Shown here piece after piece: positions 1-64,000 of a DNA stretch of 64,000 nucleotides; position 1 is the first letter of the stretch; each line of letters begins with the position of its first letter. This stretch comes from an uncultured Lachnospiraceae bacterium. Lineage in GTDB: Bacteria; Bacillota; Clostridia; Lachnospirales; Lachnospiraceae. The stretch is from positions 11,466-75,465 of the forward strand of contig CADANF010000010.1 of assembly GCA_902789175.1 (NCBI GenBank), written 5' to 3'. A program made the position numbers and the translations under genes. Under the pieces are notes generated by a model, which worked only from the letters and a program-made list of their open reading frames with translations, made no database searches and was not told the DNA's origin.

Positions 1-1347
1 TATCAGATAGTTGAAGAGATCAATAAAAGATTTGTTGAAAGGATCCAGCAGCTTTATCCAGGTAATCAGGATAAGATCAAAAGCATGGCAATCCTTTATG
101 ATGGACAGGTTAAGATGGCTCATCTTGCCATTGCAGGAAGCTTTTCTGTTAATGGTGTTGCCAAGCTTCATACAGAAATCTTAAAGAAGAGAGAACTACA
201 TGATTTCTATGAAATGAGACCTGAACAGTTTAATAATAAGACTAATGGTGTTACTCAGAGAAGATTCCTTGCTCACGGAAATCCACTTCTTAGCCAGTGG
301 CTTAATGAAAAGATCGGTGATCAGTGGATCACAGATTTTGAAAGAATAGGAAAACTTAAGTCATTTGTTGATGAAGAAAAGTATCAGCTGGAATTTATGA
401 ATATCAAATATCAGAATAAGGTAAGACTTGCTAAGTATATTAAAGAGCATAATGGCATTGATGTTGATCCAAATTCCATTTTTGATATTCAGGTTAAGAG
501 ACTTCATGAATATAAGAGACAGCTCCTTAACATACTTCATGTAATGTTCCTTTATAATGAATTAAAGGAAAATCCATCCTTTGATATCTATCCTAGAACT
601 TTCATCTTTGGTGCAAAGGCTGCAGCGGGATATAGAAGAGCAAAGCTCACTATTAAACTTATCAACTCTGTTGCTGATGTTATCAATAAAGACAAGTCCA
701 TCAATGGAAAGATTAAAGTTGTATTTATAGAAGATTACAGAGTATCAAATGCAGAAATACTTTTTGCTGCAGCGGACGTATCTGAGCAGATTTCAACAGC
801 TTCCCGTGAAGCATCCGGAACTGGTAATATGAAGTTTATGATGAATGGTGCAGTTACTCTTGGTACTATGGATGGTGCAAACGTTGAGATAGTGGAAGAA
901 GTAGGAGCTGAAAATGCATTTATCTTTGGCCTTTCTGCAGATGAAGTAATGCGTTATGAGCGTGAAGGCGGATATAATCCTTGGGATATATTTAATTCAA
1001 ATCAGAAGGTAAGACGAGTGCTTACTCAGCTTATAAATGGTACATATTCAGATGATACCGAGCTTTTCAGAGAATTATATGATTCTCTTACAAAGGAAGA
1101 TATATACTTTATTTTAAAGGATTTTGATTCTTATTGTGAGGCACAGAATAGAATAGATGCTGCATATCGCGATGAGAAAAAATGGGCTCATATGGCTATG
1201 ATGAATACAGCATGCTCAGGAAAGTTCTCATCTGACAGAACTATTGAAGAATATGTTAAGGATATCTGGCACCTTGATAAAGTAAAGGTATCTCTTGATG
1301 AAAAAACAAGAGAAATTAAAAAGAAGGGTGCTAAGACCACAAAATGA
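1..1347 (+). CDS. glgP: Glycogen/starch phosphorylase, C-terminal part (5' end outside the window)
   Basis: Frame is open from base 1 (YQIVEEINKRF...). Motifs NGVAKLH, QVKRLHEYKRQ and the PLP-site EASGTGNMKF are present. Confidence 0.96.
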   Translation, partial: YQIVEEINKRFVERIQQLYPGNQDKIKSMAILYDGQVKMAHLAIAGSFSVNGVAKLHTEILKKRELHDFYEMRPEQFNNKTNGVTQRRFLAHGNPLLSQWLNEKIGDQWITDFERIGKLKSFVDEEKYQLEFMNIKYQNKVRLAKYIKEHNGIDVDPNSIFDIQVKRLHEYKRQLLNILHVMFLYNELKENPSFDIYPRTFIFGAKAAAGYRRAKLTIKLINSVADVINKDKSINGKIKVVFIEDYRVSNAEILFAAADVSEQISTASREASGTGNMKFMMNGAVTLGTMDGANVEIVEEVGAENAFIFGLSADEVMRYEREGGYNPWDIFNSNQKVRRVLTQLINGTYSDDTELFRELYDSLTKEDIYFILKDFDSYCEAQNRIDAAYRDEKKWAHMAMMNTACSGKFSSDRTIEEYVKDIWHLDKVKVSLDEKTREIKKKGAKTTK

Positions 1348-1363
1348 TCATTGGAGAATAAAG

Positions 1364-1600
1364 ATGATATTTGACACAATAGTAAACATTACAACAAAAA
1401 GCCTTGGAATAGATAAACAGGAAATTACCAGAGATGCATCACTTAAGGACGATTTTGCTGCTGACTCAGTAGATATCTATCAGCTTATCTATCTTCTTGA
1501 AGATGAATACAATGTAACTATTCCTGAAGAAAAGGTGGCAACAGTAAAGACGGTTGATGACCTGATCAAGATGTTGAAAGAACTGGGAGTAGAAGATTGA
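1364..1600 (+). CDS. acpP: Acyl carrier protein
   Basis: 78 aa acidic protein with a DSV phosphopantetheine-Ser motif (DFAADSVD). GGAG RBS at 1353 favours ATG 1364 over the track start at 1295. Confidence 0.85.
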   Translation: MIFDTIVNITTKSLGIDKQEITRDASLKDDFAADSVDIYQLIYLLEDEYNVTIPEEKVATVKTVDDLIKMLKELGVED

Positions 1601-2313
1601 TGTATTCTTTTGATACAAGAGTTAGATTCAGTGAGATCCAAGAAGATAAAAAAATGTCTCTTGTGGCTATGATCAACTGTTTTCAGGATTGTTGTACATA
1701 TGAAGCAGAAGATGGGGGGGTTGGGCTTGATTGGTTCGACACCCGCCACTGTACATGGATGCTTGTAAATTGGCAGATAAAGATAAATAAATATCCGGTT
1801 TTCTGTCAGAATATAAAGGTTTCTACATGGGCTTGTGGTATCAGAGCCTTTATTGGTAAGAGAAATTTTACCATTGAAGATAAAGATACAGGAGAACTTC
1901 TGGTTTATGCTTATTCAGAATGGGCATATATAAATACAGAGAAGAATAGACCTGAAAGAAATGTTCCAGAGAAAGAATTAAATGTCTATGGAATGAAGGA
2001 TCCTCTTGATATGGATTTTGAGACAGGAAAGATTGAATTACCACCAGATCCCGGGACTAAACTTAATCCTATCACTGTTACAAGAACAGATATTGATACA
2101 AACCATCATGTTAATAATGGAAAATATATAGAACTTGCTATGTCCGTTCTTCCTGATGATGTTAAGATAAGAGGTTTCAGAGCGGAATATAAAAAGCAAT
2201 CTGTATTAGGAGATATCCTCTTTCCTAAGATTTATAGCTATAGTGATAGAAATATAGTTGTTTTATCTGATGAAGAGGATAGTCCAAAACTTATAGCTGA
2301 ATTTTCATTGTGA
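1597..2313 (+). CDS. Acyl-ACP thioesterase
   Basis: Double hot-dog pattern, DIDTNHHVNN catalytic motif, overlaps the ACP gene stop. Confidence 0.9.
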   Translation: MMYSFDTRVRFSEIQEDKKMSLVAMINCFQDCCTYEAEDGGVGLDWFDTRHCTWMLVNWQIKINKYPVFCQNIKVSTWACGIRAFIGKRNFTIEDKDTGELLVYAYSEWAYINTEKNRPERNVPEKELNVYGMKDPLDMDFETGKIELPPDPGTKLNPITVTRTDIDTNHHVNNGKYIELAMSVLPDDVKIRGFRAEYKKQSVLGDILFPKIYSYSDRNIVVLSDEEDSPKLIAEFSL

Positions 2314-2322
2314 TATAAAGAC

Positions 2323-2360
2323 GAAGGAGCATATGACGCGAGTCATATGCTCCTTCTTTA
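2323..2360. terminator. Bidirectional intrinsic terminator
   Basis: Perfect 15-bp stem GAAGGAGCATATGAC-GCGA-GTCATATGCTCCTTC between convergent genes. Confidence 0.85.
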
Positions 2361-2391
2361 TTTGGAGAAAACGTGTTAAAAATAATCTTAC

Positions 2392-4842
2392 TTAACCGAG
2401 AACTACAATTACCTTATGATTCTTTCCGTCATTAAATACTGGAAGGATATTTCCTTCAATAGCATTTCCATCAACAGTAACAGACTTAACGCCCTTGCAT
2501 ACGTGATCAGGATTCTGAATCTCGATATCGAAGATGTCGCCACGGAATTTTCTTGATGCCTTAAATCCGTCCCAAGCTGAAGGGATAGAAGGATTGATTG
2601 AAAGACCGTTGAATTCTGGCTGGATACCAAGGATATACTGGCTGATAGCTACGAAGTTCCAAGCAGCAGTACCTGTAAGCCATGAGTTCTTTCCTTCACC
2701 AATACGGCTTGCGCCTGTACCGGCAATCATCTGACCATATACATATGGCTCTGTTCTGTGTGTATCTGAAATATCTTCAATGAAAGCAGGAGCGATACGT
2801 GAGTACCAATCGAAAGCTCTGTCTCCCTGGCCTGCATATGCAGCAGCTGCGATCATCCATGCATTATTATGGCAGAATACAGATCCATTCTCTTTGTATC
2901 CCTGTGGATATGTTGAGATTTCACCGTATTCGATATAGTACTTGGAATAAGCAGGTGCATTGAGGCAAAGACCATACTTACAGCCGAGATTTGCATCAAC
3001 AGCATCAAGTATCTTAGCTGGCCAGCCTTCTTCATTACCAATGTCAGACATGATACCGAAGCCCTGTGGCTCAATGAAGATCTTTCCTTCTTCACATTCC
3101 TTTGAACCCATCTTTTTTCCAAAATCATCATAAGCGCGAAGGAACCAGTCACCATCCCATCCGTTAGCCTTGATGTTTGCAACCATCTTATCTAATTCAG
3201 CCTGAGCTGCTGCTGCTTCTGTATCATTTCCAATATGCTTGCAAAGTTCGATATACTTTGGAGCTGTATATGTAAAGAGAGTTGCAACAAAAAGTGATTC
3301 AGCAACTTTTGAATACTTATCTTCGCCGTATTTTGGTGATGTCCATGTCTGGAAGCTTTCACCTGGTGTATCTGAGAAACATGAAAGGTTGATACAATCG
3401 TTCCAGTCAGCTCTCATGGCAAGAGGAAGTCCGTGAGGGCCTACATTATTTACAACTCTGTAGAATGATCTGTGAAGGTGATCAAACATAGGCTTTGCTA
3501 ATGCTTCATTATTGTCATATGGAACAAGCTCATCAAGAATTCCAAAATCACCTGTTTCTTTAATATATGCTACGGTTGAAAGAATCATCCAAAGTGGATC
3601 ATCAGAGAAGTCGCCGCCTACAGCGTCATTTCCCTTCTTTGTAAGAGGCTGATACTGATGATAGCATCCGCCATCTTCGAACTGTGTTGAAGCAAGATCG
3701 ATAAGTCTTTCACGGGCACGTTCTGGAACCTGATGAACGAAACCAAGAAGATCCTGGTTAGAATCACGGAATCCCATTCCACGTCCGATACCTGATTCAA
3801 AGTATGAAGCAGATCTTGACATGTTAAATGTTACCATGCACTGATACTGATTCCAGATATTAACCATGCGGTTAACTTTTTCATTTGGAGTATCAACTGT
3901 ATATTTTGAAAGGAGATCATCCCACATTTCTTTTAATTCTGCAAGAGCTTTATCTGCCTTCTCAACTGTATTCATCTGTTGGATCATTTCATAAGCCTTT
4001 GATTTATTCATTGAACCATCAGCGTTCCACTTATCTGTACCATTTTCAACGTAACCAAGTACGAATACGAGGGCTTTCTCTTCCCCAGGAGCAAGAGTGA
4101 TCTTTAGAGAATGAGAAGCAATTGGTGACCATCCGTCAGCTCTTGAGTTCTTTGAAGCATTTTCAAATACTACATCTGGATGATCAAAGCCATTGTAAAG
4201 ACCGAAGAATGATTCACGGTCACAATCATAGCCATCAATATCTGAATTTACAGTATAGAATGCGAAGTGATCACGGCGCTCTCTGTATTCTGTCTTGTGG
4301 AAGAGAGTTGAACCTTCAACTTCAACATCACCTGTGTTGTAATTTCTCTGGAAATTGTGCTCATCGTCTTCAGCATTCCATAAGCACCACTCAAGGAATG
4401 AATAGAGTGTAAAACTCTTCTCGGTATTTCCTTCGTTCTTTAATACAACCTTCTGAACTTCTCCGTTGTATCCCTTTGGTACAAAGAAAGTAAGTTCTGC
4501 TGAAAGGTCGTTCTTCTTGCCATTTATAACAGTATAGCCCATACCGTGTCTTGTCTGGTAGAAGTCGAGTTCAGTCTTAACTGGAGACCAGCCCGGATTC
4601 CAGACTGTGCCATTGTCATTGATGTAGAAATAGCGTCCGCCAAGATCTACAGGAACATTGTTATAACGATAACGTGTGATTCTGCGGAGGCGAGCATCCT
4701 TATAGAAGTGATATCCTCCGGCTGTATTTGAGATCAGTGAAAAGAAACTCTCTGTTCCAAGGTAATTGATCCATGGATAAGGAGTCTTTGGTGAGGTGAT
4801 GACATATTCTTTAGCTATATCATCAAAATAGCCAAACTTCAT
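2392..4842 (-). CDS. cbpA: Cellobiose phosphorylase (GH94)
   Basis: 816 aa. N-terminus [26 protein letters not shown], motifs [18 protein letters not shown] and SWLTGTAAW. Confidence 0.9.
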
Positions 4843-5020
4843 GTGGTTAATCCTTCCCTTCTTAAAAAATGTATTTAACTAAAAAGTTTGTGTTATGTAA
4901 ACATAAAATGTGCTTACATTGTGGTTCCTTTTTTGCTGTGTGTAAAATCATTATAATAGTTATGAATGAAAGTTTCAATAAAAAAATGGCTGAAATCCCT
5001 TATTTTATGCGGGTTTCGGG

Positions 5021-5034
5021 CGGCAACGTTACCG
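5021..5034. promoter_or_regulatory. Candidate LacI-family operator upstream of cellobiose phosphorylase
   Basis: Near-palindrome CGGCAACGTTACCG with a central CG. A second palindrome GGAAAC-AAA-GTTTCC lies at 5044-5058. Confidence 0.45.
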
Positions 5035-5248
5035 CAAAAACTCGGAAACAAAGTTTCCATTTTCATCTGTTAAATATTTTTTTGTTATAAAATTGTATAT
5101 ATGACGTGCCCTTTAACGTGTCAGCGAGGTTTACATAAATGTCAGCTGTTTAAATGAATAATGTAAATGGACGCCCAAATGGTATAGATACGAAAGAATC
5201 CGAACAAATGAGCAGTAGTGACGGCGTGAGGTGGCTATACACAGCAAG

Positions 5249-5331
5249 AATAGAATAAAAGACGCGAAAAGAAACCCTCCAAAGGGCATGTTTGGCCCGC
5301 TGGAGGGTTTGCTTTAAGCGTCTATTCTATT
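5249..5331 (-). terminator. Long hairpin, probable terminator of the aldose epimerase gene
   Basis: AAACCCTCCA (5272-5281)/TGGAGGGTTT (5301-5310) stem, extended by GACGC/GCGTC and AATAGAATA/TATTCTATT. U-rich tail on the minus strand. Confidence 0.6.
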
Positions 5332-5373
5332 TTGGCGTCCGTTCGTCAGAGTTATTCTATTTTGGCGTCCGTT
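5323..5373. repeat. Two exact 21-bp direct repeats with 30-bp period
   Basis: TATTCTATTTTGGCGTCCGTT at 5323-5343 and 5353-5373. Confidence 0.9.
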
Positions 5374-5379
5374 AGTCCG

Positions 5380-6390
5380 TTATCTACTGTAGATATGTTC
5401 TGAAACAGTCTTTGATTCTCCAGGAGCAAGCTCAAGATAGCCGGACTCGCTTGGAGCGATTCCAAGATTTGGAGCGTCGATCATCCATGTCATTGGTTCA
5501 ACACAGAAGTATTCTTTATCTCCTTTGTGGTTCCAGATGATCCAGAACTTAAAGTCTTTTGATACTTCATAAACAATCTGCTTTCCTGAAGCTTCATCTG
5601 TCATGATAGAACCATAGAATGGTTCACCGCCGTCTTCACCCATAGCGATATTATAAACATCGTTATCGATATCCTGAAGAACAGGAATCTGAGAACCTGT
5701 TAAATACTGTCTGTCATGGTTTGAAAGCTGTCTAATCTCTAATGTTGGGATGCAGTTTTCATCGAGAACCCATCTGTCTGCGACAGGAACATAAAGACGT
5801 GTATCCTTACCTTCAGCACCTTCAACGAATGGTCCATTAAATGCAGTGTGATTGCACATTCCAAATGGAAGCTGTCTTGTTCTTGAAAGATTGGTCATTG
5901 TAAATTCGTAGTGAAGACCATCTTCTTTAAGGGTGAATGTGTAATCTGCTCTAAACTTGACTGGAAAATATTTGTACATTGGATCAGCTTCGTTGTATGT
6001 ATATGAAGTCTTTGCGATGGCGCTGTCTTCTGTAACTTCTGTAGCTACGATCTCATGTTCTCTCTTGTGAAGGAAGCCATGAAGGAAGTTTCCAAGAGCG
6101 GTTTCATTAACTGGGAATTCATATGTGTGGTTGCTCGCTTTAAGTATGCCGTTGTGAAGTCGATTTGGAAGGTAGAGAGTTGGAAATCCATAGATTACAG
6201 GCTCTCTCATAATTTCCTTAAGTGAACGTGAATCGTCGTTTCTAAAGAAGTCAATCCTATTTTCTTCATCAGTAAAATGAATTACGTTACTTCCGAGGAA
6301 TGGAGCTACAGTTGCTTTATATCTGCCAGCAGTAAGCTCTACTACATCCTTTTGTCTTTTAAATTTTGTTACTTTAGCTGAAAAACTCAA
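5380..6390 (-). CDS. Aldose 1-epimerase family protein
   Basis: LHGFLH, NHTAF and YFCVEP motifs. AGGAGG RBS favours TTG at 6390 over 6429. Confidence 0.88.
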   Translation of the reverse strand: MSFSAKVTKFKRQKDVVELTAGRYKATVAPFLGSNVIHFTDEENRIDFFRNDDSRSLKEIMREPVIYGFPTLYLPNRLHNGILKASNHTYEFPVNETALGNFLHGFLHKREHEIVATEVTEDSAIAKTSYTYNEADPMYKYFPVKFRADYTFTLKEDGLHYEFTMTNLSRTRQLPFGMCNHTAFNGPFVEGAEGKDTRLYVPVADRWVLDENCIPTLEIRQLSNHDRQYLTGSQIPVLQDIDNDVYNIAMGEDGGEPFYGSIMTDEASGKQIVYEVSKDFKFWIIWNHKGDKEYFCVEPMTWMIDAPNLGIAPSESGYLELAPGESKTVSEHIYSR

Positions 6391-6690
6391 AATGTTTTTC
6401 CTCCTTTTTCTTTGAAAAAAATACGACAATCAGCGAATTTTTTTACGATATTATCACAAAAGAGTTTCTATGTCTATTGTAAAACAACCATATTTAACCT
6501 TAAAAACTTGTACAGTTTTCAGGTATCGTTTCCGTGAAAAACGGGTTTAATGAAAAACTAAAAATGCTACAACAGTTTTACCAAAATGTTAAGTGATTTC
6601 ATAGAAATGTAATAATAAATTGTTTGCAAGACACCGTAAAGAGATTGTATAATCTCCAATGGAAAATATAAAAAGAGGTCAAGTTTTGGA

Positions 6691-7218
6691 ATGAAGTTAA
6701 AAAAATACTTATTAGTAGTAGGAATCGCAACATTATCACTTTCAGGTGCAGCTTGCGGCAAGGTGAAAAGTGGAAGCACAACAGAAAGTACAGGAGCTTC
6801 CGATTCTGGATCAAAAGAAGCTGGAGCTGAAATTGATGTAAAGACAGTGGCGGCTGATATAAAAAAAGAGGGAATATTTAAAGATCAATTAGCTGAAATA
6901 GATCCTGATATAGCAATTAACAGGATTTATCATCTTGATTCAGCAAAACTGGAATCCTATTCTTTCTATACAAATACTGGTGCAACAGCAGAAGAGATTG
7001 CTGTTATAAAGGTTAATGATGAATCATATTTAAAGAATATTGAAAATTCATTTAATAATAGAATTGATGATCAAAAAGATGCCTGCAGGGATTATCTTCC
7101 GGATGAGGTGACAAAGTTGGATAAAGCTGTGGTAAAGGTTTCAGGACCATATGCGATCTTTGTTGTTTCGGAAGATCCAGAAAAAGCAAATGAGATAATA
7201 GGTAGATATATAAAATAA
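6691..7218 (+). CDS. Lipoprotein, DUF4358-like
   Basis: Signal peptide with lipobox (SGAAC), low-complexity linker, NTGATAEEIAVIKV...YLPDEVTKL pattern. Confidence 0.7.
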   Translation: MKLKKYLLVVGIATLSLSGAACGKVKSGSTTESTGASDSGSKEAGAEIDVKTVAADIKKEGIFKDQLAEIDPDIAINRIYHLDSAKLESYSFYTNTGATAEEIAVIKVNDESYLKNIENSFNNRIDDQKDACRDYLPDEVTKLDKAVVKVSGPYAIFVVSEDPEKANEIIGRYIK

Positions 7219-7226
7219 GTATAATT

Positions 7227-7290
7227 AAGAAGCTTATAAAAAATGGGACATATCGAAAGTTGATATGTTCCATTTTTTTATAAGCTTCTT
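7227..7290. terminator. Bidirectional terminator with a very long (about 28-bp) stem
   Basis: AAGAAGCTTATAAAAAATGGGACATATC / GATATGTTCCATTTTTTTATAAGCTTCTT between convergent genes. Confidence 0.8.
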
Positions 7291-7322
7291 GTGACGCATG
7301 TTTTAATCAAAACGATAATTTA

Positions 7323-7745
7323 TTATTTATCTAAACGAGCTTTAATTCTTTCTGCTGTTTCCTTTTGTTCTTCATCTGAGAAAGAAAGCTGTTTCCAGAT
7401 AAGGTTGATTGCGTCGTCTTTATGACGAGGGATTACATGTACATGATAGTGGAATACAGTCTGTCCTGCAGCTGCTTCATTGTTCTGTAAGATATTTATT
7501 CCATCGCAGTTAAATTCTTCTTTAAGTGCAAGGGCAATCTTTTTTGCAAGAGGCATAACCTTTGCTGCAACGCTGTCATCGATCAAGTAAGCGTTATCAA
7601 AATGCTGTTTTGGGATTATAAGTGAATGTCCCTGGCCTGATGGACTTGCATCAAGGATTACTCTGAAATCATCATCTTCATAAATGGTATTTGTTGGGAT
7701 GATCCCATTTGCAAGTTTACAAAAAATGCAATCGTCTTTAATCAT
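7323..7745 (-). CDS. HIT family nucleotide hydrolase
   Basis: CIFCK N-terminus and histidine triad AGQTVFHYHVHVIPR. Confidence 0.93.
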   Translation of the reverse strand: MIKDDCIFCKLANGIIPTNTIYEDDDFRVILDASPSGQGHSLIIPKQHFDNAYLIDDSVAAKVMPLAKKIALALKEEFNCDGINILQNNEAAAGQTVFHYHVHVIPRHKDDAINLIWKQLSFSDEEQKETAERIKARLDK

Positions 7746-7938
7746 CTTTTTACCTCCGGATTGATCTGTATTTACTTTTGCTAAAGGATTGCTCCGTTCT
7801 TTTATTCAAGTCACATTATAATATATTCTTTGATAAAGAAGCAAATTTGTTGATAAATTTTTTAAAAATTGCCGTGAAGTGTTGACAAGCCTTAACTTTT
7901 GTTGTAACGTGACTACGTAATTGTTAAGTATAAGATAT

Positions 7939-8050
7939 CTCTCTTATTCAGAGTGGTGGAGTCACAAGGGACTAAGAAGCCACGGCAACCCCTATATTTA
8001 AGGGAAGGTGCCGGCCTGAGCGGATATGATAATCCGAGCAATAAGGGGAT
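7939..8050 (+). ncRNA. SAM-I (S-box) riboswitch
   Basis: P1 CTCTTATT/AATAAGGG, conserved CAGAG-TGGTGGAG, CGGCAACC and GGTGCC elements. Lies directly upstream of metK. Confidence 0.88.
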
Positions 8051-8066
8051 TTGATGATAGATTTTC

Positions 8067-8100
8067 AAATCCGGTTTTTTTACACCGGATTTTTTGTTTT
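8067..8100 (+). terminator. Riboswitch-controlled terminator
   Basis: AAATCCGGT/ACCGGATTT stem plus U tract. The 5' arm can alternatively pair with GGATTTGA just after P1 (antiterminator). Confidence 0.8.
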
Positions 8101-8184
8101 TTAGAAATTCTTTTTATCAAAAACCATATAGCTTCATGCATTTGAAGTTAGGAGCGATATCCAAAAAAAAATAGGAGATACTCA

Positions 8185-9378
8185 ATGGAAAAAAGATTTT
8201 TTACATCAGAGTCCGTAACAGAAGGACATCCTGATAAGATCTGCGATCAGATCTCAGATGCGGTTCTCGATGCGATACTCGAGCAGGATCCTAACGGACG
8301 TGTTGCATGTGAGACTTCATGTACAACAGGTTTAGTTCTTGTTATGGGTGAGATATCAACATCAGCTTATGTTGATATTCAGAAGATTGTTCGTGACACA
8401 GTAAGAGAAATTGGTTACGACAGAGCAAAATACGGTTTTGACTGTGACACTTGTGGTGTCATCACAGCTATTGATGAGCAGTCACAGGATATAGCTCTTG
8501 GTGTTGATAAAGCCCTTGAAGCTAAAGAAAACCAGATGTCAGATGAGGATATTGAAGCAATCGGTGCTGGTGACCAGGGACTTATGTTTGGTTATGCTTC
8601 AAATGAAACACCTGAATTTATGCCATATCCTATCGCGATGGCACATAAGCTTTCAAGAAGACTTACAGAAGTAAGAAAGAATGGAACTCTTCCTTATCTA
8701 AGACCAGATGGAAAGACACAGGTTACTGTAGAATATGATGAAAATGGTAATCCATTCAGAATCGATACAGTTGTTCTTTCTACTCAGCATTCTGAGGATG
8801 TTACTCAGGAGCAGATCCATGAGGATATTAAGAGAGAAGTATTCGACGTTATCCTTCCAAAAGATATGCTTGATGATGATACAAAGTATTTCATCAATCC
8901 AACAGGCCGTTTCGTAATCGGTGGCCCTCACGGAGATTCAGGTCTTACAGGCCGTAAGATCATCGTTGATACTTATGGTGGATATGCGCGTCACGGCGGC
9001 GGAGCATTTTCAGGAAAGGATCCAACAAAGGTTGACAGATCAGCATCATATGCTGCCAGATATGCTGCAAAGAATATCGTTGCTGCAGGACTTGCTGATA
9101 AGTGCGAGATTCAGCTTTCATATGCTATCGGTGTAGCACGTCCAACATCTATTCAGGTTGATACATTTGGCACAGGTAAGCTTTCGGATGAAAAGCTTGT
9201 TGAGATCGTTCGTGAGAACTTTGACTTAAGACCAGCCGGAATCATTAAGATGCTTGATCTTAGAAGACCTATCTATAAGCAGACAGCTTCTTATGGTCAT
9301 TTTGGAAGAACAGATGTAGAACTTCCATGGGAGAAAACTGATCTTAGTGAGAAGTTAGCTAAATATCTTGAGAAATAA
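8185..9378 (+). CDS. metK: S-adenosylmethionine synthetase
   Basis: [19 protein letters not shown] and [16 protein letters not shown] motifs. Confidence 0.99.
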
Positions 9379-9555
9379 TGGTTAGTTATTAGTTAAGCAT
9401 CATGAGAAATAATAGTTGGTTAAAATTATAATCAGCTATGTATTAAAAAAAGTAGTAACAAAATATGAAGAAAGTGATCCGGAAGATTATTTCCGGAAAG
9501 TGGTATATGTAACACAAGGCGTTAGGTTTTTAATAGAAGGCGGTAAATAAAAAAT

Positions 9556-10488
9556 ATGAAGAACATGCTGAACTTTGAGAATTTCTCAAAAGAGGAATTA
9601 AAGGAAATACTTGATACAGCTCTTGACATGAAGAAGAATCCTGAAAAGTATTCCAGGTCATTGGAAGGAAAGAAGCTCTATACTCTTTTTGAAAAGACGT
9701 CAACCAGAACTTTTCTTTCATTTGCCACAGGTATTACTGAACTGGGGGGAACTTATTTCAACCAGCTCTGGAGAGACTCTAACTTTGTACTGGGTGAGCC
9801 GGTTTCAGAGATAAAGTATGTCTGCAGAAATGTAGATATCATCATGGCCAGACTTATTAAGAATGAGACAGTAGAGCTCTTCGGTGAAAATGTTACCGTC
9901 CCTTTTATTAACGGGTGCGATAATACATATCACCCATGTCAGATCCTTGCGGATATGCTTACAGTGATGGAAAAATTCGGTACATTGAATGTTAAGCTTC
10001 TTTATATCGGAGCAAAGAACAATGTATTTAATTCACTGGTAGAGTTCTTTGATAAGATGGGACAGGGTACACTTTATGGATTTACTCCTATTACCAATAA
10101 TACATCCTGCGGACCTGACTTCTATAGAAAAGCTCAGGCAGGCGGACATTATGTGGATATCGATATTACTATCGGAAGAGAAAATCTTATCAAGTATGTA
10201 AACAATATGGATGTGGTATATACTGATACGTGGCTTGATATGGAATTCTTTAACAATCCTGCATATCAGGAGAGAAAAGAAGAACTCCTTGATCTTATGC
10301 TTCCATACCAGGTAAATGAAGATCTTCTTAAGGACAGTAGGGCTATCGTATTCCATGATATGCCTATGCATGTAGGATTTGAGATTTCAAAAGAGACAGA
10401 GATGAAGAATCTCGAGTATATTCTTGATGAAGCTGAAAATCGTCGTCATGCAGAAAAAGCGGTAATGTATCACCTTCTCAAAAATTAA
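9556..10488 (+). CDS. argF: Ornithine carbamoyltransferase-like transcarbamylase (divergent)
   Basis: FEKTSTRT carbamoyl-phosphate motif and HPCQILAD. The usual SMG and HCLP motifs read DME and HDMP. Confidence 0.7.
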   Translation: MKNMLNFENFSKEELKEILDTALDMKKNPEKYSRSLEGKKLYTLFEKTSTRTFLSFATGITELGGTYFNQLWRDSNFVLGEPVSEIKYVCRNVDIIMARLIKNETVELFGENVTVPFINGCDNTYHPCQILADMLTVMEKFGTLNVKLLYIGAKNNVFNSLVEFFDKMGQGTLYGFTPITNNTSCGPDFYRKAQAGGHYVDIDITIGRENLIKYVNNMDVVYTDTWLDMEFFNNPAYQERKEELLDLMLPYQVNEDLLKDSRAIVFHDMPMHVGFEISKETEMKNLEYILDEAENRRHAEKAVMYHLLKN

Positions 10489-10508
10489 TAATAAATGATA
10501 ACGAGAGC

Positions 10509-10545
10509 AAAGGCGCTTCTTCCAAACGGGAGGAGCGCCTTTTTT
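10509..10545 (+). terminator. Intrinsic terminator
   Basis: AAAGGCGCTTCTTCC/GGGAGGAGCGCCTTT stem plus T tract. Confidence 0.8.
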
Positions 10546-10784
10546 GAATACAGTGAGCCAAGGAAAAAAAGTTTGTGCTTGCGCAAAAATAATGAGATTG
10601 TTTGAATACGCATCTCGGGGCAAAGAATTTGAGAGATGCGGGAGAAGGATAAGAATGGAGGAATTAATTACATTAAATGATTATTAGAATCTGATGCGAT
10701 TTATATTGAAATCATGTCATGACAAAAGTATAATCTTGTTTAGTGAGTGTCGTTTTTGTTTATAAAGGATAGGGGAAATAAAAA

Positions 10785-11486
10785 GTGGATAAGTATTTGG
10801 TTTCCATTTGCGACGATGATAATATAATACATCGGATAGTGAAAAAATATCTGTCTGATAAATACAAAGAGCAGATAATGCTGCGGCATTACTTTGATCC
10901 GATAGATATAATAAATGAAGCGAAAGATCAAAGCATTGTTCTGATGGATATAGATATGCCTAATATGGATGGCATTTTGGCGGCATCTAAACTTAGGAAG
11001 AATAATAAAGAGCTGATTATCATTATGCTTACTAGTAAGAGAGAAAGATTCAAAGATGCATTTAAAGTAGGGGCCAGCAGGTTTGTAACAAAACCTATAG
11101 ATAAAGAAGAACTGTATGAAGCGATAGAAAATGCTTTGAAGGATATAGACAGTGATGAGAAGTTGACAGTTAATCTGTCCGGGGGTGAAAAAGAATTAAA
11201 GCAGGATAAGATATATCTTTTAGAAGTGGTTAGAAATAAAGTTAATATTTATCTTAAGGATAATTGTATTTCTGTAAATGAGCCTTTGAAAAATCTAGAA
11301 GAAAGGCTAAACAGCAAAAAGTTTGTAAAAGTTCATAAGAGTTACATTGTAAATATGAAGTATATCAAAAGCATTTCTGGGAGATTGATAGTTCTGGAAA
11401 ATGGAATAAAAGCCTGTATCTCGGCAAGAAGAGAAAAAGAAGTTTTGGATAAATTATTTGAATATGATTTAAATTACGACAGGTGA
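10785..11486 (+). CDS. LytTR-family response regulator
   Basis: Receiver domain (ICDDD, MDIDMP, FVTKP) and LytTR domain (FVKVHKSYIVN). Confidence 0.93.
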   Translation: MDKYLVSICDDDNIIHRIVKKYLSDKYKEQIMLRHYFDPIDIINEAKDQSIVLMDIDMPNMDGILAASKLRKNNKELIIIMLTSKRERFKDAFKVGASRFVTKPIDKEELYEAIENALKDIDSDEKLTVNLSGGEKELKQDKIYLLEVVRNKVNIYLKDNCISVNEPLKNLEERLNSKKFVKVHKSYIVNMKYIKSISGRLIVLENGIKACISARREKEVLDKLFEYDLNYDR

Positions 11487-11490
11487 TCAT

Positions 11491-12759
11491 ATGAATTGTT
11501 TGGATAGAGGCTTATATTTTTTACTGATTATTTTTGAGTATTATTCATTTTATTATGTGATCCTTGGAGTGAGACGGTTTAGAAAACTTAATAGAAAAAC
11601 TTATCTGGCTTTATCTGGAATTGTGATCACAATGGTGCTTCTTATTAATTTTGCAGGGGCGATCTTTTTATATATGCCGGCGATGATATACTCATATCTG
11701 TTAATCTTATTGATTATGGATATCAAAAAGAAAAGACTGCTGGAAAATATTTTTCTAAGCTTTTCTTTAAATAGTCTGCTTGAGTTGGTACTGCTTCGCA
11801 TTATAAGAATGCTGGGGTTTGAAGATAAAAATATCTCATACTTATTCTGCGGAGTTATCACTGCAGCGATAATCTGGCTCTTTTATTTCCTGAAAGTAAG
11901 AAAGCTGGACAGAGAGATATTTGTAGTCGAAGGGAAGGTAAATATCATGTTTTCACTGATGTTTTTACTGTTTGTGGCGATGTTTTCTCTTCTTTCGGCT
12001 TTTCTCAGTCACATAGGAACAGAAAAAAATGTTTTGACAAGTAATTTGGTTGCGGTACTTGGAGGTTTTCTTCTGATTGTTGCGGATTTTTATCTCTTAT
12101 ACATTTTTAATGAAAGAACCAAGGTGGAATTTGAGAAAAGGCTGGCAGTACAATTTAATAATCAGCAGAAGGAATATTTTGAAAGATTACTGGAAAAAGA
12201 AAATGATACCAGGCAATACAGGCATGATATGATAGCTCAGTTAGTGCAGGTGAAATATTTTATAGATGAGGGGGAATATAAAGAGGCAGATTCATTTCTC
12301 ACTGGAATGCTTAAGTCTATAACGTCCATAAGCGAGTATAATTATGATGTAGGAAATGAGATAGTAAATACAATGCTTAATTATTATCTACCGCCTGTAA
12401 AAAAAGAAGGCTGCGAAATTGAACTTAAGGGTTATCTTCCAGAAGATCTTAAGATGGAATCCAGAGACCTTTGTATTTTGGTTTCCAATGTGCTTAAAAA
12501 TGCCATTGAAGCTGTGATGCAGCTGAAAAAAGAAAAAAGAAAAATTAGGATAACATTGGATTCTGGAAAGATTTTCTGGAAGATAAATGTTGTGAATAGT
12601 ACCAATAATACAGACTATATGGTTACCACTAAAAAGGATAAAGAAAACCATGGTTTTGGTTTGAATAATATTAGAAATGTTGTGGAAAAATACAAAGGGA
12701 AATGTAATGTTGAATTAAATAAAGGAATATTCTCGATAGATATTGCGATGAAATATTAA
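11491..12759 (+). CDS. AgrC/VirS-like membrane histidine kinase
   Basis: Multi-TM N-terminus, H-box RQYRHD, N-box NVLKNAIEA, G-box TTKKDKENHGFGL. Confidence 0.92.
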   Translation: MNCLDRGLYFLLIIFEYYSFYYVILGVRRFRKLNRKTYLALSGIVITMVLLINFAGAIFLYMPAMIYSYLLILLIMDIKKKRLLENIFLSFSLNSLLELVLLRIIRMLGFEDKNISYLFCGVITAAIIWLFYFLKVRKLDREIFVVEGKVNIMFSLMFLLFVAMFSLLSAFLSHIGTEKNVLTSNLVAVLGGFLLIVADFYLLYIFNERTKVEFEKRLAVQFNNQQKEYFERLLEKENDTRQYRHDMIAQLVQVKYFIDEGEYKEADSFLTGMLKSITSISEYNYDVGNEIVNTMLNYYLPPVKKEGCEIELKGYLPEDLKMESRDLCILVSNVLKNAIEAVMQLKKEKRKIRITLDSGKIFWKINVVNSTNNTDYMVTTKKDKENHGFGLNNIRNVVEKYKGKCNVELNKGIFSIDIAMKY

Positions 12760-12764
12760 TGATC

Positions 12765-12796
12765 AAAGCTGCTGGTTTTGGAAACTGGCAGCTTTT
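12765..12796 (+). terminator. Intrinsic terminator after the two-component genes
   Basis: AAAGCTGCTGGTTT/AAACTGGCAGCTTT stem with G-U pairs. Confidence 0.7.
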
Positions 12797-12799
12797 CTA

Positions 12800-12832
12800 C
12801 ACGTTCGTCCTCATACTGCGTACGTTTGTCCT
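12800..12832 (+). promoter_or_regulatory. LytTR-type direct-repeat binding site
   Basis: ACGTTCGTCCT (12801) and ACGTTTGTCCT (12822), 21-bp period. TACGTTTGT fits the LytTR consensus [TA][AC][CA]GTTN[AG][TG]. TATTAT -10 lies downstream with no good -35. Confidence 0.75.
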
Positions 12833-12892
12833 TGGAACTATAGAATTTAATTGTGGAAAGTGTATTATAGCTAACAAGAAAGGAGGGAATGG

Positions 12893-12994
12893 ATGGGAGA
12901 AATAATTATTGACTCGCTATCAAAGAAATTTGGAAAGAAGTTGGCTCTTGATAAAGTGAGTCTGAAATTTGAATGTGGATGTATATATAAATAA
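12893..12994 (+). pseudogene. Truncated ABC transporter ATP-binding gene (33-aa remnant)
   Basis: Strong AGGAGG RBS. MGEIIIDSLSKKFGKKLALDKVSLKFECGCIYK* is a typical ABC ATPase N-terminus that stops just before Walker A. Confidence 0.75.
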
Positions 12995-13027
12995 AAAGGT
13001 AGCTTATTTTAACGAGCGAGTTGAGTT

Positions 13028-14710
13028 ATGAATGGTATTAGGATAGTAAAAAATCTCATAAATATAAAAACTAGAAATTATTTTAATGGCATATCAAAAA
13101 TATTTAAAATATATCTGAATAACAAGATTTATACAGCATATAAATTGATAAAGCTGATGATCGTATATATTTCGTTAACTTATATATTCAAAATGTTCTA
13201 TAAGGACGAATATGCTAATTATGTGATGTGGCTGTTTGGATTCATTTTATTTTTAGCAAATATGGATTTATCGGGGCGTATGGTAAATAACATATTTAAG
13301 CCGAGAAATGTTATCTTATTTCAAAATTCAAAAATGGATGAAAAAAGCATAAGTCATTTGTTTTTTTGGAGCGAAATAATCTGGAAGAAGGTAAAAGAGA
13401 TAGATTTAGTGATTCCGATCATTATAATGGCGGTTAAGGTCAGAGGGGTAAGGGCATTAGCCTTAATTATATTGATAGAACTGACCTGTTTGATAATGGT
13501 TCTTATAAAGGTGGAATTAGTCAGACATAAGAGCAAAAAGAAAAAGGGGGAGAATGTAAATGTACTTTCTTTTTTTATTACTGCATCGATCATATCGTTT
13601 ATTACTGCATGGATCAGTAAAGGTATTATTAAGTTAAGCTTTGTTTTTAGACAATACATATATTCAATAGAATCATTCAAAAAAAATGAGAAGCAGATTG
13701 AAACTATTTTGAAAGATAAATTCGGAGCTTTTTTTACAGAACTGAAAGAAAAGTTAAATATAGATTTAATTAACATGCTTGATGATAAGCTGTTGATACT
13801 TCTGATCCTAATAATACTTACAATAACGGTTATCTTTTTGAGAAAGTTTAGGATTGATTATTCAGAACATGAAGTAACTCTTATAAAAAATAAAGCAGGA
13901 TTAAAGATAGGATATTTAGCACTCCTGAAGCAAGTGGTTTCAGAAGATCCAGAGAGTTTCTTAATTAATAAGGATATTTTAATTATAGAAAATGATAAAA
14001 AACTATTAGGAAAAAATATGATTCAGACTGTAATGATATCTTATGATTTTTTTATTATCATTCCGGCCTTATTTATGTTGAGAAAATATAGTCATAATAC
14101 GGATCTTACGGTAATATGCATCATTTTTGGAATGGTGTCACTTATTTTTAATCAGATAAATACAATAACTAGTAATCTGGAAGACATATTTAGCTTTAAA
14201 AAAGATATAAAAAATATTGAACTTTATAAAATGTCATTATTTAAAGTTGATGACGTAGTAAAAGCAAAAATTAAATTGGCGAGATATTTATCGGGATTAC
14301 CGTTCTTATTCATTGTGATTATTTCTGTAATATTAATTACGGGATCAGCTGAAAATATGCTCCAGACTATTATGCAATGTTTCTGTTTGTTAGTTGTGGA
14401 GGGGGCAGCTTTTTATCTGGCTCCGAGAATAAAATTATATATTTATAGTATGCTTATGAATAAAAATAAATATGTAAAGAACTTGGAATCAGATGAAAAA
14501 CTTGATGAAACCTTGCATAAGTTTTGTGACATACCTAAGAATATGTTGATTTTACCAATGCTTTATGTGCTCATCGTTAATGTGATATGTAGGGCAATTT
14601 CAGGTTTTGCATGGAGAAAAATACTTTTAATATACCTGATATGGATGATGGCGATTTTTGTGATTGATAATTTAATGATAGTAAATATCAGAAAAAAAGC
14701 AGAAACATAA
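13028..14710 (+). CDS. Polytopic membrane protein, probable ABC-2-type exporter permease
   Basis: 560 aa with about 12 hydrophobic segments, very AT-rich, adjacent to an ABC ATPase. Confidence 0.6.
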   Translation: MNGIRIVKNLINIKTRNYFNGISKIFKIYLNNKIYTAYKLIKLMIVYISLTYIFKMFYKDEYANYVMWLFGFILFLANMDLSGRMVNNIFKPRNVILFQNSKMDEKSISHLFFWSEIIWKKVKEIDLVIPIIIMAVKVRGVRALALIILIELTCLIMVLIKVELVRHKSKKKKGENVNVLSFFITASIISFITAWISKGIIKLSFVFRQYIYSIESFKKNEKQIETILKDKFGAFFTELKEKLNIDLINMLDDKLLILLILIILTITVIFLRKFRIDYSEHEVTLIKNKAGLKIGYLALLKQVVSEDPESFLINKDILIIENDKKLLGKNMIQTVMISYDFFIIIPALFMLRKYSHNTDLTVICIIFGMVSLIFNQINTITSNLEDIFSFKKDIKNIELYKMSLFKVDDVVKAKIKLARYLSGLPFLFIVIISVILITGSAENMLQTIMQCFCLLVVEGAAFYLAPRIKLYIYSMLMNKNKYVKNLESDEKLDETLHKFCDIPKNMLILPMLYVLIVNVICRAISGFAWRKILLIYLIWMMAIFVIDNLMIVNIRKKAET

Positions 14711-14756
14711 GAAGTTGTAAGAAAGAAGGGGAAAATGAAAGGACGGTGTCAAGGGT

Positions 14757-15404
14757 ATGATAGATACATTAAAAGTTTCAAATGTTACCTTTTCATATGA
14801 TAAAGAAAATGTTATTGAAGACTTGGGTTTTGGTTTAAAAGGTGGAGATGTTCTTTGCATAAAAGGAAAAAATGGCAGTGGAAAGACTACTCTTTTTAAA
14901 TTGCTGGCGGGAATATTAAAAGCCGGACAGATGGATGTTACATATAACGGGAAGAATATATCCAATGGTGAGTTGAAAAAAAGAGTTTTTTTTATTCCGA
15001 GTGCGCCATATTTGTATGATGAGCTCAGCGGGAATGAAAATCTGGAACTGCTGAGAAATTTATGGAGAAAAGATAAGAAGGAATATTATGAGAAAGTTGG
15101 GAATTATTTAAATAGGTATGAGATGACGGATTATAGCAATAGTTTTGTTGCCAATTATTCTTTGGGGATGAAATACAAGCTTTATTTTTCGGCGGCCCTG
15201 GCTATTGAACCAGATATAATAATGATGGATGAACCATTAAATGCAATGGACCTTGAAAGTCAGGCTAAAGCAATACAGGATGTTATGGATTATGTAAAGG
15301 GAAATGAAAAGGCTGTGATGTTTTCAAGTCATATAAGCCAACTTATTAATAATCTGTCTAATAGAATTTTGTTGTTAAAAGATGGCAGACTGATAGGTGA
15401 ATAA
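14757..15404 (+). CDS. ABC transporter ATP-binding protein
   Basis: Walker A GKNGSGKTT, signature YSLGM, Walker B MMDEP, H-loop FSSH. Confidence 0.93.
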   Translation: MIDTLKVSNVTFSYDKENVIEDLGFGLKGGDVLCIKGKNGSGKTTLFKLLAGILKAGQMDVTYNGKNISNGELKKRVFFIPSAPYLYDELSGNENLELLRNLWRKDKKEYYEKVGNYLNRYEMTDYSNSFVANYSLGMKYKLYFSAALAIEPDIIMMDEPLNAMDLESQAKAIQDVMDYVKGNEKAVMFSSHISQLINNLSNRILLLKDGRLIGE

Positions 15405-15440
15405 AATGCGCGAAAAAGACAATCTATACGATTAAATAGA

Positions 15441-15470
15441 TTGACAATAGATAGGGCGATATGGTAACAT
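15441..15470 (+). promoter_or_regulatory. Sigma-A promoter (upstream of pyrB, distal)
   Basis: TTGACA at 15441 and extended -10 TG-G-TAACAT at 15462-15470. Confidence 0.6.
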
Positions 15471-15543
15471 ACTGATTAGTGTTAGTTAGATAAAATCAAT
15501 TCGTTCACCTTATACATGGGTGAGATTGGAAGTATAGTAGGGG

Positions 15544-15576
15544 AAGGCACAATCGTGTGGTTGCGATTGTGCTTTT
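15544..15576 (+). terminator. Terminator-like hairpin in the pyrB upstream region
   Basis: AAGGCACAATCG/CGATTGTGCTTT stem plus TTTT. Confidence 0.7.
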
Positions 15577-15597
15577 AAAATGCAAATTAGTGCTGTG

Positions 15598-15626
15598 TTG
15601 ACGAAAACCCGGTAACACTTTATAAT
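15598..15626 (+). promoter_or_regulatory. Sigma-A promoter of pyrBI (proximal)
   Basis: TTGACG-17 bp-TATAAT. Confidence 0.8.
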
Positions 15627-15697
15627 AAGTAAGGTGTCACGCGGGTTCTTTTTTTGGCCAGACACCAAAACTATCGCAGTGTGTTTTTGGAGGTATT

Positions 15698-16642
15698 ATG
15701 GAAGAATTAGAGAGAGGATCAGTAAGACATCTTATTGACCCAATGGATCTTTCAGTTGAAGAAGTTGAAGAACTTCTTAATGTGGCACAGGATATAATTA
15801 ATAATAAGGATAAATACCGTGAGGCATGTAAGTATAAAAAACTTGCAACTCTTTTCTATGAACCAAGTACTAGAACGAGACTCAGCTTTGAATCTGCTAT
15901 GATGGAGCTGGGAGGTAATGTGCTTGGTTTTTCTTCTGCTCAGTCATCATCTGTTTCAAAGGGAGAATCTGTTGAAGACACAGTAAGAGTAGTTGGTCAG
16001 TTTGCAGATATAATAGCAATGCGGCATCCCAATGAAGGTGCACCAAAGCTTGCTTCAATGTACTCGCCGGTTCCTATTATCAATGCCGGAGACGGTGGGC
16101 ATAACCACCCAACGCAGACACTTACAGATCTTCTTACAATATTTTCAGAGAAGAAAAAACTTGATAATTTTACAATAGGTCTTTGTGGAGACTTAAAGTT
16201 CGGACGTACAGTCCATTCATTGATAAAGGCTCTTTCAAGATATGAGGGAGTTAAATTTGTTCTTATCTCACCTAAGGAATTAAAGGTTCCAGGATACATT
16301 ATTACAGAAGTGCTTGAGCCATCGGGCCTTTCATATAAAGAAGTAACATCTCTTGAAGAAGCACTTCCGGAACTGGACGTACTTTATATGACAAGAGTAC
16401 AGAAGGAAAGATTCTTCAATGAGGCTGATTATATCAGACTTAAAGATACATATATTCTTGATAAGAAAAAATTAGATAATGCAAAAGAAGATATGATAAT
16501 CCTTCATCCTCTTCCAAGAGTAAATGAAATTGCAGCGGATGTAGATAGTGATCCTCGTGCATGTTACTTTAAACAGGTACTTTACGGAAAATACATCCGT
16601 ATGGCACTTATCTTAAAATTATTGGGGGTAGATGTGAAATGA
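15698..16642 (+). CDS. pyrB: Aspartate carbamoyltransferase catalytic subunit
   Basis: [16 protein letters not shown] and HPLPRVNEI motifs. Confidence 0.98.
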
Positions 16643-17049
16643 AGATAGATTCAATCCAGAATGGTATCGTACTTGACCATATTACAGCAGGTAAAGCAAT
16701 GCAGATATATTATGACCTTGGTCTTGATAAACTCGATTGCAGCATTGCTATAATGCAGAATGTTAAGAGTGATAAGATGGGAAAGAAAGATATAATCAAG
16801 ATAGATAAGAATATGGATGTAAATCTTGATGTTATCGGATATATCGACCCTTCAGTTACAGTCAGCATCATTAAAGATGGCGTTACAACTGAAAAAAAGA
16901 AGGTAGCACTCCCTAAGAAGCTGATAAATATAAAGAAATGTAAGAATCCAAGATGTATCACAGCTATTGAGCCGGATATCCCTCAGATCTTTAAGCTTAC
17001 TGATGAGAGTAGAAGGGTATATAGATGCATTTATTGTGATGCAGATTAA
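16639..17049 (+). CDS. pyrI: Aspartate carbamoyltransferase regulatory subunit
   Basis: GIVLDHI and Zn ligands CKNPRC...CIYC. Overlaps the pyrB stop. Confidence 0.95.
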
Positions 17050-17076
17050 ATACTGAATAATATTTGTATGGATAGG

Positions 17077-17114
17077 AAAGGAGAGACTTATGACACGTCT
17101 CTCCTTTTATTTTT
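17077..17114 (+). terminator. Intrinsic terminator of pyrBI
   Basis: AAAGGAGAGAC/GTCTCTCCTTT stem plus T tract. Confidence 0.8.
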
Positions 17115-17244
17115 ACTGAATAAAAAAGGGAAAGAAACCTGATAATTTGACCAGGGTTTACAAAAAATTCTAGTGTGTTATAATAATACAGATTATGCAT
17201 ACCTATAAATGGGTGTGTAAAACAGATGGGAGTCTGCATTAATT

Positions 17245-18519
17245 ATGAAACATTATGCAATAACAGGCGGTAATGCGCTTGAAGGAGAGGTAGTTATTGC
17301 CGGGGCAAAGAATGCTGCACTGGGTATTCTTGCGGCTGCAATAATGACTGACGAAAAGTGTGTTATTGAAAATGTTCCTTTTGTCAGCGATACCAGGACA
17401 CTTCTTAAAGCTATAGAGAATATAGGCGCAGAAGTAAGATACCTTGACAGACATACAGTTCAAATCTGCGGCAAAGGAATAGTGGGGGACGAGAGTCTTT
17501 CAGTTGATGATGAATATATAAGAAAAATCAGGGCTTCGTATTATCTTATTGGAGCTCTTCTTGGAAAATATAAATATGCTAACGTAGCTCTTCCTGGTGG
17601 ATGTGATATAGGATCAAGACCAATAGATCTCCATATCAAAGGCTTTGAAACTTTGGGAGCTGAGGTTGAAATCAGTAATGGTGGTAAGATTGTAGCGAAG
17701 GCAGATAAGCTTAAAGGTGAACATATCTACCTTGATACAGTTTCAGTCGGAGCGACTATCAATATCATGATGGCTGCAGCTCTTGCTGAAGGAAAAACTA
17801 CTATTGAGAATGCTGCAAAGGAACCACATATTGTTGATGTGGCTAACTTCCTTAACTCAATGGGAGCTAACATTAAGGGTGCTGGTACGGATGTTATCAG
17901 AGTACGTGGAGTTGAGAAGCTTCATGGTGCTGAATATACCATGATTCCTGACCAGATTGAAGCTGGAACATTTATGGCAATGGCAGTTGCAACCCGTGGC
18001 AATATCCTTATTAAGAATGTTATCCCAAAACACTTGGAATCTATATCTTCAAAGCTTACAGATATGGGTGCGAAGGTAATAGAATATGATGATTCAGTCA
18101 GAGTAATGGCAGATGGAAAACTTAAAGCAACTCAGATAAAGACACTCCCATATCCAGGTTTTCCAACAGATATGCAGGCTCAGATTGCCGCAGCATTAGT
18201 TCTTTCAGAAGGAACAAGTATTGTAATTGAAAGCATTTTTGAAAATAGATTTCAATATGTACCTGAGCTTATTAAAATGGGCGCTAAAATCAGGGTTGAA
18301 GGAAACACGGCGATAATCACCGGTGTGTCTGGACTTCATGGAGCTAAGGTTGAAGCGTCGGATCTTCGCGCAGGAGCTGCCCTTGTAATAGCAGCTTTAG
18401 CGGCCGAAGGGGATAGTGAGATATATGATATTGACTTTATCCTTAGAGGGTATGAAGATTTCGATGACAAGATAAGAAGTCTTGGTGGTATTATGGAAGT
18501 TATTAAAACAGACGACTAA
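17245..18519 (+). CDS. murA: UDP-N-acetylglucosamine 1-carboxyvinyltransferase
   Basis: GAKNAAL, PGGCDIGSRP (catalytic Cys) and YPGFPTDMQ motifs. Confidence 0.97.
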   Translation: MKHYAITGGNALEGEVVIAGAKNAALGILAAAIMTDEKCVIENVPFVSDTRTLLKAIENIGAEVRYLDRHTVQICGKGIVGDESLSVDDEYIRKIRASYYLIGALLGKYKYANVALPGGCDIGSRPIDLHIKGFETLGAEVEISNGGKIVAKADKLKGEHIYLDTVSVGATINIMMAAALAEGKTTIENAAKEPHIVDVANFLNSMGANIKGAGTDVIRVRGVEKLHGAEYTMIPDQIEAGTFMAMAVATRGNILIKNVIPKHLESISSKLTDMGAKVIEYDDSVRVMADGKLKATQIKTLPYPGFPTDMQAQIAAALVLSEGTSIVIESIFENRFQYVPELIKMGAKIRVEGNTAIITGVSGLHGAKVEASDLRAGAALVIAALAAEGDSEIYDIDFILRGYEDFDDKIRSLGGIMEVIKTDD

Positions 18520-18563
18520 TTAAAAGATATTATTATGACATAAAAGGAAGGGGCATAAGAGTT

Positions 18564-20546
18564 ATGGCAAAGAAACCTTATTATATTACAACAGCTATAG
18601 CATATGCATCTGGCAAACCTCATATTGGAAATACTTATGAAATCGTACTTGCTGACAGTATAGCAAGATATAAGAGATTTACAGGTTATGATGTATATTT
18701 CCAGACAGGAACAGATGAACATGGTCAGAAGATTGAGACAAAGGCTTTCGAAAGCCTTTCTACTCCAAAAGAATATGTTGATCAGAAAGCTGGAGATATT
18801 AAGCGTATCTGGGATCTGATGAACACATCTTATGACAGATTTATCCGTACAACTGATGAGGATCATGAAGCGCAGGTTAAGAAAATATTTAAAAAACTTT
18901 ATGATCAGGGAGACATTTACAAGGGTGAATATGAAGGAATGTATTGTACACCTTGTGAGTCTTTCTGGACCAGCAGCCAGTTAGTTGATGGAAAGTGCCC
19001 TGATTGTGGACGTGAAGTAAAGCCAGCTAAGGAAGAAGCATATTTCTTTAAAATGAGTAAATATGCTCCTAAGCTTATTGAATATATTGAAAAGCATCCT
19101 GAGTTTATTCAGCCGGAAGCAAGAAAGAATGAAATGGTTAATACTTTCTTAAAACCTGGACTTCAGGACCTTTGTGTAACCAGAACATCATTTAAATGGG
19201 GAATCCCGGTAGATTTTGATCCTAAACATGTTATTTATGTATGGATAGATGCGTTATCAAACTATATTACCGGTTTAGGTTATGATGTAGATGGCGCTTC
19301 AGGAGAACTTTATAAGAAGTACTGGCCTGCAGACCTTCACCTTATTGGTAAAGATATTCTTAGATTCCATACAATTTACTGGCCAATTATGTTAATGGCT
19401 CTTGATGTTCCACTTCCAAAGCAGGTTTTTGGTCATCCTTGGCTTCTTCAGAATGATGGCAAGATGAGTAAATCAAAGGGAAATGTTCTCTATGCTGATG
19501 ATATGGTGGACTTCTTCGGAGTGGATGCTGTAAGGTATTTCCTTCTTCATGAGATGCCATTTGATAATGATGGTGTGGTATCATGGGAGCTTCTTATTGA
19601 AAGAGTTAATTCAGATCTTGCTAATACACTTGGCAATCTTGTTAACCGTACTATCTCAATGATCAATAAGTATCATGGTGGTGTTGTTAATAATGCAGAT
19701 ATCAAATTACCTGTTGATGATGACTTAAGGCAGGTAGTCCTTGATACACCTAAGAAAGTTAATGAAAAGATGGATCAGCTTAGAGTAGCTGATGCTATTA
19801 CAGAAATCTTCAATCTCTTTAAGAGATGTAACAAATATATCGATGAGACTATGCCTTGGGCACTTGCTAAAGAAGGGGATATGGATGACAGACTCTGCAC
19901 TGTTCTCTATAATCTTGTTGAGAGTATTACAATCGGTGCAACTCTTCTTCAGCCATTTATGCCTGAAACAGCAGAAAAGATAGTTTCACAGCTTTCTACA
20001 AGCCTTAGAAGCGTTACAGAACTTGGTACATTTGGACTTTATCCATCAGGAAATAAAGTTACAGAGAAGCCAGAGATCCTTTTTGCAAGAATTGATACTG
20101 CAAAGATGTTAGAAGAGATAGCTGTCCGTTTCCCTGCAAAGGTTGAAGAAAAGGTTGAGGAAAAGAAGAAAAAGACTGAAGAGGTTTCAAAGCCGGCAGA
20201 AGTTCTTGCTGTAGAGAAAGATGAGATCGGAATTGAAGATTTTGATAAGCTTCAGCTTCAGATAGGAGAGATCATCGCCTGTGAGGCAGTTCCTAAGTCA
20301 AAGAAGCTTCTTTGTTCAAAAGTAAAAGTTGGAGATAAAGTCCTTCAGATCGTATCTGGTATCAAGAACTTCTATAGTGCAGAAGAAATGCCGGGCAAGA
20401 AGGTAGTTGTTATCACCAATTTAAAGCCTGCTAAGCTTGCAGGAATTGAATCACAGGGAATGCTCCTTTGCGCAGAAGGACCGGATGGTGCTCTTGCACT
20501 TCTTACAGCAGAGAAAGATCTTCCAAGTGGTTCAATGATCAGTTAA
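18564..20546 (+). CDS. metG: Methionyl-tRNA synthetase
   Basis: HIGN and KMSKS motifs, Zn knuckle, C-terminal tRNA-binding domain. Confidence 0.98.
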   Translation: MAKKPYYITTAIAYASGKPHIGNTYEIVLADSIARYKRFTGYDVYFQTGTDEHGQKIETKAFESLSTPKEYVDQKAGDIKRIWDLMNTSYDRFIRTTDEDHEAQVKKIFKKLYDQGDIYKGEYEGMYCTPCESFWTSSQLVDGKCPDCGREVKPAKEEAYFFKMSKYAPKLIEYIEKHPEFIQPEARKNEMVNTFLKPGLQDLCVTRTSFKWGIPVDFDPKHVIYVWIDALSNYITGLGYDVDGASGELYKKYWPADLHLIGKDILRFHTIYWPIMLMALDVPLPKQVFGHPWLLQNDGKMSKSKGNVLYADDMVDFFGVDAVRYFLLHEMPFDNDGVVSWELLIERVNSDLANTLGNLVNRTISMINKYHGGVVNNADIKLPVDDDLRQVVLDTPKKVNEKMDQLRVADAITEIFNLFKRCNKYIDETMPWALAKEGDMDDRLCTVLYNLVESITIGATLLQPFMPETAEKIVSQLSTSLRSVTELGTFGLYPSGNKVTEKPEILFARIDTAKMLEEIAVRFPAKVEEKVEEKKKKTEEVSKPAEVLAVEKDEIGIEDFDKLQLQIGEIIACEAVPKSKKLLCSKVKVGDKVLQIVSGIKNFYSAEEMPGKKVVVITNLKPAKLAGIESQGMLLCAEGPDGALALLTAEKDLPSGSMIS

Positions 20547-20599
20547 TTGAGACGGTAAATTATAAAATATATTGGAGTTTACGTTAAGAAAGAACATTT

Positions 20600-21298
20600 A
20601 TGATGAGAAAAGTGAAGAGAGCTTTAACAGTTCTTTTGGTTATGACAAGTCTTCTCACCCTTCTTACAGGTTGTGGAAAGACAAAGACAAAGAGATATCA
20701 GGCATATGTGGAGACTCTTATAACAGCAAATTATCTTGGAGTTTCGGATGAGTATGTTCAGACTACTGGCGTTAATGAAGCAGATGCAGAAGCTATGTAC
20801 CTTCAGAACGCTACAAGACTTGCGTCAAATTTAGAGGATTACTATGGCCTTGATATAAGAATGGATAAAGAACTTGCTCCTGCTATGGAAGAACTTGCCA
20901 AGAAGATTTATTCAAAGACTAAGTTCGAGGTAGGAAAAGCTTACCAGGATAATGGTATTTACTACGTAGATGTTACAATCCAGCCTATTGATATCCTGAA
21001 TCAGACTTATGCTGAAGTTACAGAATATGTACAGGATTTCAATGGCAGAGTAGCTAAGGGAGAATTCAATAATTATACCAAGGAAGAATATGAAAATGTA
21101 TTTGCCAAGGGAATTATCGAGATCTTAAATAAGGCTGCTGATAATATGCAGTACAAGGAAAAAGAAACAGTTACTGTAAGAATAATAGAGGGAGATTCTT
21201 CATTTTCAATTAAAAATGAGGATTTTCAGAATATAGATATGAAAGTTATTGCTGCAACGGATGAGTATGACAAGGCCAGTGGCACTGATGCAGAATAA
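20600..21298 (+). CDS. Lipoprotein of unknown function
   Basis: Lipobox LLTGC followed by an acidic soluble domain. Confidence 0.7.
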   Translation: MMRKVKRALTVLLVMTSLLTLLTGCGKTKTKRYQAYVETLITANYLGVSDEYVQTTGVNEADAEAMYLQNATRLASNLEDYYGLDIRMDKELAPAMEELAKKIYSKTKFEVGKAYQDNGIYYVDVTIQPIDILNQTYAEVTEYVQDFNGRVAKGEFNNYTKEEYENVFAKGIIEILNKAADNMQYKEKETVTVRIIEGDSSFSIKNEDFQNIDMKVIAATDEYDKASGTDAE

Positions 21299-21320
21299 TC
21301 TTTTATTTCGGGGCAAAGGT

Positions 21321-21350
21321 AAGGGCTGCGCAATATAGCGCAGCCCTTTA
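21321..21350 (+). terminator. Intrinsic terminator
   Basis: AAGGGCTGCGC/GCGCAGCCCTT stem. Confidence 0.75.
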
Positions 21351-21353
21351 AGT

Positions 21354-21382
21354 TTGCATAAAAGCGTAATTTGTGATATGAT
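21354..21382 (+). promoter_or_regulatory. Sigma-A promoter of glmS
   Basis: TTGCAT-17 bp-TATGAT with extended TG. Confidence 0.65.
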
Positions 21383-21440
21383 TCAAAGCAGTTATGGGAT
21401 AGAAAGGAGCCTGTGATTTTTTCGAAAAACTAAGAAGTTT

Positions 21441-21645
21441 TAGCGCCATTTACGTGAAGCTTGTGTCATAAAGAATTCAGCTTTTCTTTTGTAAGGAAGA
21501 ATGCGATTTAGGTTATTACATACAGCTGTCACGTTGACGAGGAGGAGCGTTATCGAAATTTCGGCGGATGCGCTTCCGGACCACACATGGTTCGTTAGGT
21601 ATGATCTTAAAACCCTGAGTAATCAGAAAACAGAGGGTTATATCA
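21441..21645 (+). ncRNA. glmS ribozyme (GlcN6P-activated)
   Basis: AGCGCC cleavage motif, TGACGAGG, TTATCGAA..TTCGGCGGATG..TTCCGG core and GTAATC..AAACAG P4 region. Lies immediately upstream of glmS. Confidence 0.92.
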
Positions 21646-21686
21646 AATGTATCATTATAAAAGGTTAAATAGAGGAGAATATTTAT

Positions 21687-23504
21687 ATGTGTGGTATTAT
21701 AGGTTTTGCTGGTAAGCTTCCAGCAAAGGATGTTCTTATTGATGGTCTTGAGCAGCTTGAGTATAGAGGATATGACAGTGCCGGAATTGCTATTATGGAT
21801 CCAAGTGAGGGACTTCTTTTAGCAAAGAAGGTCGGACGAGTAGCAGATCTTCGCGAAGCTGCAAAGGAACTTGAAACAAAGGGTACAACCGGTATAGGAC
21901 ATACCAGATGGGCTACTCATGGAGGAGTTACAGATGCAAATGCGCATCCTCACAGAGTAGGAAGAGTTACTCTTATTCATAATGGAATAATTGAAAATTA
22001 CAGAGATTTAACAGTTCAGTACGGCCTTAAGGATATGCTTAAGTCAGAAACGGATTCAGAAGTTGCTGCTGCTTTCCTTGATAAGGTTTATGAAGGCGAT
22101 CCGATCGATGCGATAAGAAAGGTGGTTAAACTTCTTTCTGGATCATTTGCTCTCTGTATCATGTTTGATGACCAGCCGGGAAAGATCTATTCAGTAAGAA
22201 ATGTAAGCCCGCTTGTAGCAGCAGCGTCAAAGAAGGGTGCAATAATAGCATCTGATCTTACAGCGATTATTGCTTATTCAAAGGAATACTTTGTTGTTCC
22301 TGAATATCACATCCTTACTCTTTCAGAAGAAGGAATAAAGGTTGAGGATATGAAGGGAAATGAAGTTAAGCCTGAAATTCTTACAGTAAACTGGGATATC
22401 TCAGCAGCACAGAAGGGTGGATATCCACACTTCATGTTAAAGGAAATATACGAACAGCCAGATGCACTTTCAAGAACTATCATGCCAAGAGTAAAGGATG
22501 GACTTCCATACCTTCTTGATGATGGAATAGATGATGAAGTTCTTAAAGGTGTAAAGAACATAAATATCGTTGCCTGCGGAACAGCAATGCATGCTGGTAT
22601 GGTAGGACGTACAGTACTTGAGAACAGACTGAGGATTCCTGTAACAGTTGAAATCGCATCTGAATTCAGATATAAGGATCCTATCATTGATGAGGAGACT
22701 CTTACAATTGTACTTTCACAGTCAGGAGAGACAATTGATACACTTGAAGCTTTAAAGCTTGCAAAGAGTAAGGGTTCAAAGGTTATATCTATCGTTAATG
22801 TTAAGGGTTCAACAATTGCCCGCGAAAGTGATTATGTATTATATACACATGCAGGTCCTGAGATTGCTGTTGCGTCAACAAAGGCATATACAGTTCAGAT
22901 TTCTGCAATGTATCTTATCGCTTGCCGTATGGGATTTGTTAAAGGCATTTTAAGTGAAGATGAGGCTAAAGAATTTATCCAGAATCTCATGAAGGCAGGA
23001 GAACTTATTAAAGAAACACTCCTTAATGCCAATAATATCAAGAGAATAGCGAATTATATCAAAGTGGCTCCGGATGTATTCTACATTGGAAGAGGTATTG
23101 ATTATACAATGTGTCTTGAGGCTTCGCTTAAGCTTAAAGAAATCTCTTATATTCATTCAGAGGCATATGCTGCAGGTGAATTAAAACATGGAACTATCGC
23201 TCTCATCAGTGAGGGAGTGCCTGTTATCGCTATCGCAACAGATGAAAATGTATATAGTAAGGTCATTTCAAATATCAGAGAGGTTAAGTCAAGAGGGGCA
23301 TATGTTATCCTTATCAGCCATGATGATGATATCAATGATAATACTATCTGTGATAAGCAGATAAAGATACCTGATGCAGATTCAACATTTAGTGTATTTG
23401 CTACAGCTGCAGTGCTTCAGCTTATAGCTTATTTCGTATCTGATGCAAAGGGACTTGATGTTGATAAGCCAAGAAATCTTGCAAAATCAGTTACAGTTGA
23501 ATAA
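21687..23504 (+). CDS. glmS: Glutamine-fructose-6-phosphate aminotransferase
   Basis: MCGIIG N-terminal nucleophile, GHTRWATHG, C-terminal PRNLAKSVTVE. Confidence 0.99.
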   Translation: MCGIIGFAGKLPAKDVLIDGLEQLEYRGYDSAGIAIMDPSEGLLLAKKVGRVADLREAAKELETKGTTGIGHTRWATHGGVTDANAHPHRVGRVTLIHNGIIENYRDLTVQYGLKDMLKSETDSEVAAAFLDKVYEGDPIDAIRKVVKLLSGSFALCIMFDDQPGKIYSVRNVSPLVAAASKKGAIIASDLTAIIAYSKEYFVVPEYHILTLSEEGIKVEDMKGNEVKPEILTVNWDISAAQKGGYPHFMLKEIYEQPDALSRTIMPRVKDGLPYLLDDGIDDEVLKGVKNINIVACGTAMHAGMVGRTVLENRLRIPVTVEIASEFRYKDPIIDEETLTIVLSQSGETIDTLEALKLAKSKGSKVISIVNVKGSTIARESDYVLYTHAGPEIAVASTKAYTVQISAMYLIACRMGFVKGILSEDEAKEFIQNLMKAGELIKETLLNANNIKRIANYIKVAPDVFYIGRGIDYTMCLEASLKLKEISYIHSEAYAAGELKHGTIALISEGVPVIAIATDENVYSKVISNIREVKSRGAYVILISHDDDINDNTICDKQIKIPDADSTFSVFATAAVLQLIAYFVSDAKGLDVDKPRNLAKSVTVE

Positions 23505-23681
23505 AAAATAGATATATGGAAAAGCCCCGTTGGGGCTTTTTCTTAATTTTTTCTTATTTAATCAATCTATATGGCAAAAAAAAGTGCAATAAATGGCTTC
23601 CTATGATATAATTTAAGTTGTATGTCCTCGGAAAGAGGAAAAGAAAGAATGTGTATTTCGAAATTTTGAAAGGGGACCAAA

Positions 23682-24608
23682 ATGGAGTTAAATATCAAGT
23701 CAGTTTCATTCGGTGGATATGATAAGAAGGGAACAGAGGCTTATATAGCCGAAATGAAGGATGATTACGAGTCTCAGATTACAGAGCTCAAAAATACTAC
23801 TGCAAAACTTAGCGAGACAGTAGACAGTCTTCGCAAGATGCGCGAAGTTAATATGAATGAGTCTAAGGCTACGGTTGATAATTTAAAACAGATTAATAAT
23901 GATCTTCAAGCAGAGATTGATAAGATGAAAGCACAACTTTCTGAGTATGAAACCAGAGATAGAGAAAGTGCTGCAAGATATGAATCAATCTCACGTACAC
24001 TTCTTGGTGCAAGAGAACAGGCAGATAAGCTTGCAAAAGAGACTCAGGAAGAGTGTGATGCTAAAATGAATGAGACAGCTACACAGTGTAAGCAGATGAT
24101 GGAAGACACAACTGCACAGTGCAAGCAGATGATGGAAGAAACAACATCACAGTGCGAAAATCTCAAGAGTACAACAAAGGCAGAATGTGACAGACTCACA
24201 ACTCAGACAAAGAGTTCATGTCAGGAAAAGAGAGAAACAACTTATGCTGACTGTGAGAACTTAAAGAATACAACAGTTGCTGAGATGAATCAGTTGAAAC
24301 AAGAGACAACAGAAAGCTGCAATCAGCTTAAGGCTGCTACTGAGGCTGCAGCTGCAAAATTAAAGCAGGATACAGAGGCTGAAGCTGCTAAGTTAAAGCA
24401 GGACACAGAAACAGAATGCGAGCAGCTTAAGGCAAAGACTCGTGAGGAAGTTTACATGACAAGAAGTCAGGTAAAGAGAGAATGTGAATCAATCAGCGAA
24501 TTTGTAGCACAGCTTATGGCATCAGTTGATAAGGTTTCAACCGCATGCCAGGAGACAAAGAAGCTTACAGATGATGCATTTGGAGATGTTGCTTCATCTA
24601 AGCAGTAA
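23682..24608 (+). CDS. DivIVA-like coiled-coil protein with 11-residue repeats
   Basis: DivIVA-type N-terminus (SFGGYDKKGTEAYI) and 12 tandem 11-aa repeats. Confidence 0.65.
   Translation: MELNIKSVSFGGYDKKGTEAYIAEMKDDYESQITELKNTTAKLSETVDSLRKMREVNMNESKATVDNLKQINNDLQAEIDKMKAQLSEYETRDRESAARYESISRTLLGAREQADKLAKETQEECDAKMNETATQCKQMMEDTTAQCKQMMEETTSQCENLKSTTKAECDRLTTQTKSSCQEKRETTYADCENLKNTTVAEMNQLKQETTESCNQLKAATEAAAAKLKQDTEAEAAKLKQDTETECEQLKAKTREEVYMTRSQVKRECESISEFVAQLMASVDKVSTACQETKKLTDDAFGDVASSKQ
24042..24437 (+). repeat. Coding 33-nt tandem repeat (12 units)
   Basis: For example ACAGCTACACAGTGTAAGCAGATGATGGAAGAC / ACAACTGCACAGTGCAAGCAGATGATGGAAGAA. Confidence 0.85.
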
Positions 24609-24710
24609 AAACGTTTATTTGTAATGTATTAACAGGGACTATTGTAAGCGTAAACTTTTTTTTAGTCCCTGTTCTTTTCTAACGAGGGTTAACTTAATAG
24701 GGGGTGTCAT

Positions 24711-26444
24711 ATGAAGGATGAAACTAAATTTCTTCTCAAAGCTCTTGAGAAGGAAAGATGTTATATCATAGTAATGAGTTATCTTAGGGACGAGACTTTA
24801 GGTCACTCCAAAGTTGAATATATTACCGAGAATGTAAAGGATCTTGGGATGAATTTAGAGGCGATAAGAGAGGGCTATAGACTTCCAAAGGATTATATTC
24901 ATCCAGCTGACAGAGAACTGTTTGCAGATGCTCTGAAAATGGCGGCAAATAAACAAACAGGGTTTGCTTATGGCATGAAAATATGTGGTGATGATAGTAT
25001 CATCAGAAAAGTAGATGTTGCTGCAGACTATAGTGAAGTAGATAAAAAAACCTTCAGAATAGAATATGTAATTCGTGAAATAGCTGATAAGAAAGAAACA
25101 GCTATTTTTAGTGAGGAAGAAAAGATACCTGAAGTCAGTCGAATAATAGAGGTTTTTAAGGATAACAGAATGGCAGATATCCTGAACCATATATCAGAAA
25201 CAATTGGCTTATACTCTGCAGTAGTAGATCTTTCAGGAAAGAAAATTTCCGAGCCAGTAGGGCCGGAAGCATATCTTGGGGATTTTTATGATATGCTTGA
25301 AAGACCAGAATATTTCGAAATGTTTGAAAGGCTTAGTGATAGCCTGATAACAAGTGAAGAACCTATTTATGTGGATATAAAGAGGCTGAGTCCGGAAAGC
25401 GGACTGTCAGCAGCCCCAATAGTGATCGGGGGAAGACATGTAGCAAACTGGATACTTTTTGCACATGATAAGAGTCAGACAGATAGACTTAGAAGAATTA
25501 TCAAACATCATAGAAAAATGACAGAGATCATTTCGGAATATGTTTATAAATTCTATACATCAACTCATAGGAAGCCTGATGATAATAAGTATAAGGAATT
25601 AATTAAATTTGACAGAGAGCAGAGTAAGATAATATCTGAAATGCTTAAGGATATAATAAATGAGCGTAAGTTCAATCTGGAGAAATACCTTAAAAAAGCC
25701 GGAGAATTACTGGATGTTGATCATGTGATCCTCTTTAAGGAATCTTCAAAATATTCAGAGATCTATTCAATAGATGATTATTGGAGCAGGGAGGGAAAAT
25801 CTCCTGCTACAGTAGCAAGTTTTGATTGGAAGCAGGATCGTTTTTCTGAGGATATGAGGAAAAAGATCAATAAAGAAGGCTTTATAGTAGACCATAAGAA
25901 TATGACTAATCGTATAAGGATTGGCATTTTTCAGGGACGGGCCAGAGCTGTTATGATAAGGCCTGTTGTGGCAGAAAGGCTTTATTATGGTCGTCTGGTT
26001 ATCATTGAAAACAGAAGAGAAAGAGAATGGACAGATGAAGAGCTGGTGTTTACAGAACAGTTTGCAAGCATTGTTTCATCTGCCTTAAGTAAGGAAGTAA
26101 GATCTAAGGGCTTATTAAAAAAGGATGAGGATCTGTTTGACATTCTTGATCAGTTTTCAGCAAATATTTTTATAAGAGATAACGAAACAGGAAAGATTAT
26201 ATTTGCCAATAAAGCGCTTAACAGATTGGCAAAAAGAGATATGACAGGCGAGAATTCCTGGAATATAGTGCCGGATACGAAGGAAGATATTATGGGCTAT
26301 GAAATTGGCTCTTCTACAAAACGTGTCAACTGGCGTAAATATATAGAGGAATTTGGAGCTATATTTGATATATCCATGCTCCCTGTTCGTTTTCAGGACG
26401 GAGAGAAAGGGTCAGTATTTATACTAAGGCTGGCGCAGGACTAG
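24711..26444 (+). CDS. Soluble multi-sensor protein (PAS-like, PocR-like, GAF, PAS-like) without a recognisable output domain
   Basis: PocR-like segment (GLYSAVVDLSG...GLSAAPIVIGG..VANW), GAF-like segment (GRLVIIENRREREWTDEE), terminal PAS-like segment (IFIRDNETGKIIFANK). Confidence 0.55.
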   Translation: MKDETKFLLKALEKERCYIIVMSYLRDETLGHSKVEYITENVKDLGMNLEAIREGYRLPKDYIHPADRELFADALKMAANKQTGFAYGMKICGDDSIIRKVDVAADYSEVDKKTFRIEYVIREIADKKETAIFSEEEKIPEVSRIIEVFKDNRMADILNHISETIGLYSAVVDLSGKKISEPVGPEAYLGDFYDMLERPEYFEMFERLSDSLITSEEPIYVDIKRLSPESGLSAAPIVIGGRHVANWILFAHDKSQTDRLRRIIKHHRKMTEIISEYVYKFYTSTHRKPDDNKYKELIKFDREQSKIISEMLKDIINERKFNLEKYLKKAGELLDVDHVILFKESSKYSEIYSIDDYWSREGKSPATVASFDWKQDRFSEDMRKKINKEGFIVDHKNMTNRIRIGIFQGRARAVMIRPVVAERLYYGRLVIIENRREREWTDEELVFTEQFASIVSSALSKEVRSKGLLKKDEDLFDILDQFSANIFIRDNETGKIIFANKALNRLAKRDMTGENSWNIVPDTKEDIMGYEIGSSTKRVNWRKYIEEFGAIFDISMLPVRFQDGEKGSVFILRLAQD

Positions 26445-26462
26445 ATAGGAGGAACTAAAGTA

Positions 26463-27452
26463 ATGTCAAATGCAGATATAGGAATAGATCTTGGTACTTC
26501 AAGTACTCTGATTTATGTAAGAGGTAAGGGAGTAGTTTTAAAAGAGCCTTCCGTAATCGCATATGATAAAGAACTTGATAAGATAGTTGAAATTGGTGAA
26601 GAAGCAAGACTCATGCTGGGTAGAACTCCAGGGAATATTGTACCTGTAAGACCTCTTAAGCATGGCGTTATAACGGATAATACAACTGCTGAGCAGATGC
26701 TTAGATATTTTATCCGTAAAGCAATAGGTAGAAATTTCTTTGGCAGAAGACCAAGAATCTGTATATCAGTGCCTTCAGGTGTTACAGAGGTTGAAAGACG
26801 TGCTGTAGAAGAGGCTGCATATCGCGCAGGAGCAAGATTTGTTACTCTTCTTGAATGTCCGATTGCAGCGGCTATCGGTGCAGGAATCGATATATCACGT
26901 CCTGTTGGTAATATGCTTATCGATATTGGTGGTGGAACTACTGATATTGCTGTTATTTCAATGGGTGGCGCTGTTGTCAGCTCATCAATAAAGACTGCAG
27001 GTGAAAATTTTGACGAAGCTATCGTCAGATATGTAAGAAAGAGACATAACCTTCTTATCGGTGATGTTACAGCGGAAGAGGTTAAGATAAATATTGGTAC
27101 ATGTTATAAGAGGCCTGAAAATATTGCTATGGAGATCCGTGGCAGAAATATGGTAACAGGTCTTCCAAAGACTGTTACAATTACTTCTGATGAAACAGAA
27201 GAGGCTTTAAGAGAGCCGTGTGCAGCTATTGTTGATGCAGTTCATTCAGTACTTGAGAAGACACCTCCTGAGCTTGCGGCAGATATTGCAGACAGAGGTA
27301 TCGTACTTACAGGTGGTGGAGCGCTTCTTCACGGTCTTGAACAGATGATAGAAGAAAAGACAGGTATCACCACCATGACAGCTGAGGACCCTATGTCAGC
27401 AGTTGCGACTGGTACTGGAAAATATATGGATATACTTGATGAGGAAAAATAG
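26463..27452 (+). CDS. mreB: MreB/Mbl rod-shape determining protein
   Basis: DIGIDLGT, DIGGGTTD and GIVLTGGGALL motifs. Confidence 0.93.
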   Translation: MSNADIGIDLGTSSTLIYVRGKGVVLKEPSVIAYDKELDKIVEIGEEARLMLGRTPGNIVPVRPLKHGVITDNTTAEQMLRYFIRKAIGRNFFGRRPRICISVPSGVTEVERRAVEEAAYRAGARFVTLLECPIAAAIGAGIDISRPVGNMLIDIGGGTTDIAVISMGGAVVSSSIKTAGENFDEAIVRYVRKRHNLLIGDVTAEEVKINIGTCYKRPENIAMEIRGRNMVTGLPKTVTITSDETEEALREPCAAIVDAVHSVLEKTPPELAADIADRGIVLTGGGALLHGLEQMIEEKTGITTMTAEDPMSAVATGTGKYMDILDEEK

Positions 27453-27464
27453 ACATATAGTAAT

Positions 27465-29723
27465 ATGACAAGAGAAGGATACATCGAGAAAATCATATAT
27501 AAAAATGAGGATAACGGATATGCAGTTTTCTCCGTAGAAACAACTGATGGAGAAGAGATATTCGTTGGAACCCTTGGGAATGTTGCTGAGGGAATGTATA
27601 TACAGGCGGAAGGTGAATTTGTTCATCATCCGCAGTATGATATACAGTTTAAATTTAATTCTTATAATATCAGTATGCCGGAGGATACAAAAGGTATTGA
27701 GAAATACCTTGGATCCGGTATCATTAAAGGAATTGGCGAGGTTCTTGCCAAGAGGATCGTTAAGAAATTCAAACTTGATACGCTTCGTATCATAGAAGAA
27801 GAACCTGAAAGATTAGCTGAAGTTAAGGGAATCTCTCTTGATAAAGCAAATAAGATCGCTGTGTCTTACAGTGAAAGTCATGAATTTCAGGAAGTCATAA
27901 TCTTCTTATCCAAATATGGGATAAATGCTAAACTTGCTATTAAGATCTATGAGGAATATGGCAAGGAAGTTTACAATGTAATAAGAGATAATCCATATAG
28001 ATTAGCTGAGGATGTGGCAGGTGTCGGCTTTAAAAAAGCGGACGAGATTGCCATGGCTGCAGGAATTGCGGAAGATTCGAGCTTTCGTATACATTCTGCG
28101 ACACTTTACGCTTTGAATAATTCTATGCAGGAAGGACACATGTACCTGCCTGAAAGACTGCTTGCCAGTGAGGTCTACTGCCTTATTGGAAGTTCTAAGG
28201 AAGAGCAGGTATTTATGGAAGAATTCCATGATCTTCTTATTGATATGTCCATGAATAAAAAAGTGGTACTTAAAACAGAGGAAGAAAATGGACAGGAATA
28301 TACTGTAGTCTATAGTTTCTGGAATTATAATACAGAGATCATATCTGCAAGAAAATTGGTAGATCTTAAGCTTCGTTTTGAGATTCCTGAAGAAGAGATA
28401 AACGGTGTTATAAAGGAGGTAGAGACAGACTGCGGTTTTTGTCTTGATGAGATCCAGAAGTGCGCCGTAAGAGAAGCCATTAGTTCAGGAGTGGCAGTTA
28501 TTACCGGTGGCCCTGGTACAGGAAAAACTACGATAATAAATGCCATTATCAAGTATTTTAATAATAATGCTAAGGAAGTGCTTCTTGCTGCTCCAACAGG
28601 ACGTGCGGCAAAGAGAATGACAGAATCTACAGGGAAAAAGGCAGAGACGATTCACAGATTATTGGAGTTTTCTGGCGAACCAACAGATGATACAACGACC
28701 AGAAGGCTTACATTTAATAGGAATGAAGATAATCCATTAGAAGCAGATGTGATAATAATAGATGAAGCATCGATGTTAGATGCGACACTTTTCTTATCGC
28801 TGCTTAAAGCGATAACTTATGGCACAAGGCTTATACTGGTGGGAGATATTGATCAGCTTCCTTCGGTAGGAGCTGGAAATGTGCTCCATGATATAATTTC
28901 AAGTGGATGTTTTCCTGTTACTACACTTACTTCTATCTTTAGGCAGTCTAAAGAGAGTTCTATAGTAAGTAATGCTCATATGATAAAAAATGGAATGCAT
29001 CTTACCATCAGCAATAAGAGTAAGGATTTTTTCTTTATTCCAAGAAAGAACTCTGCTGAGATATTAAAAGAAGTAAATGATCTTCTGACAGACAATCTTC
29101 CTAAGTATCTAAAGATAATGTCTAAGGAGATCCAGGTTTTAACACCTATGAGAAGATATGAACTTGGGGTTGAATCTCTTAATAAGAGACTGCAGAATGC
29201 TTTAAATCCCAAGAGAAAAGATATAAAAGAAAAAGATAAAGGTGATGTTATCTTCCGCGAAGGAGATAAGGTCATGCAGATTAAAAATAATTATAAGATC
29301 GAGTGGCGTATCCCTCCGTCTGAAGATAATGATTATGTCATGGAAGAGGGAGTGGGCGTATTCAATGGAGATATGGGATATATCTCAAGTATAGACGATT
29401 TTAATGAAGAAGTACTGATACATTTCGATGATGGAAGAGAAGCTGTTTATACTTACAATATGTTAGATGAGCTTGAACATGCATTCGCGATAACAATCCA
29501 TAAATCTCAGGGCAGTGAATATCCGGCAGTTATAATCCCGTTGCTGGCTGGTCCTGAAAAACTCTTTAATAGAAATCTTCTTTATACAGCTGTTACAAGA
29601 GCAAAGCAGATGGTAGTTATTGTGGGAAATATCAATCTGGTCAACAGGATGATAGATAATATAAGTGAACAAAGAAGGTTTACTACATTTGCAAAAAGAA
29701 TAAAGGAAATTGATGAAATATAA
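27465..29723 (+). CDS. recD2: RecD2-like SF1B helicase
   Basis: HhH region (GIGEVLAKRIV), GGPGTGKTT, IIDEASM, HKSQGSEY, LLYTAVTRA. Confidence 0.95.
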   Translation: MTREGYIEKIIYKNEDNGYAVFSVETTDGEEIFVGTLGNVAEGMYIQAEGEFVHHPQYDIQFKFNSYNISMPEDTKGIEKYLGSGIIKGIGEVLAKRIVKKFKLDTLRIIEEEPERLAEVKGISLDKANKIAVSYSESHEFQEVIIFLSKYGINAKLAIKIYEEYGKEVYNVIRDNPYRLAEDVAGVGFKKADEIAMAAGIAEDSSFRIHSATLYALNNSMQEGHMYLPERLLASEVYCLIGSSKEEQVFMEEFHDLLIDMSMNKKVVLKTEEENGQEYTVVYSFWNYNTEIISARKLVDLKLRFEIPEEEINGVIKEVETDCGFCLDEIQKCAVREAISSGVAVITGGPGTGKTTIINAIIKYFNNNAKEVLLAAPTGRAAKRMTESTGKKAETIHRLLEFSGEPTDDTTTRRLTFNRNEDNPLEADVIIIDEASMLDATLFLSLLKAITYGTRLILVGDIDQLPSVGAGNVLHDIISSGCFPVTTLTSIFRQSKESSIVSNAHMIKNGMHLTISNKSKDFFFIPRKNSAEILKEVNDLLTDNLPKYLKIMSKEIQVLTPMRRYELGVESLNKRLQNALNPKRKDIKEKDKGDVIFREGDKVMQIKNNYKIEWRIPPSEDNDYVMEEGVGVFNGDMGYISSIDDFNEEVLIHFDDGREAVYTYNMLDELEHAFAITIHKSQGSEYPAVIIPLLAGPEKLFNRNLLYTAVTRAKQMVVIVGNINLVNRMIDNISEQRRFTTFAKRIKEIDEI

Positions 29724-30420
29724 GATGATAAAGGATCTTTTATTTCCTCCCAGATGCGTTATATGTGATGAAGTGGTCCCTATAGGAGAAATGATATGCG
29801 GTAACTGCAGGCGTTATATAAAGCCTATAGAAGAGCCGAGATGCATGAGATGTGGGAAGAAGATAGAAGATGAAACAGAAGAATATTGTCTGGACTGTTC
29901 TAGAAAGAATAGGGGATATATAAAGGGATATCCATGCTTTGATTATGTATCTCCTGTATCTAATTCTGTGCTTAGGATGAAATATCATGACAGACCGGAA
30001 TATGCTTCATTTTATGGTAAAGAAATCGCCTTACTTTTTGGAAATGAATTTAAATCTATGAAGATAGAGGCTCTGATCCCGGTTCCGCTTCATAAGAACA
30101 GACTTAGAAAAAGAGGATATAATCAGGCAGAACTTATTGCTGTATCACTTTCAAGAGAGGTAGGGATACCTGTAAGAGATGATATTCTTTATAGAGAAAG
30201 TGAAACTGTAGCTCAAAAGAAATTATCAAATGAAGAAAGAGAAAAAAATTTAAGTAATGCCTTTGTGGCACGTGAGATAAAAAATGTACCCCAGAGAGTC
30301 GTTATAGTGGATGATATCTATACCACAGGAGCTACCATTGGGGCTTCGGCAAAAGCACTAAGGAGCATCGGGATAAAAGAGATATATTATACGAGCATAT
30401 GTATAGGAAATGTGGTATGA
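29710..30420 (+). CDS. comF: ComF family amidophosphoribosyltransferase-like protein
   Basis: Double Zn ribbon N-terminus, RGYNQAE, VDDIYTTGAT. Confidence 0.92.
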   Translation: MMKYKMIKDLLFPPRCVICDEVVPIGEMICGNCRRYIKPIEEPRCMRCGKKIEDETEEYCLDCSRKNRGYIKGYPCFDYVSPVSNSVLRMKYHDRPEYASFYGKEIALLFGNEFKSMKIEALIPVPLHKNRLRKRGYNQAELIAVSLSREVGIPVRDDILYRESETVAQKKLSNEEREKNLSNAFVAREIKNVPQRVVIVDDIYTTGATIGASAKALRSIGIKEIYYTSICIGNVV

Positions 30421-30469
30421 TGCTATTTGTTAAGAAATGGTCAAAGGACCAAAAAAGAGGTATATAGAA

Positions 30470-31531
30470 ATGACTAAGAAGAATTTATGCGTTTTATTTG
30501 GTGGTTGTTCATCAGAGCATGAAGTATCATGCGTATCTGCTGCAACAGTAGTAAAAGCTCTTGATAAGGATAAATATGATATTACCCTTATTGGAATTAC
30601 TAAAGAAGGACATTGGCTCTATACTGATTCAGTTGAAAAGATTGAGGATGGAAGCTGGAAAAAAAGTAATGTAAGAGCAGTTATTTCTCCAGATACAGAT
30701 CATAAGATAATTCTTTCAAGCAATGGAAATCTGATAGAAGAAAGAAAGATTGATGTGGCTTTTCCGGTGCTTCATGGACTTTGGGGCGAAGATGGAACTA
30801 TTCAGGGCCTTTTCGAGATGGCACATCTTCCATACGTTGGATGCGGACATCTTTCATCAGCTGTAACTATGGATAAGTTCTTTACAAAGGTTATTGCTGA
30901 TTCATGTGGCGTAGCTCAGGCAAAGTACACAGCAGTTAAGAAATATCAGTTAAAGAATATGGATAAGGTGGTTGAAAGGGTTGAAAGTGAAAGAGAATAT
31001 CCTGTATTTATCAAGCCTTCAAATGCCGGTTCATCAACTGGTGTAACAAAAGCTCATAATAGAGAAGAACTTATAAATGGACTGTATAAGGCGGCAGAGA
31101 TAGATGCTAAGATCCTGGTTGAAGAAACTATTACAGGCAGAGAAATTGAATGTGCTGTATATGGGCATGATGATAATGTATTTGCTACAGGCGTAGGTGA
31201 GATTCTTGCAGCGGCTGAATTCTATGATTATGATGCCAAGTATAATAATGCAGAGTCAAAGACTGTTCTTGATCCTGATATTCCTGCTGAAAAACTTGAA
31301 GAGATCCAGAAGATGGCGATAAAGATATTTAAAGCTTGTGATGGATTTGGTTTTTCGAGAGTAGATTTCTTCCTTGAGAAAGATACAGACCGTGTTGTAT
31401 TTAATGAGATCAATACAATTCCTGGCCATACAGCTATAAGCATGTATCCTATGCTTATGAAGCGTGCAGGCCATGAAATGAAAGATTATTTAGAAGGTCT
31501 TATTGAAATGGCCTTCGAGCGACATGAATAA
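30470..31531 (+). CDS. ddl: D-alanine-D-alanine ligase
   Basis: FGGCSSEHEVS, LHGLWGEDG, GSS and NEINTIPG motifs. Start moved to ATG 30470 by RBS position. Confidence 0.96.
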   Translation: MTKKNLCVLFGGCSSEHEVSCVSAATVVKALDKDKYDITLIGITKEGHWLYTDSVEKIEDGSWKKSNVRAVISPDTDHKIILSSNGNLIEERKIDVAFPVLHGLWGEDGTIQGLFEMAHLPYVGCGHLSSAVTMDKFFTKVIADSCGVAQAKYTAVKKYQLKNMDKVVERVESEREYPVFIKPSNAGSSTGVTKAHNREELINGLYKAAEIDAKILVEETITGREIECAVYGHDDNVFATGVGEILAAAEFYDYDAKYNNAESKTVLDPDIPAEKLEEIQKMAIKIFKACDGFGFSRVDFFLEKDTDRVVFNEINTIPGHTAISMYPMLMKRAGHEMKDYLEGLIEMAFERHE

Positions 31532-32307
31532 TATATAAAAAATATAAGAGATGCACCGCTTAAAAAGATAATGGCGGTGCATTTTTTTTGACCCTGATAA
31601 AATGATGCAGGGATAAAAAATGAACTTACATTTACAGCCATATGAAGTATTATGGCAGGCAGGAGATTTTTATATCTGTAGCAGACTGCCCCGAGTAATA
31701 AGCCGGTAAAAAAAGCATATGTTCCCTGAACTAAATTCAGGTGATACAACCCAAAGGCTATGGCCTGAAATATTATAGCGGGCTTTGTACCGACGGCTTC
31801 TATCTGATAACAAAATGTAACTCCGCGAAAAGTGAGCTCTTCAGCGATAGGAGCAAGGATTATAACGGAGAATATGGTAAGATAAGAAGTTTTACTTCCT
31901 TTAAGGGAATTGATAATCTCATTATAGGATTTAAAGAAATCAGGAAAATGTGACATTAAGATGCTGAGAACAGCTGAAACAAAAAGCTGAAGTAATACGC
32001 CTGTAATGATAAGTGAGAAAAGGATCATTACAATCTTTTTCTTTGTGATTATTGTATTTTCTTCCTTTTTATACAGGTCATAGAATCTATACTTATACCA
32101 TACAGCAAAGATAATGAGTAGAATTGTGAATCTTATGATATTAAAAAAGCCTTCGTTTACGAACAATCCATCACTTGCGGCAGTTGTGCTGCCGCCGGTG
32201 ATAAATGTCATAAAGAAAGCTGCAAAATAAGCTATATAGTATATTATGAAAGTTATGACCAAAGGGAGAAAAGATATTAATAACTTTTTTTTATTATATT
32301 TCTCCAT
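31486..32307 (-). CDS. CPBP (CAAX protease-like, Abi) intramembrane metalloprotease
   Basis: APIAEELTFRG, FGLYH and ILHMAVN motifs. Confidence 0.88.
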   Translation of the reverse strand: MEKYNKKKLLISFLPLVITFIIYYIAYFAAFFMTFITGGSTTAASDGLFVNEGFFNIIRFTILLIIFAVWYKYRFYDLYKKEENTIITKKKIVMILFSLIITGVLLQLFVSAVLSILMSHFPDFFKSYNEIINSLKGSKTSYLTIFSVIILAPIAEELTFRGVTFCYQIEAVGTKPAIIFQAIAFGLYHLNLVQGTYAFFTGLLLGAVCYRYKNLLPAIILHMAVNVSSFFIPASFYQGQKKCTAIIFLSGASLIFFIYYSCRSKAISIRPSK

Positions 32308-32318
32308 AAGGTGCCTCT

Positions 32319-32903
32319 TTATTTCATAAGTTTCTTTTCAATCTCGCGATTTTTCTTTTCTTTTTCTTTGTTGGCTTTTTCAGCTGCCTTAAGTTTTCTT
32401 CTTTCTGTTTCAGCAGCAAGCTCCTTCTGATACTGAGCCTGGCGAGCGATCATCTTTTCACGGAATGACTTTTTCTTCTTCTTGCCAGATTCTTCAGCTT
32501 CCTGCATCTTCTTCTTAGTGCTCTTATGAAGTGTCTTAACACCAACAAGATAGATTCCGCTTACCATGGCTTTTACTTCGCCGTGCTGAGGAACATCAGC
32601 AAAAATAGCTTCGTCGCAGATGAGTGTTACAAGCTGTGGACCAACTTTAGCCTTAACAACAGGGACTTTAGATTTCTGATATTTCTTAGGCATCTGATCC
32701 ATAACGATCTTAGGAAGCTTGGCGTCCTTGATCGGCATGATTTTTTTATCAATGATAAACATTGATGTCTGCTGAGCTGCGGCGTTGATCTCTTCTTTTT
32801 GTGCCATCTGTTTCTTTTGTAATTTGTTTCCGAATATGTAAAGAGCTACCATTATAACAAGTAGTACTCCGATTACAATTCCGATGATAATTAATGGGTT
32901 CAT
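32319..32903 (-). CDS. Hypothetical membrane-anchored basic protein
   Basis: N-terminal TM helix and Lys-rich C-terminus. Tightly spaced within the operon. Confidence 0.75.
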   Translation of the reverse strand: MNPLIIIGIVIGVLLVIMVALYIFGNKLQKKQMAQKEEINAAAQQTSMFIIDKKIMPIKDAKLPKIVMDQMPKKYQKSKVPVVKAKVGPQLVTLICDEAIFADVPQHGEVKAMVSGIYLVGVKTLHKSTKKKMQEAEESGKKKKKSFREKMIARQAQYQKELAAETERRKLKAAEKANKEKEKKNREIEKKLMK

Positions 32904-32904
32904 T

Positions 32905-33639
32905 TTAATCCTCCGATTCTTTATTTAAGTTATCTAACATAGCCTGAATCTTATCAGGAATAGATTCGTAAAATTCTTTTCGTTCCTTAGGATCCATTCT
33001 GCTTGGATAATATGGTTTGGAGAATTCCACTGTAACGTGGCGGCTCCTTATCATATGGAACTTGTTTGCTTCAAAAATGGTATCAAAACCTGTAAGTGCC
33101 GTAAGCACCATAGGACTGTCGGATTTCTCTGCAATCCTGTATCCTCCGGCTTTAAATGGCAGGAGTTCATCTTTGTGATTTCTCGTGCCTTCAGGATAAA
33201 GTCCGATTGAAAGTCCTTCCTTCATGTTGTTTATACCCTGATTGATAGTATCTAAGCCAGCTCTTACATTTTTTCTGTCAAGAAAGAGACAACCTATATC
33301 TTTCATATAGAGAGGAAAGATTGGGGCCTTCTGAAACTCCTTCTTTGCAACAAATCCTATAGGGCGTTTAACAAGAGTCTGCATTATGATTATGTCAAAA
33401 TAGCTCCTGTGATTTGCAATATATAGGGCTGCGCTGTCGGGAAGGTTTTCCTCACCTTTTACTGTGACCTTGGTGCCGGCTAAAAACATTATGCCTTTAA
33501 AATATCCGCGGACATAACTGTGAGCCTTTTGCCATGATTTAAGAGGGTTTTTCTTAAATAAAATGACAAAATATAAATGCACCGGTAATGATAATATCAT
33601 ACCAATGACAGCATATAAACCAATAATTATTAATCTCAT
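32905..33639 (-). CDS. plsC: 1-acyl-sn-glycerol-3-phosphate acyltransferase
   Basis: NHRSYFD and YPEGTRN motifs. Confidence 0.92.
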   Translation of the reverse strand: MRLIIIGLYAVIGMILSLPVHLYFVILFKKNPLKSWQKAHSYVRGYFKGIMFLAGTKVTVKGEENLPDSAALYIANHRSYFDIIIMQTLVKRPIGFVAKKEFQKAPIFPLYMKDIGCLFLDRKNVRAGLDTINQGINNMKEGLSIGLYPEGTRNHKDELLPFKAGGYRIAEKSDSPMVLTALTGFDTIFEANKFHMIRSRHVTVEFSKPYYPSRMDPKERKEFYESIPDKIQAMLDNLNKESED

Positions 33640-33642
33640 ATT

Positions 33643-35166
33643 TTACCTTCCATATAGTTTTGTTGTTTCATATAATCGGCGTGATAGTTCATTGCTAAGC
33701 GCATCTTCTTTATATCTCCAGCACCAGTTACCATGGCATGCACCAGGAGTATTATAACGCGCCCAGGAATCAAGGGAAAGTACATCTTGAAGTGGGACAA
33801 TGGCTATTTTGGCAACACTGCCAAAAGCTGCTCTTATCATGACCCAGCTTACATCTGAGGCATCAGTACTGTAATATCTCCTTAATTTATCACGGGATGT
33901 TTCGTATGTATGTTTATACCAGCCAAGAGAAGTGTCATTATCATGAGTTCCGGTATAGCATACACAGTCCTTTATATGGTTATGTGGCATGAATGTATTA
34001 TCATTTGGTTCTTCAAATGCAAACTGTAAGACCCTCATGCCAGGAAAATTATACTTTTCACAAAGATCGCTGACCTCCTTTTCCGGATGGCCTAAATCTT
34101 CAGCAATGACTGGAAGAGGATGTCCGAGGTTCATCTCTATAGTAGAAATTATCTCTCCTCCCGGAGCACTGTACCAGGAACCACTGCGCGCTACGTCACT
34201 GCCGTAAGGGACACCCCAGCATCTGACAAAGCCTCTGAAATGATCTATCCGAAGATGATCATAGAGTTTTAAGTGGTGGCGGAATCGTCTTTCCCACCAA
34301 TTGTAACCGGTTTTTGTATGTTCATCCCAGTTATAAAGAGGATTTCCCCATAACTGACCGTCCTGAGAGAAATAATCAGGAGGGACACCGGCAACAACGG
34401 TTGGATACCCTTTTGTATCAAGCATAAAAAGGCTTTGATAGTTCCAGACATCAACGCTGTCCCAACCAATATAAAAAGGTATATCACCAATTATATCAAT
34501 TCCGTTGTTATTTGCATATTCTTTTAGTTTTTTCCATTCAATATAGAAAAGAAACTGGATGAAATTGTAATATTCAATTTCATTTTTTAACTTATTTTTC
34601 CATCTGGTTTTTTCTTTTTCGGATGGATTCTTAATGCAGTCATCCCAAAGATACCAGGGCTTTTTATCATGGAAGTCTTTAATTGCCATAAAAAGACTAT
34701 AATCCATGAGCCATTCAGAAGAATTTTTAAAATCTTCATATTCCTTCATCAGATCAGGATCTGACGAGAAAAGATCTTTATAATTCTTATCGATAAAACG
34801 TTTAAAAGCAGTTCTTAAAAGAAAGGTTTTAAACAAGGTAGCATTTCCATAATCGATATTTTCAGGATTCCATGGTGGCATTCCTTCAAAATCTTTATCC
34901 GAAAGAAGGGATAAGTCCCGAAGGTGATCCGGACTTATCAGATAAGGGTTTCCGGCAAAAGCTGAACTTGTCTGATAAGGGGAATCGGCAAATCCCGTAG
35001 GACCTAATGGAAGAACTTCCCAAAGCTTTATGTTGCTGAGCTTTAGAAAATCAATAAATCTGTAGGCGTTTGGGCCTAGATCTCCAATTCCATAAGGTCC
35101 AGGAAATGATGTAGGGTGAAGAAGTATTCCGGCACAACGATAATTTGTGCCATTTGGTATTTCCAA
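33643..35166 (-). CDS. malQ: 4-alpha-glucanotransferase (GH77)
   Basis: GILLHPTS, GVPPDYFS..GQLWGNP, LRIDHFRG, AEDLG, YTGTHDN. Confidence 0.97.
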   Translation of the reverse strand: MEIPNGTNYRCAGILLHPTSFPGPYGIGDLGPNAYRFIDFLKLSNIKLWEVLPLGPTGFADSPYQTSSAFAGNPYLISPDHLRDLSLLSDKDFEGMPPWNPENIDYGNATLFKTFLLRTAFKRFIDKNYKDLFSSDPDLMKEYEDFKNSSEWLMDYSLFMAIKDFHDKKPWYLWDDCIKNPSEKEKTRWKNKLKNEIEYYNFIQFLFYIEWKKLKEYANNNGIDIIGDIPFYIGWDSVDVWNYQSLFMLDTKGYPTVVAGVPPDYFSQDGQLWGNPLYNWDEHTKTGYNWWERRFRHHLKLYDHLRIDHFRGFVRCWGVPYGSDVARSGSWYSAPGGEIISTIEMNLGHPLPVIAEDLGHPEKEVSDLCEKYNFPGMRVLQFAFEEPNDNTFMPHNHIKDCVCYTGTHDNDTSLGWYKHTYETSRDKLRRYYSTDASDVSWVMIRAAFGSVAKIAIVPLQDVLSLDSWARYNTPGACHGNWCWRYKEDALSNELSRRLYETTKLYGR

Positions 35167-35190
35167 TTTTCTTCCCTCCGTAAATTTATA

Positions 35191-36378
35191 TTATTTAAAC
35201 ATCAAAAAAAGCTTTTTGAATAAAGGTATAGATCTTTCAACTGTCTCTGTTGGAACACAGTAAGAAATTCTTACATAACCAGGGCAGGCAAAAGAATCAC
35301 CAGGAACTATGATAAGTCCAAGTTCTTTTGCTGCTGTCCAGCAGAATTCGTTGGCATCATCGATAGGTGCCTTAGGGAACATGTAGAAGGTTCCGTTAGG
35401 TTTTACTATATCATAACCTATTTCAGTAAGTGCAGTGTATAGCAGTTCTGCATTCTTTTCATAAATTGAAAGATCTGCAGTCATATCGATAACTTTTTCG
35501 ATGGCAAACTGCATTATAGAAGAAGGACAGTTATGACCTGTAAATCTTGAAATCTGACCACACATAGGTACGATCTTTTCTGCATCTTTTGCCTTTGGAT
35601 TTACAGCAAGATAACCGATACGTTCACCTGGAAGTGAGAGTGATTTACTGAAGGAGTAACACATTATAGAATTGTCATAATGTGCTGAAACAAATGGAGA
35701 ATCAGTTCCTTTAAATACTATCTCACGATATGGTTCGTCAGTTATAAGAAAAATCTCATGTCCATATTCTTCCTGCTTTTTATAAAGTATTGAAGCAAGT
35801 TTATCGATTGTTTCTGTTGTATATACGATACCTGAAGGGTTGTTAGGTGAATTGATAAGTACAGCATGAACATTTGGATTAAGAAGTTCTTCGAATTTCT
35901 CAAAATTAATCTGGAATCCATTTAGATCCGCTGGAACTACACTTAATTTTGCGCCGGTACCTGTAACATATGGAATATATTCAGGAAAATATGGGGCAAA
36001 TGTAATCACCTCATCTCCGGGTTTTGTAACTGCACGAAGGGCGTGACTAAGTGCGCCGGCAGCTCCTGAAGTAGGAAATATCATTTCAGGTGTATAATTC
36101 ATGCCAAATCTTCTATTTAAAGAATCGGCAATTATTTTTTTGGTTGTTGGCTGACCGAGAGTTGGGCTGTAGCCGTGAAGAACTACCGGGTCAACGGTAC
36201 TAAGAAGATCAGTCATTGCATCTGTTAGAGTCTGTGGAGCTGGGACAGATGGGTTACCGATTGAAAAATTAAGCACACTATCGCTTCCAAGCTCTGCAGC
36301 GCGCTTTCTGCTGTAATCAAAAAACTGCCTGATGACTGATTCCTTTCCAGTCATCTCTTTGTAGAATTCATTTATCAT
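35191..36378 (-). CDS. PLP-dependent class I/II aminotransferase
   Basis: NSPNNPSG, DEPY and SFSKSLSLPGERIG motifs. Confidence 0.92.
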   Translation of the reverse strand: MINEFYKEMTGKESVIRQFFDYSRKRAAELGSDSVLNFSIGNPSVPAPQTLTDAMTDLLSTVDPVVLHGYSPTLGQPTTKKIIADSLNRRFGMNYTPEMIFPTSGAAGALSHALRAVTKPGDEVITFAPYFPEYIPYVTGTGAKLSVVPADLNGFQINFEKFEELLNPNVHAVLINSPNNPSGIVYTTETIDKLASILYKKQEEYGHEIFLITDEPYREIVFKGTDSPFVSAHYDNSIMCYSFSKSLSLPGERIGYLAVNPKAKDAEKIVPMCGQISRFTGHNCPSSIMQFAIEKVIDMTADLSIYEKNAELLYTALTEIGYDIVKPNGTFYMFPKAPIDDANEFCWTAAKELGLIIVPGDSFACPGYVRISYCVPTETVERSIPLFKKLFLMFK

Positions 36379-36475
36379 GACTGCCTCCCAAAAAGATGTT
36401 CTTTACATTTAATATCAACCTCAATTATTATAAGGTAGTGAGTTAAAAAAAACAACAGATTAGAAGGATATATAT

Positions 36476-37249
36476 ATGAAGATTTTTGATTCTCATGCCC
36501 ATTATGATGATGAGGCTTTTGGTAAAGATAGATATGAACTGATAGAGAAACTGAAAAGTGAAAATGTGGCTTGCATAACCAATATTGGTTCTTCAATGGA
36601 GACATCAAGATCAAGTATTGCCTTAGCAAAGAAATATGAGCATATTTATGCAGCTATAGGAGTTCATCCCTCAGAATGTGAAGATATGACTGAAGATGAT
36701 CTGGAAGAATTAAGGAAAATGTCTGAATATGAAAAGGCAGTTGCCATTGGTGAGATAGGGCTGGATCATTATTATCCTGAACCAGGAAAGGAACTTCAGG
36801 AGATATGGTTTAGAAAACAGCTTAGACTGGCAAAAGAACTGGATCTTCCGGTAGTGATACATTCCAGAGACGCAGCAGAAGATACCGTCAGGGTAATGAA
36901 AGAGGAAAATGCTCAGGATATGGGTGGAGTAGTTCATTGTTATTCATACTCGGCAGAACTTGCAAAGGTATTCCTTAATATGGGATTTTATATCGGTGTA
37001 GGCGGAGTGATAACATTTAAGAATGGAAGAAAACTTCTGGAAACAGTTGAGTTGACGCCTCTTGATAGAATCGTGGTAGAAACCGACTGTCCTTATCTTT
37101 CCCCGGTTCCTTTAAGAGGAAAGAGAAATGATTCAGGAAATCTTAAGTTTGTTATCAGTAAATTAGCAGAGATAAAGGGTGTCACAGAAGAAAAGATTGC
37201 AGAGGCAACATATGAAAATGCCTGCAGGCTGTATAGAATAAATAAGTAA
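36476..37249 (+). CDS. tatD: TatD family nuclease
   Basis: DSHAH, GEIGLD, IHSR, HCYS and ETDCPYL motifs. Confidence 0.95.
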   Translation: MKIFDSHAHYDDEAFGKDRYELIEKLKSENVACITNIGSSMETSRSSIALAKKYEHIYAAIGVHPSECEDMTEDDLEELRKMSEYEKAVAIGEIGLDHYYPEPGKELQEIWFRKQLRLAKELDLPVVIHSRDAAEDTVRVMKEENAQDMGGVVHCYSYSAELAKVFLNMGFYIGVGGVITFKNGRKLLETVELTPLDRIVVETDCPYLSPVPLRGKRNDSGNLKFVISKLAEIKGVTEEKIAEATYENACRLYRINK

Positions 37250-37267
37250 CATTTCAGGAGAAAAATA

Positions 37268-38140
37268 TTGTCAGATATAATACTTAGTTCTGAGGAAAAA
37301 CTCAGTAATCCAAAGAAAACTATTGAAACAATTAAAAAATATAACTTCAATTTTCAGAAGAGGTTTGGACAGAACTTTCTTATAGACAGCCATGTTATCG
37401 ATAAGATAATAAAAGCTGCTGATATCAAAAAGACAGATACAGTTATAGAGATAGGACCTGGTATAGGAACCATGACTCAGTATCTGGCAGAGAGTGCAGG
37501 TAAAGTATTTGCAGTAGAGATAGATGAAAAACTGCTGCCAATCCTTGCGGATACACTTAGTCCTTATGATAATGTGACAGTCATAAATAAAGATATCTTA
37601 AAGACAGATATCGAAAGCCTTGCAGGACCTGGAGTTGTGGTAAAGATAGTTGCAAATCTGCCATATTACATTACCACTCCTATCATTATGGGACTATTTG
37701 AAAATCATGTACCGGCAGAGTCAATAACAGTAATGGTTCAAAAAGAGGTAGCGGACAGAATGGCTGCTTCTCCCGGAACTAAGGATTATGGTGCTCTTTC
37801 ACTGGCAGTCCAATATTATGCAGATACTTATCTTGCGGCAAATGTTCCGCCAAACTGTTTCATGCCAAGACCGGGGGTGGAATCTGCTGTTATAAGATTG
37901 ACAAGGCATAAGGAAATGAAGGTCAGGGTTTCCGACGAGAAAAAGATGTTTAAGCTTATAAGAGCAAGTTTTGGTGAACGAAGAAAGACTCTTGCAAATG
38001 GAATAAAGAATTCACCTGAATTGTCTTATTCAAGAGAAGAAGTTGAGAAAGCACTTACTGATATGGGACTTGATACAAGAGTCAGAGGTGAGACCTTAAG
38101 CCTTCTTCAATTTGCTGAGTTATCTGAAAGACTTAGATAA
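37268..38140 (+). CDS. rsmA: 16S rRNA m6,2A dimethyltransferase
   Basis: FGQNFL, EIGPGIG and VANLPYYIT motifs. Confidence 0.97.
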   Translation: MSDIILSSEEKLSNPKKTIETIKKYNFNFQKRFGQNFLIDSHVIDKIIKAADIKKTDTVIEIGPGIGTMTQYLAESAGKVFAVEIDEKLLPILADTLSPYDNVTVINKDILKTDIESLAGPGVVVKIVANLPYYITTPIIMGLFENHVPAESITVMVQKEVADRMAASPGTKDYGALSLAVQYYADTYLAANVPPNCFMPRPGVESAVIRLTRHKEMKVRVSDEKKMFKLIRASFGERRKTLANGIKNSPELSYSREEVEKALTDMGLDTRVRGETLSLLQFAELSERLR

Positions 38141-38159
38141 AAGAGATCAGGAGTTTAGT

Positions 38160-38648
38160 GTGACAGAGGACGAAAAATATATGAAACAGGCTCTGTTTCA
38201 GGCAAAGAAAGCCTTTGAAGCAGGAGATGTACCTATTGGATGTGTTATAGTTAAAGATGATAAGGTAATAGCCAGAGGATATAACAAGAGAAATAAGAAG
38301 AATCTTTCTCTTGCACATGCTGAGATATCTGCCATAAAAAAAGCTTCGAAGGTAGTAGGAGACTGGAGACTTGAAGACTGTACTCTTTATGTTACACTTG
38401 AGCCATGTCAGATGTGTGCCGGAGCTATTGTTCAGGCGAGGATTCCTAAGGTGGTGATAGGAGCCATGAATCCTAAAGCCGGATGTGCAGGGTCCATAAT
38501 AAATCTTTTGGATATGCCTCAGTTTAATCATCAGGTTAAAGTAGAAAAAGGTGTCTTAGAAGAAGAAGCTTCTAAAATGCTAAAAAACTTCTTTGCAAGT
38601 CTCAGGATAAAGAAGAATAAATCGGGAAATAAAACACTGCTTGACTAA
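38160..38648 (+). CDS. tadA: tRNA adenosine(34) deaminase
   Basis: AHAE and LEPCQMC motifs. AGGAG RBS favours GTG 38160 over TTG 38112. Confidence 0.93.
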   Translation: MTEDEKYMKQALFQAKKAFEAGDVPIGCVIVKDDKVIARGYNKRNKKNLSLAHAEISAIKKASKVVGDWRLEDCTLYVTLEPCQMCAGAIVQARIPKVVIGAMNPKAGCAGSIINLLDMPQFNHQVKVEKGVLEEEASKMLKNFFASLRIKKNKSGNKTLLD

Positions 38649-38669
38649 CATTTTAGACTCGGATATACT
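38641..38669 (+). promoter_or_regulatory. Sigma-A promoter of the SRP RNA
   Basis: TTGACT-17 bp-TATACT. Confidence 0.8.
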
Positions 38670-38676
38670 AGTAATA

Positions 38677-38940
38677 CCGCACAGCCGGGGAGTTAGCGGT
38701 GCCCTGTACCTGCAATCCGCTATAGCAGGGGTGTTGGTTGGCCTAGGATCGTTTCTCGTAGGGCTGCCCTCGAAAAGTGATGTTGATATCTGGGTCTTGC
38801 GCGACAGGAATCTGTGAACCGTGTCAGGTTGGGAACAAAGCAGCACTAAGCAGAACCTCTCTGTGTGCCGCGAGGTAGCCTGGGTTGAGTTAACTATCTT
38901 GGTAACGCCTATCTGAACCCTACAAAGCTGACCGTGCGGT
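38677..38940 (+). ncRNA. ffs: Signal recognition particle RNA, large (Bacillus-type) form
   Basis: Alu-like 5' part (GGGGAGTTAGCGGTGCCCTGTACCTGCAATCCGC), helix-8 TCAGGT-TG-GGAA-CA-AAGCAGC, terminal CCGCAC/GTGCGG pairing, and the usual position after tadA. Confidence 0.93.
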
Positions 38941-39185
38941 ATAATTATGTCTATTTTTATGATTTGTTATTATTTCGTAAAATATTAGCTGTGTTCCAAG
39001 AAATTTTCCTTAAAAAAACAAAATTACATATACATTATTAACAAATTTAAAAATGTTTATAGATATTTTTATTAGAAAGTGATATCATACATTAGATAGA
39101 ATGTTAGCACTAGATACAAAATTAGGATATGATATTTGTAGTTAGTGCTTAATTGTAGTTATGACGCTTAGGAGCCTTAGAAAAA

Positions 39186-39776
39186 ATGAATTACTCAGAA
39201 GTAATTGATTTCGTAAAAGAGAAGCTTGCGACCACAACAAGATCGGATAATTATCCGTTCCGCAATCGCTTCGAACATACAATGCGCGTCTATAGATGGG
39301 CGATAAGACTTCAGGCTAAACTTGGTGGGGATCTAGATGTTATTGTTCTTGCTGCATTATTACATGATGTGGGTTGGGAAGACGGAAGACCACATGGAGA
39401 AGTTAGTGCTGAGATAGCTGTTGAATACCTGGATAGCATAGGTATTGATTCAGAAACTATCACAAAAGTCGGTGAGATCATTATGATCCATAGTGATAAA
39501 GATACGGAGAAGAATCTTTCACTTGAATGCAGGATTGTAATGGATGCAGACCTTCTTGATGAAGTCGGTGCGATAGGCATTATGTGGGATTGTATGGCAA
39601 CTGCCATACAGGATGAGCCTAATTATAAGAAGGCTTATTACAGGATCAAAGAATACTATCGTCAGAACAAGCCTAAGATAAAGAGATGTAAGACTGATGC
39701 AGGCAGGACAGAATTCTCAAGACGTATGCAGACCATAGAGAATTATATATATCAGCTTGAGCGGGAACTCTTCTAA
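39186..39776 (+). CDS. HD domain protein
   Basis: RFEHT, LLHDVG, H...DADLLD motifs. Confidence 0.88.
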   Translation: MNYSEVIDFVKEKLATTTRSDNYPFRNRFEHTMRVYRWAIRLQAKLGGDLDVIVLAALLHDVGWEDGRPHGEVSAEIAVEYLDSIGIDSETITKVGEIIMIHSDKDTEKNLSLECRIVMDADLLDEVGAIGIMWDCMATAIQDEPNYKKAYYRIKEYYRQNKPKIKRCKTDAGRTEFSRRMQTIENYIYQLERELF

Positions 39777-39837
39777 TTTTTGAGGGGCTGCTCAGGCTAG
39801 ATGTGTTTATATAATCAATAATGAGAGGTAGAAAAAA

Positions 39838-40350
39838 ATGATTAATAAAATATTCAGAGTTATAATCGGTATTATAATAATATGTGTTGTTGTCTTCGGT
39901 ATATATATGATTCTTCCGGGACAGTACAAAGGCCCTCTTCGTCAGGTGTTTCAGGAAGCTGTAGATAAAGATGCAAAAGCTCTTGCTGATGAATATAGAA
40001 ATGCGCAGGTTCCAAAGCATAAGGGCATAACATTTGATCAGATGATGGTTGCAGCAAGTGCAAACCCATCATGGTATGTAAAGACAATTTCAGAAGAGCC
40101 TGATAAAGTTACAGGTGAATATGAAGTTCAGGTTGATGGTTATAAGGTTACACTTGAGATGCCTCATGAGAATGGACAGTCAAACAGTGTTGTATATGTA
40201 AATTCACATGTAAGAATTGTATTCCATGCTTCAAGAGCAGCAGATGGAAAGCTCACAACATCATCATGGCAGGTATTTATTGATGATACAGAGCAGGATG
40301 ATTTCTACAAGCAGGCTGTATGCGATGATATGTGCGATTCAGTAAAATAA
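39838..40350 (+). CDS. Hypothetical membrane-anchored protein
   Basis: N-terminal TM segment, RBS GAGG, followed by a terminator. Confidence 0.7.
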   Translation: MINKIFRVIIGIIIICVVVFGIYMILPGQYKGPLRQVFQEAVDKDAKALADEYRNAQVPKHKGITFDQMMVAASANPSWYVKTISEEPDKVTGEYEVQVDGYKVTLEMPHENGQSNSVVYVNSHVRIVFHASRAADGKLTTSSWQVFIDDTEQDDFYKQAVCDDMCDSVK

Positions 40351-40351
40351 G

Positions 40352-40383
40352 AAAAGACTCAGCGAGAGCTGAGTCTTTTTTTG
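40352..40383. terminator. Bidirectional terminator
   Basis: AAAAGACTCAGC-GAGA-GCTGAGTCTTTT. Confidence 0.8.
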
Positions 40384-40435
40384 AAGTATATATTAATATA
40401 CATGGATATCTGGTACGGCTTTTTATCCATATATA

Positions 40436-41500
40436 TTATTTTGATACTTCACATATGATATCAGTGATCATTGTGATAGCGTCTTTAGAAAGATTTTTGT
40501 TCATTGCGCTAAGGTATTTATCTTTGTTTTCGATAACCTCATGGATCGCATTAAGGATCACTTCGTTGGACATATCTTCATCTCTTATTACTTTGCTGTA
40601 TCCACTCTTTTCAAAAGACTGGGCATTGAGGATCTGGTCTCCACGGCTCTGGTTTAATGGAAGAGGAACTAAAATGTTAGGCTTTTTTAACATAAGAAGT
40701 TCGCATATGGCATTTGCACCTGCACGAGAGATGACGATATCGGCTAAGGCAAACATGTGAGGAAGTTCTTCTCCGATATATTCAAACTGAGCGTATCCTG
40801 GAGTGCCATTTACTTCTTCATTGGTCTTTCCTTTACCACAGATATGTATCACATTATATGATTTTGTAAGTTCAGAAAGGCAGCCCCAGATAGCTTTATT
40901 TACACTAAGGGCACCTGTGCTTCCACCTACTATTAAAACAGTAGGACGCTGTTCTTTAAATTTACAGATCTTAAAAGCTTTTTCTTTATCGCCTGAAAGA
41001 AGTTCGGCTCTGATAGGAGTTCCGGTTACTACAGCTTTACCTTCTGGAAGGTGTTCTTTTGTTTCAGGGAAGTTGCAGCATATCTTTGTTGCTTTCGGAA
41101 GAGCAATCTTATTTGCTAGTCCTGGAGTCATATCTGATTCGTGGCATACTACAGGTATATGGCAGTGGTTGGCTGCAAGGACTACAGGAACGCTGGCAAA
41201 TCCGCCTTTTGAAAATACAACATCAGGTTTTATAGATTTCATTAAACCTATTGCTTGTCTGTATCCCTTATAAACTCTGAAAGGATCAGTAAAATTCTTA
41301 AGATCGAAATATCTTCTTAACTTACCTGATGCTATACCATGGTAAGGAATTCCGGTTTTTTCAATAAGATCTTTCTCTATACCGTCGTAGGTTCCAATAT
41401 ATTCTATTTCATACCCAAGTTCCCTAAGCTTAGGTAAAAGTGCGATATTAGGTGTAACATGGCCGGCAGTACCGCCGCCAGTAAGAACGATTTTTTTCAT
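40436..41500 (-). CDS. murG: Undecaprenyl-PP-MurNAc-pentapeptide GlcNAc transferase
   Basis: TGGGTAGH, KGGFAS, GGSTGA, SRAGAN and Q..NA motifs. Confidence 0.96.
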   Translation of the reverse strand: MKKIVLTGGGTAGHVTPNIALLPKLRELGYEIEYIGTYDGIEKDLIEKTGIPYHGIASGKLRRYFDLKNFTDPFRVYKGYRQAIGLMKSIKPDVVFSKGGFASVPVVLAANHCHIPVVCHESDMTPGLANKIALPKATKICCNFPETKEHLPEGKAVVTGTPIRAELLSGDKEKAFKICKFKEQRPTVLIVGGSTGALSVNKAIWGCLSELTKSYNVIHICGKGKTNEEVNGTPGYAQFEYIGEELPHMFALADIVISRAGANAICELLMLKKPNILVPLPLNQSRGDQILNAQSFEKSGYSKVIRDEDMSNEVILNAIHEVIENKDKYLSAMNKNLSKDAITMITDIICEVSK

Positions 41501-41627
41501 GTTGTCCTCCGTTAAAATACTAAGGAAGAGTTTATCATAAAAAGTAAAAATGGAAAAGTGAAAAACATTGAAAGAAATGGCCTGTTTTGTTAAGATAAAA
41601 GGAAATTAACAGTTAAGAGGATGTTTA

Positions 41628-42785
41628 ATGTTAAAAGATGAAATGATCGAACTTATAGCTCCATGTCACTTCGGACTGGAGTCTGTCCTTAAGAAAGAAA
41701 TATTGGATCTTGGATATGAAATAGTAGCAGTAGAAGATGGAAGAGTCACATTTAAGGGAGATATTGGCGCAGTGGCAAGAGCTAATATTTTTCTTAGAAC
41801 AACTGAGAGGGTTCTTATCAAATGTGGCAGCTTCACAGCTCATACATTTGATGATCTGTTTGAAGGGGTAAAGGCTATCCCATGGGAGAAATATCTCCCT
41901 CGTGATGCAAAGTTCTGGGTAACAAAGGCCACCACCAATAAATCAGATCTTTTTAGTGCGTCTGCGATACAGTCAATAGTTAAAAAAGCTATGGTGGACA
42001 GGATGAGCAGCACTTTCCATATCAGAACATTTGCAGAAGACGGGGATGAATATCCTGTCCGTATCTTTATCTTTAAAAATGAGGTTACGGTAGGCCTTGA
42101 TACAACAGGTGTTTCTCTCCATAAGAGAGGATATAGAAAACTGGTTGGTAAGGCTCCTATCTCTGAAACCCTTGCTGCAGCACTTATCATGCTTACACCT
42201 TGGCATCATGACAGGATCCTTGTTGATCCTTTCTGCGGATCAGGTACATTTCCGATTGAGGCCGCACTTATCGGAGCTAATATAGCTCCGGGTATGAATA
42301 GAGAATTCGTATCAGACAAGTGGCAGAAGATGATACCAAAACAGGTTTGGTATGAGGCTTATGACGAGGCAAGAAGCCTTGTTAAAACAGATGTGGACAT
42401 GAATATTCAGGGTTACGATCTGGATCCTGAGATAGTAAAATGTGCTATGCAGAATGCAAGAGATGCTGAAGTTGATAAGTATATCCATTTTCAGCAGAGA
42501 AATGTTAAGGATCTTCATAATCCTCGTCCATATGGATTTATCATTACAAATCCGCCTTATGGTGAAAGACTTGAAGATAAAAAAGATCTTCCTGCCCTGT
42601 ATAGAACTATCGGTGAAAGCTATATGGGACTTAAGGACTGGTCTATGTTTATAATTACTTCCTACGAAGAAGCGGAGAAATATATTGGTAGAAAGGCAGA
42701 TAAGAATAGAAAAATCTATAATGGTATGATCAAGTCTTATTTCTATCAGTTCATGGGAAAGAGGCCGCCTAAGAGGAATAAATAG
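41628..42785 (+). CDS. THUMP-domain RNA methyltransferase (RlmL/YpsC-like)
   Basis: LHKRGYR, DPFCGSGT and TNPPYGERL motifs. Confidence 0.9.
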   Translation: MLKDEMIELIAPCHFGLESVLKKEILDLGYEIVAVEDGRVTFKGDIGAVARANIFLRTTERVLIKCGSFTAHTFDDLFEGVKAIPWEKYLPRDAKFWVTKATTNKSDLFSASAIQSIVKKAMVDRMSSTFHIRTFAEDGDEYPVRIFIFKNEVTVGLDTTGVSLHKRGYRKLVGKAPISETLAAALIMLTPWHHDRILVDPFCGSGTFPIEAALIGANIAPGMNREFVSDKWQKMIPKQVWYEAYDEARSLVKTDVDMNIQGYDLDPEIVKCAMQNARDAEVDKYIHFQQRNVKDLHNPRPYGFIITNPPYGERLEDKKDLPALYRTIGESYMGLKDWSMFIITSYEEAEKYIGRKADKNRKIYNGMIKSYFYQFMGKRPPKRNK

Positions 42786-42850
42786 GAATGCTTTTGGGGA
42801 GAAGGATTCCTGGAGAAGATTTAAGAGGGGATTGTTAAGAGGGGACTAAT

Positions 42851-44557
42851 TTGAAAGCTAGGATAATTTTACTTATTACTGCGTGTTTTGCAGTGGCAGT
42901 TTATGTTACTTGGCCTAAAAGAGCCGCAGGAAGTATTGAGAGAGCTGAAAACTATGAAGTGATAATACAGGATTTTGATGAAAAGTCCTATAAAAGAACG
43001 CTTAATGGTGCCGTTAATTTAGTATATGATGGGACCAATATCAGTAATTACAAATATGATTTTAAGATGACAAAAAGTATGGAGATACTTTTCCCAGATG
43101 ATTTTATGGAAGACGTTATGGGATGCTCTGTCTTAAAATATGACGATGAGAGTATTGTTGTTCTTAGAAGAGACACTCGTATTGAATTTAAGGCTGGTTC
43201 TAACATAGTAAAGATAAATGGTATCGAGACAGAGATAGAAACTGCGATTGAAATTCTCGACTCAGGGCGGATATTTATACCGATAGATGATCTGTCAGCG
43301 GTCCTGGGTTTTGATGTAAGTTACAATTATGAATTAAACTGTATATCAGTTATTAATAAAGATAATAATAATTATCTTCCTGCAAGATATGACATGAGAG
43401 AAGATAAGAGGGTGACACCTGTAAGAGATCAGGGGTTCTATGGAACCTGCTGGGCTTTTGCCTCTCTGGGGGCTTTAGAGACAAGCCTTATGCCATATGA
43501 GGAAAATATCTATTCTGTAGATCACATGACATTAAATAATAGTTATAACCTGGATATAAATGCTGGTGGAGAGCATACCATGAGCATTGCTTATCTTGCC
43601 TCCTGGCAGGGGCCGGTATATGAAAAGGATGATGTTTATGGCGACGAGGAAACAAATGAGGATCTGAAGGCAGTAAAGCATCTGGAAGAAGCTATAATAA
43701 TAAATGAAAGAGATAATCAGACATTAAAAAGTGCTGTATTTAAGTATGGTGGCATAGAGACCTCGCTTTATCTCGGGATGGATTATTACAGCAATTATTC
43801 AAGATATTTCGATGATGATAACCATAGTTATTATTATGATGGCGAGGAAAAACCCAATCATGATGTAGTTATAGTAGGATGGGATGATAATTTCTCCAGG
43901 GATAATTTTTCCATAACCCCTGAGCATGATGGTGCTTTTATATGTAAGAACAGCTGGGGAGCGGGATTTGGTGAAGATGGATATTTCTATGTATCCTATG
44001 ATGATGTTAATATAGGAAATCAGGCTATAGTTTATACAAAACTTGCAGATAGTGATAATTTTGATAATATCTATCAGTCTGACTTGCTGGGCTGGGTAGG
44101 GCAGCTGGGATTTGGCAAGGATTGTGCTTATTTTGCCAATTGTTACACAGCCAAAAAAGATGAGGAGCTAGCTGCTGTATCATTTTATGCTACAGGAAAT
44201 GATGCTTCATTTTCGGTTTATTTTGTGCCGGATTTTGAAAATGTAGATTCCCTGAGAAATAGACAGTATATAGTATCCGGATCAACTAAATATGCTGGAT
44301 ATTATACTGTAAGATTTCCGAAGAAAAAAAGACTTAAAAAAGATGAAAGATATGCTGTAGTAGTGTATATTAATACACCAGGAGATGATAAGCCTATAGC
44401 TATTGAATATAATGCGGATGAAAAAACTGATAAGTTTGATATTTCAGATGGTGAAGGTTATATAAGCCTTTATGGAGAAATCTGGAATAGCGCTGAAGAG
44501 AAAAGCTGTAATGTCTGTCTTAAGACATTTACAGATGATATAAAAGAAGGAGAATAG
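42851..44557 (+). CDS. Papain-like (C1A) cysteine protease with N-terminal stalk (copper-amine-oxidase-N-like) domain and C-terminal lectin-like domain
   Basis: QG..GTCWAF (Cys), NHDVVIVGWDD (His), KNSWG (Asn). N-terminal anchor. Confidence 0.88.
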   Translation: MKARIILLITACFAVAVYVTWPKRAAGSIERAENYEVIIQDFDEKSYKRTLNGAVNLVYDGTNISNYKYDFKMTKSMEILFPDDFMEDVMGCSVLKYDDESIVVLRRDTRIEFKAGSNIVKINGIETEIETAIEILDSGRIFIPIDDLSAVLGFDVSYNYELNCISVINKDNNNYLPARYDMREDKRVTPVRDQGFYGTCWAFASLGALETSLMPYEENIYSVDHMTLNNSYNLDINAGGEHTMSIAYLASWQGPVYEKDDVYGDEETNEDLKAVKHLEEAIIINERDNQTLKSAVFKYGGIETSLYLGMDYYSNYSRYFDDDNHSYYYDGEEKPNHDVVIVGWDDNFSRDNFSITPEHDGAFICKNSWGAGFGEDGYFYVSYDDVNIGNQAIVYTKLADSDNFDNIYQSDLLGWVGQLGFGKDCAYFANCYTAKKDEELAAVSFYATGNDASFSVYFVPDFENVDSLRNRQYIVSGSTKYAGYYTVRFPKKKRLKKDERYAVVVYINTPGDDKPIAIEYNADEKTDKFDISDGEGYISLYGEIWNSAEEKSCNVCLKTFTDDIKEGE

Positions 44558-44558
44558 G

Positions 44559-45140
44559 ATGAAGAGACTTATTTTTGCAACTTCAAATGAAAATAAGATG
44601 AGAGAGATAAGAGCAATATTTGGCGGGCTGGGATATGAGATAGTATCCATGAAGGAAGCGGGTATTGACTGTGATATAGAAGAAGATGGAAAAACATTTG
44701 AAGAGAATGCTCTTATCAAAGCAAGAGCAGTAAATAAGATCTGCCATGAATTAGTCCTTGCGGATGACTCGGGACTTGAGATCGATTATTTAAATAAGGA
44801 ACCGGGCATTTATTCTGCAAGATATTTAGGACATGATACATCCTATGATCTTAAGAATAAGAATCTTATCGAGAGATTAGAGGGGGTTCCTGATGAGAAG
44901 AGAACTGCAAGATTCGTATGTGCTGTAGCGGCAGTATTCCCTGATGGACATGAAGAGGTAAAACGTGAAACTATGGAAGGCCGTATAGGTTATGAAATTG
45001 CAGGAGAAAATGGATTTGGTTATGATCCAATCTTTTTCCTTCCTCAGTATGGCAAAACATCGGCCCAGATCTCGCCAGAAGAAAAGAATGCTATAAGCCA
45101 TAGAGGTAAAGCACTTCGCGCTATTAAGGAAGTATTATAG
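44559..45140 (+). CDS. rdgB: Non-canonical purine NTP pyrophosphatase
   Basis: ATSNENK, ADDSGL, GFGYDP and SHRGKA motifs. Confidence 0.96.
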   Translation: MKRLIFATSNENKMREIRAIFGGLGYEIVSMKEAGIDCDIEEDGKTFEENALIKARAVNKICHELVLADDSGLEIDYLNKEPGIYSARYLGHDTSYDLKNKNLIERLEGVPDEKRTARFVCAVAAVFPDGHEEVKRETMEGRIGYEIAGENGFGYDPIFFLPQYGKTSAQISPEEKNAISHRGKALRAIKEVL

Positions 45141-45164
45141 TAAAAAGCGAAGGACGATTTAAAC

Positions 45165-45665
45165 ATGAAGGCACGTAAGATAATGGTAGTGAGTGACTCC
45201 CACGGTAACACTGAAAATGTGATAAAGGCTATAGAAAAAGAAAAGGATATAGATCTTTTTATTCATTTAGGTGATGTGATAAGAGATGTTCAGACTATAA
45301 AAGGACATCTTAAATGTTCCTCATACTTTGTGGCAGGTAATTGTGATCATAATCCTGAACTTCCCAAAGCATGCAAGATTTTTATAGGAGAAAGAACGGC
45401 TTATCTTTCGCATGGCAACAGATTCTTTGTGGGAGATGGCACGGAATTTTTAGAGTCAGTGGCAAGAGATAATGACTGTGATGTGGTAATGTATGGACAT
45501 ACACATATTCCGGATATAAGAGAAGAAGGATGTTTTGGTGCTATCGTTATCAATCCCGGCAGCATTTCCCAGCCAAGGACTTCTGACAGATTAAAAACCT
45601 ATGTTATTATTAATGTTATGGATGACGGTGAGTGGGACATTCAGTTAAAAAAATTAGATGATTAA
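45165..45665 (+). CDS. YfcE-like metallophosphoesterase
   Basis: SDSH, HLGD, GNCD, SHG, GHTH and NPGS motifs. Confidence 0.92.
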   Translation: MKARKIMVVSDSHGNTENVIKAIEKEKDIDLFIHLGDVIRDVQTIKGHLKCSSYFVAGNCDHNPELPKACKIFIGERTAYLSHGNRFFVGDGTEFLESVARDNDCDVVMYGHTHIPDIREEGCFGAIVINPGSISQPRTSDRLKTYVIINVMDDGEWDIQLKKLDD

Positions 45666-45680
45666 TACCAGAGAGGTAGT

Positions 45681-47174
45681 ATGAAAAAAGGCGATATTAT
45701 TGAAGGCGTGATCACTGATTACAGCTTTCCCAACAGAGGCAGTTTTGCTGCGGAAGATAGAAAAGTGATCGTAAAAAATGCATTTCCCGGTCAAAAGGTA
45801 AGATGCAGGATAGTAAAGAAGAGATCAAGCCATTATGAAGCTGTTACAATGGATGTTTTAGAGGAGTCGCCGATGGAGACTGAAAAGCCCGTCTGCCATC
45901 ATTTCTTTGAGTGCGGAGGATGCACTTATCAGACAATGAAGTATGAGACTCAGTTAAAACTTAAGAGTGACATGATAGAGAAGCTGTTAAGAGAAGTTGT
46001 GACAGATCTTCCGTGGGAAGGGATAGTTGCTTCTCCTTCTCAATATGGATATAGAAACAAGATGGAATTTACCTTTGGAGATCAGGAAAAGGATGGGCCT
46101 ATGACTCTGGGCCTTCACAGGATGAATTCAAATTATGATATCCTGCCTATAAATGGCTGTGCTATAGTTAGAAAGGTCTGGAATGAGATCCTTTCCTATA
46201 CTCAAAAGTTTTACAGGGATAAGAAAGTCAGTTTTTATCATAAAATGAACCATGAAGGAATATTAAGATTTTTAGTGGTAAGGCAGTCTTATTATGATGG
46301 TGGGATCCTGGTCAATCTGGTTACTACAACTAAAAGACAGCTTCCGGATGGAAAGAATGGTGTAGTGACAGATCCTGAAAAAGAAGAATTTGAAAAAAAT
46401 ATGATCCTTCAGGAATTATGTCTGGATGAATATGTAGAAGGGCTTAAGAGGCTGGAAAAAGAAGGGAAGTTTGACAGTCTGGACAGTCACAGTCATCTGG
46501 CAGGAGTTCTTCTTACAGAAAATAATTCACTTTCAGATGCGGTAAAATGTGACTCCATAAAAAAGATCTATGGAGATGATTTTCTTATAGAAGAAGTGTT
46601 AGGACTTAAGTTTAAAGTATCTCCATTTTCATTCTTCCAGACAAATACAAAGGGATGTGAAGTGCTTTACAGTAAGGCAAGAGAATATGTCCTTAGTGTA
46701 TATGAAGATAATGATGCGGCCGAAAAGGGAGAAACAAAAGATATAAAAGCCGGTGTCATTTATGATCTTTATAGTGGAACGGGAACCATAGCTCAACTTA
46801 TGGCACCTATTGCATCTAAGGTATATGGAATTGAGATTGTTGAAGAAGCGGTTGAAGCAGCAAGGGAAAATGCCAAACTGAACAGATTAAAGAATTGTGA
46901 GTTTATAGCGGGAGATGTGCTTGCAAAACTTGATGAGATAGAAGAAAAACCTGATTTTATAATCCTTGATCCGCCGAGAGAGGGATGTACTCCTAAGGCA
47001 CTTGAAAAGATCATAGATTATGGTGTAAAGAATATGGTTTATATAAGCTGTAAACCTACATCCCTAGAGAGAGATCTTATCACTTTACAGGAACGCGGTT
47101 ATAAGGTGGTAAGAGCCTGCTGTATAGATGAATTTCCAAATACACAGCATGTTGTGAAAATGCTTGAAATATAA
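45681..47174 (+). CDS. rlmD: 23S rRNA m5U methyltransferase, 3' end replaced by element sequence (possibly inactive)
   Basis: TRAM domain, 4Fe-4S cysteines, SFFQTN, LDPPR and YISC are present, but it ends ...DEFPNTQHV-VKMLEI* instead of ...HVE. Confidence 0.9.
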   Translation: MKKGDIIEGVITDYSFPNRGSFAAEDRKVIVKNAFPGQKVRCRIVKKRSSHYEAVTMDVLEESPMETEKPVCHHFFECGGCTYQTMKYETQLKLKSDMIEKLLREVVTDLPWEGIVASPSQYGYRNKMEFTFGDQEKDGPMTLGLHRMNSNYDILPINGCAIVRKVWNEILSYTQKFYRDKKVSFYHKMNHEGILRFLVVRQSYYDGGILVNLVTTTKRQLPDGKNGVVTDPEKEEFEKNMILQELCLDEYVEGLKRLEKEGKFDSLDSHSHLAGVLLTENNSLSDAVKCDSIKKIYGDDFLIEEVLGLKFKVSPFSFFQTNTKGCEVLYSKAREYVLSVYEDNDAAEKGETKDIKAGVIYDLYSGTGTIAQLMAPIASKVYGIEIVEEAVEAARENAKLNRLKNCEFIAGDVLAKLDEIEEKPDFIILDPPREGCTPKALEKIIDYGVKNMVYISCKPTSLERDLITLQERGYKVVRACCIDEFPNTQHVVKMLEI

Positions 47175-47192
47175 GGCTTTTTCGGTGTTTTG
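47153..47192 (+). repeat. Left-end repeat, copy 1
   Basis: 40 bp identical to 49353-49392 (TGTGAAAATGCTTGAAATATAAGGCTTTTTCGGTGTTTTG). Looser similarity continues for about 110 bp. Confidence 0.95.
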
Positions 47193-47400
47193 CAAACTGA
47201 TAATTGTACTTCTGAAAAAGCTGCAAAAGACCCATAAATACTTGTGATTTTTATAGTTGAATAGACAGAAGTATTGAGAATAGGTTGGGTAGATAAAAAT
47301 GTTTATTCCTAATATGGATTAAAGCAAGATTGATAATAGGCTAATAATCATATGATATATTTTTATGGACAAGTAGCCTATTTGGGAAGGAGAGGTAGTT

Positions 47401-48321
47401 ATGCCAGGTAAGGTAAGAGTGATACCACCAAGGATAAGTGAACCCGTAAAGCACGTTGTCATCTATGCTCGTGTGAGTTCTAACAGTATGGAACAGCTGG
47501 AAAGTTTAAAGGCACAGATTTCTGGCCTGGTTGGATTTGTATCCGGGCATAATAACTGGAAACTTGTCGATATCCATATAGACATTGCATCCTCTAAAAA
47601 AGGATCTGCCCGTCCTGCATTTCATAAAATGATTGAAGAATGTAGAGCCGGACTTACGGATATCGTTGTAGTAAAGAATATCAGCAGACTGGGCAGGGAT
47701 ACGGTGGAAGTGCTTGATGCAATCAATACTTTAAAAGAAGCAGATGTACGTATTATTTTCAGACAGGAAGAGCTTGATACTTTAACTGTTGGAAGTTCGC
47801 TTTTAATATCTACCATAGAAGCCTGTACACAAGCAGAGAACGAAACACGAAGTGCTAATATTAAATGGGGTATCAAACAAAGAGCCAAGAATGGCAGCTT
47901 AGGCTTTTATCGAAGAAAATGCTATGGATATGATAAAGATAAAAATGGTGAGCTTGTAATCAATGAAGAACAAGCAGTAATCGTTAGACTGATTTTTGAT
48001 TTGTATCTTGGCGGTAAAAGCATATTAGGTATCGTCAAAGAACTTAAAGAGAGAGGCATTAAATCTCCTACAGGAAAAGATAACTGGCCTAAACGTTCAA
48101 TAGAAGAAATGCTGAGTAATGAGAAGTATATAGGTATTGCAGTAGTGAATGTGGATGGCGAAGAAGGTCAGGTTTATAAATTGAACAATTCTCATCCGGC
48201 AATTATTTCAAAAGAAATGTTCGATGTTGTTCAAGAAGAAAAGCTGAAACGCAGTAATTTAGTTGTTGATGAGAATGGAATACACAGAAGTAATAAGAAA
48301 TATAGTTCTGTGAAAAAATAG
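47401..48321 (+). CDS. Serine recombinase (resolvase plus recombinase domains, no obvious Zn ribbon)
   Basis: YARVSS (catalytic Ser), RPAF, SRLGRD, R-x-x-YGY, IISKEMFD. Confidence 0.92.
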   Translation: MPGKVRVIPPRISEPVKHVVIYARVSSNSMEQLESLKAQISGLVGFVSGHNNWKLVDIHIDIASSKKGSARPAFHKMIEECRAGLTDIVVVKNISRLGRDTVEVLDAINTLKEADVRIIFRQEELDTLTVGSSLLISTIEACTQAENETRSANIKWGIKQRAKNGSLGFYRRKCYGYDKDKNGELVINEEQAVIVRLIFDLYLGGKSILGIVKELKERGIKSPTGKDNWPKRSIEEMLSNEKYIGIAVVNVDGEEGQVYKLNNSHPAIISKEMFDVVQEEKLKRSNLVVDENGIHRSNKKYSSVKK

Positions 48322-48425
48322 ATTTTCTTGTTTGTTGGGAATCAATAAAAATATAGTTTATCAAAATTGTAATCAGAGTTTAGAAGAGTGTGGTTGTGCG
48401 AATTATTTGAAAGGAGTGTTTTAGC

Positions 48426-49181
48426 TTGGAAAAATTTAATATTATTGATAACAAACTTACTAATTTAATTCCTATTGTTAATCCAGGCTTAAAAAATGAA
48501 TGTGGCATAAAGGCAGCCATTTTATATAGAATTCTTCCAAGTGTTGAAGTTGATTCATCTGAAATTGTTAGAAAATCATATGAGAAGTTTTATGGAGAGG
48601 ATATTCCCGAATCGGCAGACACGATATTTAATGCTTTTATTCCGTTTTTAGATTTTTGCCGTGCAAAAGAATTGAAATTGAAACTATATGATAAGCAGAG
48701 ACCACAAAAGGATGAACTGGCATTAATTTTTTTGAATTTAGAAAAAATATTTGATGGATATAGTGATCTAAAAGCATTATTTGATAGATTTTTTGATTTA
48801 ATGTACTCTTTTTCAAATTTAATGCCTGCCCCGAAATATTTCAATGGAAGCGATGGAAAGAATGGTAAAGGTACATGGAATCTTAATAAAGATTATCCAT
48901 CTGTTTATTATAAAAATCTAGAAGATAATAACTCTGGTATTTATAAAAGAGAAGAAATGAAACAATGGCTTGATGAGATAATGGATAAATATAGTATTGA
49001 AAATATGTATATGTTGGCTCCTCCGTATCCGATAAAAGAATACTATGGATATAATGATGACAAATTACCTCAATTAATATCGTATATAAAAGCTGCAATC
49101 AGATTGATAGAAGATAGATTTGAACAGGATTTTCAACCAGATAAAGCAATTGGTTCCAACTTGTCAATTCAAAGTGAATAA
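48426..49181 (+). CDS. Hypothetical protein, sole cargo of the mini-element
   Basis: 251-aa AT-rich ORF, TTG start after a GGAG RBS. Contains SNLMPAPKYFN....K. Confidence 0.75.
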   Translation: MEKFNIIDNKLTNLIPIVNPGLKNECGIKAAILYRILPSVEVDSSEIVRKSYEKFYGEDIPESADTIFNAFIPFLDFCRAKELKLKLYDKQRPQKDELALIFLNLEKIFDGYSDLKALFDRFFDLMYSFSNLMPAPKYFNGSDGKNGKGTWNLNKDYPSVYYKNLEDNNSGIYKREEMKQWLDEIMDKYSIENMYMLAPPYPIKEYYGYNDDKLPQLISYIKAAIRLIEDRFEQDFQPDKAIGSNLSIQSE

Positions 49182-49307
49182 TACAAATAGCCTACTTTCA
49201 GCTAGTTTGTAAACTGATTTGGAAACACACGAGAAATACTTTAATACACTGATAGACACAAGACTTCAGAGCTTTTTAGAATCAGAATGTAAATAGCCTA
49301 AGAATTT

Positions 49308-49349
49308 CATGTTGAGTGCGTGGTTCTGTTGACTAAAGTACATAATTGA
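49308..49349 (+). pseudogene. Displaced 3' end of rlmD (HVECVVLLTKVHN*)
   Basis: Translates as the typical RlmD terminal strand including the HVE glutamate. Confidence 0.85.
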
Positions 49350-49522
49350 TAGTGTGAAAATGCTTGAAATATAAGGCTTTTTCGGTGTTTTGAAAGTTGA
49401 AAATCAAGTGCTGAATAAGCAAGAAAAAAACTGGCAAATCTATCTGATTTTTATAGTTGGGTAGATAAGAATATTGAGATTAGGTTGGGCAGACAAAAAT
49501 ATTGAATGGTAGGTGATTCTAA

Positions 49523-50383
49523 ATGGCATACGGAAAATCAATAGAACTTTTTCTTGTAAATGGAACGGCTGACAGTTTGATTATAGCAGAACTATCAAAT
49601 TGGAACGGAAAGGCAATTAAGATTCCGCGTATAGAGGTGTCCGCTTGTAATCGTGACGACATTTCACAGGCAGGAGTATACTTCTTGTTCTGCAAGGAAG
49701 ATGATGGTTCAGACTCTGTATACATTGGAGAAGCTGAAAATGTAAAAGATAGACTTGTTCAACATTTAAGAGATTATCAATCTGAAAAAGAAAAATATTA
49801 TTGGAGTACTGCTGTTGTCTTTATTGGTAGAGATCTGAATAAAGCACTCATCAGATATTTGGAAAATCGATTTGTTGAGATAGCAAGAGCAAGTAAAAGA
49901 TATCTTGTGCTTACTAAGAATACCTATCGAAATACAGTTATGAAAGAATCGCAGATAGCTGTAATGGAAGAGTTCGTAGATAATGTAAAGATACTTATCA
50001 ATGCACTTGGTTATAAAGTATTGGAGCCTTTTGCTCAAGTAGATTCATCAACCGCTGCAGTAGATGATGAATTGCTTTATATTACATCAGGCTCTGTAAA
50101 CGCAACAGGCAAAGTGACATCTGAAGGATTTGTTGTATTTGCTGGAGCCACCTTAAATGAGAAAACGTCTGTGAAATCTTTAAGTGCTGGTATGCAAAAA
50201 CAGAGACAGAAATTGTTGGATTCATCAAAGGTTGATGATTTGGTTACAACTGAAGATATTCTATTTTCTAGTTCATCGGCAGCTGCGGATTTCATTCTTG
50301 GGTACAGTGTTAGTGGACCTAGAAGTTGGAAGAATAAAGAAGGTAAGACTTTAAAAGAAATTGAAAGTAATCAAACGGAATAA
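49523..50383 (+). CDS. GIY-YIG nuclease with C-terminal DUF4357-like domain
   Basis: GVYFLF...VYIGEAEN..RL..H and C-terminal FSSSSAAA...G...SG...WKN. Confidence 0.85.
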   Translation: MAYGKSIELFLVNGTADSLIIAELSNWNGKAIKIPRIEVSACNRDDISQAGVYFLFCKEDDGSDSVYIGEAENVKDRLVQHLRDYQSEKEKYYWSTAVVFIGRDLNKALIRYLENRFVEIARASKRYLVLTKNTYRNTVMKESQIAVMEEFVDNVKILINALGYKVLEPFAQVDSSTAAVDDELLYITSGSVNATGKVTSEGFVVFAGATLNEKTSVKSLSAGMQKQRQKLLDSSKVDDLVTTEDILFSSSSAAADFILGYSVSGPRSWKNKEGKTLKEIESNQTE

Positions 50384-50388
50384 GAGAC

Positions 50389-50425
50389 AATGGGTGTAAA
50401 GAATAAAATCCGACACCCATTTTTC
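50389..50425 (+). terminator. Terminator-like hairpin
   Basis: AATGGGTGT/ACACCCATT stem plus T run. Confidence 0.55.
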
Positions 50426-50493
50426 GAATTGAAAGTATTCCTCCGTAGGTATAGAATAGATATATAGTGTTTTCCTAAAATGCATGGAGGTTA

Positions 50494-50700
50494 ATGATGG
50501 AATTTTATACAACAATGGAAATGGCGAAGATATGGAAAATATCAAGAAGAAGAGTTACAACTCTTTGCACAGAAGGAAGAGTTGAAGGCGCTGTACTAAA
50601 AGGAAACACATGGCTTATACCTAGTGATGCAAAAAAGCCAGAAGACCCTAGAAAACTCCGTAATTACGAACGGGTTATCAAGAATTGTGATAAAAATTGA
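50494..50700 (+). CDS. Small excisionase-like HTH DNA-binding protein (putative controller)
   Basis: YTTMEMAKIWKISRRRVTTLC.EGR..GA...G..WLIP pattern, GGAGG RBS. Confidence 0.75.
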   Translation: MMEFYTTMEMAKIWKISRRRVTTLCTEGRVEGAVLKGNTWLIPSDAKKPEDPRKLRNYERVIKNCDKN

Positions 50701-50719
50701 AACAGAAACAGGTGAGATT

Positions 50720-52570
50720 ATGAGATATTTAGGAAGTAAAATAAAATTACTTTCGTCAATTGATGAAGTTATAAAAGAAAATAATATTGAAGGAGAAACG
50801 TTTGCGGATTTGTTTGCAGGGACAGGTTGTGTGGGGGACTTTTTTAAAGATAGATATCAGATTATTTCGAATGATTTTTTGTTCTATTCGTATGTTATGA
50901 ATAGAGCAAAATTAAAAAATGATTCTATCCCCAAGTTTGATTGTTTCAGAAAAAAGTACAAATCCGATATATTCGAATGGCTTAATACTCAAACATACAT
51001 TCCAGATGATTCATACTTCATTTATTTAAATTATACACCAATTGGTAATAGAATGTTTTTTACTGAAGAAAATGGAATAAAGATTGATGGAATAAGACAG
51101 AAAATTGAAGAATTAAGGGCAAAGAATATAATTGATGAAGAAGAATATTACTATCTGATTGCATCAATGATGGAAAGCATTACAAAGGTGTCTAATATAT
51201 CTGGAACATATGAGGCATTCTTCAAATTTTGGGATTCACGTGCGGAAAAAGATTTTGATCTTCAACCACTTGAGATAAATGAGGCTCCATTACACGCAAA
51301 CAACCTTATCTTTAATGAGGATACGAATAAATTAGTAAGGGAAATAAAAGGAGATATTGCATATATTGATCCACCATACACTGTTACACAGTATATTTCG
51401 GCGTATCATATGTTCGAAACATTGGCAAGGTACGATTACCCAACCATCAAAGGAGTTGGTGGAAAAAGAGGTAGAGGTGACAAGAATTCATTATATGCTC
51501 AGAGAACAAAAGCCAAGTTGATATTTGAAGACTTATTTAGACAGATTCAATTTAAGCACATCTTGATCAGTTATAGTAATCAAGGTCTTGTACCAATTGA
51601 AGAATTGTGTGAATTGGCAAGTAATTTTGCTGTGAATGGGGCAGTAAAAATTAATCATTATGATTACCGAGAATATCAAAATCATCGTTCTAGCAATAAA
51701 CGAAATGGAGAAAACTTAAATGAGGTAATTATCTATTTTGAAAAAGATATGCAAATTAATAAATCACCGATTAATTATTCTGGGAGCAAAGATACCCTAG
51801 TGCCAGATATTATTAAAGCTTTGCCGGCAAATGTTGATGTATTTGTTGATGCAATGGGTGGTGCATTTAACGTTGGAGCCAATATTACAGCATTGAATAA
51901 AGTAGTGTATAACGAAATGAATCCCTTTGTTTATGAACTGGTTTCATGGATGGTAAATACACCAAAGGAAGAACTGATTAATGCTATTGAAAAAAAGATA
52001 GAGCAGTTTGGAATGAAAAAAGCCGATGAAAATGCGTATAAACGACTAAGAGATACATATAACGCAGAACAAAATCCATTAGAATTATTTGTTTTACATA
52101 TGTATTCGTTTCAAAATATGATTAGATTCAACGGAAGTCATAAATTTAACACTCCTATAGGTGTGGCAGGATATAGTGATGACATGAAACAACGTATATT
52201 GGATTTTAAAGTTAAAGCACCTCTTCTAGAGTTATTAAATATTGATTATGTCAATTTAGATTGGGATAGCTATCCACCTAATACTGTGTTTTATTTTGAT
52301 CCACCGTATTATATAACAAGCGCAGCCTATAACGATGGTAAAAGAGGAATGAAAGGCTGGGGTCTAAATGAAGAAGTTGAACTTTTGAACACATTAAAGC
52401 ATATTGATGAACTTGGTCATAAATTTATTCTTTCAAATGTTATTAGACATAAGGAAAAAGAACATACATTACTTATTGAATGGGCTAAAGAGAATAATTT
52501 TAGAGTTATAGATGCAGGAGTCAGCGGTTGGCGTTATGCAAAAAATGAAGTAATGATTCTTAATTATTAA
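50720..52570 (+). CDS. Double-domain N6-adenine DNA methyltransferase (M.FokI/M.LlaI type)
   Basis: Two Dam-like halves: YLGSK..FADLFAGTG..YIDPPY and YSGSK..FVDAMGG..YFDPPY. ATG 50720 follows a GGTGAG RBS. Confidence 0.92.
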   Translation: MRYLGSKIKLLSSIDEVIKENNIEGETFADLFAGTGCVGDFFKDRYQIISNDFLFYSYVMNRAKLKNDSIPKFDCFRKKYKSDIFEWLNTQTYIPDDSYFIYLNYTPIGNRMFFTEENGIKIDGIRQKIEELRAKNIIDEEEYYYLIASMMESITKVSNISGTYEAFFKFWDSRAEKDFDLQPLEINEAPLHANNLIFNEDTNKLVREIKGDIAYIDPPYTVTQYISAYHMFETLARYDYPTIKGVGGKRGRGDKNSLYAQRTKAKLIFEDLFRQIQFKHILISYSNQGLVPIEELCELASNFAVNGAVKINHYDYREYQNHRSSNKRNGENLNEVIIYFEKDMQINKSPINYSGSKDTLVPDIIKALPANVDVFVDAMGGAFNVGANITALNKVVYNEMNPFVYELVSWMVNTPKEELINAIEKKIEQFGMKKADENAYKRLRDTYNAEQNPLELFVLHMYSFQNMIRFNGSHKFNTPIGVAGYSDDMKQRILDFKVKAPLLELLNIDYVNLDWDSYPPNTVFYFDPPYYITSAAYNDGKRGMKGWGLNEEVELLNTLKHIDELGHKFILSNVIRHKEKEHTLLIEWAKENNFRVIDAGVSGWRYAKNEVMILNY

Positions 52571-52593
52571 AAATCAAGAAAGGAGATAATATT

Positions 52594-53442
52594 ATGGGTC
52601 ATATTTTAGTTTTACCAGAAGACTTGAGAGTAAAACTTAATGCCGCTAATCTAGATGCAAATACACACAATAAATGGGTGGCAATAGGAGTTAATACTGT
52701 TGATGATATGATAAATCGTATTGTTAATGATTTAAATCATGCGTACCCGGTACTTTCGATAACATCTACAAGAGAAGAAAATAAAAATACTATTAAATCA
52801 CGTATAGACAGTACTGGTAATGTTTCAATGTTTGTAGGTTATTTTGAAAACGATAAAGGTTATGTAGATGCTTTGTTCTATTATATCCCTCCAGATGCTT
52901 CAAATGCTAACGATTTTTTCCCGGCAAAAATTATGCCACCACTTTTTGGTATTTATAACAATATTAAAGATAGAACAAAAGACTTACATATACATTGTAT
53001 GCCGGTATTTATTATTAATTTATGTACAACATCCAGAGTAAATAATGCATCTGTAAAAAAGCAGATGGTTTGCTGCGAGACGTTAGGTTTTAATTATTAT
53101 GATATTTTTCAAAATGGATATCACGATGTTATAGGTCGAACAGATGCGGATGGAAATGCTATAACAGAACTACAACGTTTGAGTGAATTAGATGAACTCC
53201 TTGGAGGTGTTACTAATAACAAATGGTTTGAAGTTGATTACACAAATAAAAAATTGAAAATCTTGTCAACAACAGTAACAAATTCAACGAATGCAACATC
53301 AGATGTTTATAGGTTAAGTCTTTATGTCATTCCTGCAGTTTACTTTGCTGTAGATGAAGGTTTTAGTATTGATGCATCAAGCATTTCTACATTGGGTGGG
53401 GATGTGGCTGAAACATTAAGGAATTTCATATCCAAATTTTAA
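52594..53442 (+). CDS. Hypothetical protein, putative first restriction subunit (LlaI.1-like position)
   Basis: 282-aa ORF with strong RBS between the methylase and the McrB-like gene. No motif recognised. Confidence 0.65.
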   Translation: MGHILVLPEDLRVKLNAANLDANTHNKWVAIGVNTVDDMINRIVNDLNHAYPVLSITSTREENKNTIKSRIDSTGNVSMFVGYFENDKGYVDALFYYIPPDASNANDFFPAKIMPPLFGIYNNIKDRTKDLHIHCMPVFIINLCTTSRVNNASVKKQMVCCETLGFNYYDIFQNGYHDVIGRTDADGNAITELQRLSELDELLGGVTNNKWFEVDYTNKKLKILSTTVTNSTNATSDVYRLSLYVIPAVYFAVDEGFSIDASSISTLGGDVAETLRNFISKF

Positions 53443-53464
53443 AGATTAATATGGAGGTATTTAT

Positions 53465-54412
53465 ATGCAAACGATTTATTACGGTGCTCCTGGTACAGGA
53501 AAGAGCCATACAATTGATACAGATATAATTAGTGGGGTTAGCGATGATAGGGTGTTTCGTGTTACCTTCTATCCTGATTTTACTTATAGTGATTTTATAG
53601 GACAATTGTTGCCAAAAGTGATCCCTTCAGCTGTTCCGGGAGGAAGCAGTACTATAACATATGATTTTCAAAAAGGCGTATTTACTAACGCACTTGAGAA
53701 AGCGTATGAAAATACTGCAAATGATGTGTATCTAATTATAGAAGAAATGTCTAGAGGTGATTGTGCGGCAATCTTTGGTGATATATTTCAGCTATTGGAT
53801 AGAGAAAAAACAGGGACAAACAGAGGATTCAGCAAGTATTTTATTACCAATGAATTAATTGCTAAAGATATTATTCCTTTAAGAACTAATGGGAACAAGG
53901 TAAAACTTCCTCCGAATTTTCATATTTTAGGAACAGTAAACACAAGTGATCAAAATGTGTTTGTTATGGATACTGCGTTTAAGCGAAGATTTGAATGGGA
54001 ATATGTAAGCCCAAATCCTGTTCGTGAGTCTGCACCAGGAGTTACTCCAATTGTATACAAAAATGATGTGCAATTAGACATCCATGATGGAACTACGATG
54101 AAAACAATTTCATGGGTTGAACTGTATCAGAAGTTAAATGACTTTATTGCTGATGATAGATATCTTGGACTTGGTGAAGATAAGCAGTTAGGACCGTTTT
54201 TCATTGAATTTGACTTGTCTGCAACTCCAGATGCCCATAAAAAACAAATCAAGAATAAGCTGCTTCACTATTTATGGAGTGATATACACAAGGCTTCATA
54301 TAAAAGTGATGTGAATTTATTCAAAGAAGATATTGGTACATTTAAGAAGTTGTATGAATGCTTTGAGGATGACAAACAAATTTTCAGTTCAGCATTTATT
54401 GATACTCTGTAG
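53465..54412 (+). CDS. McrB-like AAA+ GTPase lacking an N-terminal DNA-binding domain
   Basis: Walker A GAPGTGKS starts at residue 7. FYPDFTYSDF, IIEEMSRG, signature NTSD, DTAFKRRF. Confidence 0.9.
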   Translation: MQTIYYGAPGTGKSHTIDTDIISGVSDDRVFRVTFYPDFTYSDFIGQLLPKVIPSAVPGGSSTITYDFQKGVFTNALEKAYENTANDVYLIIEEMSRGDCAAIFGDIFQLLDREKTGTNRGFSKYFITNELIAKDIIPLRTNGNKVKLPPNFHILGTVNTSDQNVFVMDTAFKRRFEWEYVSPNPVRESAPGVTPIVYKNDVQLDIHDGTTMKTISWVELYQKLNDFIADDRYLGLGEDKQLGPFFIEFDLSATPDAHKKQIKNKLLHYLWSDIHKASYKSDVNLFKEDIGTFKKLYECFEDDKQIFSSAFIDTL

Positions 54413-54426
54413 TAGAGGTGAGTCCA

Positions 54427-55689
54427 ATGAGCGCAATATACTATTATGGACAAGATGGGGAAATTGCTGATCAAAACCTAATAAAAATATTTGGACTGGG
54501 AACAAGAGAACTTCGCCATTCGGATAAGCTGGACGCTGATGTATTCGATGTCGTTGGATTTGTGTATAAAGATAACAAGATACTAGTTGTATTTCCTAAA
54601 CATTATTATAGTAAGGCGGATATTGATAGATTCAATCAAAGCGGTATCAGTCTGAGTTATGATATCAAATTGCTATACAACGTTATAAAAAAATACGGAG
54701 AGACAGAAAATACAAATGCAGTAGCAAGATCTTATTTGGGTGCTAAAGATGGATATTCAGCAGATTACCCTTTCAAACCATTTTATGAAGTGTATGATTA
54801 TTTTCAAAAATACGGTATATATAAGGAAAAAGAGATTCGTATTATTGAAGGAACATCTGGTAGAGTATCTTGGAAGGATACAATTAGAAAATCAAATAAG
54901 ATTATAAGCGGTGGCAATTTGATTTTTTCTCCATTTTATACATATAAGAAGAATTACAATGATGTTTTCTTAACAGAATGTATGGCATTTATAATTGACT
55001 ATACTATTGATTTTTTCAGTGATTTTCTAACAATGAAAAAAACAGGTGTTAGATACTATTTTGATTTTCCTAATAATATTGATTATGTTATACGACAATT
55101 AAATTTACATCAAAGCAGGATGTTTAAAGATACACAAAAACATCTTGTTAAGAGCATGATAGAGTTTTTCGAACAGTTCAAAGGAAAATCTAAAGGAGGA
55201 AAAGTACACGTAAAAATAAGGTATTTCGATATGATTTGGCAGTGCATGATATCTAAATATCTAAATAGACATTTTGCAGGGATCGACCCTTGCAACGGTG
55301 CTGCTGTTTTTGATGAAGGACTATCAAACTCTGTGATTTCTTTTTCCCAAAAAAGATTTACGGACATCGATTTGTCGCATAATAATTTTTATATTGATGT
55401 TGACCATATTGCGTACGAAGATGATGTACTATACATATTTGATTCAAAGTATTATTCAGCAATTAATGACCTAAATTATAAGCAACTGTCCTATAATGAG
55501 ATACTTAGATATCATTACCCAGGTGTAGTTGAAATAGATAATATTTTAATTTTGCCTGGAACAGATGGGGCAGATTTGCATTTTGCGTATGCTCCAGATT
55601 ATGTTGGAACAAGAACTATTGGAACAAAAATTATTGAACAATTTATAATGCCAAAAAAGGTTATGGAAGATTATTTACTTTCTAACTAA
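54427..55689 (+). CDS. McrC-like / LlaJI-family PD-(D/E)xK restriction nuclease
   Basis: G.VSWKDTI McrC-like motif and IDVDH...IFDSKYY...YKQLSY catalytic pattern. GAGGTG RBS favours ATG 54427. Confidence 0.85.
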   Translation: MSAIYYYGQDGEIADQNLIKIFGLGTRELRHSDKLDADVFDVVGFVYKDNKILVVFPKHYYSKADIDRFNQSGISLSYDIKLLYNVIKKYGETENTNAVARSYLGAKDGYSADYPFKPFYEVYDYFQKYGIYKEKEIRIIEGTSGRVSWKDTIRKSNKIISGGNLIFSPFYTYKKNYNDVFLTECMAFIIDYTIDFFSDFLTMKKTGVRYYFDFPNNIDYVIRQLNLHQSRMFKDTQKHLVKSMIEFFEQFKGKSKGGKVHVKIRYFDMIWQCMISKYLNRHFAGIDPCNGAAVFDEGLSNSVISFSQKRFTDIDLSHNNFYIDVDHIAYEDDVLYIFDSKYYSAINDLNYKQLSYNEILRYHYPGVVEIDNILILPGTDGADLHFAYAPDYVGTRTIGTKIIEQFIMPKKVMEDYLLSN

Positions 55690-55713
55690 TGAATACTTAA
55701 GGGGGGCGCAAAG

Positions 55714-57189
55714 ATGAAAAGGTTATGTTTAGGTACTATGATAACTATATTGTATCAGTGTCGCACACGTAGCGCAGATACTATTAAGTCTGTGTGTAGT
55801 GGTATTTTTGCGGCCTACGGCTTGGATATTAATAATTACAACAAGGAATTACCAAGTCATCTGAAAAGTGGTCATGACCCCGTTCCGGGAGATTTACTTA
55901 TTAAGGCACGAGAAACTAATATTGATGATGTTGCTCTAGGTATAGAAAATCGTGTGCTTCCATTAATTCATCAAGACAAGCATATTTATTTGTTCCGTGC
56001 ACTCAAAGATATTCTAAAAGAGGATACTACGATTGCAGATTCTACTGTGGTTGGTGTAATGCCTGGATACGAGAAATCGAGTATTTTAAATTTCGATTCA
56101 TTTTACGAGGCAATGACTCTCGCAAACATTCTTACATATGCTATTACTCAAGTAGAAAATGACAAATTGAAGTCCAATATTAGAGAGATTGGTAAAGATT
56201 ATATTGATGGGTTCGCTGGCTCAACGGAAAAAGTGTTTTTCTTATCCCCGGTAGTAGAGAACGACCATTTATCCCCTTTGAAAAGAACCCTGAAAGATCC
56301 TATGTTTGATAGGGTATTTTGCAAAGCAACAGATATTACGGTATCGGCACTTGCCAATCCAACTACAGCATCTGTGTTTTATATAGACCCAAGTAATTGT
56401 AAATTTAGGTTCAGCGGTTTGAAAGATTTCATTATCAATAACATAGGAAGCTATGTCTTTTCGAGAGCACAGATAAAACGAATTATTGATAGAACAAAGA
56501 ATGAAGCCGCCGTTGGTTCACAGGCTATGTTAAAGTTTATTACAACATATGGTTCAAAGGCAGAGACGGTCCTAGGAGAAATACTTCTTTATATATTTAT
56601 GGAACAGGAGTTAGATGCTCCAAAGATTATGAGCAAGGTTGAAATAGATGAGACAAATCGTAATGCCGTTAGTAAGAGTGATGGTGTGCATTTGCTTTCA
56701 ATTAATAAATCTGGACAGCCATTTCATCAATTAGTATTTGGTGCATCAGATATTGTAGGTGACTTGCAGTTGGCTATAGACCGTGCTTTTGAAAAAATAA
56801 TTTCAGTTGAGGCGAATCAAGATACTGAACTCCGAATGGTTGATAATACAACACAGTGGACTATTTATGATCCAGAGGCAACACAGTATATGGTGGAACT
56901 AATGACTCCTCAAAGGAATGGATCCTACAAGCCGGATATGGCATTTGGAGCATTCCTTGGATATACAATAAGGTTGGATAATCCAGAAACAGATAGCCAA
57001 AAATATCGTATTGCTGTAAAAGAACAGCTGAAAAAAGATATAGCAAATGTGCAGCCATATATTGTGAAAAAAATTCAAAACAATGGATTGAGTGGATATA
57101 GTTTTTACTTTTATCTGCTTCCATTTAATGATGCTTCAAGCGAAAAAACTAGCATCATTCAAGAACTACTTTCGGGAGGTGGCATCTGA
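55714..57189 (+). CDS. HamA-like (DUF1837) protein with an extra N-terminal domain
   Basis: GEILLYIFMEQELDAPKIMSKVE...SDGVH is the DUF1837 pattern. About 190 extra N-terminal residues. Confidence 0.78.
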   Translation: MKRLCLGTMITILYQCRTRSADTIKSVCSGIFAAYGLDINNYNKELPSHLKSGHDPVPGDLLIKARETNIDDVALGIENRVLPLIHQDKHIYLFRALKDILKEDTTIADSTVVGVMPGYEKSSILNFDSFYEAMTLANILTYAITQVENDKLKSNIREIGKDYIDGFAGSTEKVFFLSPVVENDHLSPLKRTLKDPMFDRVFCKATDITVSALANPTTASVFYIDPSNCKFRFSGLKDFIINNIGSYVFSRAQIKRIIDRTKNEAAVGSQAMLKFITTYGSKAETVLGEILLYIFMEQELDAPKIMSKVEIDETNRNAVSKSDGVHLLSINKSGQPFHQLVFGASDIVGDLQLAIDRAFEKIISVEANQDTELRMVDNTTQWTIYDPEATQYMVELMTPQRNGSYKPDMAFGAFLGYTIRLDNPETDSQKYRIAVKEQLKKDIANVQPYIVKKIQNNGLSGYSFYFYLLPFNDASSEKTSIIQELLSGGGI

Positions 57190-59807
57190 TGAATTTAGTG
57201 CCTAGAAATGCCACACTTGCGGAGGCATTATATAGGGATATTGACAAAAATGATTATTTACAGGAAATCTACGGAGATCTTTTGTATAACTACTCAATAA
57301 AGCTATTTCATACAGACAGAAGACCACGTGATATTCCTATTAGTGATGCTTTGCGTTTTGCTGATTTGCTATCAAAGTCATCTTATCCAATTACTTCTGA
57401 TAGAGATCACTTGTGGGGACAGGAAATTGCCATTCTTTTGCGTTTACTTTATCCAGAAGATAAGGCAGTAAAATACTATCTAGGTTCTGTGCTTTCGTCT
57501 GTCGGAAATTATCGTGGTTTAATGTCAAGGACGATAGAAGGATTTCAATGTAAAGATTTCTTTGATAGCATTTATTATGAGTATGACAAAGAAGAACATC
57601 GAATTCCAGGTAAGGATGAAGAGTATTTTTTTAATGACCAAATGCTGGTTTATAAAGGCTTAAGGGAAAAAGTCTTCAGTTACTCTGGACCGACTTCTAT
57701 GGGAAAATCATTTGTTGTACAGACATATATTCAACAACAAATCGAGAATGGATCGACAGATAATTTTGCAATTCTCGTACCAACGAAGGCTCTTATTAAT
57801 GAAGTTAGAAGCAATATGATAGGAACTCTTCAGGACAAACTTAAAGAATTAAATTATCGTGTGGTCACTGCATCGGGAGATTTGGTTTTACAACAAGATC
57901 ATCATTTTATATTTATTATGACCCCAGAGCGTTTGCTTCATATGATGATTGAACGAGATAATATTAATATAGATTTCTTGTTTATTGATGAAGCTCATAA
58001 AATTTCAGCACGTGGAGGAAGAAGCTCATATTACTATAAAGTTCTTACACAGTTAGGAAGTATGCAACAATTACCAACAGTAATTTTTGCTTCTCCCAAT
58101 ATTCCAAATCCAGAAATATATACGAGGGTTATTCCAGGAATAGAACAAACACAAATGAAGAAGTTGATATCAAGATTTGCTCCTGTGTGTCAGTTCAAAT
58201 ATTTTTTGAATGTTCCTGAAAGAAGTGGTTATTATTACAATGATTATAGTAAAAAATTAGAACGTTGCTATACCTTACCCGAAGGACAAGAATTATGTGA
58301 TATTGTTGCTACAGTAGGTCAAGATAAGCAAAATGTTGTTTATTGTAGTTCACGAAGAAGTGTACTGGAACAGGCTGTAAAATATGCAAGTAATATTGCA
58401 CCGAAGACAGATGAAGGTCTTATTGCATTAGCTGCAGAAATAAGAAAGGAAGTACATGATGACTGTTATCTTGCAGATTTAATTGTAAGAGGAGTTGCAT
58501 ATCATGTGGGATATCTTCCAGCAAATATCAGGCTCCGTATAGAAAAGAGTTTTGAAAAGGGAGATTTAAGAACTATTTTCTGTACGAGTACCCTAGTAGA
58601 GGGCGTAAATCTTCCAGCAGATAACTTGTTTATTACTAGTTATCGAAACGGTCCTAGCAACATGGACGAAGTGGATTTTAGAAATCTTGTAGGACGAGTG
58701 GGAAGAATTAAATATAACCTGTATGGCAATGTTGTTCTAGTCAGATTAGACGATAAGCTTAAGGCAGAACGTTATACTGAACTCCTTAAAAAGGAAGTGC
58801 CGGCACAGGAATTATCTATTGACATAAAGAACAATACGGATTGCATGAGTGCCCTTGTTAAGGATTTGGCTGATGGAGACATCGAGATGACTACTTGCCA
58901 TGAAAAGGCAACAGAAAAGGATTTCGAGGCACTTCGTAAGTTTGGTCTTATTTTGATAAGAGATTTGGCGAATGGAGACAGTACTCCGGTATCACAAAAG
59001 TTTGATGAGTACCTAACTGAAAAGCAAAAGCAACGCATTATAGAAAATTTTCCTACTGAAAAAACTAGTGATGATATTACGATTTCACATGACCAAGCAA
59101 CTAACTTGCACGATGCGATTTTACAGGGTCTACATTATCCTGAATTACAAGGTGAGGACGATGATGTGGATTTTGAGAAAGTGGTTGACTTCATGATGAT
59201 GCTTCGTAGATTGTTTAAGTGGGATATTTATGAAAAAGAAACATTAGGAAAACCGGGAACTTATAGACTAGACTCTGTTATTCGATGGTATTCAACGATT
59301 TTACTTCGTTGGATTCGAGGAAATGGATTGCAAGTATTAGTAAGCAGTGCTGTCAGTTATAAAGAAAAGAATCCTAATACAGGGGTATGGTCGGGGCAAT
59401 ACAAAGTATCAGATATATATAATAAAAATTCAAAATACCACAAGAATTTAGTTATTGCTGAATCTTTGAGTGTAATAGAAAATGTTTTGCTATTCAGCAT
59501 ATCAAATTATTTCAGAAAGTTTTCACTTGAATATAAGGCAATACACAACCTTGATCATTTTGATAATGATTGGTATGAGTATGTGGAATATGGAACTACC
59601 AACCCAGATACTATATTTCTTCAGCAAAGTGGATTTTCTAGAGAAGCTTCATTGTACATACAAAAACCATCAAATTATGCAAAATATGTGGTTGATGACA
59701 ACGGTATTAAAAAAATAAAAATAAGCATTCTAGGATGCGGCAACATTGGTGTAGAAACTGAAGCAGCAGACATTCAGTACAATATGCCAGAGCTGTTTAC
59801 TGAATAG
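57189..59807 (+). CDS. HamB-like SF2 DEAH helicase
   Basis: GPTSMGKS, TPER, IDEAHK, AYHVG, STLVEGVNLP, NLVGRVGR. TGATG overlap with the HamA-like gene. Confidence 0.85.
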   Translation: MNLVPRNATLAEALYRDIDKNDYLQEIYGDLLYNYSIKLFHTDRRPRDIPISDALRFADLLSKSSYPITSDRDHLWGQEIAILLRLLYPEDKAVKYYLGSVLSSVGNYRGLMSRTIEGFQCKDFFDSIYYEYDKEEHRIPGKDEEYFFNDQMLVYKGLREKVFSYSGPTSMGKSFVVQTYIQQQIENGSTDNFAILVPTKALINEVRSNMIGTLQDKLKELNYRVVTASGDLVLQQDHHFIFIMTPERLLHMMIERDNINIDFLFIDEAHKISARGGRSSYYYKVLTQLGSMQQLPTVIFASPNIPNPEIYTRVIPGIEQTQMKKLISRFAPVCQFKYFLNVPERSGYYYNDYSKKLERCYTLPEGQELCDIVATVGQDKQNVVYCSSRRSVLEQAVKYASNIAPKTDEGLIALAAEIRKEVHDDCYLADLIVRGVAYHVGYLPANIRLRIEKSFEKGDLRTIFCTSTLVEGVNLPADNLFITSYRNGPSNMDEVDFRNLVGRVGRIKYNLYGNVVLVRLDDKLKAERYTELLKKEVPAQELSIDIKNNTDCMSALVKDLADGDIEMTTCHEKATEKDFEALRKFGLILIRDLANGDSTPVSQKFDEYLTEKQKQRIIENFPTEKTSDDITISHDQATNLHDAILQGLHYPELQGEDDDVDFEKVVDFMMMLRRLFKWDIYEKETLGKPGTYRLDSVIRWYSTILLRWIRGNGLQVLVSSAVSYKEKNPNTGVWSGQYKVSDIYNKNSKYHKNLVIAESLSVIENVLLFSISNYFRKFSLEYKAIHNLDHFDNDWYEYVEYGTTNPDTIFLQQSGFSREASLYIQKPSNYAKYVVDDNGIKKIKISILGCGNIGVETEAADIQYNMPELFTE

Positions 59808-59821
59808 TAACAGATGTCTTT

Positions 59822-59856
59822 AAGACCTCTTGCGAAAGCGAGAGGTCTTTTTTTTA
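59822..59856 (+). terminator. Intrinsic terminator closing the defence operon
   Basis: AGACCTCT-TGC-GAAA-GCG-AGAGGTCT plus T8. Confidence 0.88.
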
Positions 59857-59871
59857 TGCGTTTTTTTACTT

Positions 59872-59910
59872 TCCCAATTCACTCCCAAAGGTCTCCCAAC
59901 CATTCCCCAA
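59872..59910 (+). repeat. Four CCCAA motifs phased at exactly 11 bp
   Basis: CCCAA at 59873, 59884, 59895 and 59906. Confidence 0.8.
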
Positions 59911-60001
59911 GTGGGCATATATAAATCAAAACCATATTTTTTTATACTGAAAGAGGCTTAAGAAAACAAGCTACTTTTAAGAGAAAGTGAGGTGGCTGGC
60001 A

Positions 60002-60142
60002 ATGGGTAAGAACTCAAAGCAAACATCCAAGATAGTTGCTTCGAAAGCAAGCAAAGTTCTTCGTGATGGAAGATTCAGCAAGACATCAAAGTCTGTAGCT
60101 GGAAGTGCATTAGCACAAACAAGACCAGGCAAGCGTAAGTAA
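60002..60142 (+). CDS. 46-aa Lys/Ser-rich basic small protein (missed by the ORF track)
   Basis: GAGGTG RBS, then MGKNSKQTSKIVASKASKVLRDGRFSKTSKSVAGSALAQTRPGKRK*. Confidence 0.75.
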   Translation: MGKNSKQTSKIVASKASKVLRDGRFSKTSKSVAGSALAQTRPGKRK

Positions 60143-60424
60143 GACTGGCACCTTTGGTGGGCAGAGCGAGATTGGATAATCATCCTGTCCACCTCCCTTC
60201 GGGGAAAACACAAATATTAAATATCACAAGGCCTGATTAGCTATAAGGGCATTGGGATACAGATATCGACATCAACCGCAGGACAACCTGTGGAAGGTGT
60301 GATAGAGGTACCCTTATTTCCTTATGCCCTTTTTCAGGCTTCATGGGTCGGTACTTCTATAAGCGCCGGCCTTTATTTGTTCCCATTGCCCTTCTGCAAG
60401 AACCAGGCAGAAAGGCAGGAACTT

Positions 60425-60940
60425 ATGAAAATCAAGATTCGTTATGAGAACGAGTATCAGACCCTTGAGGTCGAAAACGTGGAATTAGAGAGATGGCTTA
60501 ATATCTCCATTTCAGAAAATGAAAGCCAGGAAGACTACGAACAGAGAATCCAGGATGTAATCGAAGAGAGATTCAACAGACCCGATTACAACAGCTGGCA
60601 CAAGCATGACCGTCACACTGGCAATGCTTATATGAAAAGCAAGGACGGAACAGTTGAGGTCAACACAGAAGAAGCAATTATGTACAGAGCAGCTGATAAG
60701 TCAGCCTTTAACAGTTCTATTGACGGAGTACATAACCAGCTTGAATACGAAGAGTGCTGTGAAACTTTGAGAAGTCTTCTTAAACCTGCAGTGGCTGATA
60801 TGGTCATTGCCATTGCCCTTGACGGATACACCGTTGGCGAGTATGCAGCAGAAATCGGTGAGGATGCCAACACTGTCAGTCATCGTTACAGACGTGCAAT
60901 CAACAAATTAAAAAAAGTTTTTTCAAAAACGTCCTTTTAA
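60425..60940 (+). CDS. Sigma70 region-4-like HTH regulator
   Basis: C-terminal GYTVGEYAAEIGEDANTVSHRYRRAINKLKK. RBS supports ATG 60425, not 60290. Confidence 0.8.
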   Translation: MKIKIRYENEYQTLEVENVELERWLNISISENESQEDYEQRIQDVIEERFNRPDYNSWHKHDRHTGNAYMKSKDGTVEVNTEEAIMYRAADKSAFNSSIDGVHNQLEYEECCETLRSLLKPAVADMVIAIALDGYTVGEYAAEIGEDANTVSHRYRRAINKLKKVFSKTSF

Positions 60941-61008
60941 CCCTTCTCCCAAGGCTACCAGGTAGGAGGGTGACACCTCCGAGAAATTAATTTAAGGAGG
61001 TAATTCGT

Positions 61009-61776
61009 ATGGAATTACAAGTATTTAACAGCACAGAGTTCGGCTCTGTAAGAACAGCAACTGTAAACGGTGAGGTTATGTTTGTCGGCAAGGATGTTGC
61101 AGACATTCTCGGGTACCAGAACGGTAGTCGAGATATCAACCGCCATGTAGATGAAGAGGACAGACACAAGGTAATGATCTTTGACGGTAACCAGGATAAG
61201 GAAACCATCATCATCAATGAGTCTGGACTTTACAGTCTTATCCTTTCAAGCAAGATGCCGAATGCGAAGAAGTTCAAGCATTGGGTTACATCAGAGGTTC
61301 TTCCAGCTATCCGTAAGCATGGAATGTATGCCATCGATGAGATCTTAGAAAATCCTGATCTTGCGATTGCAGCACTCACACAGCTTAAGGAAGAGCGTGA
61401 GAGAAGAAAACAGCTTGAATGTCTGGCACTTGTTCAGCGTCAGCAGATTGCAGAACTCCAGCCAAAGGCAAGCTACTATGACCTTATTTTACAGAACAAG
61501 AACACAGTACCTATTACACAGATTGCAAAGGACTATGGTATGAGTGGTCGCAAGTTCAATGAACTTCTTCACGAACTTGGGGTTCAGTACAAGTTCAGAA
61601 AGACCTGGCTTTTATATCAGCACTATGCAGAGTGTGGATACACACAGTCCCGTACCTACGCAATTGATGAGAGCAGAAGTGTGATGCATACCTACTGGAC
61701 TCAGAAGGGCAGACTTTTCCTTTATGACCTTTTGAAGAATGAAGGGATCTTACCAGTTATCGAACAGGAGGATTAA
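61009..61776 (+). CDS. BRO-N / ANT(KilA-C) phage antirepressor
   Basis: FVGKDVA.ILGY, INESGLYSL, FKHWVTSEVLPAIRKHG, ITQIAKDYG, WTQKGRLF. Confidence 0.92.
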   Translation: MELQVFNSTEFGSVRTATVNGEVMFVGKDVADILGYQNGSRDINRHVDEEDRHKVMIFDGNQDKETIIINESGLYSLILSSKMPNAKKFKHWVTSEVLPAIRKHGMYAIDEILENPDLAIAALTQLKEERERRKQLECLALVQRQQIAELQPKASYYDLILQNKNTVPITQIAKDYGMSGRKFNELLHELGVQYKFRKTWLLYQHYAECGYTQSRTYAIDESRSVMHTYWTQKGRLFLYDLLKNEGILPVIEQED

Positions 61777-61781
61777 GAGAT

Positions 61782-62222
61782 ATGGGTGTTGATAAGTTTA
61801 ATCACGAAGGGTACTTTGACCCGACCACATATGAGGCTCTTACCAACATCCACCGTGAGGAAATGGCAGCTGATAAAAAGGCTGCCTATCTTCCTTTGGT
61901 GTATGTGTGCAGTCCATATGCAGGTGATGTTGAAACCAATGTAAAGAATGCAAAACGATACAGCAGATTTGCTGTTGATGAAAATGCTATCCCGGTAACA
62001 CCTCATCTTTTATATCCACAGTTCATGGATGACGGTAATGAGGCTGAAAGAGAGATGGCTATGCATTTCAATTATGTACTTCTTGGCAAATGCACAGAGG
62101 TCTGGGTCTTCGGTGGAGTGATTAGCCGTGGCATGGCTCGTGAGATTGGTGTAGCTAAGAAAAGAAGAATGAAGATCAGATGGTTTACCCAGGATTTGAA
62201 GGAGGTCGGAGAATATGATTGA
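61782..62222 (+). CDS. Phage protein, nucleoside deoxyribosyltransferase-like (DUF4406-like) fold
   Basis: VYVCSPYAGD, PHLLYPQF, CTEVWVFG..S.GM..E pattern. Confidence 0.7.
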   Translation: MGVDKFNHEGYFDPTTYEALTNIHREEMAADKKAAYLPLVYVCSPYAGDVETNVKNAKRYSRFAVDENAIPVTPHLLYPQFMDDGNEAEREMAMHFNYVLLGKCTEVWVFGGVISRGMAREIGVAKKRRMKIRWFTQDLKEVGEYD

Positions 62223-64000
62223 TTTTACTGTTTATTCAGCAGACTGTGTCGGCAACAGCGGTAACTGTCTGTATCCCAATAAGAATATTGTAACGGATAA
62301 AGAGTCCTTTATCGCAGCAACCAAGATGGATCATGTCACTGCAAAGTATAAGGGAAACTATCGCAGTAAGGATAATTTTGAATCTTCCGACTGTATTCCT
62401 CTTGACTGTGACAATGACCATTCAGAGAACCCGGAAGACTGGCTTACTCCTTTTGATATCGCATTATCAATTCCGGGAGTTGTTTTCGCTGCATCTTACA
62501 GCAGACACCACAATCTTCCAAAGGGTGACAAATCGGCAAGACCAAGATTTCATGTGTTCTTCCCTATACCAAAGGTAACGGATGGAGAAGAGTATGCAGC
62601 CATGAAACGCAAGATAGCTGATGCTTTCCCTTATTACGATACCAACGCATTAGACTCTGCAAGATTCCTTTATGGCAATGACTCTGATGAGGTGGAGTTT
62701 TATGAAGGTGACAAAACCATTCTTGATTATCTGGAAGAGGATGATTTCGCAGATTTCGATGCAAGCCTTGAGCAGGTGCCAGAAGGTCAGCGTAACAGCA
62801 CCATGAGCCATATTGCCGGAAAGATTATCAAGAGATACGGAAATACAGAAGAGGCTTATCAGATCTTCCTTAAGAAGGCAGAACTCTGTAATCCACCACT
62901 TCCTGAAAGTGAACTCAAGGTGATATGGAGAAGTGCATCAAAGTTCGGTAACAAGGTATCGAACCAGGAAGGATACATTCCACCTGAACAGTACAACTCC
63001 GACTGCAGATTAAAGCCGGAAGACTTCTCCGATGTTGGACAGGCTACGGTTCTTGCAACAGAGTATAAGGACATCCTTCGCTATTCCCCATCTACTGATT
63101 ACATGGTTTACAACGGCAGTTTCTGGGAAGAGTCAAAACCAAAGTCCCAGGGTGTTTCCCAGGACTTGACAGAAAGACAGCTTGCAGAGGCTGAAACTGA
63201 AATGAAGAAGGCTATGGATGAACTTGTAAAGAATGGTGGCATGGAGATTCTCGTATCCGTGGGTCCGAAAAAAGCTGTGCAGATGTTCAACAAGCAGCAG
63301 GCTCATGCCTACGAGATGTATGAAGATGCTGTGGCTTACAAGAAATATGCCATTAAGCGAAGAGATACAAAGAACATTGCTGCCACATTAAAAGAGGCTC
63401 GTCCGATGCTTGAAGTGGAACAGAGAAACCTTGATGCCGATGAGTTCATGTTAAACACTCCGACTCTTACCTATGATCTAAGACAGGGCACCAAGTTTCC
63501 GATGGAACACAGACCAGAGCATTTCATCACAAAGCAGACAACCGTTGACCCATCAAGTGATGGAGCAGATATCTGGGCAGCTGCACTTGATACCTTCTTT
63601 TTAAAGGATACCGACCTTATCGATTATGTTCAGAGAATGGTTGGTCTTTCAGCAATCGGCAAGGTGTATGTGGAGGCACTCATTATCGCATATGGAGAAG
63701 GCCGCAATGGTAAGTCAACCTTCTGGAATGTTATCGCAAGAGTCCTTGGTACATACTCAGGAAACATTTCTGCTGATATGCTGACCGTTGGTTGCAGAAG
63801 AAATGTCAAGCCAGAACTTGCCGAGGCAAAGGGTAAGAGAATGCTCATTGCAGCAGAGCTGGAAGAAGGCATGAGACTGAATACCGCTAATGTTAAACAG
63901 CTTTGTTCTACCGATGAAATCTATGCTGAAAAGAAGTATAAAGATCCGTTCTCATATACTCCGACACATACACTTGTGCTTTATACCAACCATCTGCCAA
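62215..64000 (+). CDS. Phage/plasmid P4-family primase-helicase (N-terminal primase, PriCT, D5/SF3 helicase), 3' end outside the window
   Basis: Open frame from ATG 62215 (GGAGG RBS): LDCDND, RFHVFFP, GQRNS, Walker A GEGRNGKST at about 63694. Absent from the ORF track because there is no stop in the window. Confidence 0.88.
   Translation, partial: MIDFTVYSADCVGNSGNCLYPNKNIVTDKESFIAATKMDHVTAKYKGNYRSKDNFESSDCIPLDCDNDHSENPEDWLTPFDIALSIPGVVFAASYSRHHNLPKGDKSARPRFHVFFPIPKVTDGEEYAAMKRKIADAFPYYDTNALDSARFLYGNDSDEVEFYEGDKTILDYLEEDDFADFDASLEQVPEGQRNSTMSHIAGKIIKRYGNTEEAYQIFLKKAELCNPPLPESELKVIWRSASKFGNKVSNQEGYIPPEQYNSDCRLKPEDFSDVGQATVLATEYKDILRYSPSTDYMVYNGSFWEESKPKSQGVSQDLTERQLAEAETEMKKAMDELVKNGGMEILVSVGPKKAVQMFNKQQAHAYEMYEDAVAYKKYAIKRRDTKNIAATLKEARPMLEVEQRNLDADEFMLNTPTLTYDLRQGTKFPMEHRPEHFITKQTTVDPSSDGADIWAAALDTFFLKDTDLIDYVQRMVGLSAIGKVYVEALIIAYGEGRNGKSTFWNVIARVLGTYSGNISADMLTVGCRRNVKPELAEAKGKRMLIAAELEEGMRLNTANVKQLCSTDEIYAEKKYKDPFSYTPTHTLVLYTNHLP

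Follow-up and report, generated by a model that had tools for sequence, protein, structure and literature searches.

Within the window (the whole stretch of 64,000 nucleotides of DNA that was analysed) the genes hamA and hamB lie next to each other on the + strand. Both open reading frames occur exactly at the coordinates given in the original prediction, which had also described the TGATG coupling and the 872-aa helicase. The features of the locus are as follows.

55700-55707, + strand: Shine-Dalgarno-like AAGGGGGG, 6 nt 5′ of the hamA ATG (read from the sequence)
55714-57189, + strand: hamA, long form, 491 aa (ORF list, Pfam HamA, PADLOC HamA1 model)
55714-56244, + strand: N-terminal all-α domain of HamA, residues 1-177, candidate effector (AF2)
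55726, 56023, 56074, 56137 and 56158, + strand: codons of the near-invariant N-domain residues C5, D104, K121, Y142 and N149 respectively
56245-56298, + strand: HamA inter-domain linker, about residues 178-195 (low pLDDT in the full-length model)
56419-57126, + strand: DUF1837/HamA domain, residues 236-471, PD-(D/E)xK fold lacking ExK (Pfam, Foldseek, profile)
56575-56592, + strand: GEILLY, HamA residues 288-293
HamA residues 302-308: APKIMSK
56677-56691, + strand: SDGVH, residues 322-326, in which D323 keeps the 'D' of the PD-(D/E)xK motif (alignment and survey)
56737-56754, + strand: FGASDI, HamA residues 342-347
56740-56751, + strand: G343-A344-S345-D346, replacing the canonical G-E-[SA]-K (alignment with short HamAs and survey)
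57189-59807, + strand: hamB, SF2 Ski2/Hel308-like helicase, 872 aa (Pfam, PADLOC HamB1, PDB 9wh1_B, motif positions)
57687-57710, + strand: HamB Walker A, GPTSMGKS, intact
57987-57998, + strand: HamB DEAH, intact
58692-58706, + strand: HamB motif VI, GRVGR, intact
59822-59856, + strand: intrinsic terminator, 12-bp stem and T-run, just 3′ of hamB

The stop codon of hamA (TGA, 57187-57189) overlaps the ATG of hamB (57189-57191) by 1 nt. The chosen start of hamA is supported by the MKRLC N-terminus, which is conserved among HamA homologues. The terminator after hamB is the sole terminator-like site on the + strand between 49000 and 60400. A promoter scan of the locus returned fewer sites than were found in shuffles, and is uninformative.

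The family matches identify the gene pair as a genuine Hachiman anti-phage system with two genes and a HamA of the fusion type. Residues 236-471 of HamA are covered by Pfam HamA (PF08878; E 5.1e-39), and the HamA1 model PDLC00164 of PADLOC-DB 2.0 covers residues 1-490 of 490 (E 2e-231), one of 18 PADLOC HamA models that match the long HamA. The best Foldseek matches of the DUF1837 domain are HamA 8vx9_A (probability 1.00), 8vxy_A and AbpA 8zue_A, while the HamA sequence profile matches the trypsin-HamA 9wh1_A over the DUF1837 domain (E 1e-11). HamB contains DEAD, ResIII and Helicase_C domains, and matches the PADLOC HamB1 model PDLC00190 (E 0) and PDB 9wh1_B (E 5.5e-66); its conserved motifs show it to be an intact SF2 helicase. 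The E-values of the family matches, 1e-39 to 0, are far beyond chance. Thus the locus has a DUF1837 HamA adjoining an SF2 helicase with intact ATPase motifs, but not the D-GExK nuclease motif of HamA. The window HamA combines an extra N-terminal domain with loss of D-GExK, the two features that define the fusion-HamA class in PMC12799240. HamA has 333 homologues, mostly of about 490 aa, and the architecture is kept in hundreds of full-length homologues, some as little as about 25% identical.

Searches of the PDB with the HamA sequence or profile reached only 9wh1_A, the canonical 8vx9_A being reached by Foldseek alone. The catalytic positions were therefore mapped by MAFFT alignment with four short, HamB-paired HamAs from plasmids. 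G343-A344-S345-D346 aligns with the GESK or GEAK of these proteins, and AbpA, placed in the same alignment, has G-F-S-E where GExK is expected. An acidic residue (D or E) at position 344 was seen in 0 of 153 long-form homologues. Position 346 is occupied by K in 0 of 114 close homologues and in two of 39 distant representatives; across the long forms it is D, N, H, K, E, C, S, Y or L. The alignment thus shows that the DUF1837 domain no longer has the catalytic Glu and Lys, and the degenerate reading of FGASDI against G-E-[SA]-K in the original prediction is confirmed, as is its count of about 190 additional residues before the core (the short-HamA models of PADLOC begin to align at residues 189-215). 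The survey of motif variants among proteins with the extension, which had been proposed alongside, gave the 0/153 figure at position 344.

Loss of the canonical catalytic residues might indicate that hamAB is a decaying, non-functional remnant of a Hachiman system, and one related locus (L004) does have a truncated hamA and lacks hamB. We consider this very improbable, as both ORFs are full length, the HamB motifs are intact, the genes remain translationally coupled and followed by a terminator, and the same architecture persists in the hundreds of homologues noted above.

It could instead be that the HamA domain has been rewired and still cuts DNA by a metal site comprising E289, D323 and, as an acid that has migrated, D356, like PD-(D/E)xK variants of the Cfr10I/NgoMIV type, with the N-terminal domain having a regulatory or sensory role. 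Relocation of catalytic residues is established among PD-(D/E)xK enzymes, and E289, D323 and D356 are invariant in the 114 close homologues, D356 standing where short HamAs carry K or T. Yet the lysine lost at position 346 is not replaced by a conserved Lys or any other residue, and D323, kept in 114/114 close homologues, is found in only 19/39 distant representatives (i.e. it is absent from 20), whereas the near-invariant residues of the N-terminal domain are kept in 32-38 of those 39. Constraint has therefore shifted from the nuclease site to the N-terminal domain. Moreover, in both of the fusion-HamAs that have been characterised the DUF1837 domain is dead as a nuclease. A rewired nuclease is therefore unlikely.

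Residues 1-177 are modelled by AF2 as an all-α domain of 10 helices with a pLDDT of 95.9 and a pTM of 0.92, and in the full-length model pLDDT falls below 50 at residues 178-192. The confident predicted fold shows the N-terminal domain to be a separately folding module. A fold search with this domain, as had been suggested with the original prediction, gave no match in the PDB, and searches of Pfam and NCBIfam assigned no family. No protease family was found in a search with HamA residues 1-180. A search for DUF4297 in HamA gave no match, and the domain is all-α rather than an α/β PD-(D/E)xK fold. Five of its residues (C5, D104, K121, Y142 and N149) are near-invariant, which suggests that the domain is enzymatic or binds a specific ligand, and is not a passive spacer. 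These residues, together with a hydrophobic central helix, prompted readings of the domain as HEPN, papain-like, isochorismatase-like (D-K-C), tyrosine recombinase or pore-former; motif or fold support for these was not found, and they were rejected or left open.

The N-terminal domain, which falls into 223 clusters at 50% identity, also occurs in other immune proteins. An architecture census was made by a representative search combined with Pfam. Of the 68 carriers among cluster representatives that reach 300 aa, 43 have HamA, 12 have ABC-3C CTD11 and four have ABC-3C CTD6; other carriers are STAND NTPases, i.e. an NB-ARC and TPR protein (P0222) and a NACHT protein. The C-terminal half of one carrier (P0238) matches the PADLOC LmuA models, and another (P0270) lies within an HTH-effector-DUF2326 operon adjoining a type III restriction-modification (RM) system. 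A profile search of an index of 5.8 billion proteins with the N-domain alignment yielded fragments for the most part and contributed little to the census. By these architectures, the domain occupies the effector slot of Lamassu/ABC-3C LmuA-type and STAND proteins. As a module that folds separately and recurs in that slot, it is the strongest candidate for the effector of the long HamA.

An N-terminal domain in this position might alternatively be an adaptor, resembling the effector-associated domains, that recruits the adjacent McrBC/LlaJI-type nuclease, the GIY-YIG protein or the product of an unlinked gene. Known adaptor domains are all-helical, as is this one. In the window and at four related loci (L001-L004) genes for an AAA_5 McrB-like protein and a McrC/LlaJI-type protein lie 20-24 nt upstream of hamA, and in the window no terminator separates them from it. 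Against this, type I RM or unrelated genes lie upstream at L005, L008, L009 and L012, the McrC-type partners have no BLAST similarity between loci, and no second copy of the N-terminal domain was found in any locus examined. The GIY-YIG/DUF4357 neighbour is a stand-alone PADLOC candidate (PDC-S14), and five near-invariant polar or aromatic residues retained across contexts are more in keeping with an active site than with a homotypic adaptor. We therefore regard an adaptor role as quite unlikely.

More generally, the upstream genes differ by genome, and include LlaJI-type, McrBC-type with a C5 methylase, type I RM and others. From these comparisons hamAB is a constant unit, ended by a terminator, set in varied contexts. 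Because the neighbours vary between genomes, the McrC-like or GIY-YIG gene is unlikely to provide the effector, and a trans effector of either kind was rejected. The dead-HamA variant of the original prediction is thus upheld in part: the ExK is gone and the strongest candidate for the effector is the N-terminal domain, but its alternative of a neighbouring nuclease as effector is not sustained. No gene for an MBL protein was found in the window or the related loci.

The window system may be compared with several that are known. Canonical HamAB (E. coli ECOR31, PDB 8VX9; S. thermophilus type III-B) likewise has the DUF1837 fold, an intact HamB ATPase and adjacent coupled genes. Canonical HamA, some 260-345 aa long, depends on D...ExK, the catalytic residues being E138/K140 in the E. 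coli protein and D127/E147/K149 in that of S. thermophilus. By comparison, in the window HamA the E is replaced by A344 and the K by D346, and there are 190 additional N-terminal residues.

Two fusion-HamAs, AbpA and trypsin-HamA, are experimentally characterised precedents. AbpAB (E. coli K-12 YfjL/YfjK; PDB 8ZUE) similarly combines an inactive HamA-like domain with an effector domain and is paired with a Ski2-like helicase. The additional domain of AbpA is however a Cap4/DUF4297 PD-(D/E)xK nuclease (PMC12278908), to which the helical domain studied here is unrelated, and AbpB (729 aa) is more distant from the window HamB (E 1.6e-17). The closest solved structures are those of HamMAB, containing trypsin-HamA and HamB (PDB 9WH1, 9WHK and 9WHU; bioRxiv 10.1101/2025.09.03.673762; Science 2025). 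HamMAB has in common with the window HamA an N-terminal fusion and the loss of the nuclease residues, but has a trypsin-like domain with an upstream MBL-fold pro-nuclease in place of the all-helical domain with an upstream McrC-like gene. In this published system of trypsin-HamA plus MBL nuclease, the dHamA domain is needed for activation by oligomerisation. LmuA-type proteins of Lamassu/ABC-3C share the N-terminal domain studied here, joined to CTD6 or CTD11 in the position of the LmuA effector. The window protein differs in having HamA rather than a CTD and a helicase as its partner; no SMC/ABC ATPase gene is adjacent, and so the system is not Lamassu.

Figures S6 and S7 of the Science 2025 supplement (PMC12799240) present TIR-, trypsin-, YTH-, helical-bundle (HB)- and Cap4-HamA fusions, and the preprint version states that D-GEXK is missing in virtually all HamA fusions. 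As described there, HB-HamA resembles the window HamA: both are long proteins that begin with an all-helical domain, and neither has a nuclease gene that co-occurs with it upstream. We infer that the HB domain of that class is equivalent to the N-terminal domain studied here (10 helices, all-α). In that paper HB-HamA is catalogued without a reported function or experiment, and the methods mention an analysis of HB domain occurrences outside Hachiman. The helical-bundle type of HamA fusion is thus already catalogued, its function unstudied in the literature found, and we found no defence phenotype in the literature for this HamA clade. The suggestion that this was an undescribed system is consequently not borne out, since the PADLOC model PDLC00164 of 2023 matches end to end and the fusion class appears in PMC12799240.

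We think it fairly probable that in this system HamB senses DNA, the dead HamA is a scaffold and the helical N-terminal domain is the output effector. By analogy, HamB would act as a sensor of DNA or of DNA damage. The DUF1837 domain would now serve solely as a scaffold for HamB docking and oligomerisation ('dHamA'). The domain architecture suggests that the output would come from the fused N-terminal helical domain of ~177 residues. This would be activated once HamB has encountered the DNA that triggers it and has hydrolysed ATP, and the outcome would be growth arrest or abortive infection. Counted against the scheme is that there is no fold or family match from which to assign a biochemical activity to the N-terminal domain. 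More tentatively, and with the balance tilting slightly the other way, the domain may be an enzymatic effector of new fold with a Cys-Asp-Lys-Tyr-Asn active site, a cassette swapped among Hachiman, Lamassu/ABC-3C and STAND/AVAST-like systems.

For annotation, we note that tools of the PADLOC type would label the pair plain "Hachiman type I", masking the dead nuclease. The fusion-HamA systems illustrate how one sensor chassis, comprising the HamB helicase and a dead HamA scaffold, can be re-armed with different effectors, of which two are understood (the nuclease Cap4, and trypsin paired with MBL). If the N-terminal domain is indeed an enzyme, it would represent a new abortive-infection chemistry, acting on nucleic acid, a nucleotide cofactor, protein or membrane. 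Since the domain is widespread and three unrelated immune chassis carry it in their effector slot, its activity, once known, would explain part of Hachiman, Lamassu and STAND immunity together.

The hamA and hamB genes are arranged as follows.

55714-57189, + strand, hamA, ORF of 491 aa
57189-59807, + strand, hamB, ORF of 872 aa
6 nt 5′ of the hamA ATG, + strand, ribosome-binding site AAGGGGGG
59822-59856, + strand, terminator-like 12-bp hairpin with a T-run, 3′ of hamB

The hamA stop and hamB start overlap by one base as TGATG, and the hairpin is the sole terminator-like site on the + strand within 49000-60400. We note a small ORF just past it (60003-60140; 45 aa, very basic and Ser/Lys-rich, MGKNSKQTSKIVASKASKVLRDGRFSKTSKSVAGSALAQTRPGKRK) with its own ribosome-binding site, GAGGTGG.

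HamA residues 236-471 match Pfam HamA/DUF1837 (E 5e-39), and HamB contains the Pfam DEAD, ResIII and Helicase_C domains. HamB is matched by PADLOC-DB model HamB1 (PDLC00190, E 0), and HamA by HamA1 (PDLC00164, E 2e-231). The latter match runs end to end (1-490 of 490), so the long form, including its N-terminus, was already contained within this 2023 defence-system model. The closest solved structure is the trypsin-HamA/HamB complex 9WH1, matched by HamB at 5.5e-66 and, within the DUF1837 domain alone, by a HamA profile at 1e-11. Using an AlphaFold2 model of the whole HamA, the only probable Foldseek matches were E. coli HamA (8vx9_A, 8vxy_A) and AbpA (8zue_A). The following motifs were read, those of HamA lying where the original prediction had placed them.

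HamA residues 288-293, GEILLY
HamA residues 302-308, APKIMSK
HamA residues 322-326 (nt 56677-56691), SDGVH
HamA residues 342-347 (nt 56737-56754), FGASDI
HamB residues 167-174, Walker A, GPTSMGKS
HamB residues 267-270, DEAH
HamB residues 502-506, motif VI, GRVGR

Canonical HamA requires a D...ExK site; E138A/K140A abolishes defence in E. coli (PMC12278908), and D90, E93, D127, E147 and K149 are each essential in S. thermophilus HamA (PMC13064477). Since the canonical structures were out of reach of sequence searches, the nearest short HamAs (331-346 aa, from Rhodococcus, Paenarthrobacter, Paracoccus and Sphingobium) were collected from plasmids by tblastn, each with a DEAD/DEAH helicase gene directly after it, and E. 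coli K-12 AbpA was added. On MAFFT alignment the ExK site is YQLIFG-E-S-K or IYWG-E-A/S-K in the short proteins, IG-F-S-E in AbpA and HQLVFG-A-S-D in the window HamA. We surveyed 114 close long-form homologues and 39 distant ones representing 50%-identity clusters. Position 344 (the Glu of ExK) is D or E in none of these 153 proteins, the close homologues having A, S, T, V, I or C instead, and the predicted degeneracy of the motif is thus borne out. Lys at position 346 is absent from all 114 close homologues and present in 2 of the 39 distant ones, while D323 (the Asp of PD) is kept in 114/114 and 19/39 respectively. By these counts the canonical site has been lost throughout the long-form clade, with remnants that decay with distance. 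E289 (of the helix GE) and D323 (of SDGVH) do align with their short-HamA counterparts, and a site rewired from E289, D323 and D356 could be imagined in the close family. This is unlikely, because no conserved residue takes the place of the lysine and relatives can do without D323 itself.

Residues 1-177 of HamA (the N-domain) are predicted by AlphaFold2 to fold independently into ten helices (pLDDT 95.9, pTM 0.92). The domain is essentially strand-free, DSSP flagging isolated strand or bridge residues only, and in the whole-HamA model it is followed by a low-confidence linker (178-192). No family in Pfam or NCBIfam matched it. When 1.84 billion cluster representatives were scanned in full with HMMER, residues 1-215 matched 223 clusters at E ≤ 0.001. 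Five residues, C5, D104, K121, Y142 (in some cases F) and N149, vary little or not at all across all N-domain contexts; they are retained in 32-38 of the 39 distant HamA fusions, and are thus better conserved than the nuclease residues.

Among 68 representatives 300 aa or longer, the partner of the N-domain is HamA in 43, ABC-3C CTD11 in 12 and CTD6 in 4. It is also found on one NB-ARC+TPR STAND NTPase, on another protein with a NACHT domain and on large proteins lacking a Pfam match, and a 300-aa form lies within an HTH-effector-DUF2326 operon adjoining type III RM. In the CTD6 protein P0238 the C-terminal half matches PADLOC LmuA models, and the N-terminal half matches the HamA1 model over its first 195 positions only. 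The N-terminal position is that of the effector in Lamassu/ABC-3C LmuA and STAND/AVAST proteins. AbpA follows the same cassette logic, the Cap4 nuclease being common to AbpA and Lamassu (PMC12278908). Taken across these architectures, the N-domain appears to be a mobile module occupying the effector slot. P0239 (1028 aa) and P0247 (1072 aa) join the N-domain to long C-terminal regions without a Pfam family, with weak WD40-like signals and an HD-like stretch (AALHDAIED) near the C-terminus in P0239; these may be further immune chassis with the same cassette.

A restriction-modification (RM) cluster precedes hamA at 24 nt, with a GIY-YIG gene further 5′.

49523-50383, GIY-YIG/DUF4357 protein, 286 aa (PADLOC candidate single-gene family PDC-S14, E 5e-99)
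50624-52570, fused double D12 methylase, 648 aa, two N6-adenine methyltransferase domains (PADLOC MTase_II PDLC03287, E 1e-219)
ending 22 nt 5′ of the AAA_5 gene, 282-aa ORF without a family match
53465-54412, AAA_5 McrB-like protein, 315 aa
54418-55689, McrC/LlaJI-like protein, 423 aa, no family assigned

The methylase is presumably the modification half of a LlaJI-like system. The AAA_5 protein matches only positions 266-532 of the 585-residue PADLOC REase_II model, and in related loci single proteins of 570-755 aa are found; the DNA-recognition and GTPase parts thus seem to be divided between two ORFs, or interrupted, at 52594-54412.

The genes directly upstream of hamAB differ in related loci of other genomes: C5 methylase, AAA_5 and McrBC in L002 (Peptostreptococcus stomatis), AAA_5 and RE_LlaJI in L003 and L004, type I RM in L009, L010 and L012, and unrelated genes in L005 and L008. 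Neither an MBL nuclease nor a second N-domain copy occurs in any locus examined. Given this variation, hamAB is the constant two-gene unit, with interchangeable island cargo as neighbours, which speaks against the suggestion that the McrC-like or GIY-YIG neighbour is the effector. McrC/LlaJI-type genes lie 20-24 nt 5′ of hamA in five genomes (the window and L001-L004, about 6500-7980); they include PF10117 McrBC, PF09563 RE_LlaJI and the window 423-aa protein, mutually not BLAST-similar, and hamAB is 66-87% identical across these loci. No terminator separates this gene from hamA in the window. The adjacency could result from exchange of cargo at a hotspot, or RM may be functionally favoured as a partner of Hachiman. 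In L004 (Eubacterium sp. 14-2, 8001-10395) the hamA homologue matches residues 1-393 only, with no hamB homologue after it, and the copy of the system there is apparently disrupted. A conserved 60-64-aa ORF without a Pfam match lies ~30 nt 5′ of hamA in L009/L010 (7788-7970), L011 (128-310) and L013 (800-994); it is found in several loci with type I RM upstream, and is absent from the window.

The defence island spans ~48.4-59.8 kb at a GC of 0.32-0.35. It is flanked on one side by a serine recombinase (47401-48321; 306 aa, short for a large serine recombinase) adjoining an rRNA/tRNA U5-methyltransferase-like gene (region 45681-48321). GC climbs from ~0.35 to 0.44 at 60 kb, and the other flank (60000-64000) carries genes of mobile elements: ECF-sigma-like, Bro-N/KilAC antirepressor, DUF7768 and D5_N/PriCT primase. 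As a whole, the right end of the window resembles an integrative mobile element.

The helicase motifs are intact, the HamA fold lacks ExK, and the N-domain is conserved, independent and used in the effector slot elsewhere. By analogy with canonical HamAB and the characterised fusion systems AbpAB and HamMAB (trypsin-HamA with an MBL nuclease), HamB would survey DNA, and DNA damage or phage replication intermediates would set off ATP hydrolysis. The dead HamA domain would link HamB to the fused N-domain, possibly via oligomerisation, and this candidate effector would then arrest growth or kill the cell.

Tuck et al. (PMC12278908) noted AbpA as a Hachiman variant in which a nuclease is fused N-terminally to an inactive HamA, and the 2025 preprint that solved 9WH1 reports the absence of the catalytic residues (bioRxiv 10.1101/2025.09.03.673762). 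A Science 2025 paper (PMC12799240) analyses 4,094 HamA sequences and lists five fusions, to TIR, trypsin, YTH, a helical bundle (HB) and Cap4; its methods mention HB occurrences outside Hachiman systems, and its preprint has D-GEXK lacking in virtually all HamA fusions. Judged by description, the N-domain probably belongs to this HB class. As the long form is in the 2023 PADLOC model and the fusion class is listed in that paper, the pair is not the undescribed defence system originally proposed; it is a real member of a catalogued, functionally unstudied subclass.

Follow-up and report, generated by a model that had tools for sequence, protein, structure and literature searches.

A covarying prophage leader RNA upstream of a sigma-like gene, proposed as a two-state switch at the entry of an early operon

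The leaders that are controlled by terminator and antiterminator formation in Firmicutes (riboswitches and T-box, PyrR-, TRAP- and LicT-type attenuators) share a four-segment logic with a U-tract terminator, are positioned directly upstream of the regulated ORF and contain distal helices that covary. The same features were found at positions 60229-60424 (~200 nt, + strand) of the window, which denotes the whole 64,000-nt stretch of DNA analysed here from an uncultured Lachnospiraceae bacterium (assembly GCA_902789175.1, contig CADANF010000010.1). This segment is a strongly conserved prophage RNA leader of gut-bacterial hosts, and an alternative translational platform, as in the Firmicutes attenuators, was apparent in some members of its family. 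In contrast to those attenuators, the leader matches no Rfam 15 family, its putative sensor is a rod of ~110 nt without branches, read-through would be tied to the unmasking of the ribosome site by a second, long-range decoy pairing, and the leader is phage-borne, with a sigma-like early regulator as its predicted target.

Two groups of phage RNAs also come close. The CI RNA of the satellite phage P4 (seqA/B/C) and the c4 RNA of P1/P7, which controls ant (icd-ant), act in trans after processing and belong to enterobacterial phages. They share with the present leader the location in an early or antirepressor operon leader, a single segment with two complementary sites and premature termination as the outcome (predicted here), whereas every pairing of the present leader can act in cis and the c4 models do not match it. 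The HK022 put RNAs and other processive antitermination RNAs (EAR) are likewise structured RNAs that precede a terminator close to the beginning of a phage operon. The put RNA acts on RNA polymerase without pairing with the terminator, whereas in the present leader a covarying helix competes directly with the terminator stem. On the evidence given below, the leader is likely to be a cis-acting two-state RNA switch of a prophage early operon that controls the sigma-like gene at two levels.

The leader was found between a Lys/Ser-rich basic ORF of 46 aa (60002..60142, + strand; phrog_5079, PHROG E = 4e-23) and the gene of a sigma-like phage protein of 171 aa (60425..60940, + strand, ATG at 60425; PHROG match to phrog_11138); the 46-aa ORF heads the operon. 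The sigma-like gene is followed by genes for a Bro-N/KilAC antirepressor, for a protein with DUF7768 and for a primase-helicase of the D5 type. On the upstream side, the window contains a Hachiman pair and, at 59822-49, a strong terminator, and related phages were found to contain other upstream cargo such as ABC-3C; the region is the start of a conserved prophage early module, beside variable defence cargo. The Pfam matches of the sigma-like protein were weak (Sigma70_ECF just above the cut-off, Sigma70_r4_2 below its own) and all NCBIfam matches were below their cut-offs. In Foldseek, its AF2 model matched sigma factors only, with an rmsd of 1.3-1.6 A over ~60 aa in region 4 and a weak match for the whole protein (E 6e-3 or worse). 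Region 4 was clear and the N-terminal part was divergent. The solid part of the assignment is the sigma region 4 fold; the protein may be the master regulator of the element. At the DNA level, the region of the 46-aa ORF was 78-79% identical to sequence of two phages, one of Streptococcus uberis and one of C. innocuum, both of which gave no blastn match to the leader. The small basic ORF was rejected as an obligatory partner, being present upstream of only 36 of 120 elements (30%).

The + strand of 60143-60430 was found to fold at -108.5 kcal/mol (z = -5.43), and none of 200 shuffles folded as well. The 5′ part of the leader forms a rod domain (60229..60341, MFE -48.1 kcal/mol; the sensor or anti-antiterminator) that contains the helices P1, P1b, P2 and P3 and the apical hairpin P4. 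P1 was found to contain 8 pairs with one G-U between AGGCCTGA (60229-36) and TCAGGCTT (60334-41), followed by the perfect pairing of AAGGGCAT (60245-52) with ATGCCCTT (60324-31) in P1b. GGG-A-UAC (60254-60) pairs with GUACCC (60308-13) in P2, which was nearly invariant and 98% paired across the family. P3 (60264-73 with 60296-60304) and P4 (60276-93, with 60276-82 paired to 60287-93 and one G-U) were compensatory in 9 of 9 and 7 of 7 pairs, respectively. The same unbranched rod, from P1 to the apical P4, was obtained in 18 diverse members that were each folded separately, with GCCUGA paired to UCAGGC in P1. All helices of the original prediction were recovered where it had placed them, with G-U as the mismatches of the + strand, and its alternative pairing of ATAAGGG (60243-49) with CCCTTAT (60311-17) was found to be perfect in the window.

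The rod is followed by the presence of an intrinsic terminator in the computed fold, with stems 60345-52/60365-72 and 60354-56/60361-63 and a T tract at 60372-81. The hairpin stem at 60345-72 and the T tract TTTATTTGTT ahead of the ORF have the general form of an intrinsic terminator, and a simple promoter/terminator scan missed it because of an internal mismatch in the stem. A further hairpin (60387-97 with 60407-17) covers the Shine-Dalgarno-like GAAAGG at 60410-15. Two other helices were found on the + strand: helix B, the antiterminator, in which ATAGAGGTACC (60302-12) and GGTACTTCTAT (60350-60) form 11 pairs with one G-U, and the long-range helix P5, in which 60245-57 is complementary to 60381-93 at 12 of 13 positions. 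The segment 60381-93, directly behind the T tract, is a distal mimic of the rod 3′ strand, and part of it lies in the 5′ arm of the ribosome-site hairpin. The pattern UCC..AUGCCCUU....CAGGC was present twice, at 60319-60339 and at 60381-60408, and the tract after the terminator (60381-60408) looks like a diverged duplicate of the rod 3′ strand (60319-60339). In the fold that contains helix B, the P1 5′ strand has a further possible partner in the CAGGC at 60404-08.

Covariation among homologues, on which the original prediction had staked itself, was present. On the model-based alignment A4 (71 sequences), 91.1% of the cells of the rod and terminator were paired against 37-43% with the partners slid, and both sides were changed in 30 of 48 pairs. 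The MAFFT alignment A2, which is fitted to no structure, gave the same picture (89% paired, 23 compensatory pairs). On A4, P1 was 95% paired and P1b was the weakest rod helix with 83%; in one subfamily a manual reading of the L053-type sequences gave another pairing register for P1b. The main stem of the terminator was 95% paired on A4, with 8 of 11 terminator pairs compensatory, and the T tract was conserved in the MAFFT alignment A1. P1, P2 and much of the 5′ strand were conserved and did not covary, and their support is therefore partly conservation; shuffle tests are, moreover, inflated by relatedness among the family members.

Helix B was 89.9% paired, with 5 of 11 pairs compensatory, against 36-48% with the partners slid, across 71 sequences in an alignment that was fitted to the rival fold. 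It was kept with changed letters in the distant members L178, L179 and L201-L203, as GGAGUGC with GCACUUC in L178, GAUGUAC with GUACAUC in L202 and GAAGAUG with CAUCUUC in L203, the last of which also contained a compensatory P2 (UGC with GCA). For P5 on A1, 86% of the cells were paired with 4 compensatory pairs. The mean duplex energy of P5 was -16.9 kcal/mol for cognate arms, -13.5 kcal/mol for non-cognate (different) arms and -9.6 kcal/mol for shuffled tails, and the cognate mean was reached by 0 of 2000 permutations. The hairpin that had been predicted over the ribosome-binding site of the next gene lies at 60387-60417 and was 93% paired across the family, with one compensatory pair and an invariant GAAAGG in A1.

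Helix B uses the 3′ strands of P3 and P2 together with the 5′ arm and loop of the terminator, so that neither the rod core nor the terminator can form alongside it. A pseudoknot was considered and rejected: with P1 and P1b formed, just 8 nt (60342-49) must span ~20 stacked pairs. Helix B also shares letters with P2 and P3 and is taken as an alternative fold. The word pseudoknotted in the original prediction is not supported, as helix B replaces P2 and P3 and does not coexist with helix A (P1 and P1b). The succession of anti-antiterminator (rod), antiterminator (helix B) and terminator is the classical chain. The predicted cis-regulatory switch in front of the sigma-like regulator is supported by covarying and mutually exclusive helices, a terminator and a ribosome-site hairpin, and a constant gene link (125 of 127 elements, see below).

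In the proposed OFF state, the 5′ strand (60229-60260) would pair with the nearby 3′ strand (60308-60341) into the long rod, by which the segment AUAGAGGUACC would be locked. The terminator hairpin (60345-72) would then form and RNA polymerase would halt at the T tract, and any RNA that leaked through would keep its ribosome site hidden in the hairpin at 60387-60417. In the proposed ON state, the 5′ strand would be prevented from closing the rod, so that AUAGAGGUACC would pair with GGUACUUCUAU as helix B, the 5′ arm of the terminator would be taken up and the polymerase would read on. The freed 5′ strand would pair with the downstream copy of its partner at 60381-93, and probably also with 60403-08, and P5 would pull open the ribosome-site hairpin and expose GAAAGG and the ATG. 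In the computed fold with helix B and P5 enforced, the Shine-Dalgarno sequence and the ATG were unpaired.

The rod with the terminator was found to fold at -62.5 kcal/mol against -53.6 kcal/mol with helix B enforced, and the whole leader at -84.7 kcal/mol against -72.8 kcal/mol in the ON fold. At the decision point, for an RNA that ends at 60362, the values were -50.2 kcal/mol and -43.7 kcal/mol with helix B. By these nearest-neighbour energies the ON fold is 9-12 kcal/mol less stable, which suggests that the default is OFF and that an outside factor would be needed. The best guess for the trigger is a trans-acting factor, a protein or a small ligand, that would bind the near-invariant 5′ strand or the P2 region co-transcriptionally.

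A search of 59000-62000 with cmscan against Rfam 15 (E up to 10), the check that had been proposed for the RNA, gave nothing that overlaps 60207-60424, and the nearest match was PhotoRC-I at 60191-60206 with 12.4 bits against a gathering score of 45. The families covered comprise riboswitches, T-box and other leaders, c4 antisense RNAs, self-cleaving ribozymes and ROOL/GOLLD. The suggestion of a ribozyme found no Rfam ribozyme match. For a T-box there was likewise no Rfam match, and helix B is a continuous duplex of 11 bp without a bulge. The leader is a new RNA family of the attenuator or riboswitch-like kind, outside every curated family tested. No description of it was found in the literature searches; the paper on Heliusvirales has no mention of sigma, terminator or riboswitch (PMC11283538). 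The available part of a catalogue of structured RNAs from the human microbiome contains unnamed candidates near Bro-N or Sigma70 domains, of which the Bro-N candidate HMP2_11368 has 62 nt, and the leader motif strings were not found in the available portion of the catalogue files (PMC8040213).

Leader copies were collected from ~129 elements (~37 effective clusters at 90% identity). With a blastn query of 581 nt, of which 34-73% was covered, the leader was found to be 76-90% identical in Ruminococcus phages filed under Ca. Heliusvirales and in Terrisporobacter phage TPDSL_ph1, and the sigma-like gene was present downstream in every one of these matches. A protein-guided scan gave 37 viral loci, and the leader was still recognisable where the downstream protein was ~34-36% identical; the leader is more conserved than the protein encoded downstream of it. 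Two DNA patterns added ~100 viral and ~40 genomic loci. The hosts, by record title, were Lachnospiraceae, Oscillospiraceae, Peptostreptococcaceae, Peptoniphilaceae, Erysipelotrichaceae and Anaerofustis, with further loci in MAGs whose titles carry the labels Fusobacterium and Sneathia. The covariance model R1 detected one copy in the genome of the window (191 bits) and, in diverged form, further copies in 7 of the 149 other genomes that were sampled from the class. The same family of sigma-like proteins was found downstream in 125 of 127 elements with an iterated HMM.

Several copies were found to depart from the common form. The GC-rich members L157, L158 and L165 kept the rod and did not contain the terminator arm GGUACUUC; in their MFE folds the Shine-Dalgarno sequence and the AUG were buried in long hairpins, which looks like a translational platform; such an exchange of the terminator is also seen in riboswitch classes. 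A variant group (L044:2860-3309, L097, L068, L075, L081, L082 and L087) contained the 3′ half of the leader only, as GUACCCUUAUUU...UUUAGGC...GGUCGGUGCU, with a different 5′ half, and continued into a seemingly non-coding, GA-rich stretch of >350 nt. This L044-type group was detected neither by the model R1 nor by Rfam. Two leader copies (L139 and L153) were present on different contigs of Lachnoclostridium phytofermentans KNHs2131, a species that is cultivable and genetically studied and offers a practical experimental system. Other cultivable carriers, by record title, include Anaerostipes faecalis AGMB03513, Dorea phocaeensis Marseille-P4003, Longibaculum muris DSM 29487, Anaerofustis stercorihominis DSM 28733 and Peptostreptococcus stomatis DSM 17678. 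A near-identical copy (L109) was found on a 6-kb contig of a MAG labelled Bacteroidaceae, the sequence of which diverges right past the terminator, and it is probably a binning or assembly artefact.

The 75 nt upstream of the leader were found to be modular, with different modules in other phages. The window contains the type A module (60156..60205, + strand), which consists in the computed fold of a long hairpin (60156-93) with a conserved GAUUGGAUAAUCAACC loop and a small CUCCC/GGGAG hairpin (60194-60205). Type B contains a long hairpin, the arms of which vary yet remain complementary by eye, and ends in AAGUGCCAGAGGCACUU. Both may be further regulatory RNA modules. In L173 and L176, ~30-60 nt upstream of P1, unrelated hairpins were found with the 3′ arms AAUUAGGCU and AAUCAGGCC, which are complementary to the P1 5′ strand and would extend the chain by a further alternative pairing. 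As a general feature, such an upstream segment against P1 was rejected, as it was clear in L173 and L176, reached 6 bp in type A and was absent from type B. The simple scan gave no + strand promoter within or just upstream of the leader, and a search for -10/-35 elements at the conserved boundary AATATCAC gave an A/T-rich run ending in T with no consistent -35. Four metatranscriptome runs contain the region as assembled contigs, the pieces of which end at ~60242, 60382 and 60210; these positions are borders of the block that is common to many phages, and the ends are read as assembly breaks and not as RNA ends, so that they speak neither for transcription nor for termination.

The explanations that compete with or refine the two-state switch differ first in the trigger. 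A protein trigger, in which a phage or host RNA-binding protein would bind the emerging invariant 5′ strand (GCCUGAUUAGCUAU...GGGAUAC) as in Bgl/Sac-type or PyrR/TRAP-type attenuation, or the sigma-like protein would regulate its own synthesis, is a serious though tentative candidate. The 5′ strand was found to be more conserved than its pairing partner, with GCCU at >=97% against ~75-97% for the P1 3′ strand. In the internal loop between P1 and P1b (window 60238-60245, TTAGCTAT), the hexamer UAGCUA was replaced by UACGUA in otherwise near-identical copies (L029/L047/L063/L078/L043/L157), with the 6-nt palindrome preserved; the palindrome could serve RNA dimerisation or a dimeric binding protein. 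The unequal conservation of the strands and this symmetry-keeping swap point together to sequence-specific recognition. The strict link to one protein family also favours a protein, and the default-OFF energetics would call for an active antiterminating factor. Against it, no candidate protein was found, the small basic ORF accompanies only the 30% of loci given above, the genes upstream are variable cargo, and the sigma-like protein shows only the DNA-binding fold of sigma region 4.

The same two-state leader with a small-molecule trigger is a more doubtful possibility. The rod, with its P2 region and internal loops, would serve as the aptamer of a riboswitch that binds a metabolite or a second messenger of the host, by which the prophage would read the state of the cell before making its early regulator. 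Such an aptamer would fit the near-invariant nucleotides around P2 and the P1-P1b internal loop next to the freely covarying distal P3 and P4, the lack of a consistently co-occurring protein partner and the two expression platforms, termination or sequestration of the Shine-Dalgarno sequence and AUG, that appear in the MFE folds behind the same rod. The rod is, however, a simple unbranched hairpin, and its conserved letters lie mostly in helices with 2-3 alternative partners. P2 and the P1 5′ strand are invariant where P3 and P4 covary, and multiple alternative pairings can also explain this invariance. Moreover, the rod accompanies the terminator, so that a ligand must destabilise the rod or else act to switch OFF on a fold that is already the most stable, and there is no metabolic gene context that suggests a ligand. 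A more specific proposal is slightly more speculative still: the rod would belong, as its aptamer, to an undescribed class of riboswitches carried by phages, and would sense an alarmone, a cyclic nucleotide or some other host signal that reflects the state of the cell. If it were true, the switch-on of the sigma-like early regulator and the antirepressor would be decided by this RNA in widespread gut prophages, including Ca. Heliusvirales, as an RNA-level input to the lysogeny-lysis decision.

It is unlikely that the terminated product of ~150 nt, rod and terminator together, is a trans-acting phage immunity RNA in the manner of the P4 CI or P1/P7 c4 RNA, which would pair with the two complementary sites of incoming or own leaders, although 60245-57 is complementary to two sites of the same leader (60319-31 and 60381-93), an antirepressor gene is present in the operon and the leader is almost identical among different phages, by which cross-immunity would be possible. 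Cis action fully explains the covarying antiterminator and the ribosome-site hairpin, the c4 models of Rfam gave no match and the metatranscriptome contigs give no sign of processing or of a stable small RNA. When the genome of the window was searched for trans antisense partners of the 5′ strand of P1, 30 near-matches were counted, fewer than the 59 of the reversed control; no further target sites were thus found beyond chance.

Conservation at the level of DNA (an operator, an origin, a packaging or recombination site or a cruciform), with the RNA folds incidental, is very improbable. Several 6-bp palindromes were found (AGGCCT, TAGCTA, GATATC and GGTACC), symmetry is kept when TAGCTA becomes TACGTA, and the minus strand of 60143-60430 also folds well (z = -3.96). 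Against this, TAGCTA/TACGTA is the only palindrome conserved as such, pairing is kept by compensatory changes in helices up to 140 nt apart, the family contained 339 G-U/U-G cells against 78 A-C/C-A cells (~4:1), and the covariance model scored ~190 bits on the + strand against at most 41 on the minus strand.

It is hardly credible that the region is translated, either as a leader peptide or as an extension of the sigma-like protein at its N-terminus that would start at GTG 60290 or farther upstream. The sigma frame is open from 60221 to 60940 in the window, and a longer CDS was annotated in the GenBank record PV036417. Among 63 representatives, however, just 17 had the frame open over at least 150 nt upstream of the ATG. 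In most homologues it is shifted by non-triplet indels, among them one of 1 nt directly ahead of the ATG (AACTTATG against AACTTTATG), and no start codon or Shine-Dalgarno sequence is conserved in the rod. The extension from 60290, which the original prediction had named as its other point of failure, is thus not conserved. Two leader peptides were also rejected: a UUG or AUG before GGGAUAC was seen by eye in some subfamilies and was absent from others, and a 12-codon ORF from 60323 was interrupted by indels in homologues. The excess of G-U over A-C together with the lack of conservation of the ORF extension indicates a + strand RNA, and neither a protein nor a DNA hairpin.

In the guts of humans and animals, such prophages rank among the most common. 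The leader of the proposed two-state switch stands at the entry of their early operon, beside the antirepressor and replication genes. To the known attenuators it adds a design in which one strand has a decoy copy farther downstream, by which antitermination and the exposure of the ribosome site would be coupled. Covariation supports a well-defined family, its ON and OFF folds are clear-cut and several of the lysogens can be cultivated, which makes the control step directly testable. Through the factor that flips the leader, be it a ligand, a protein or an RNA, prophage induction in gut Firmicutes could be manipulated.
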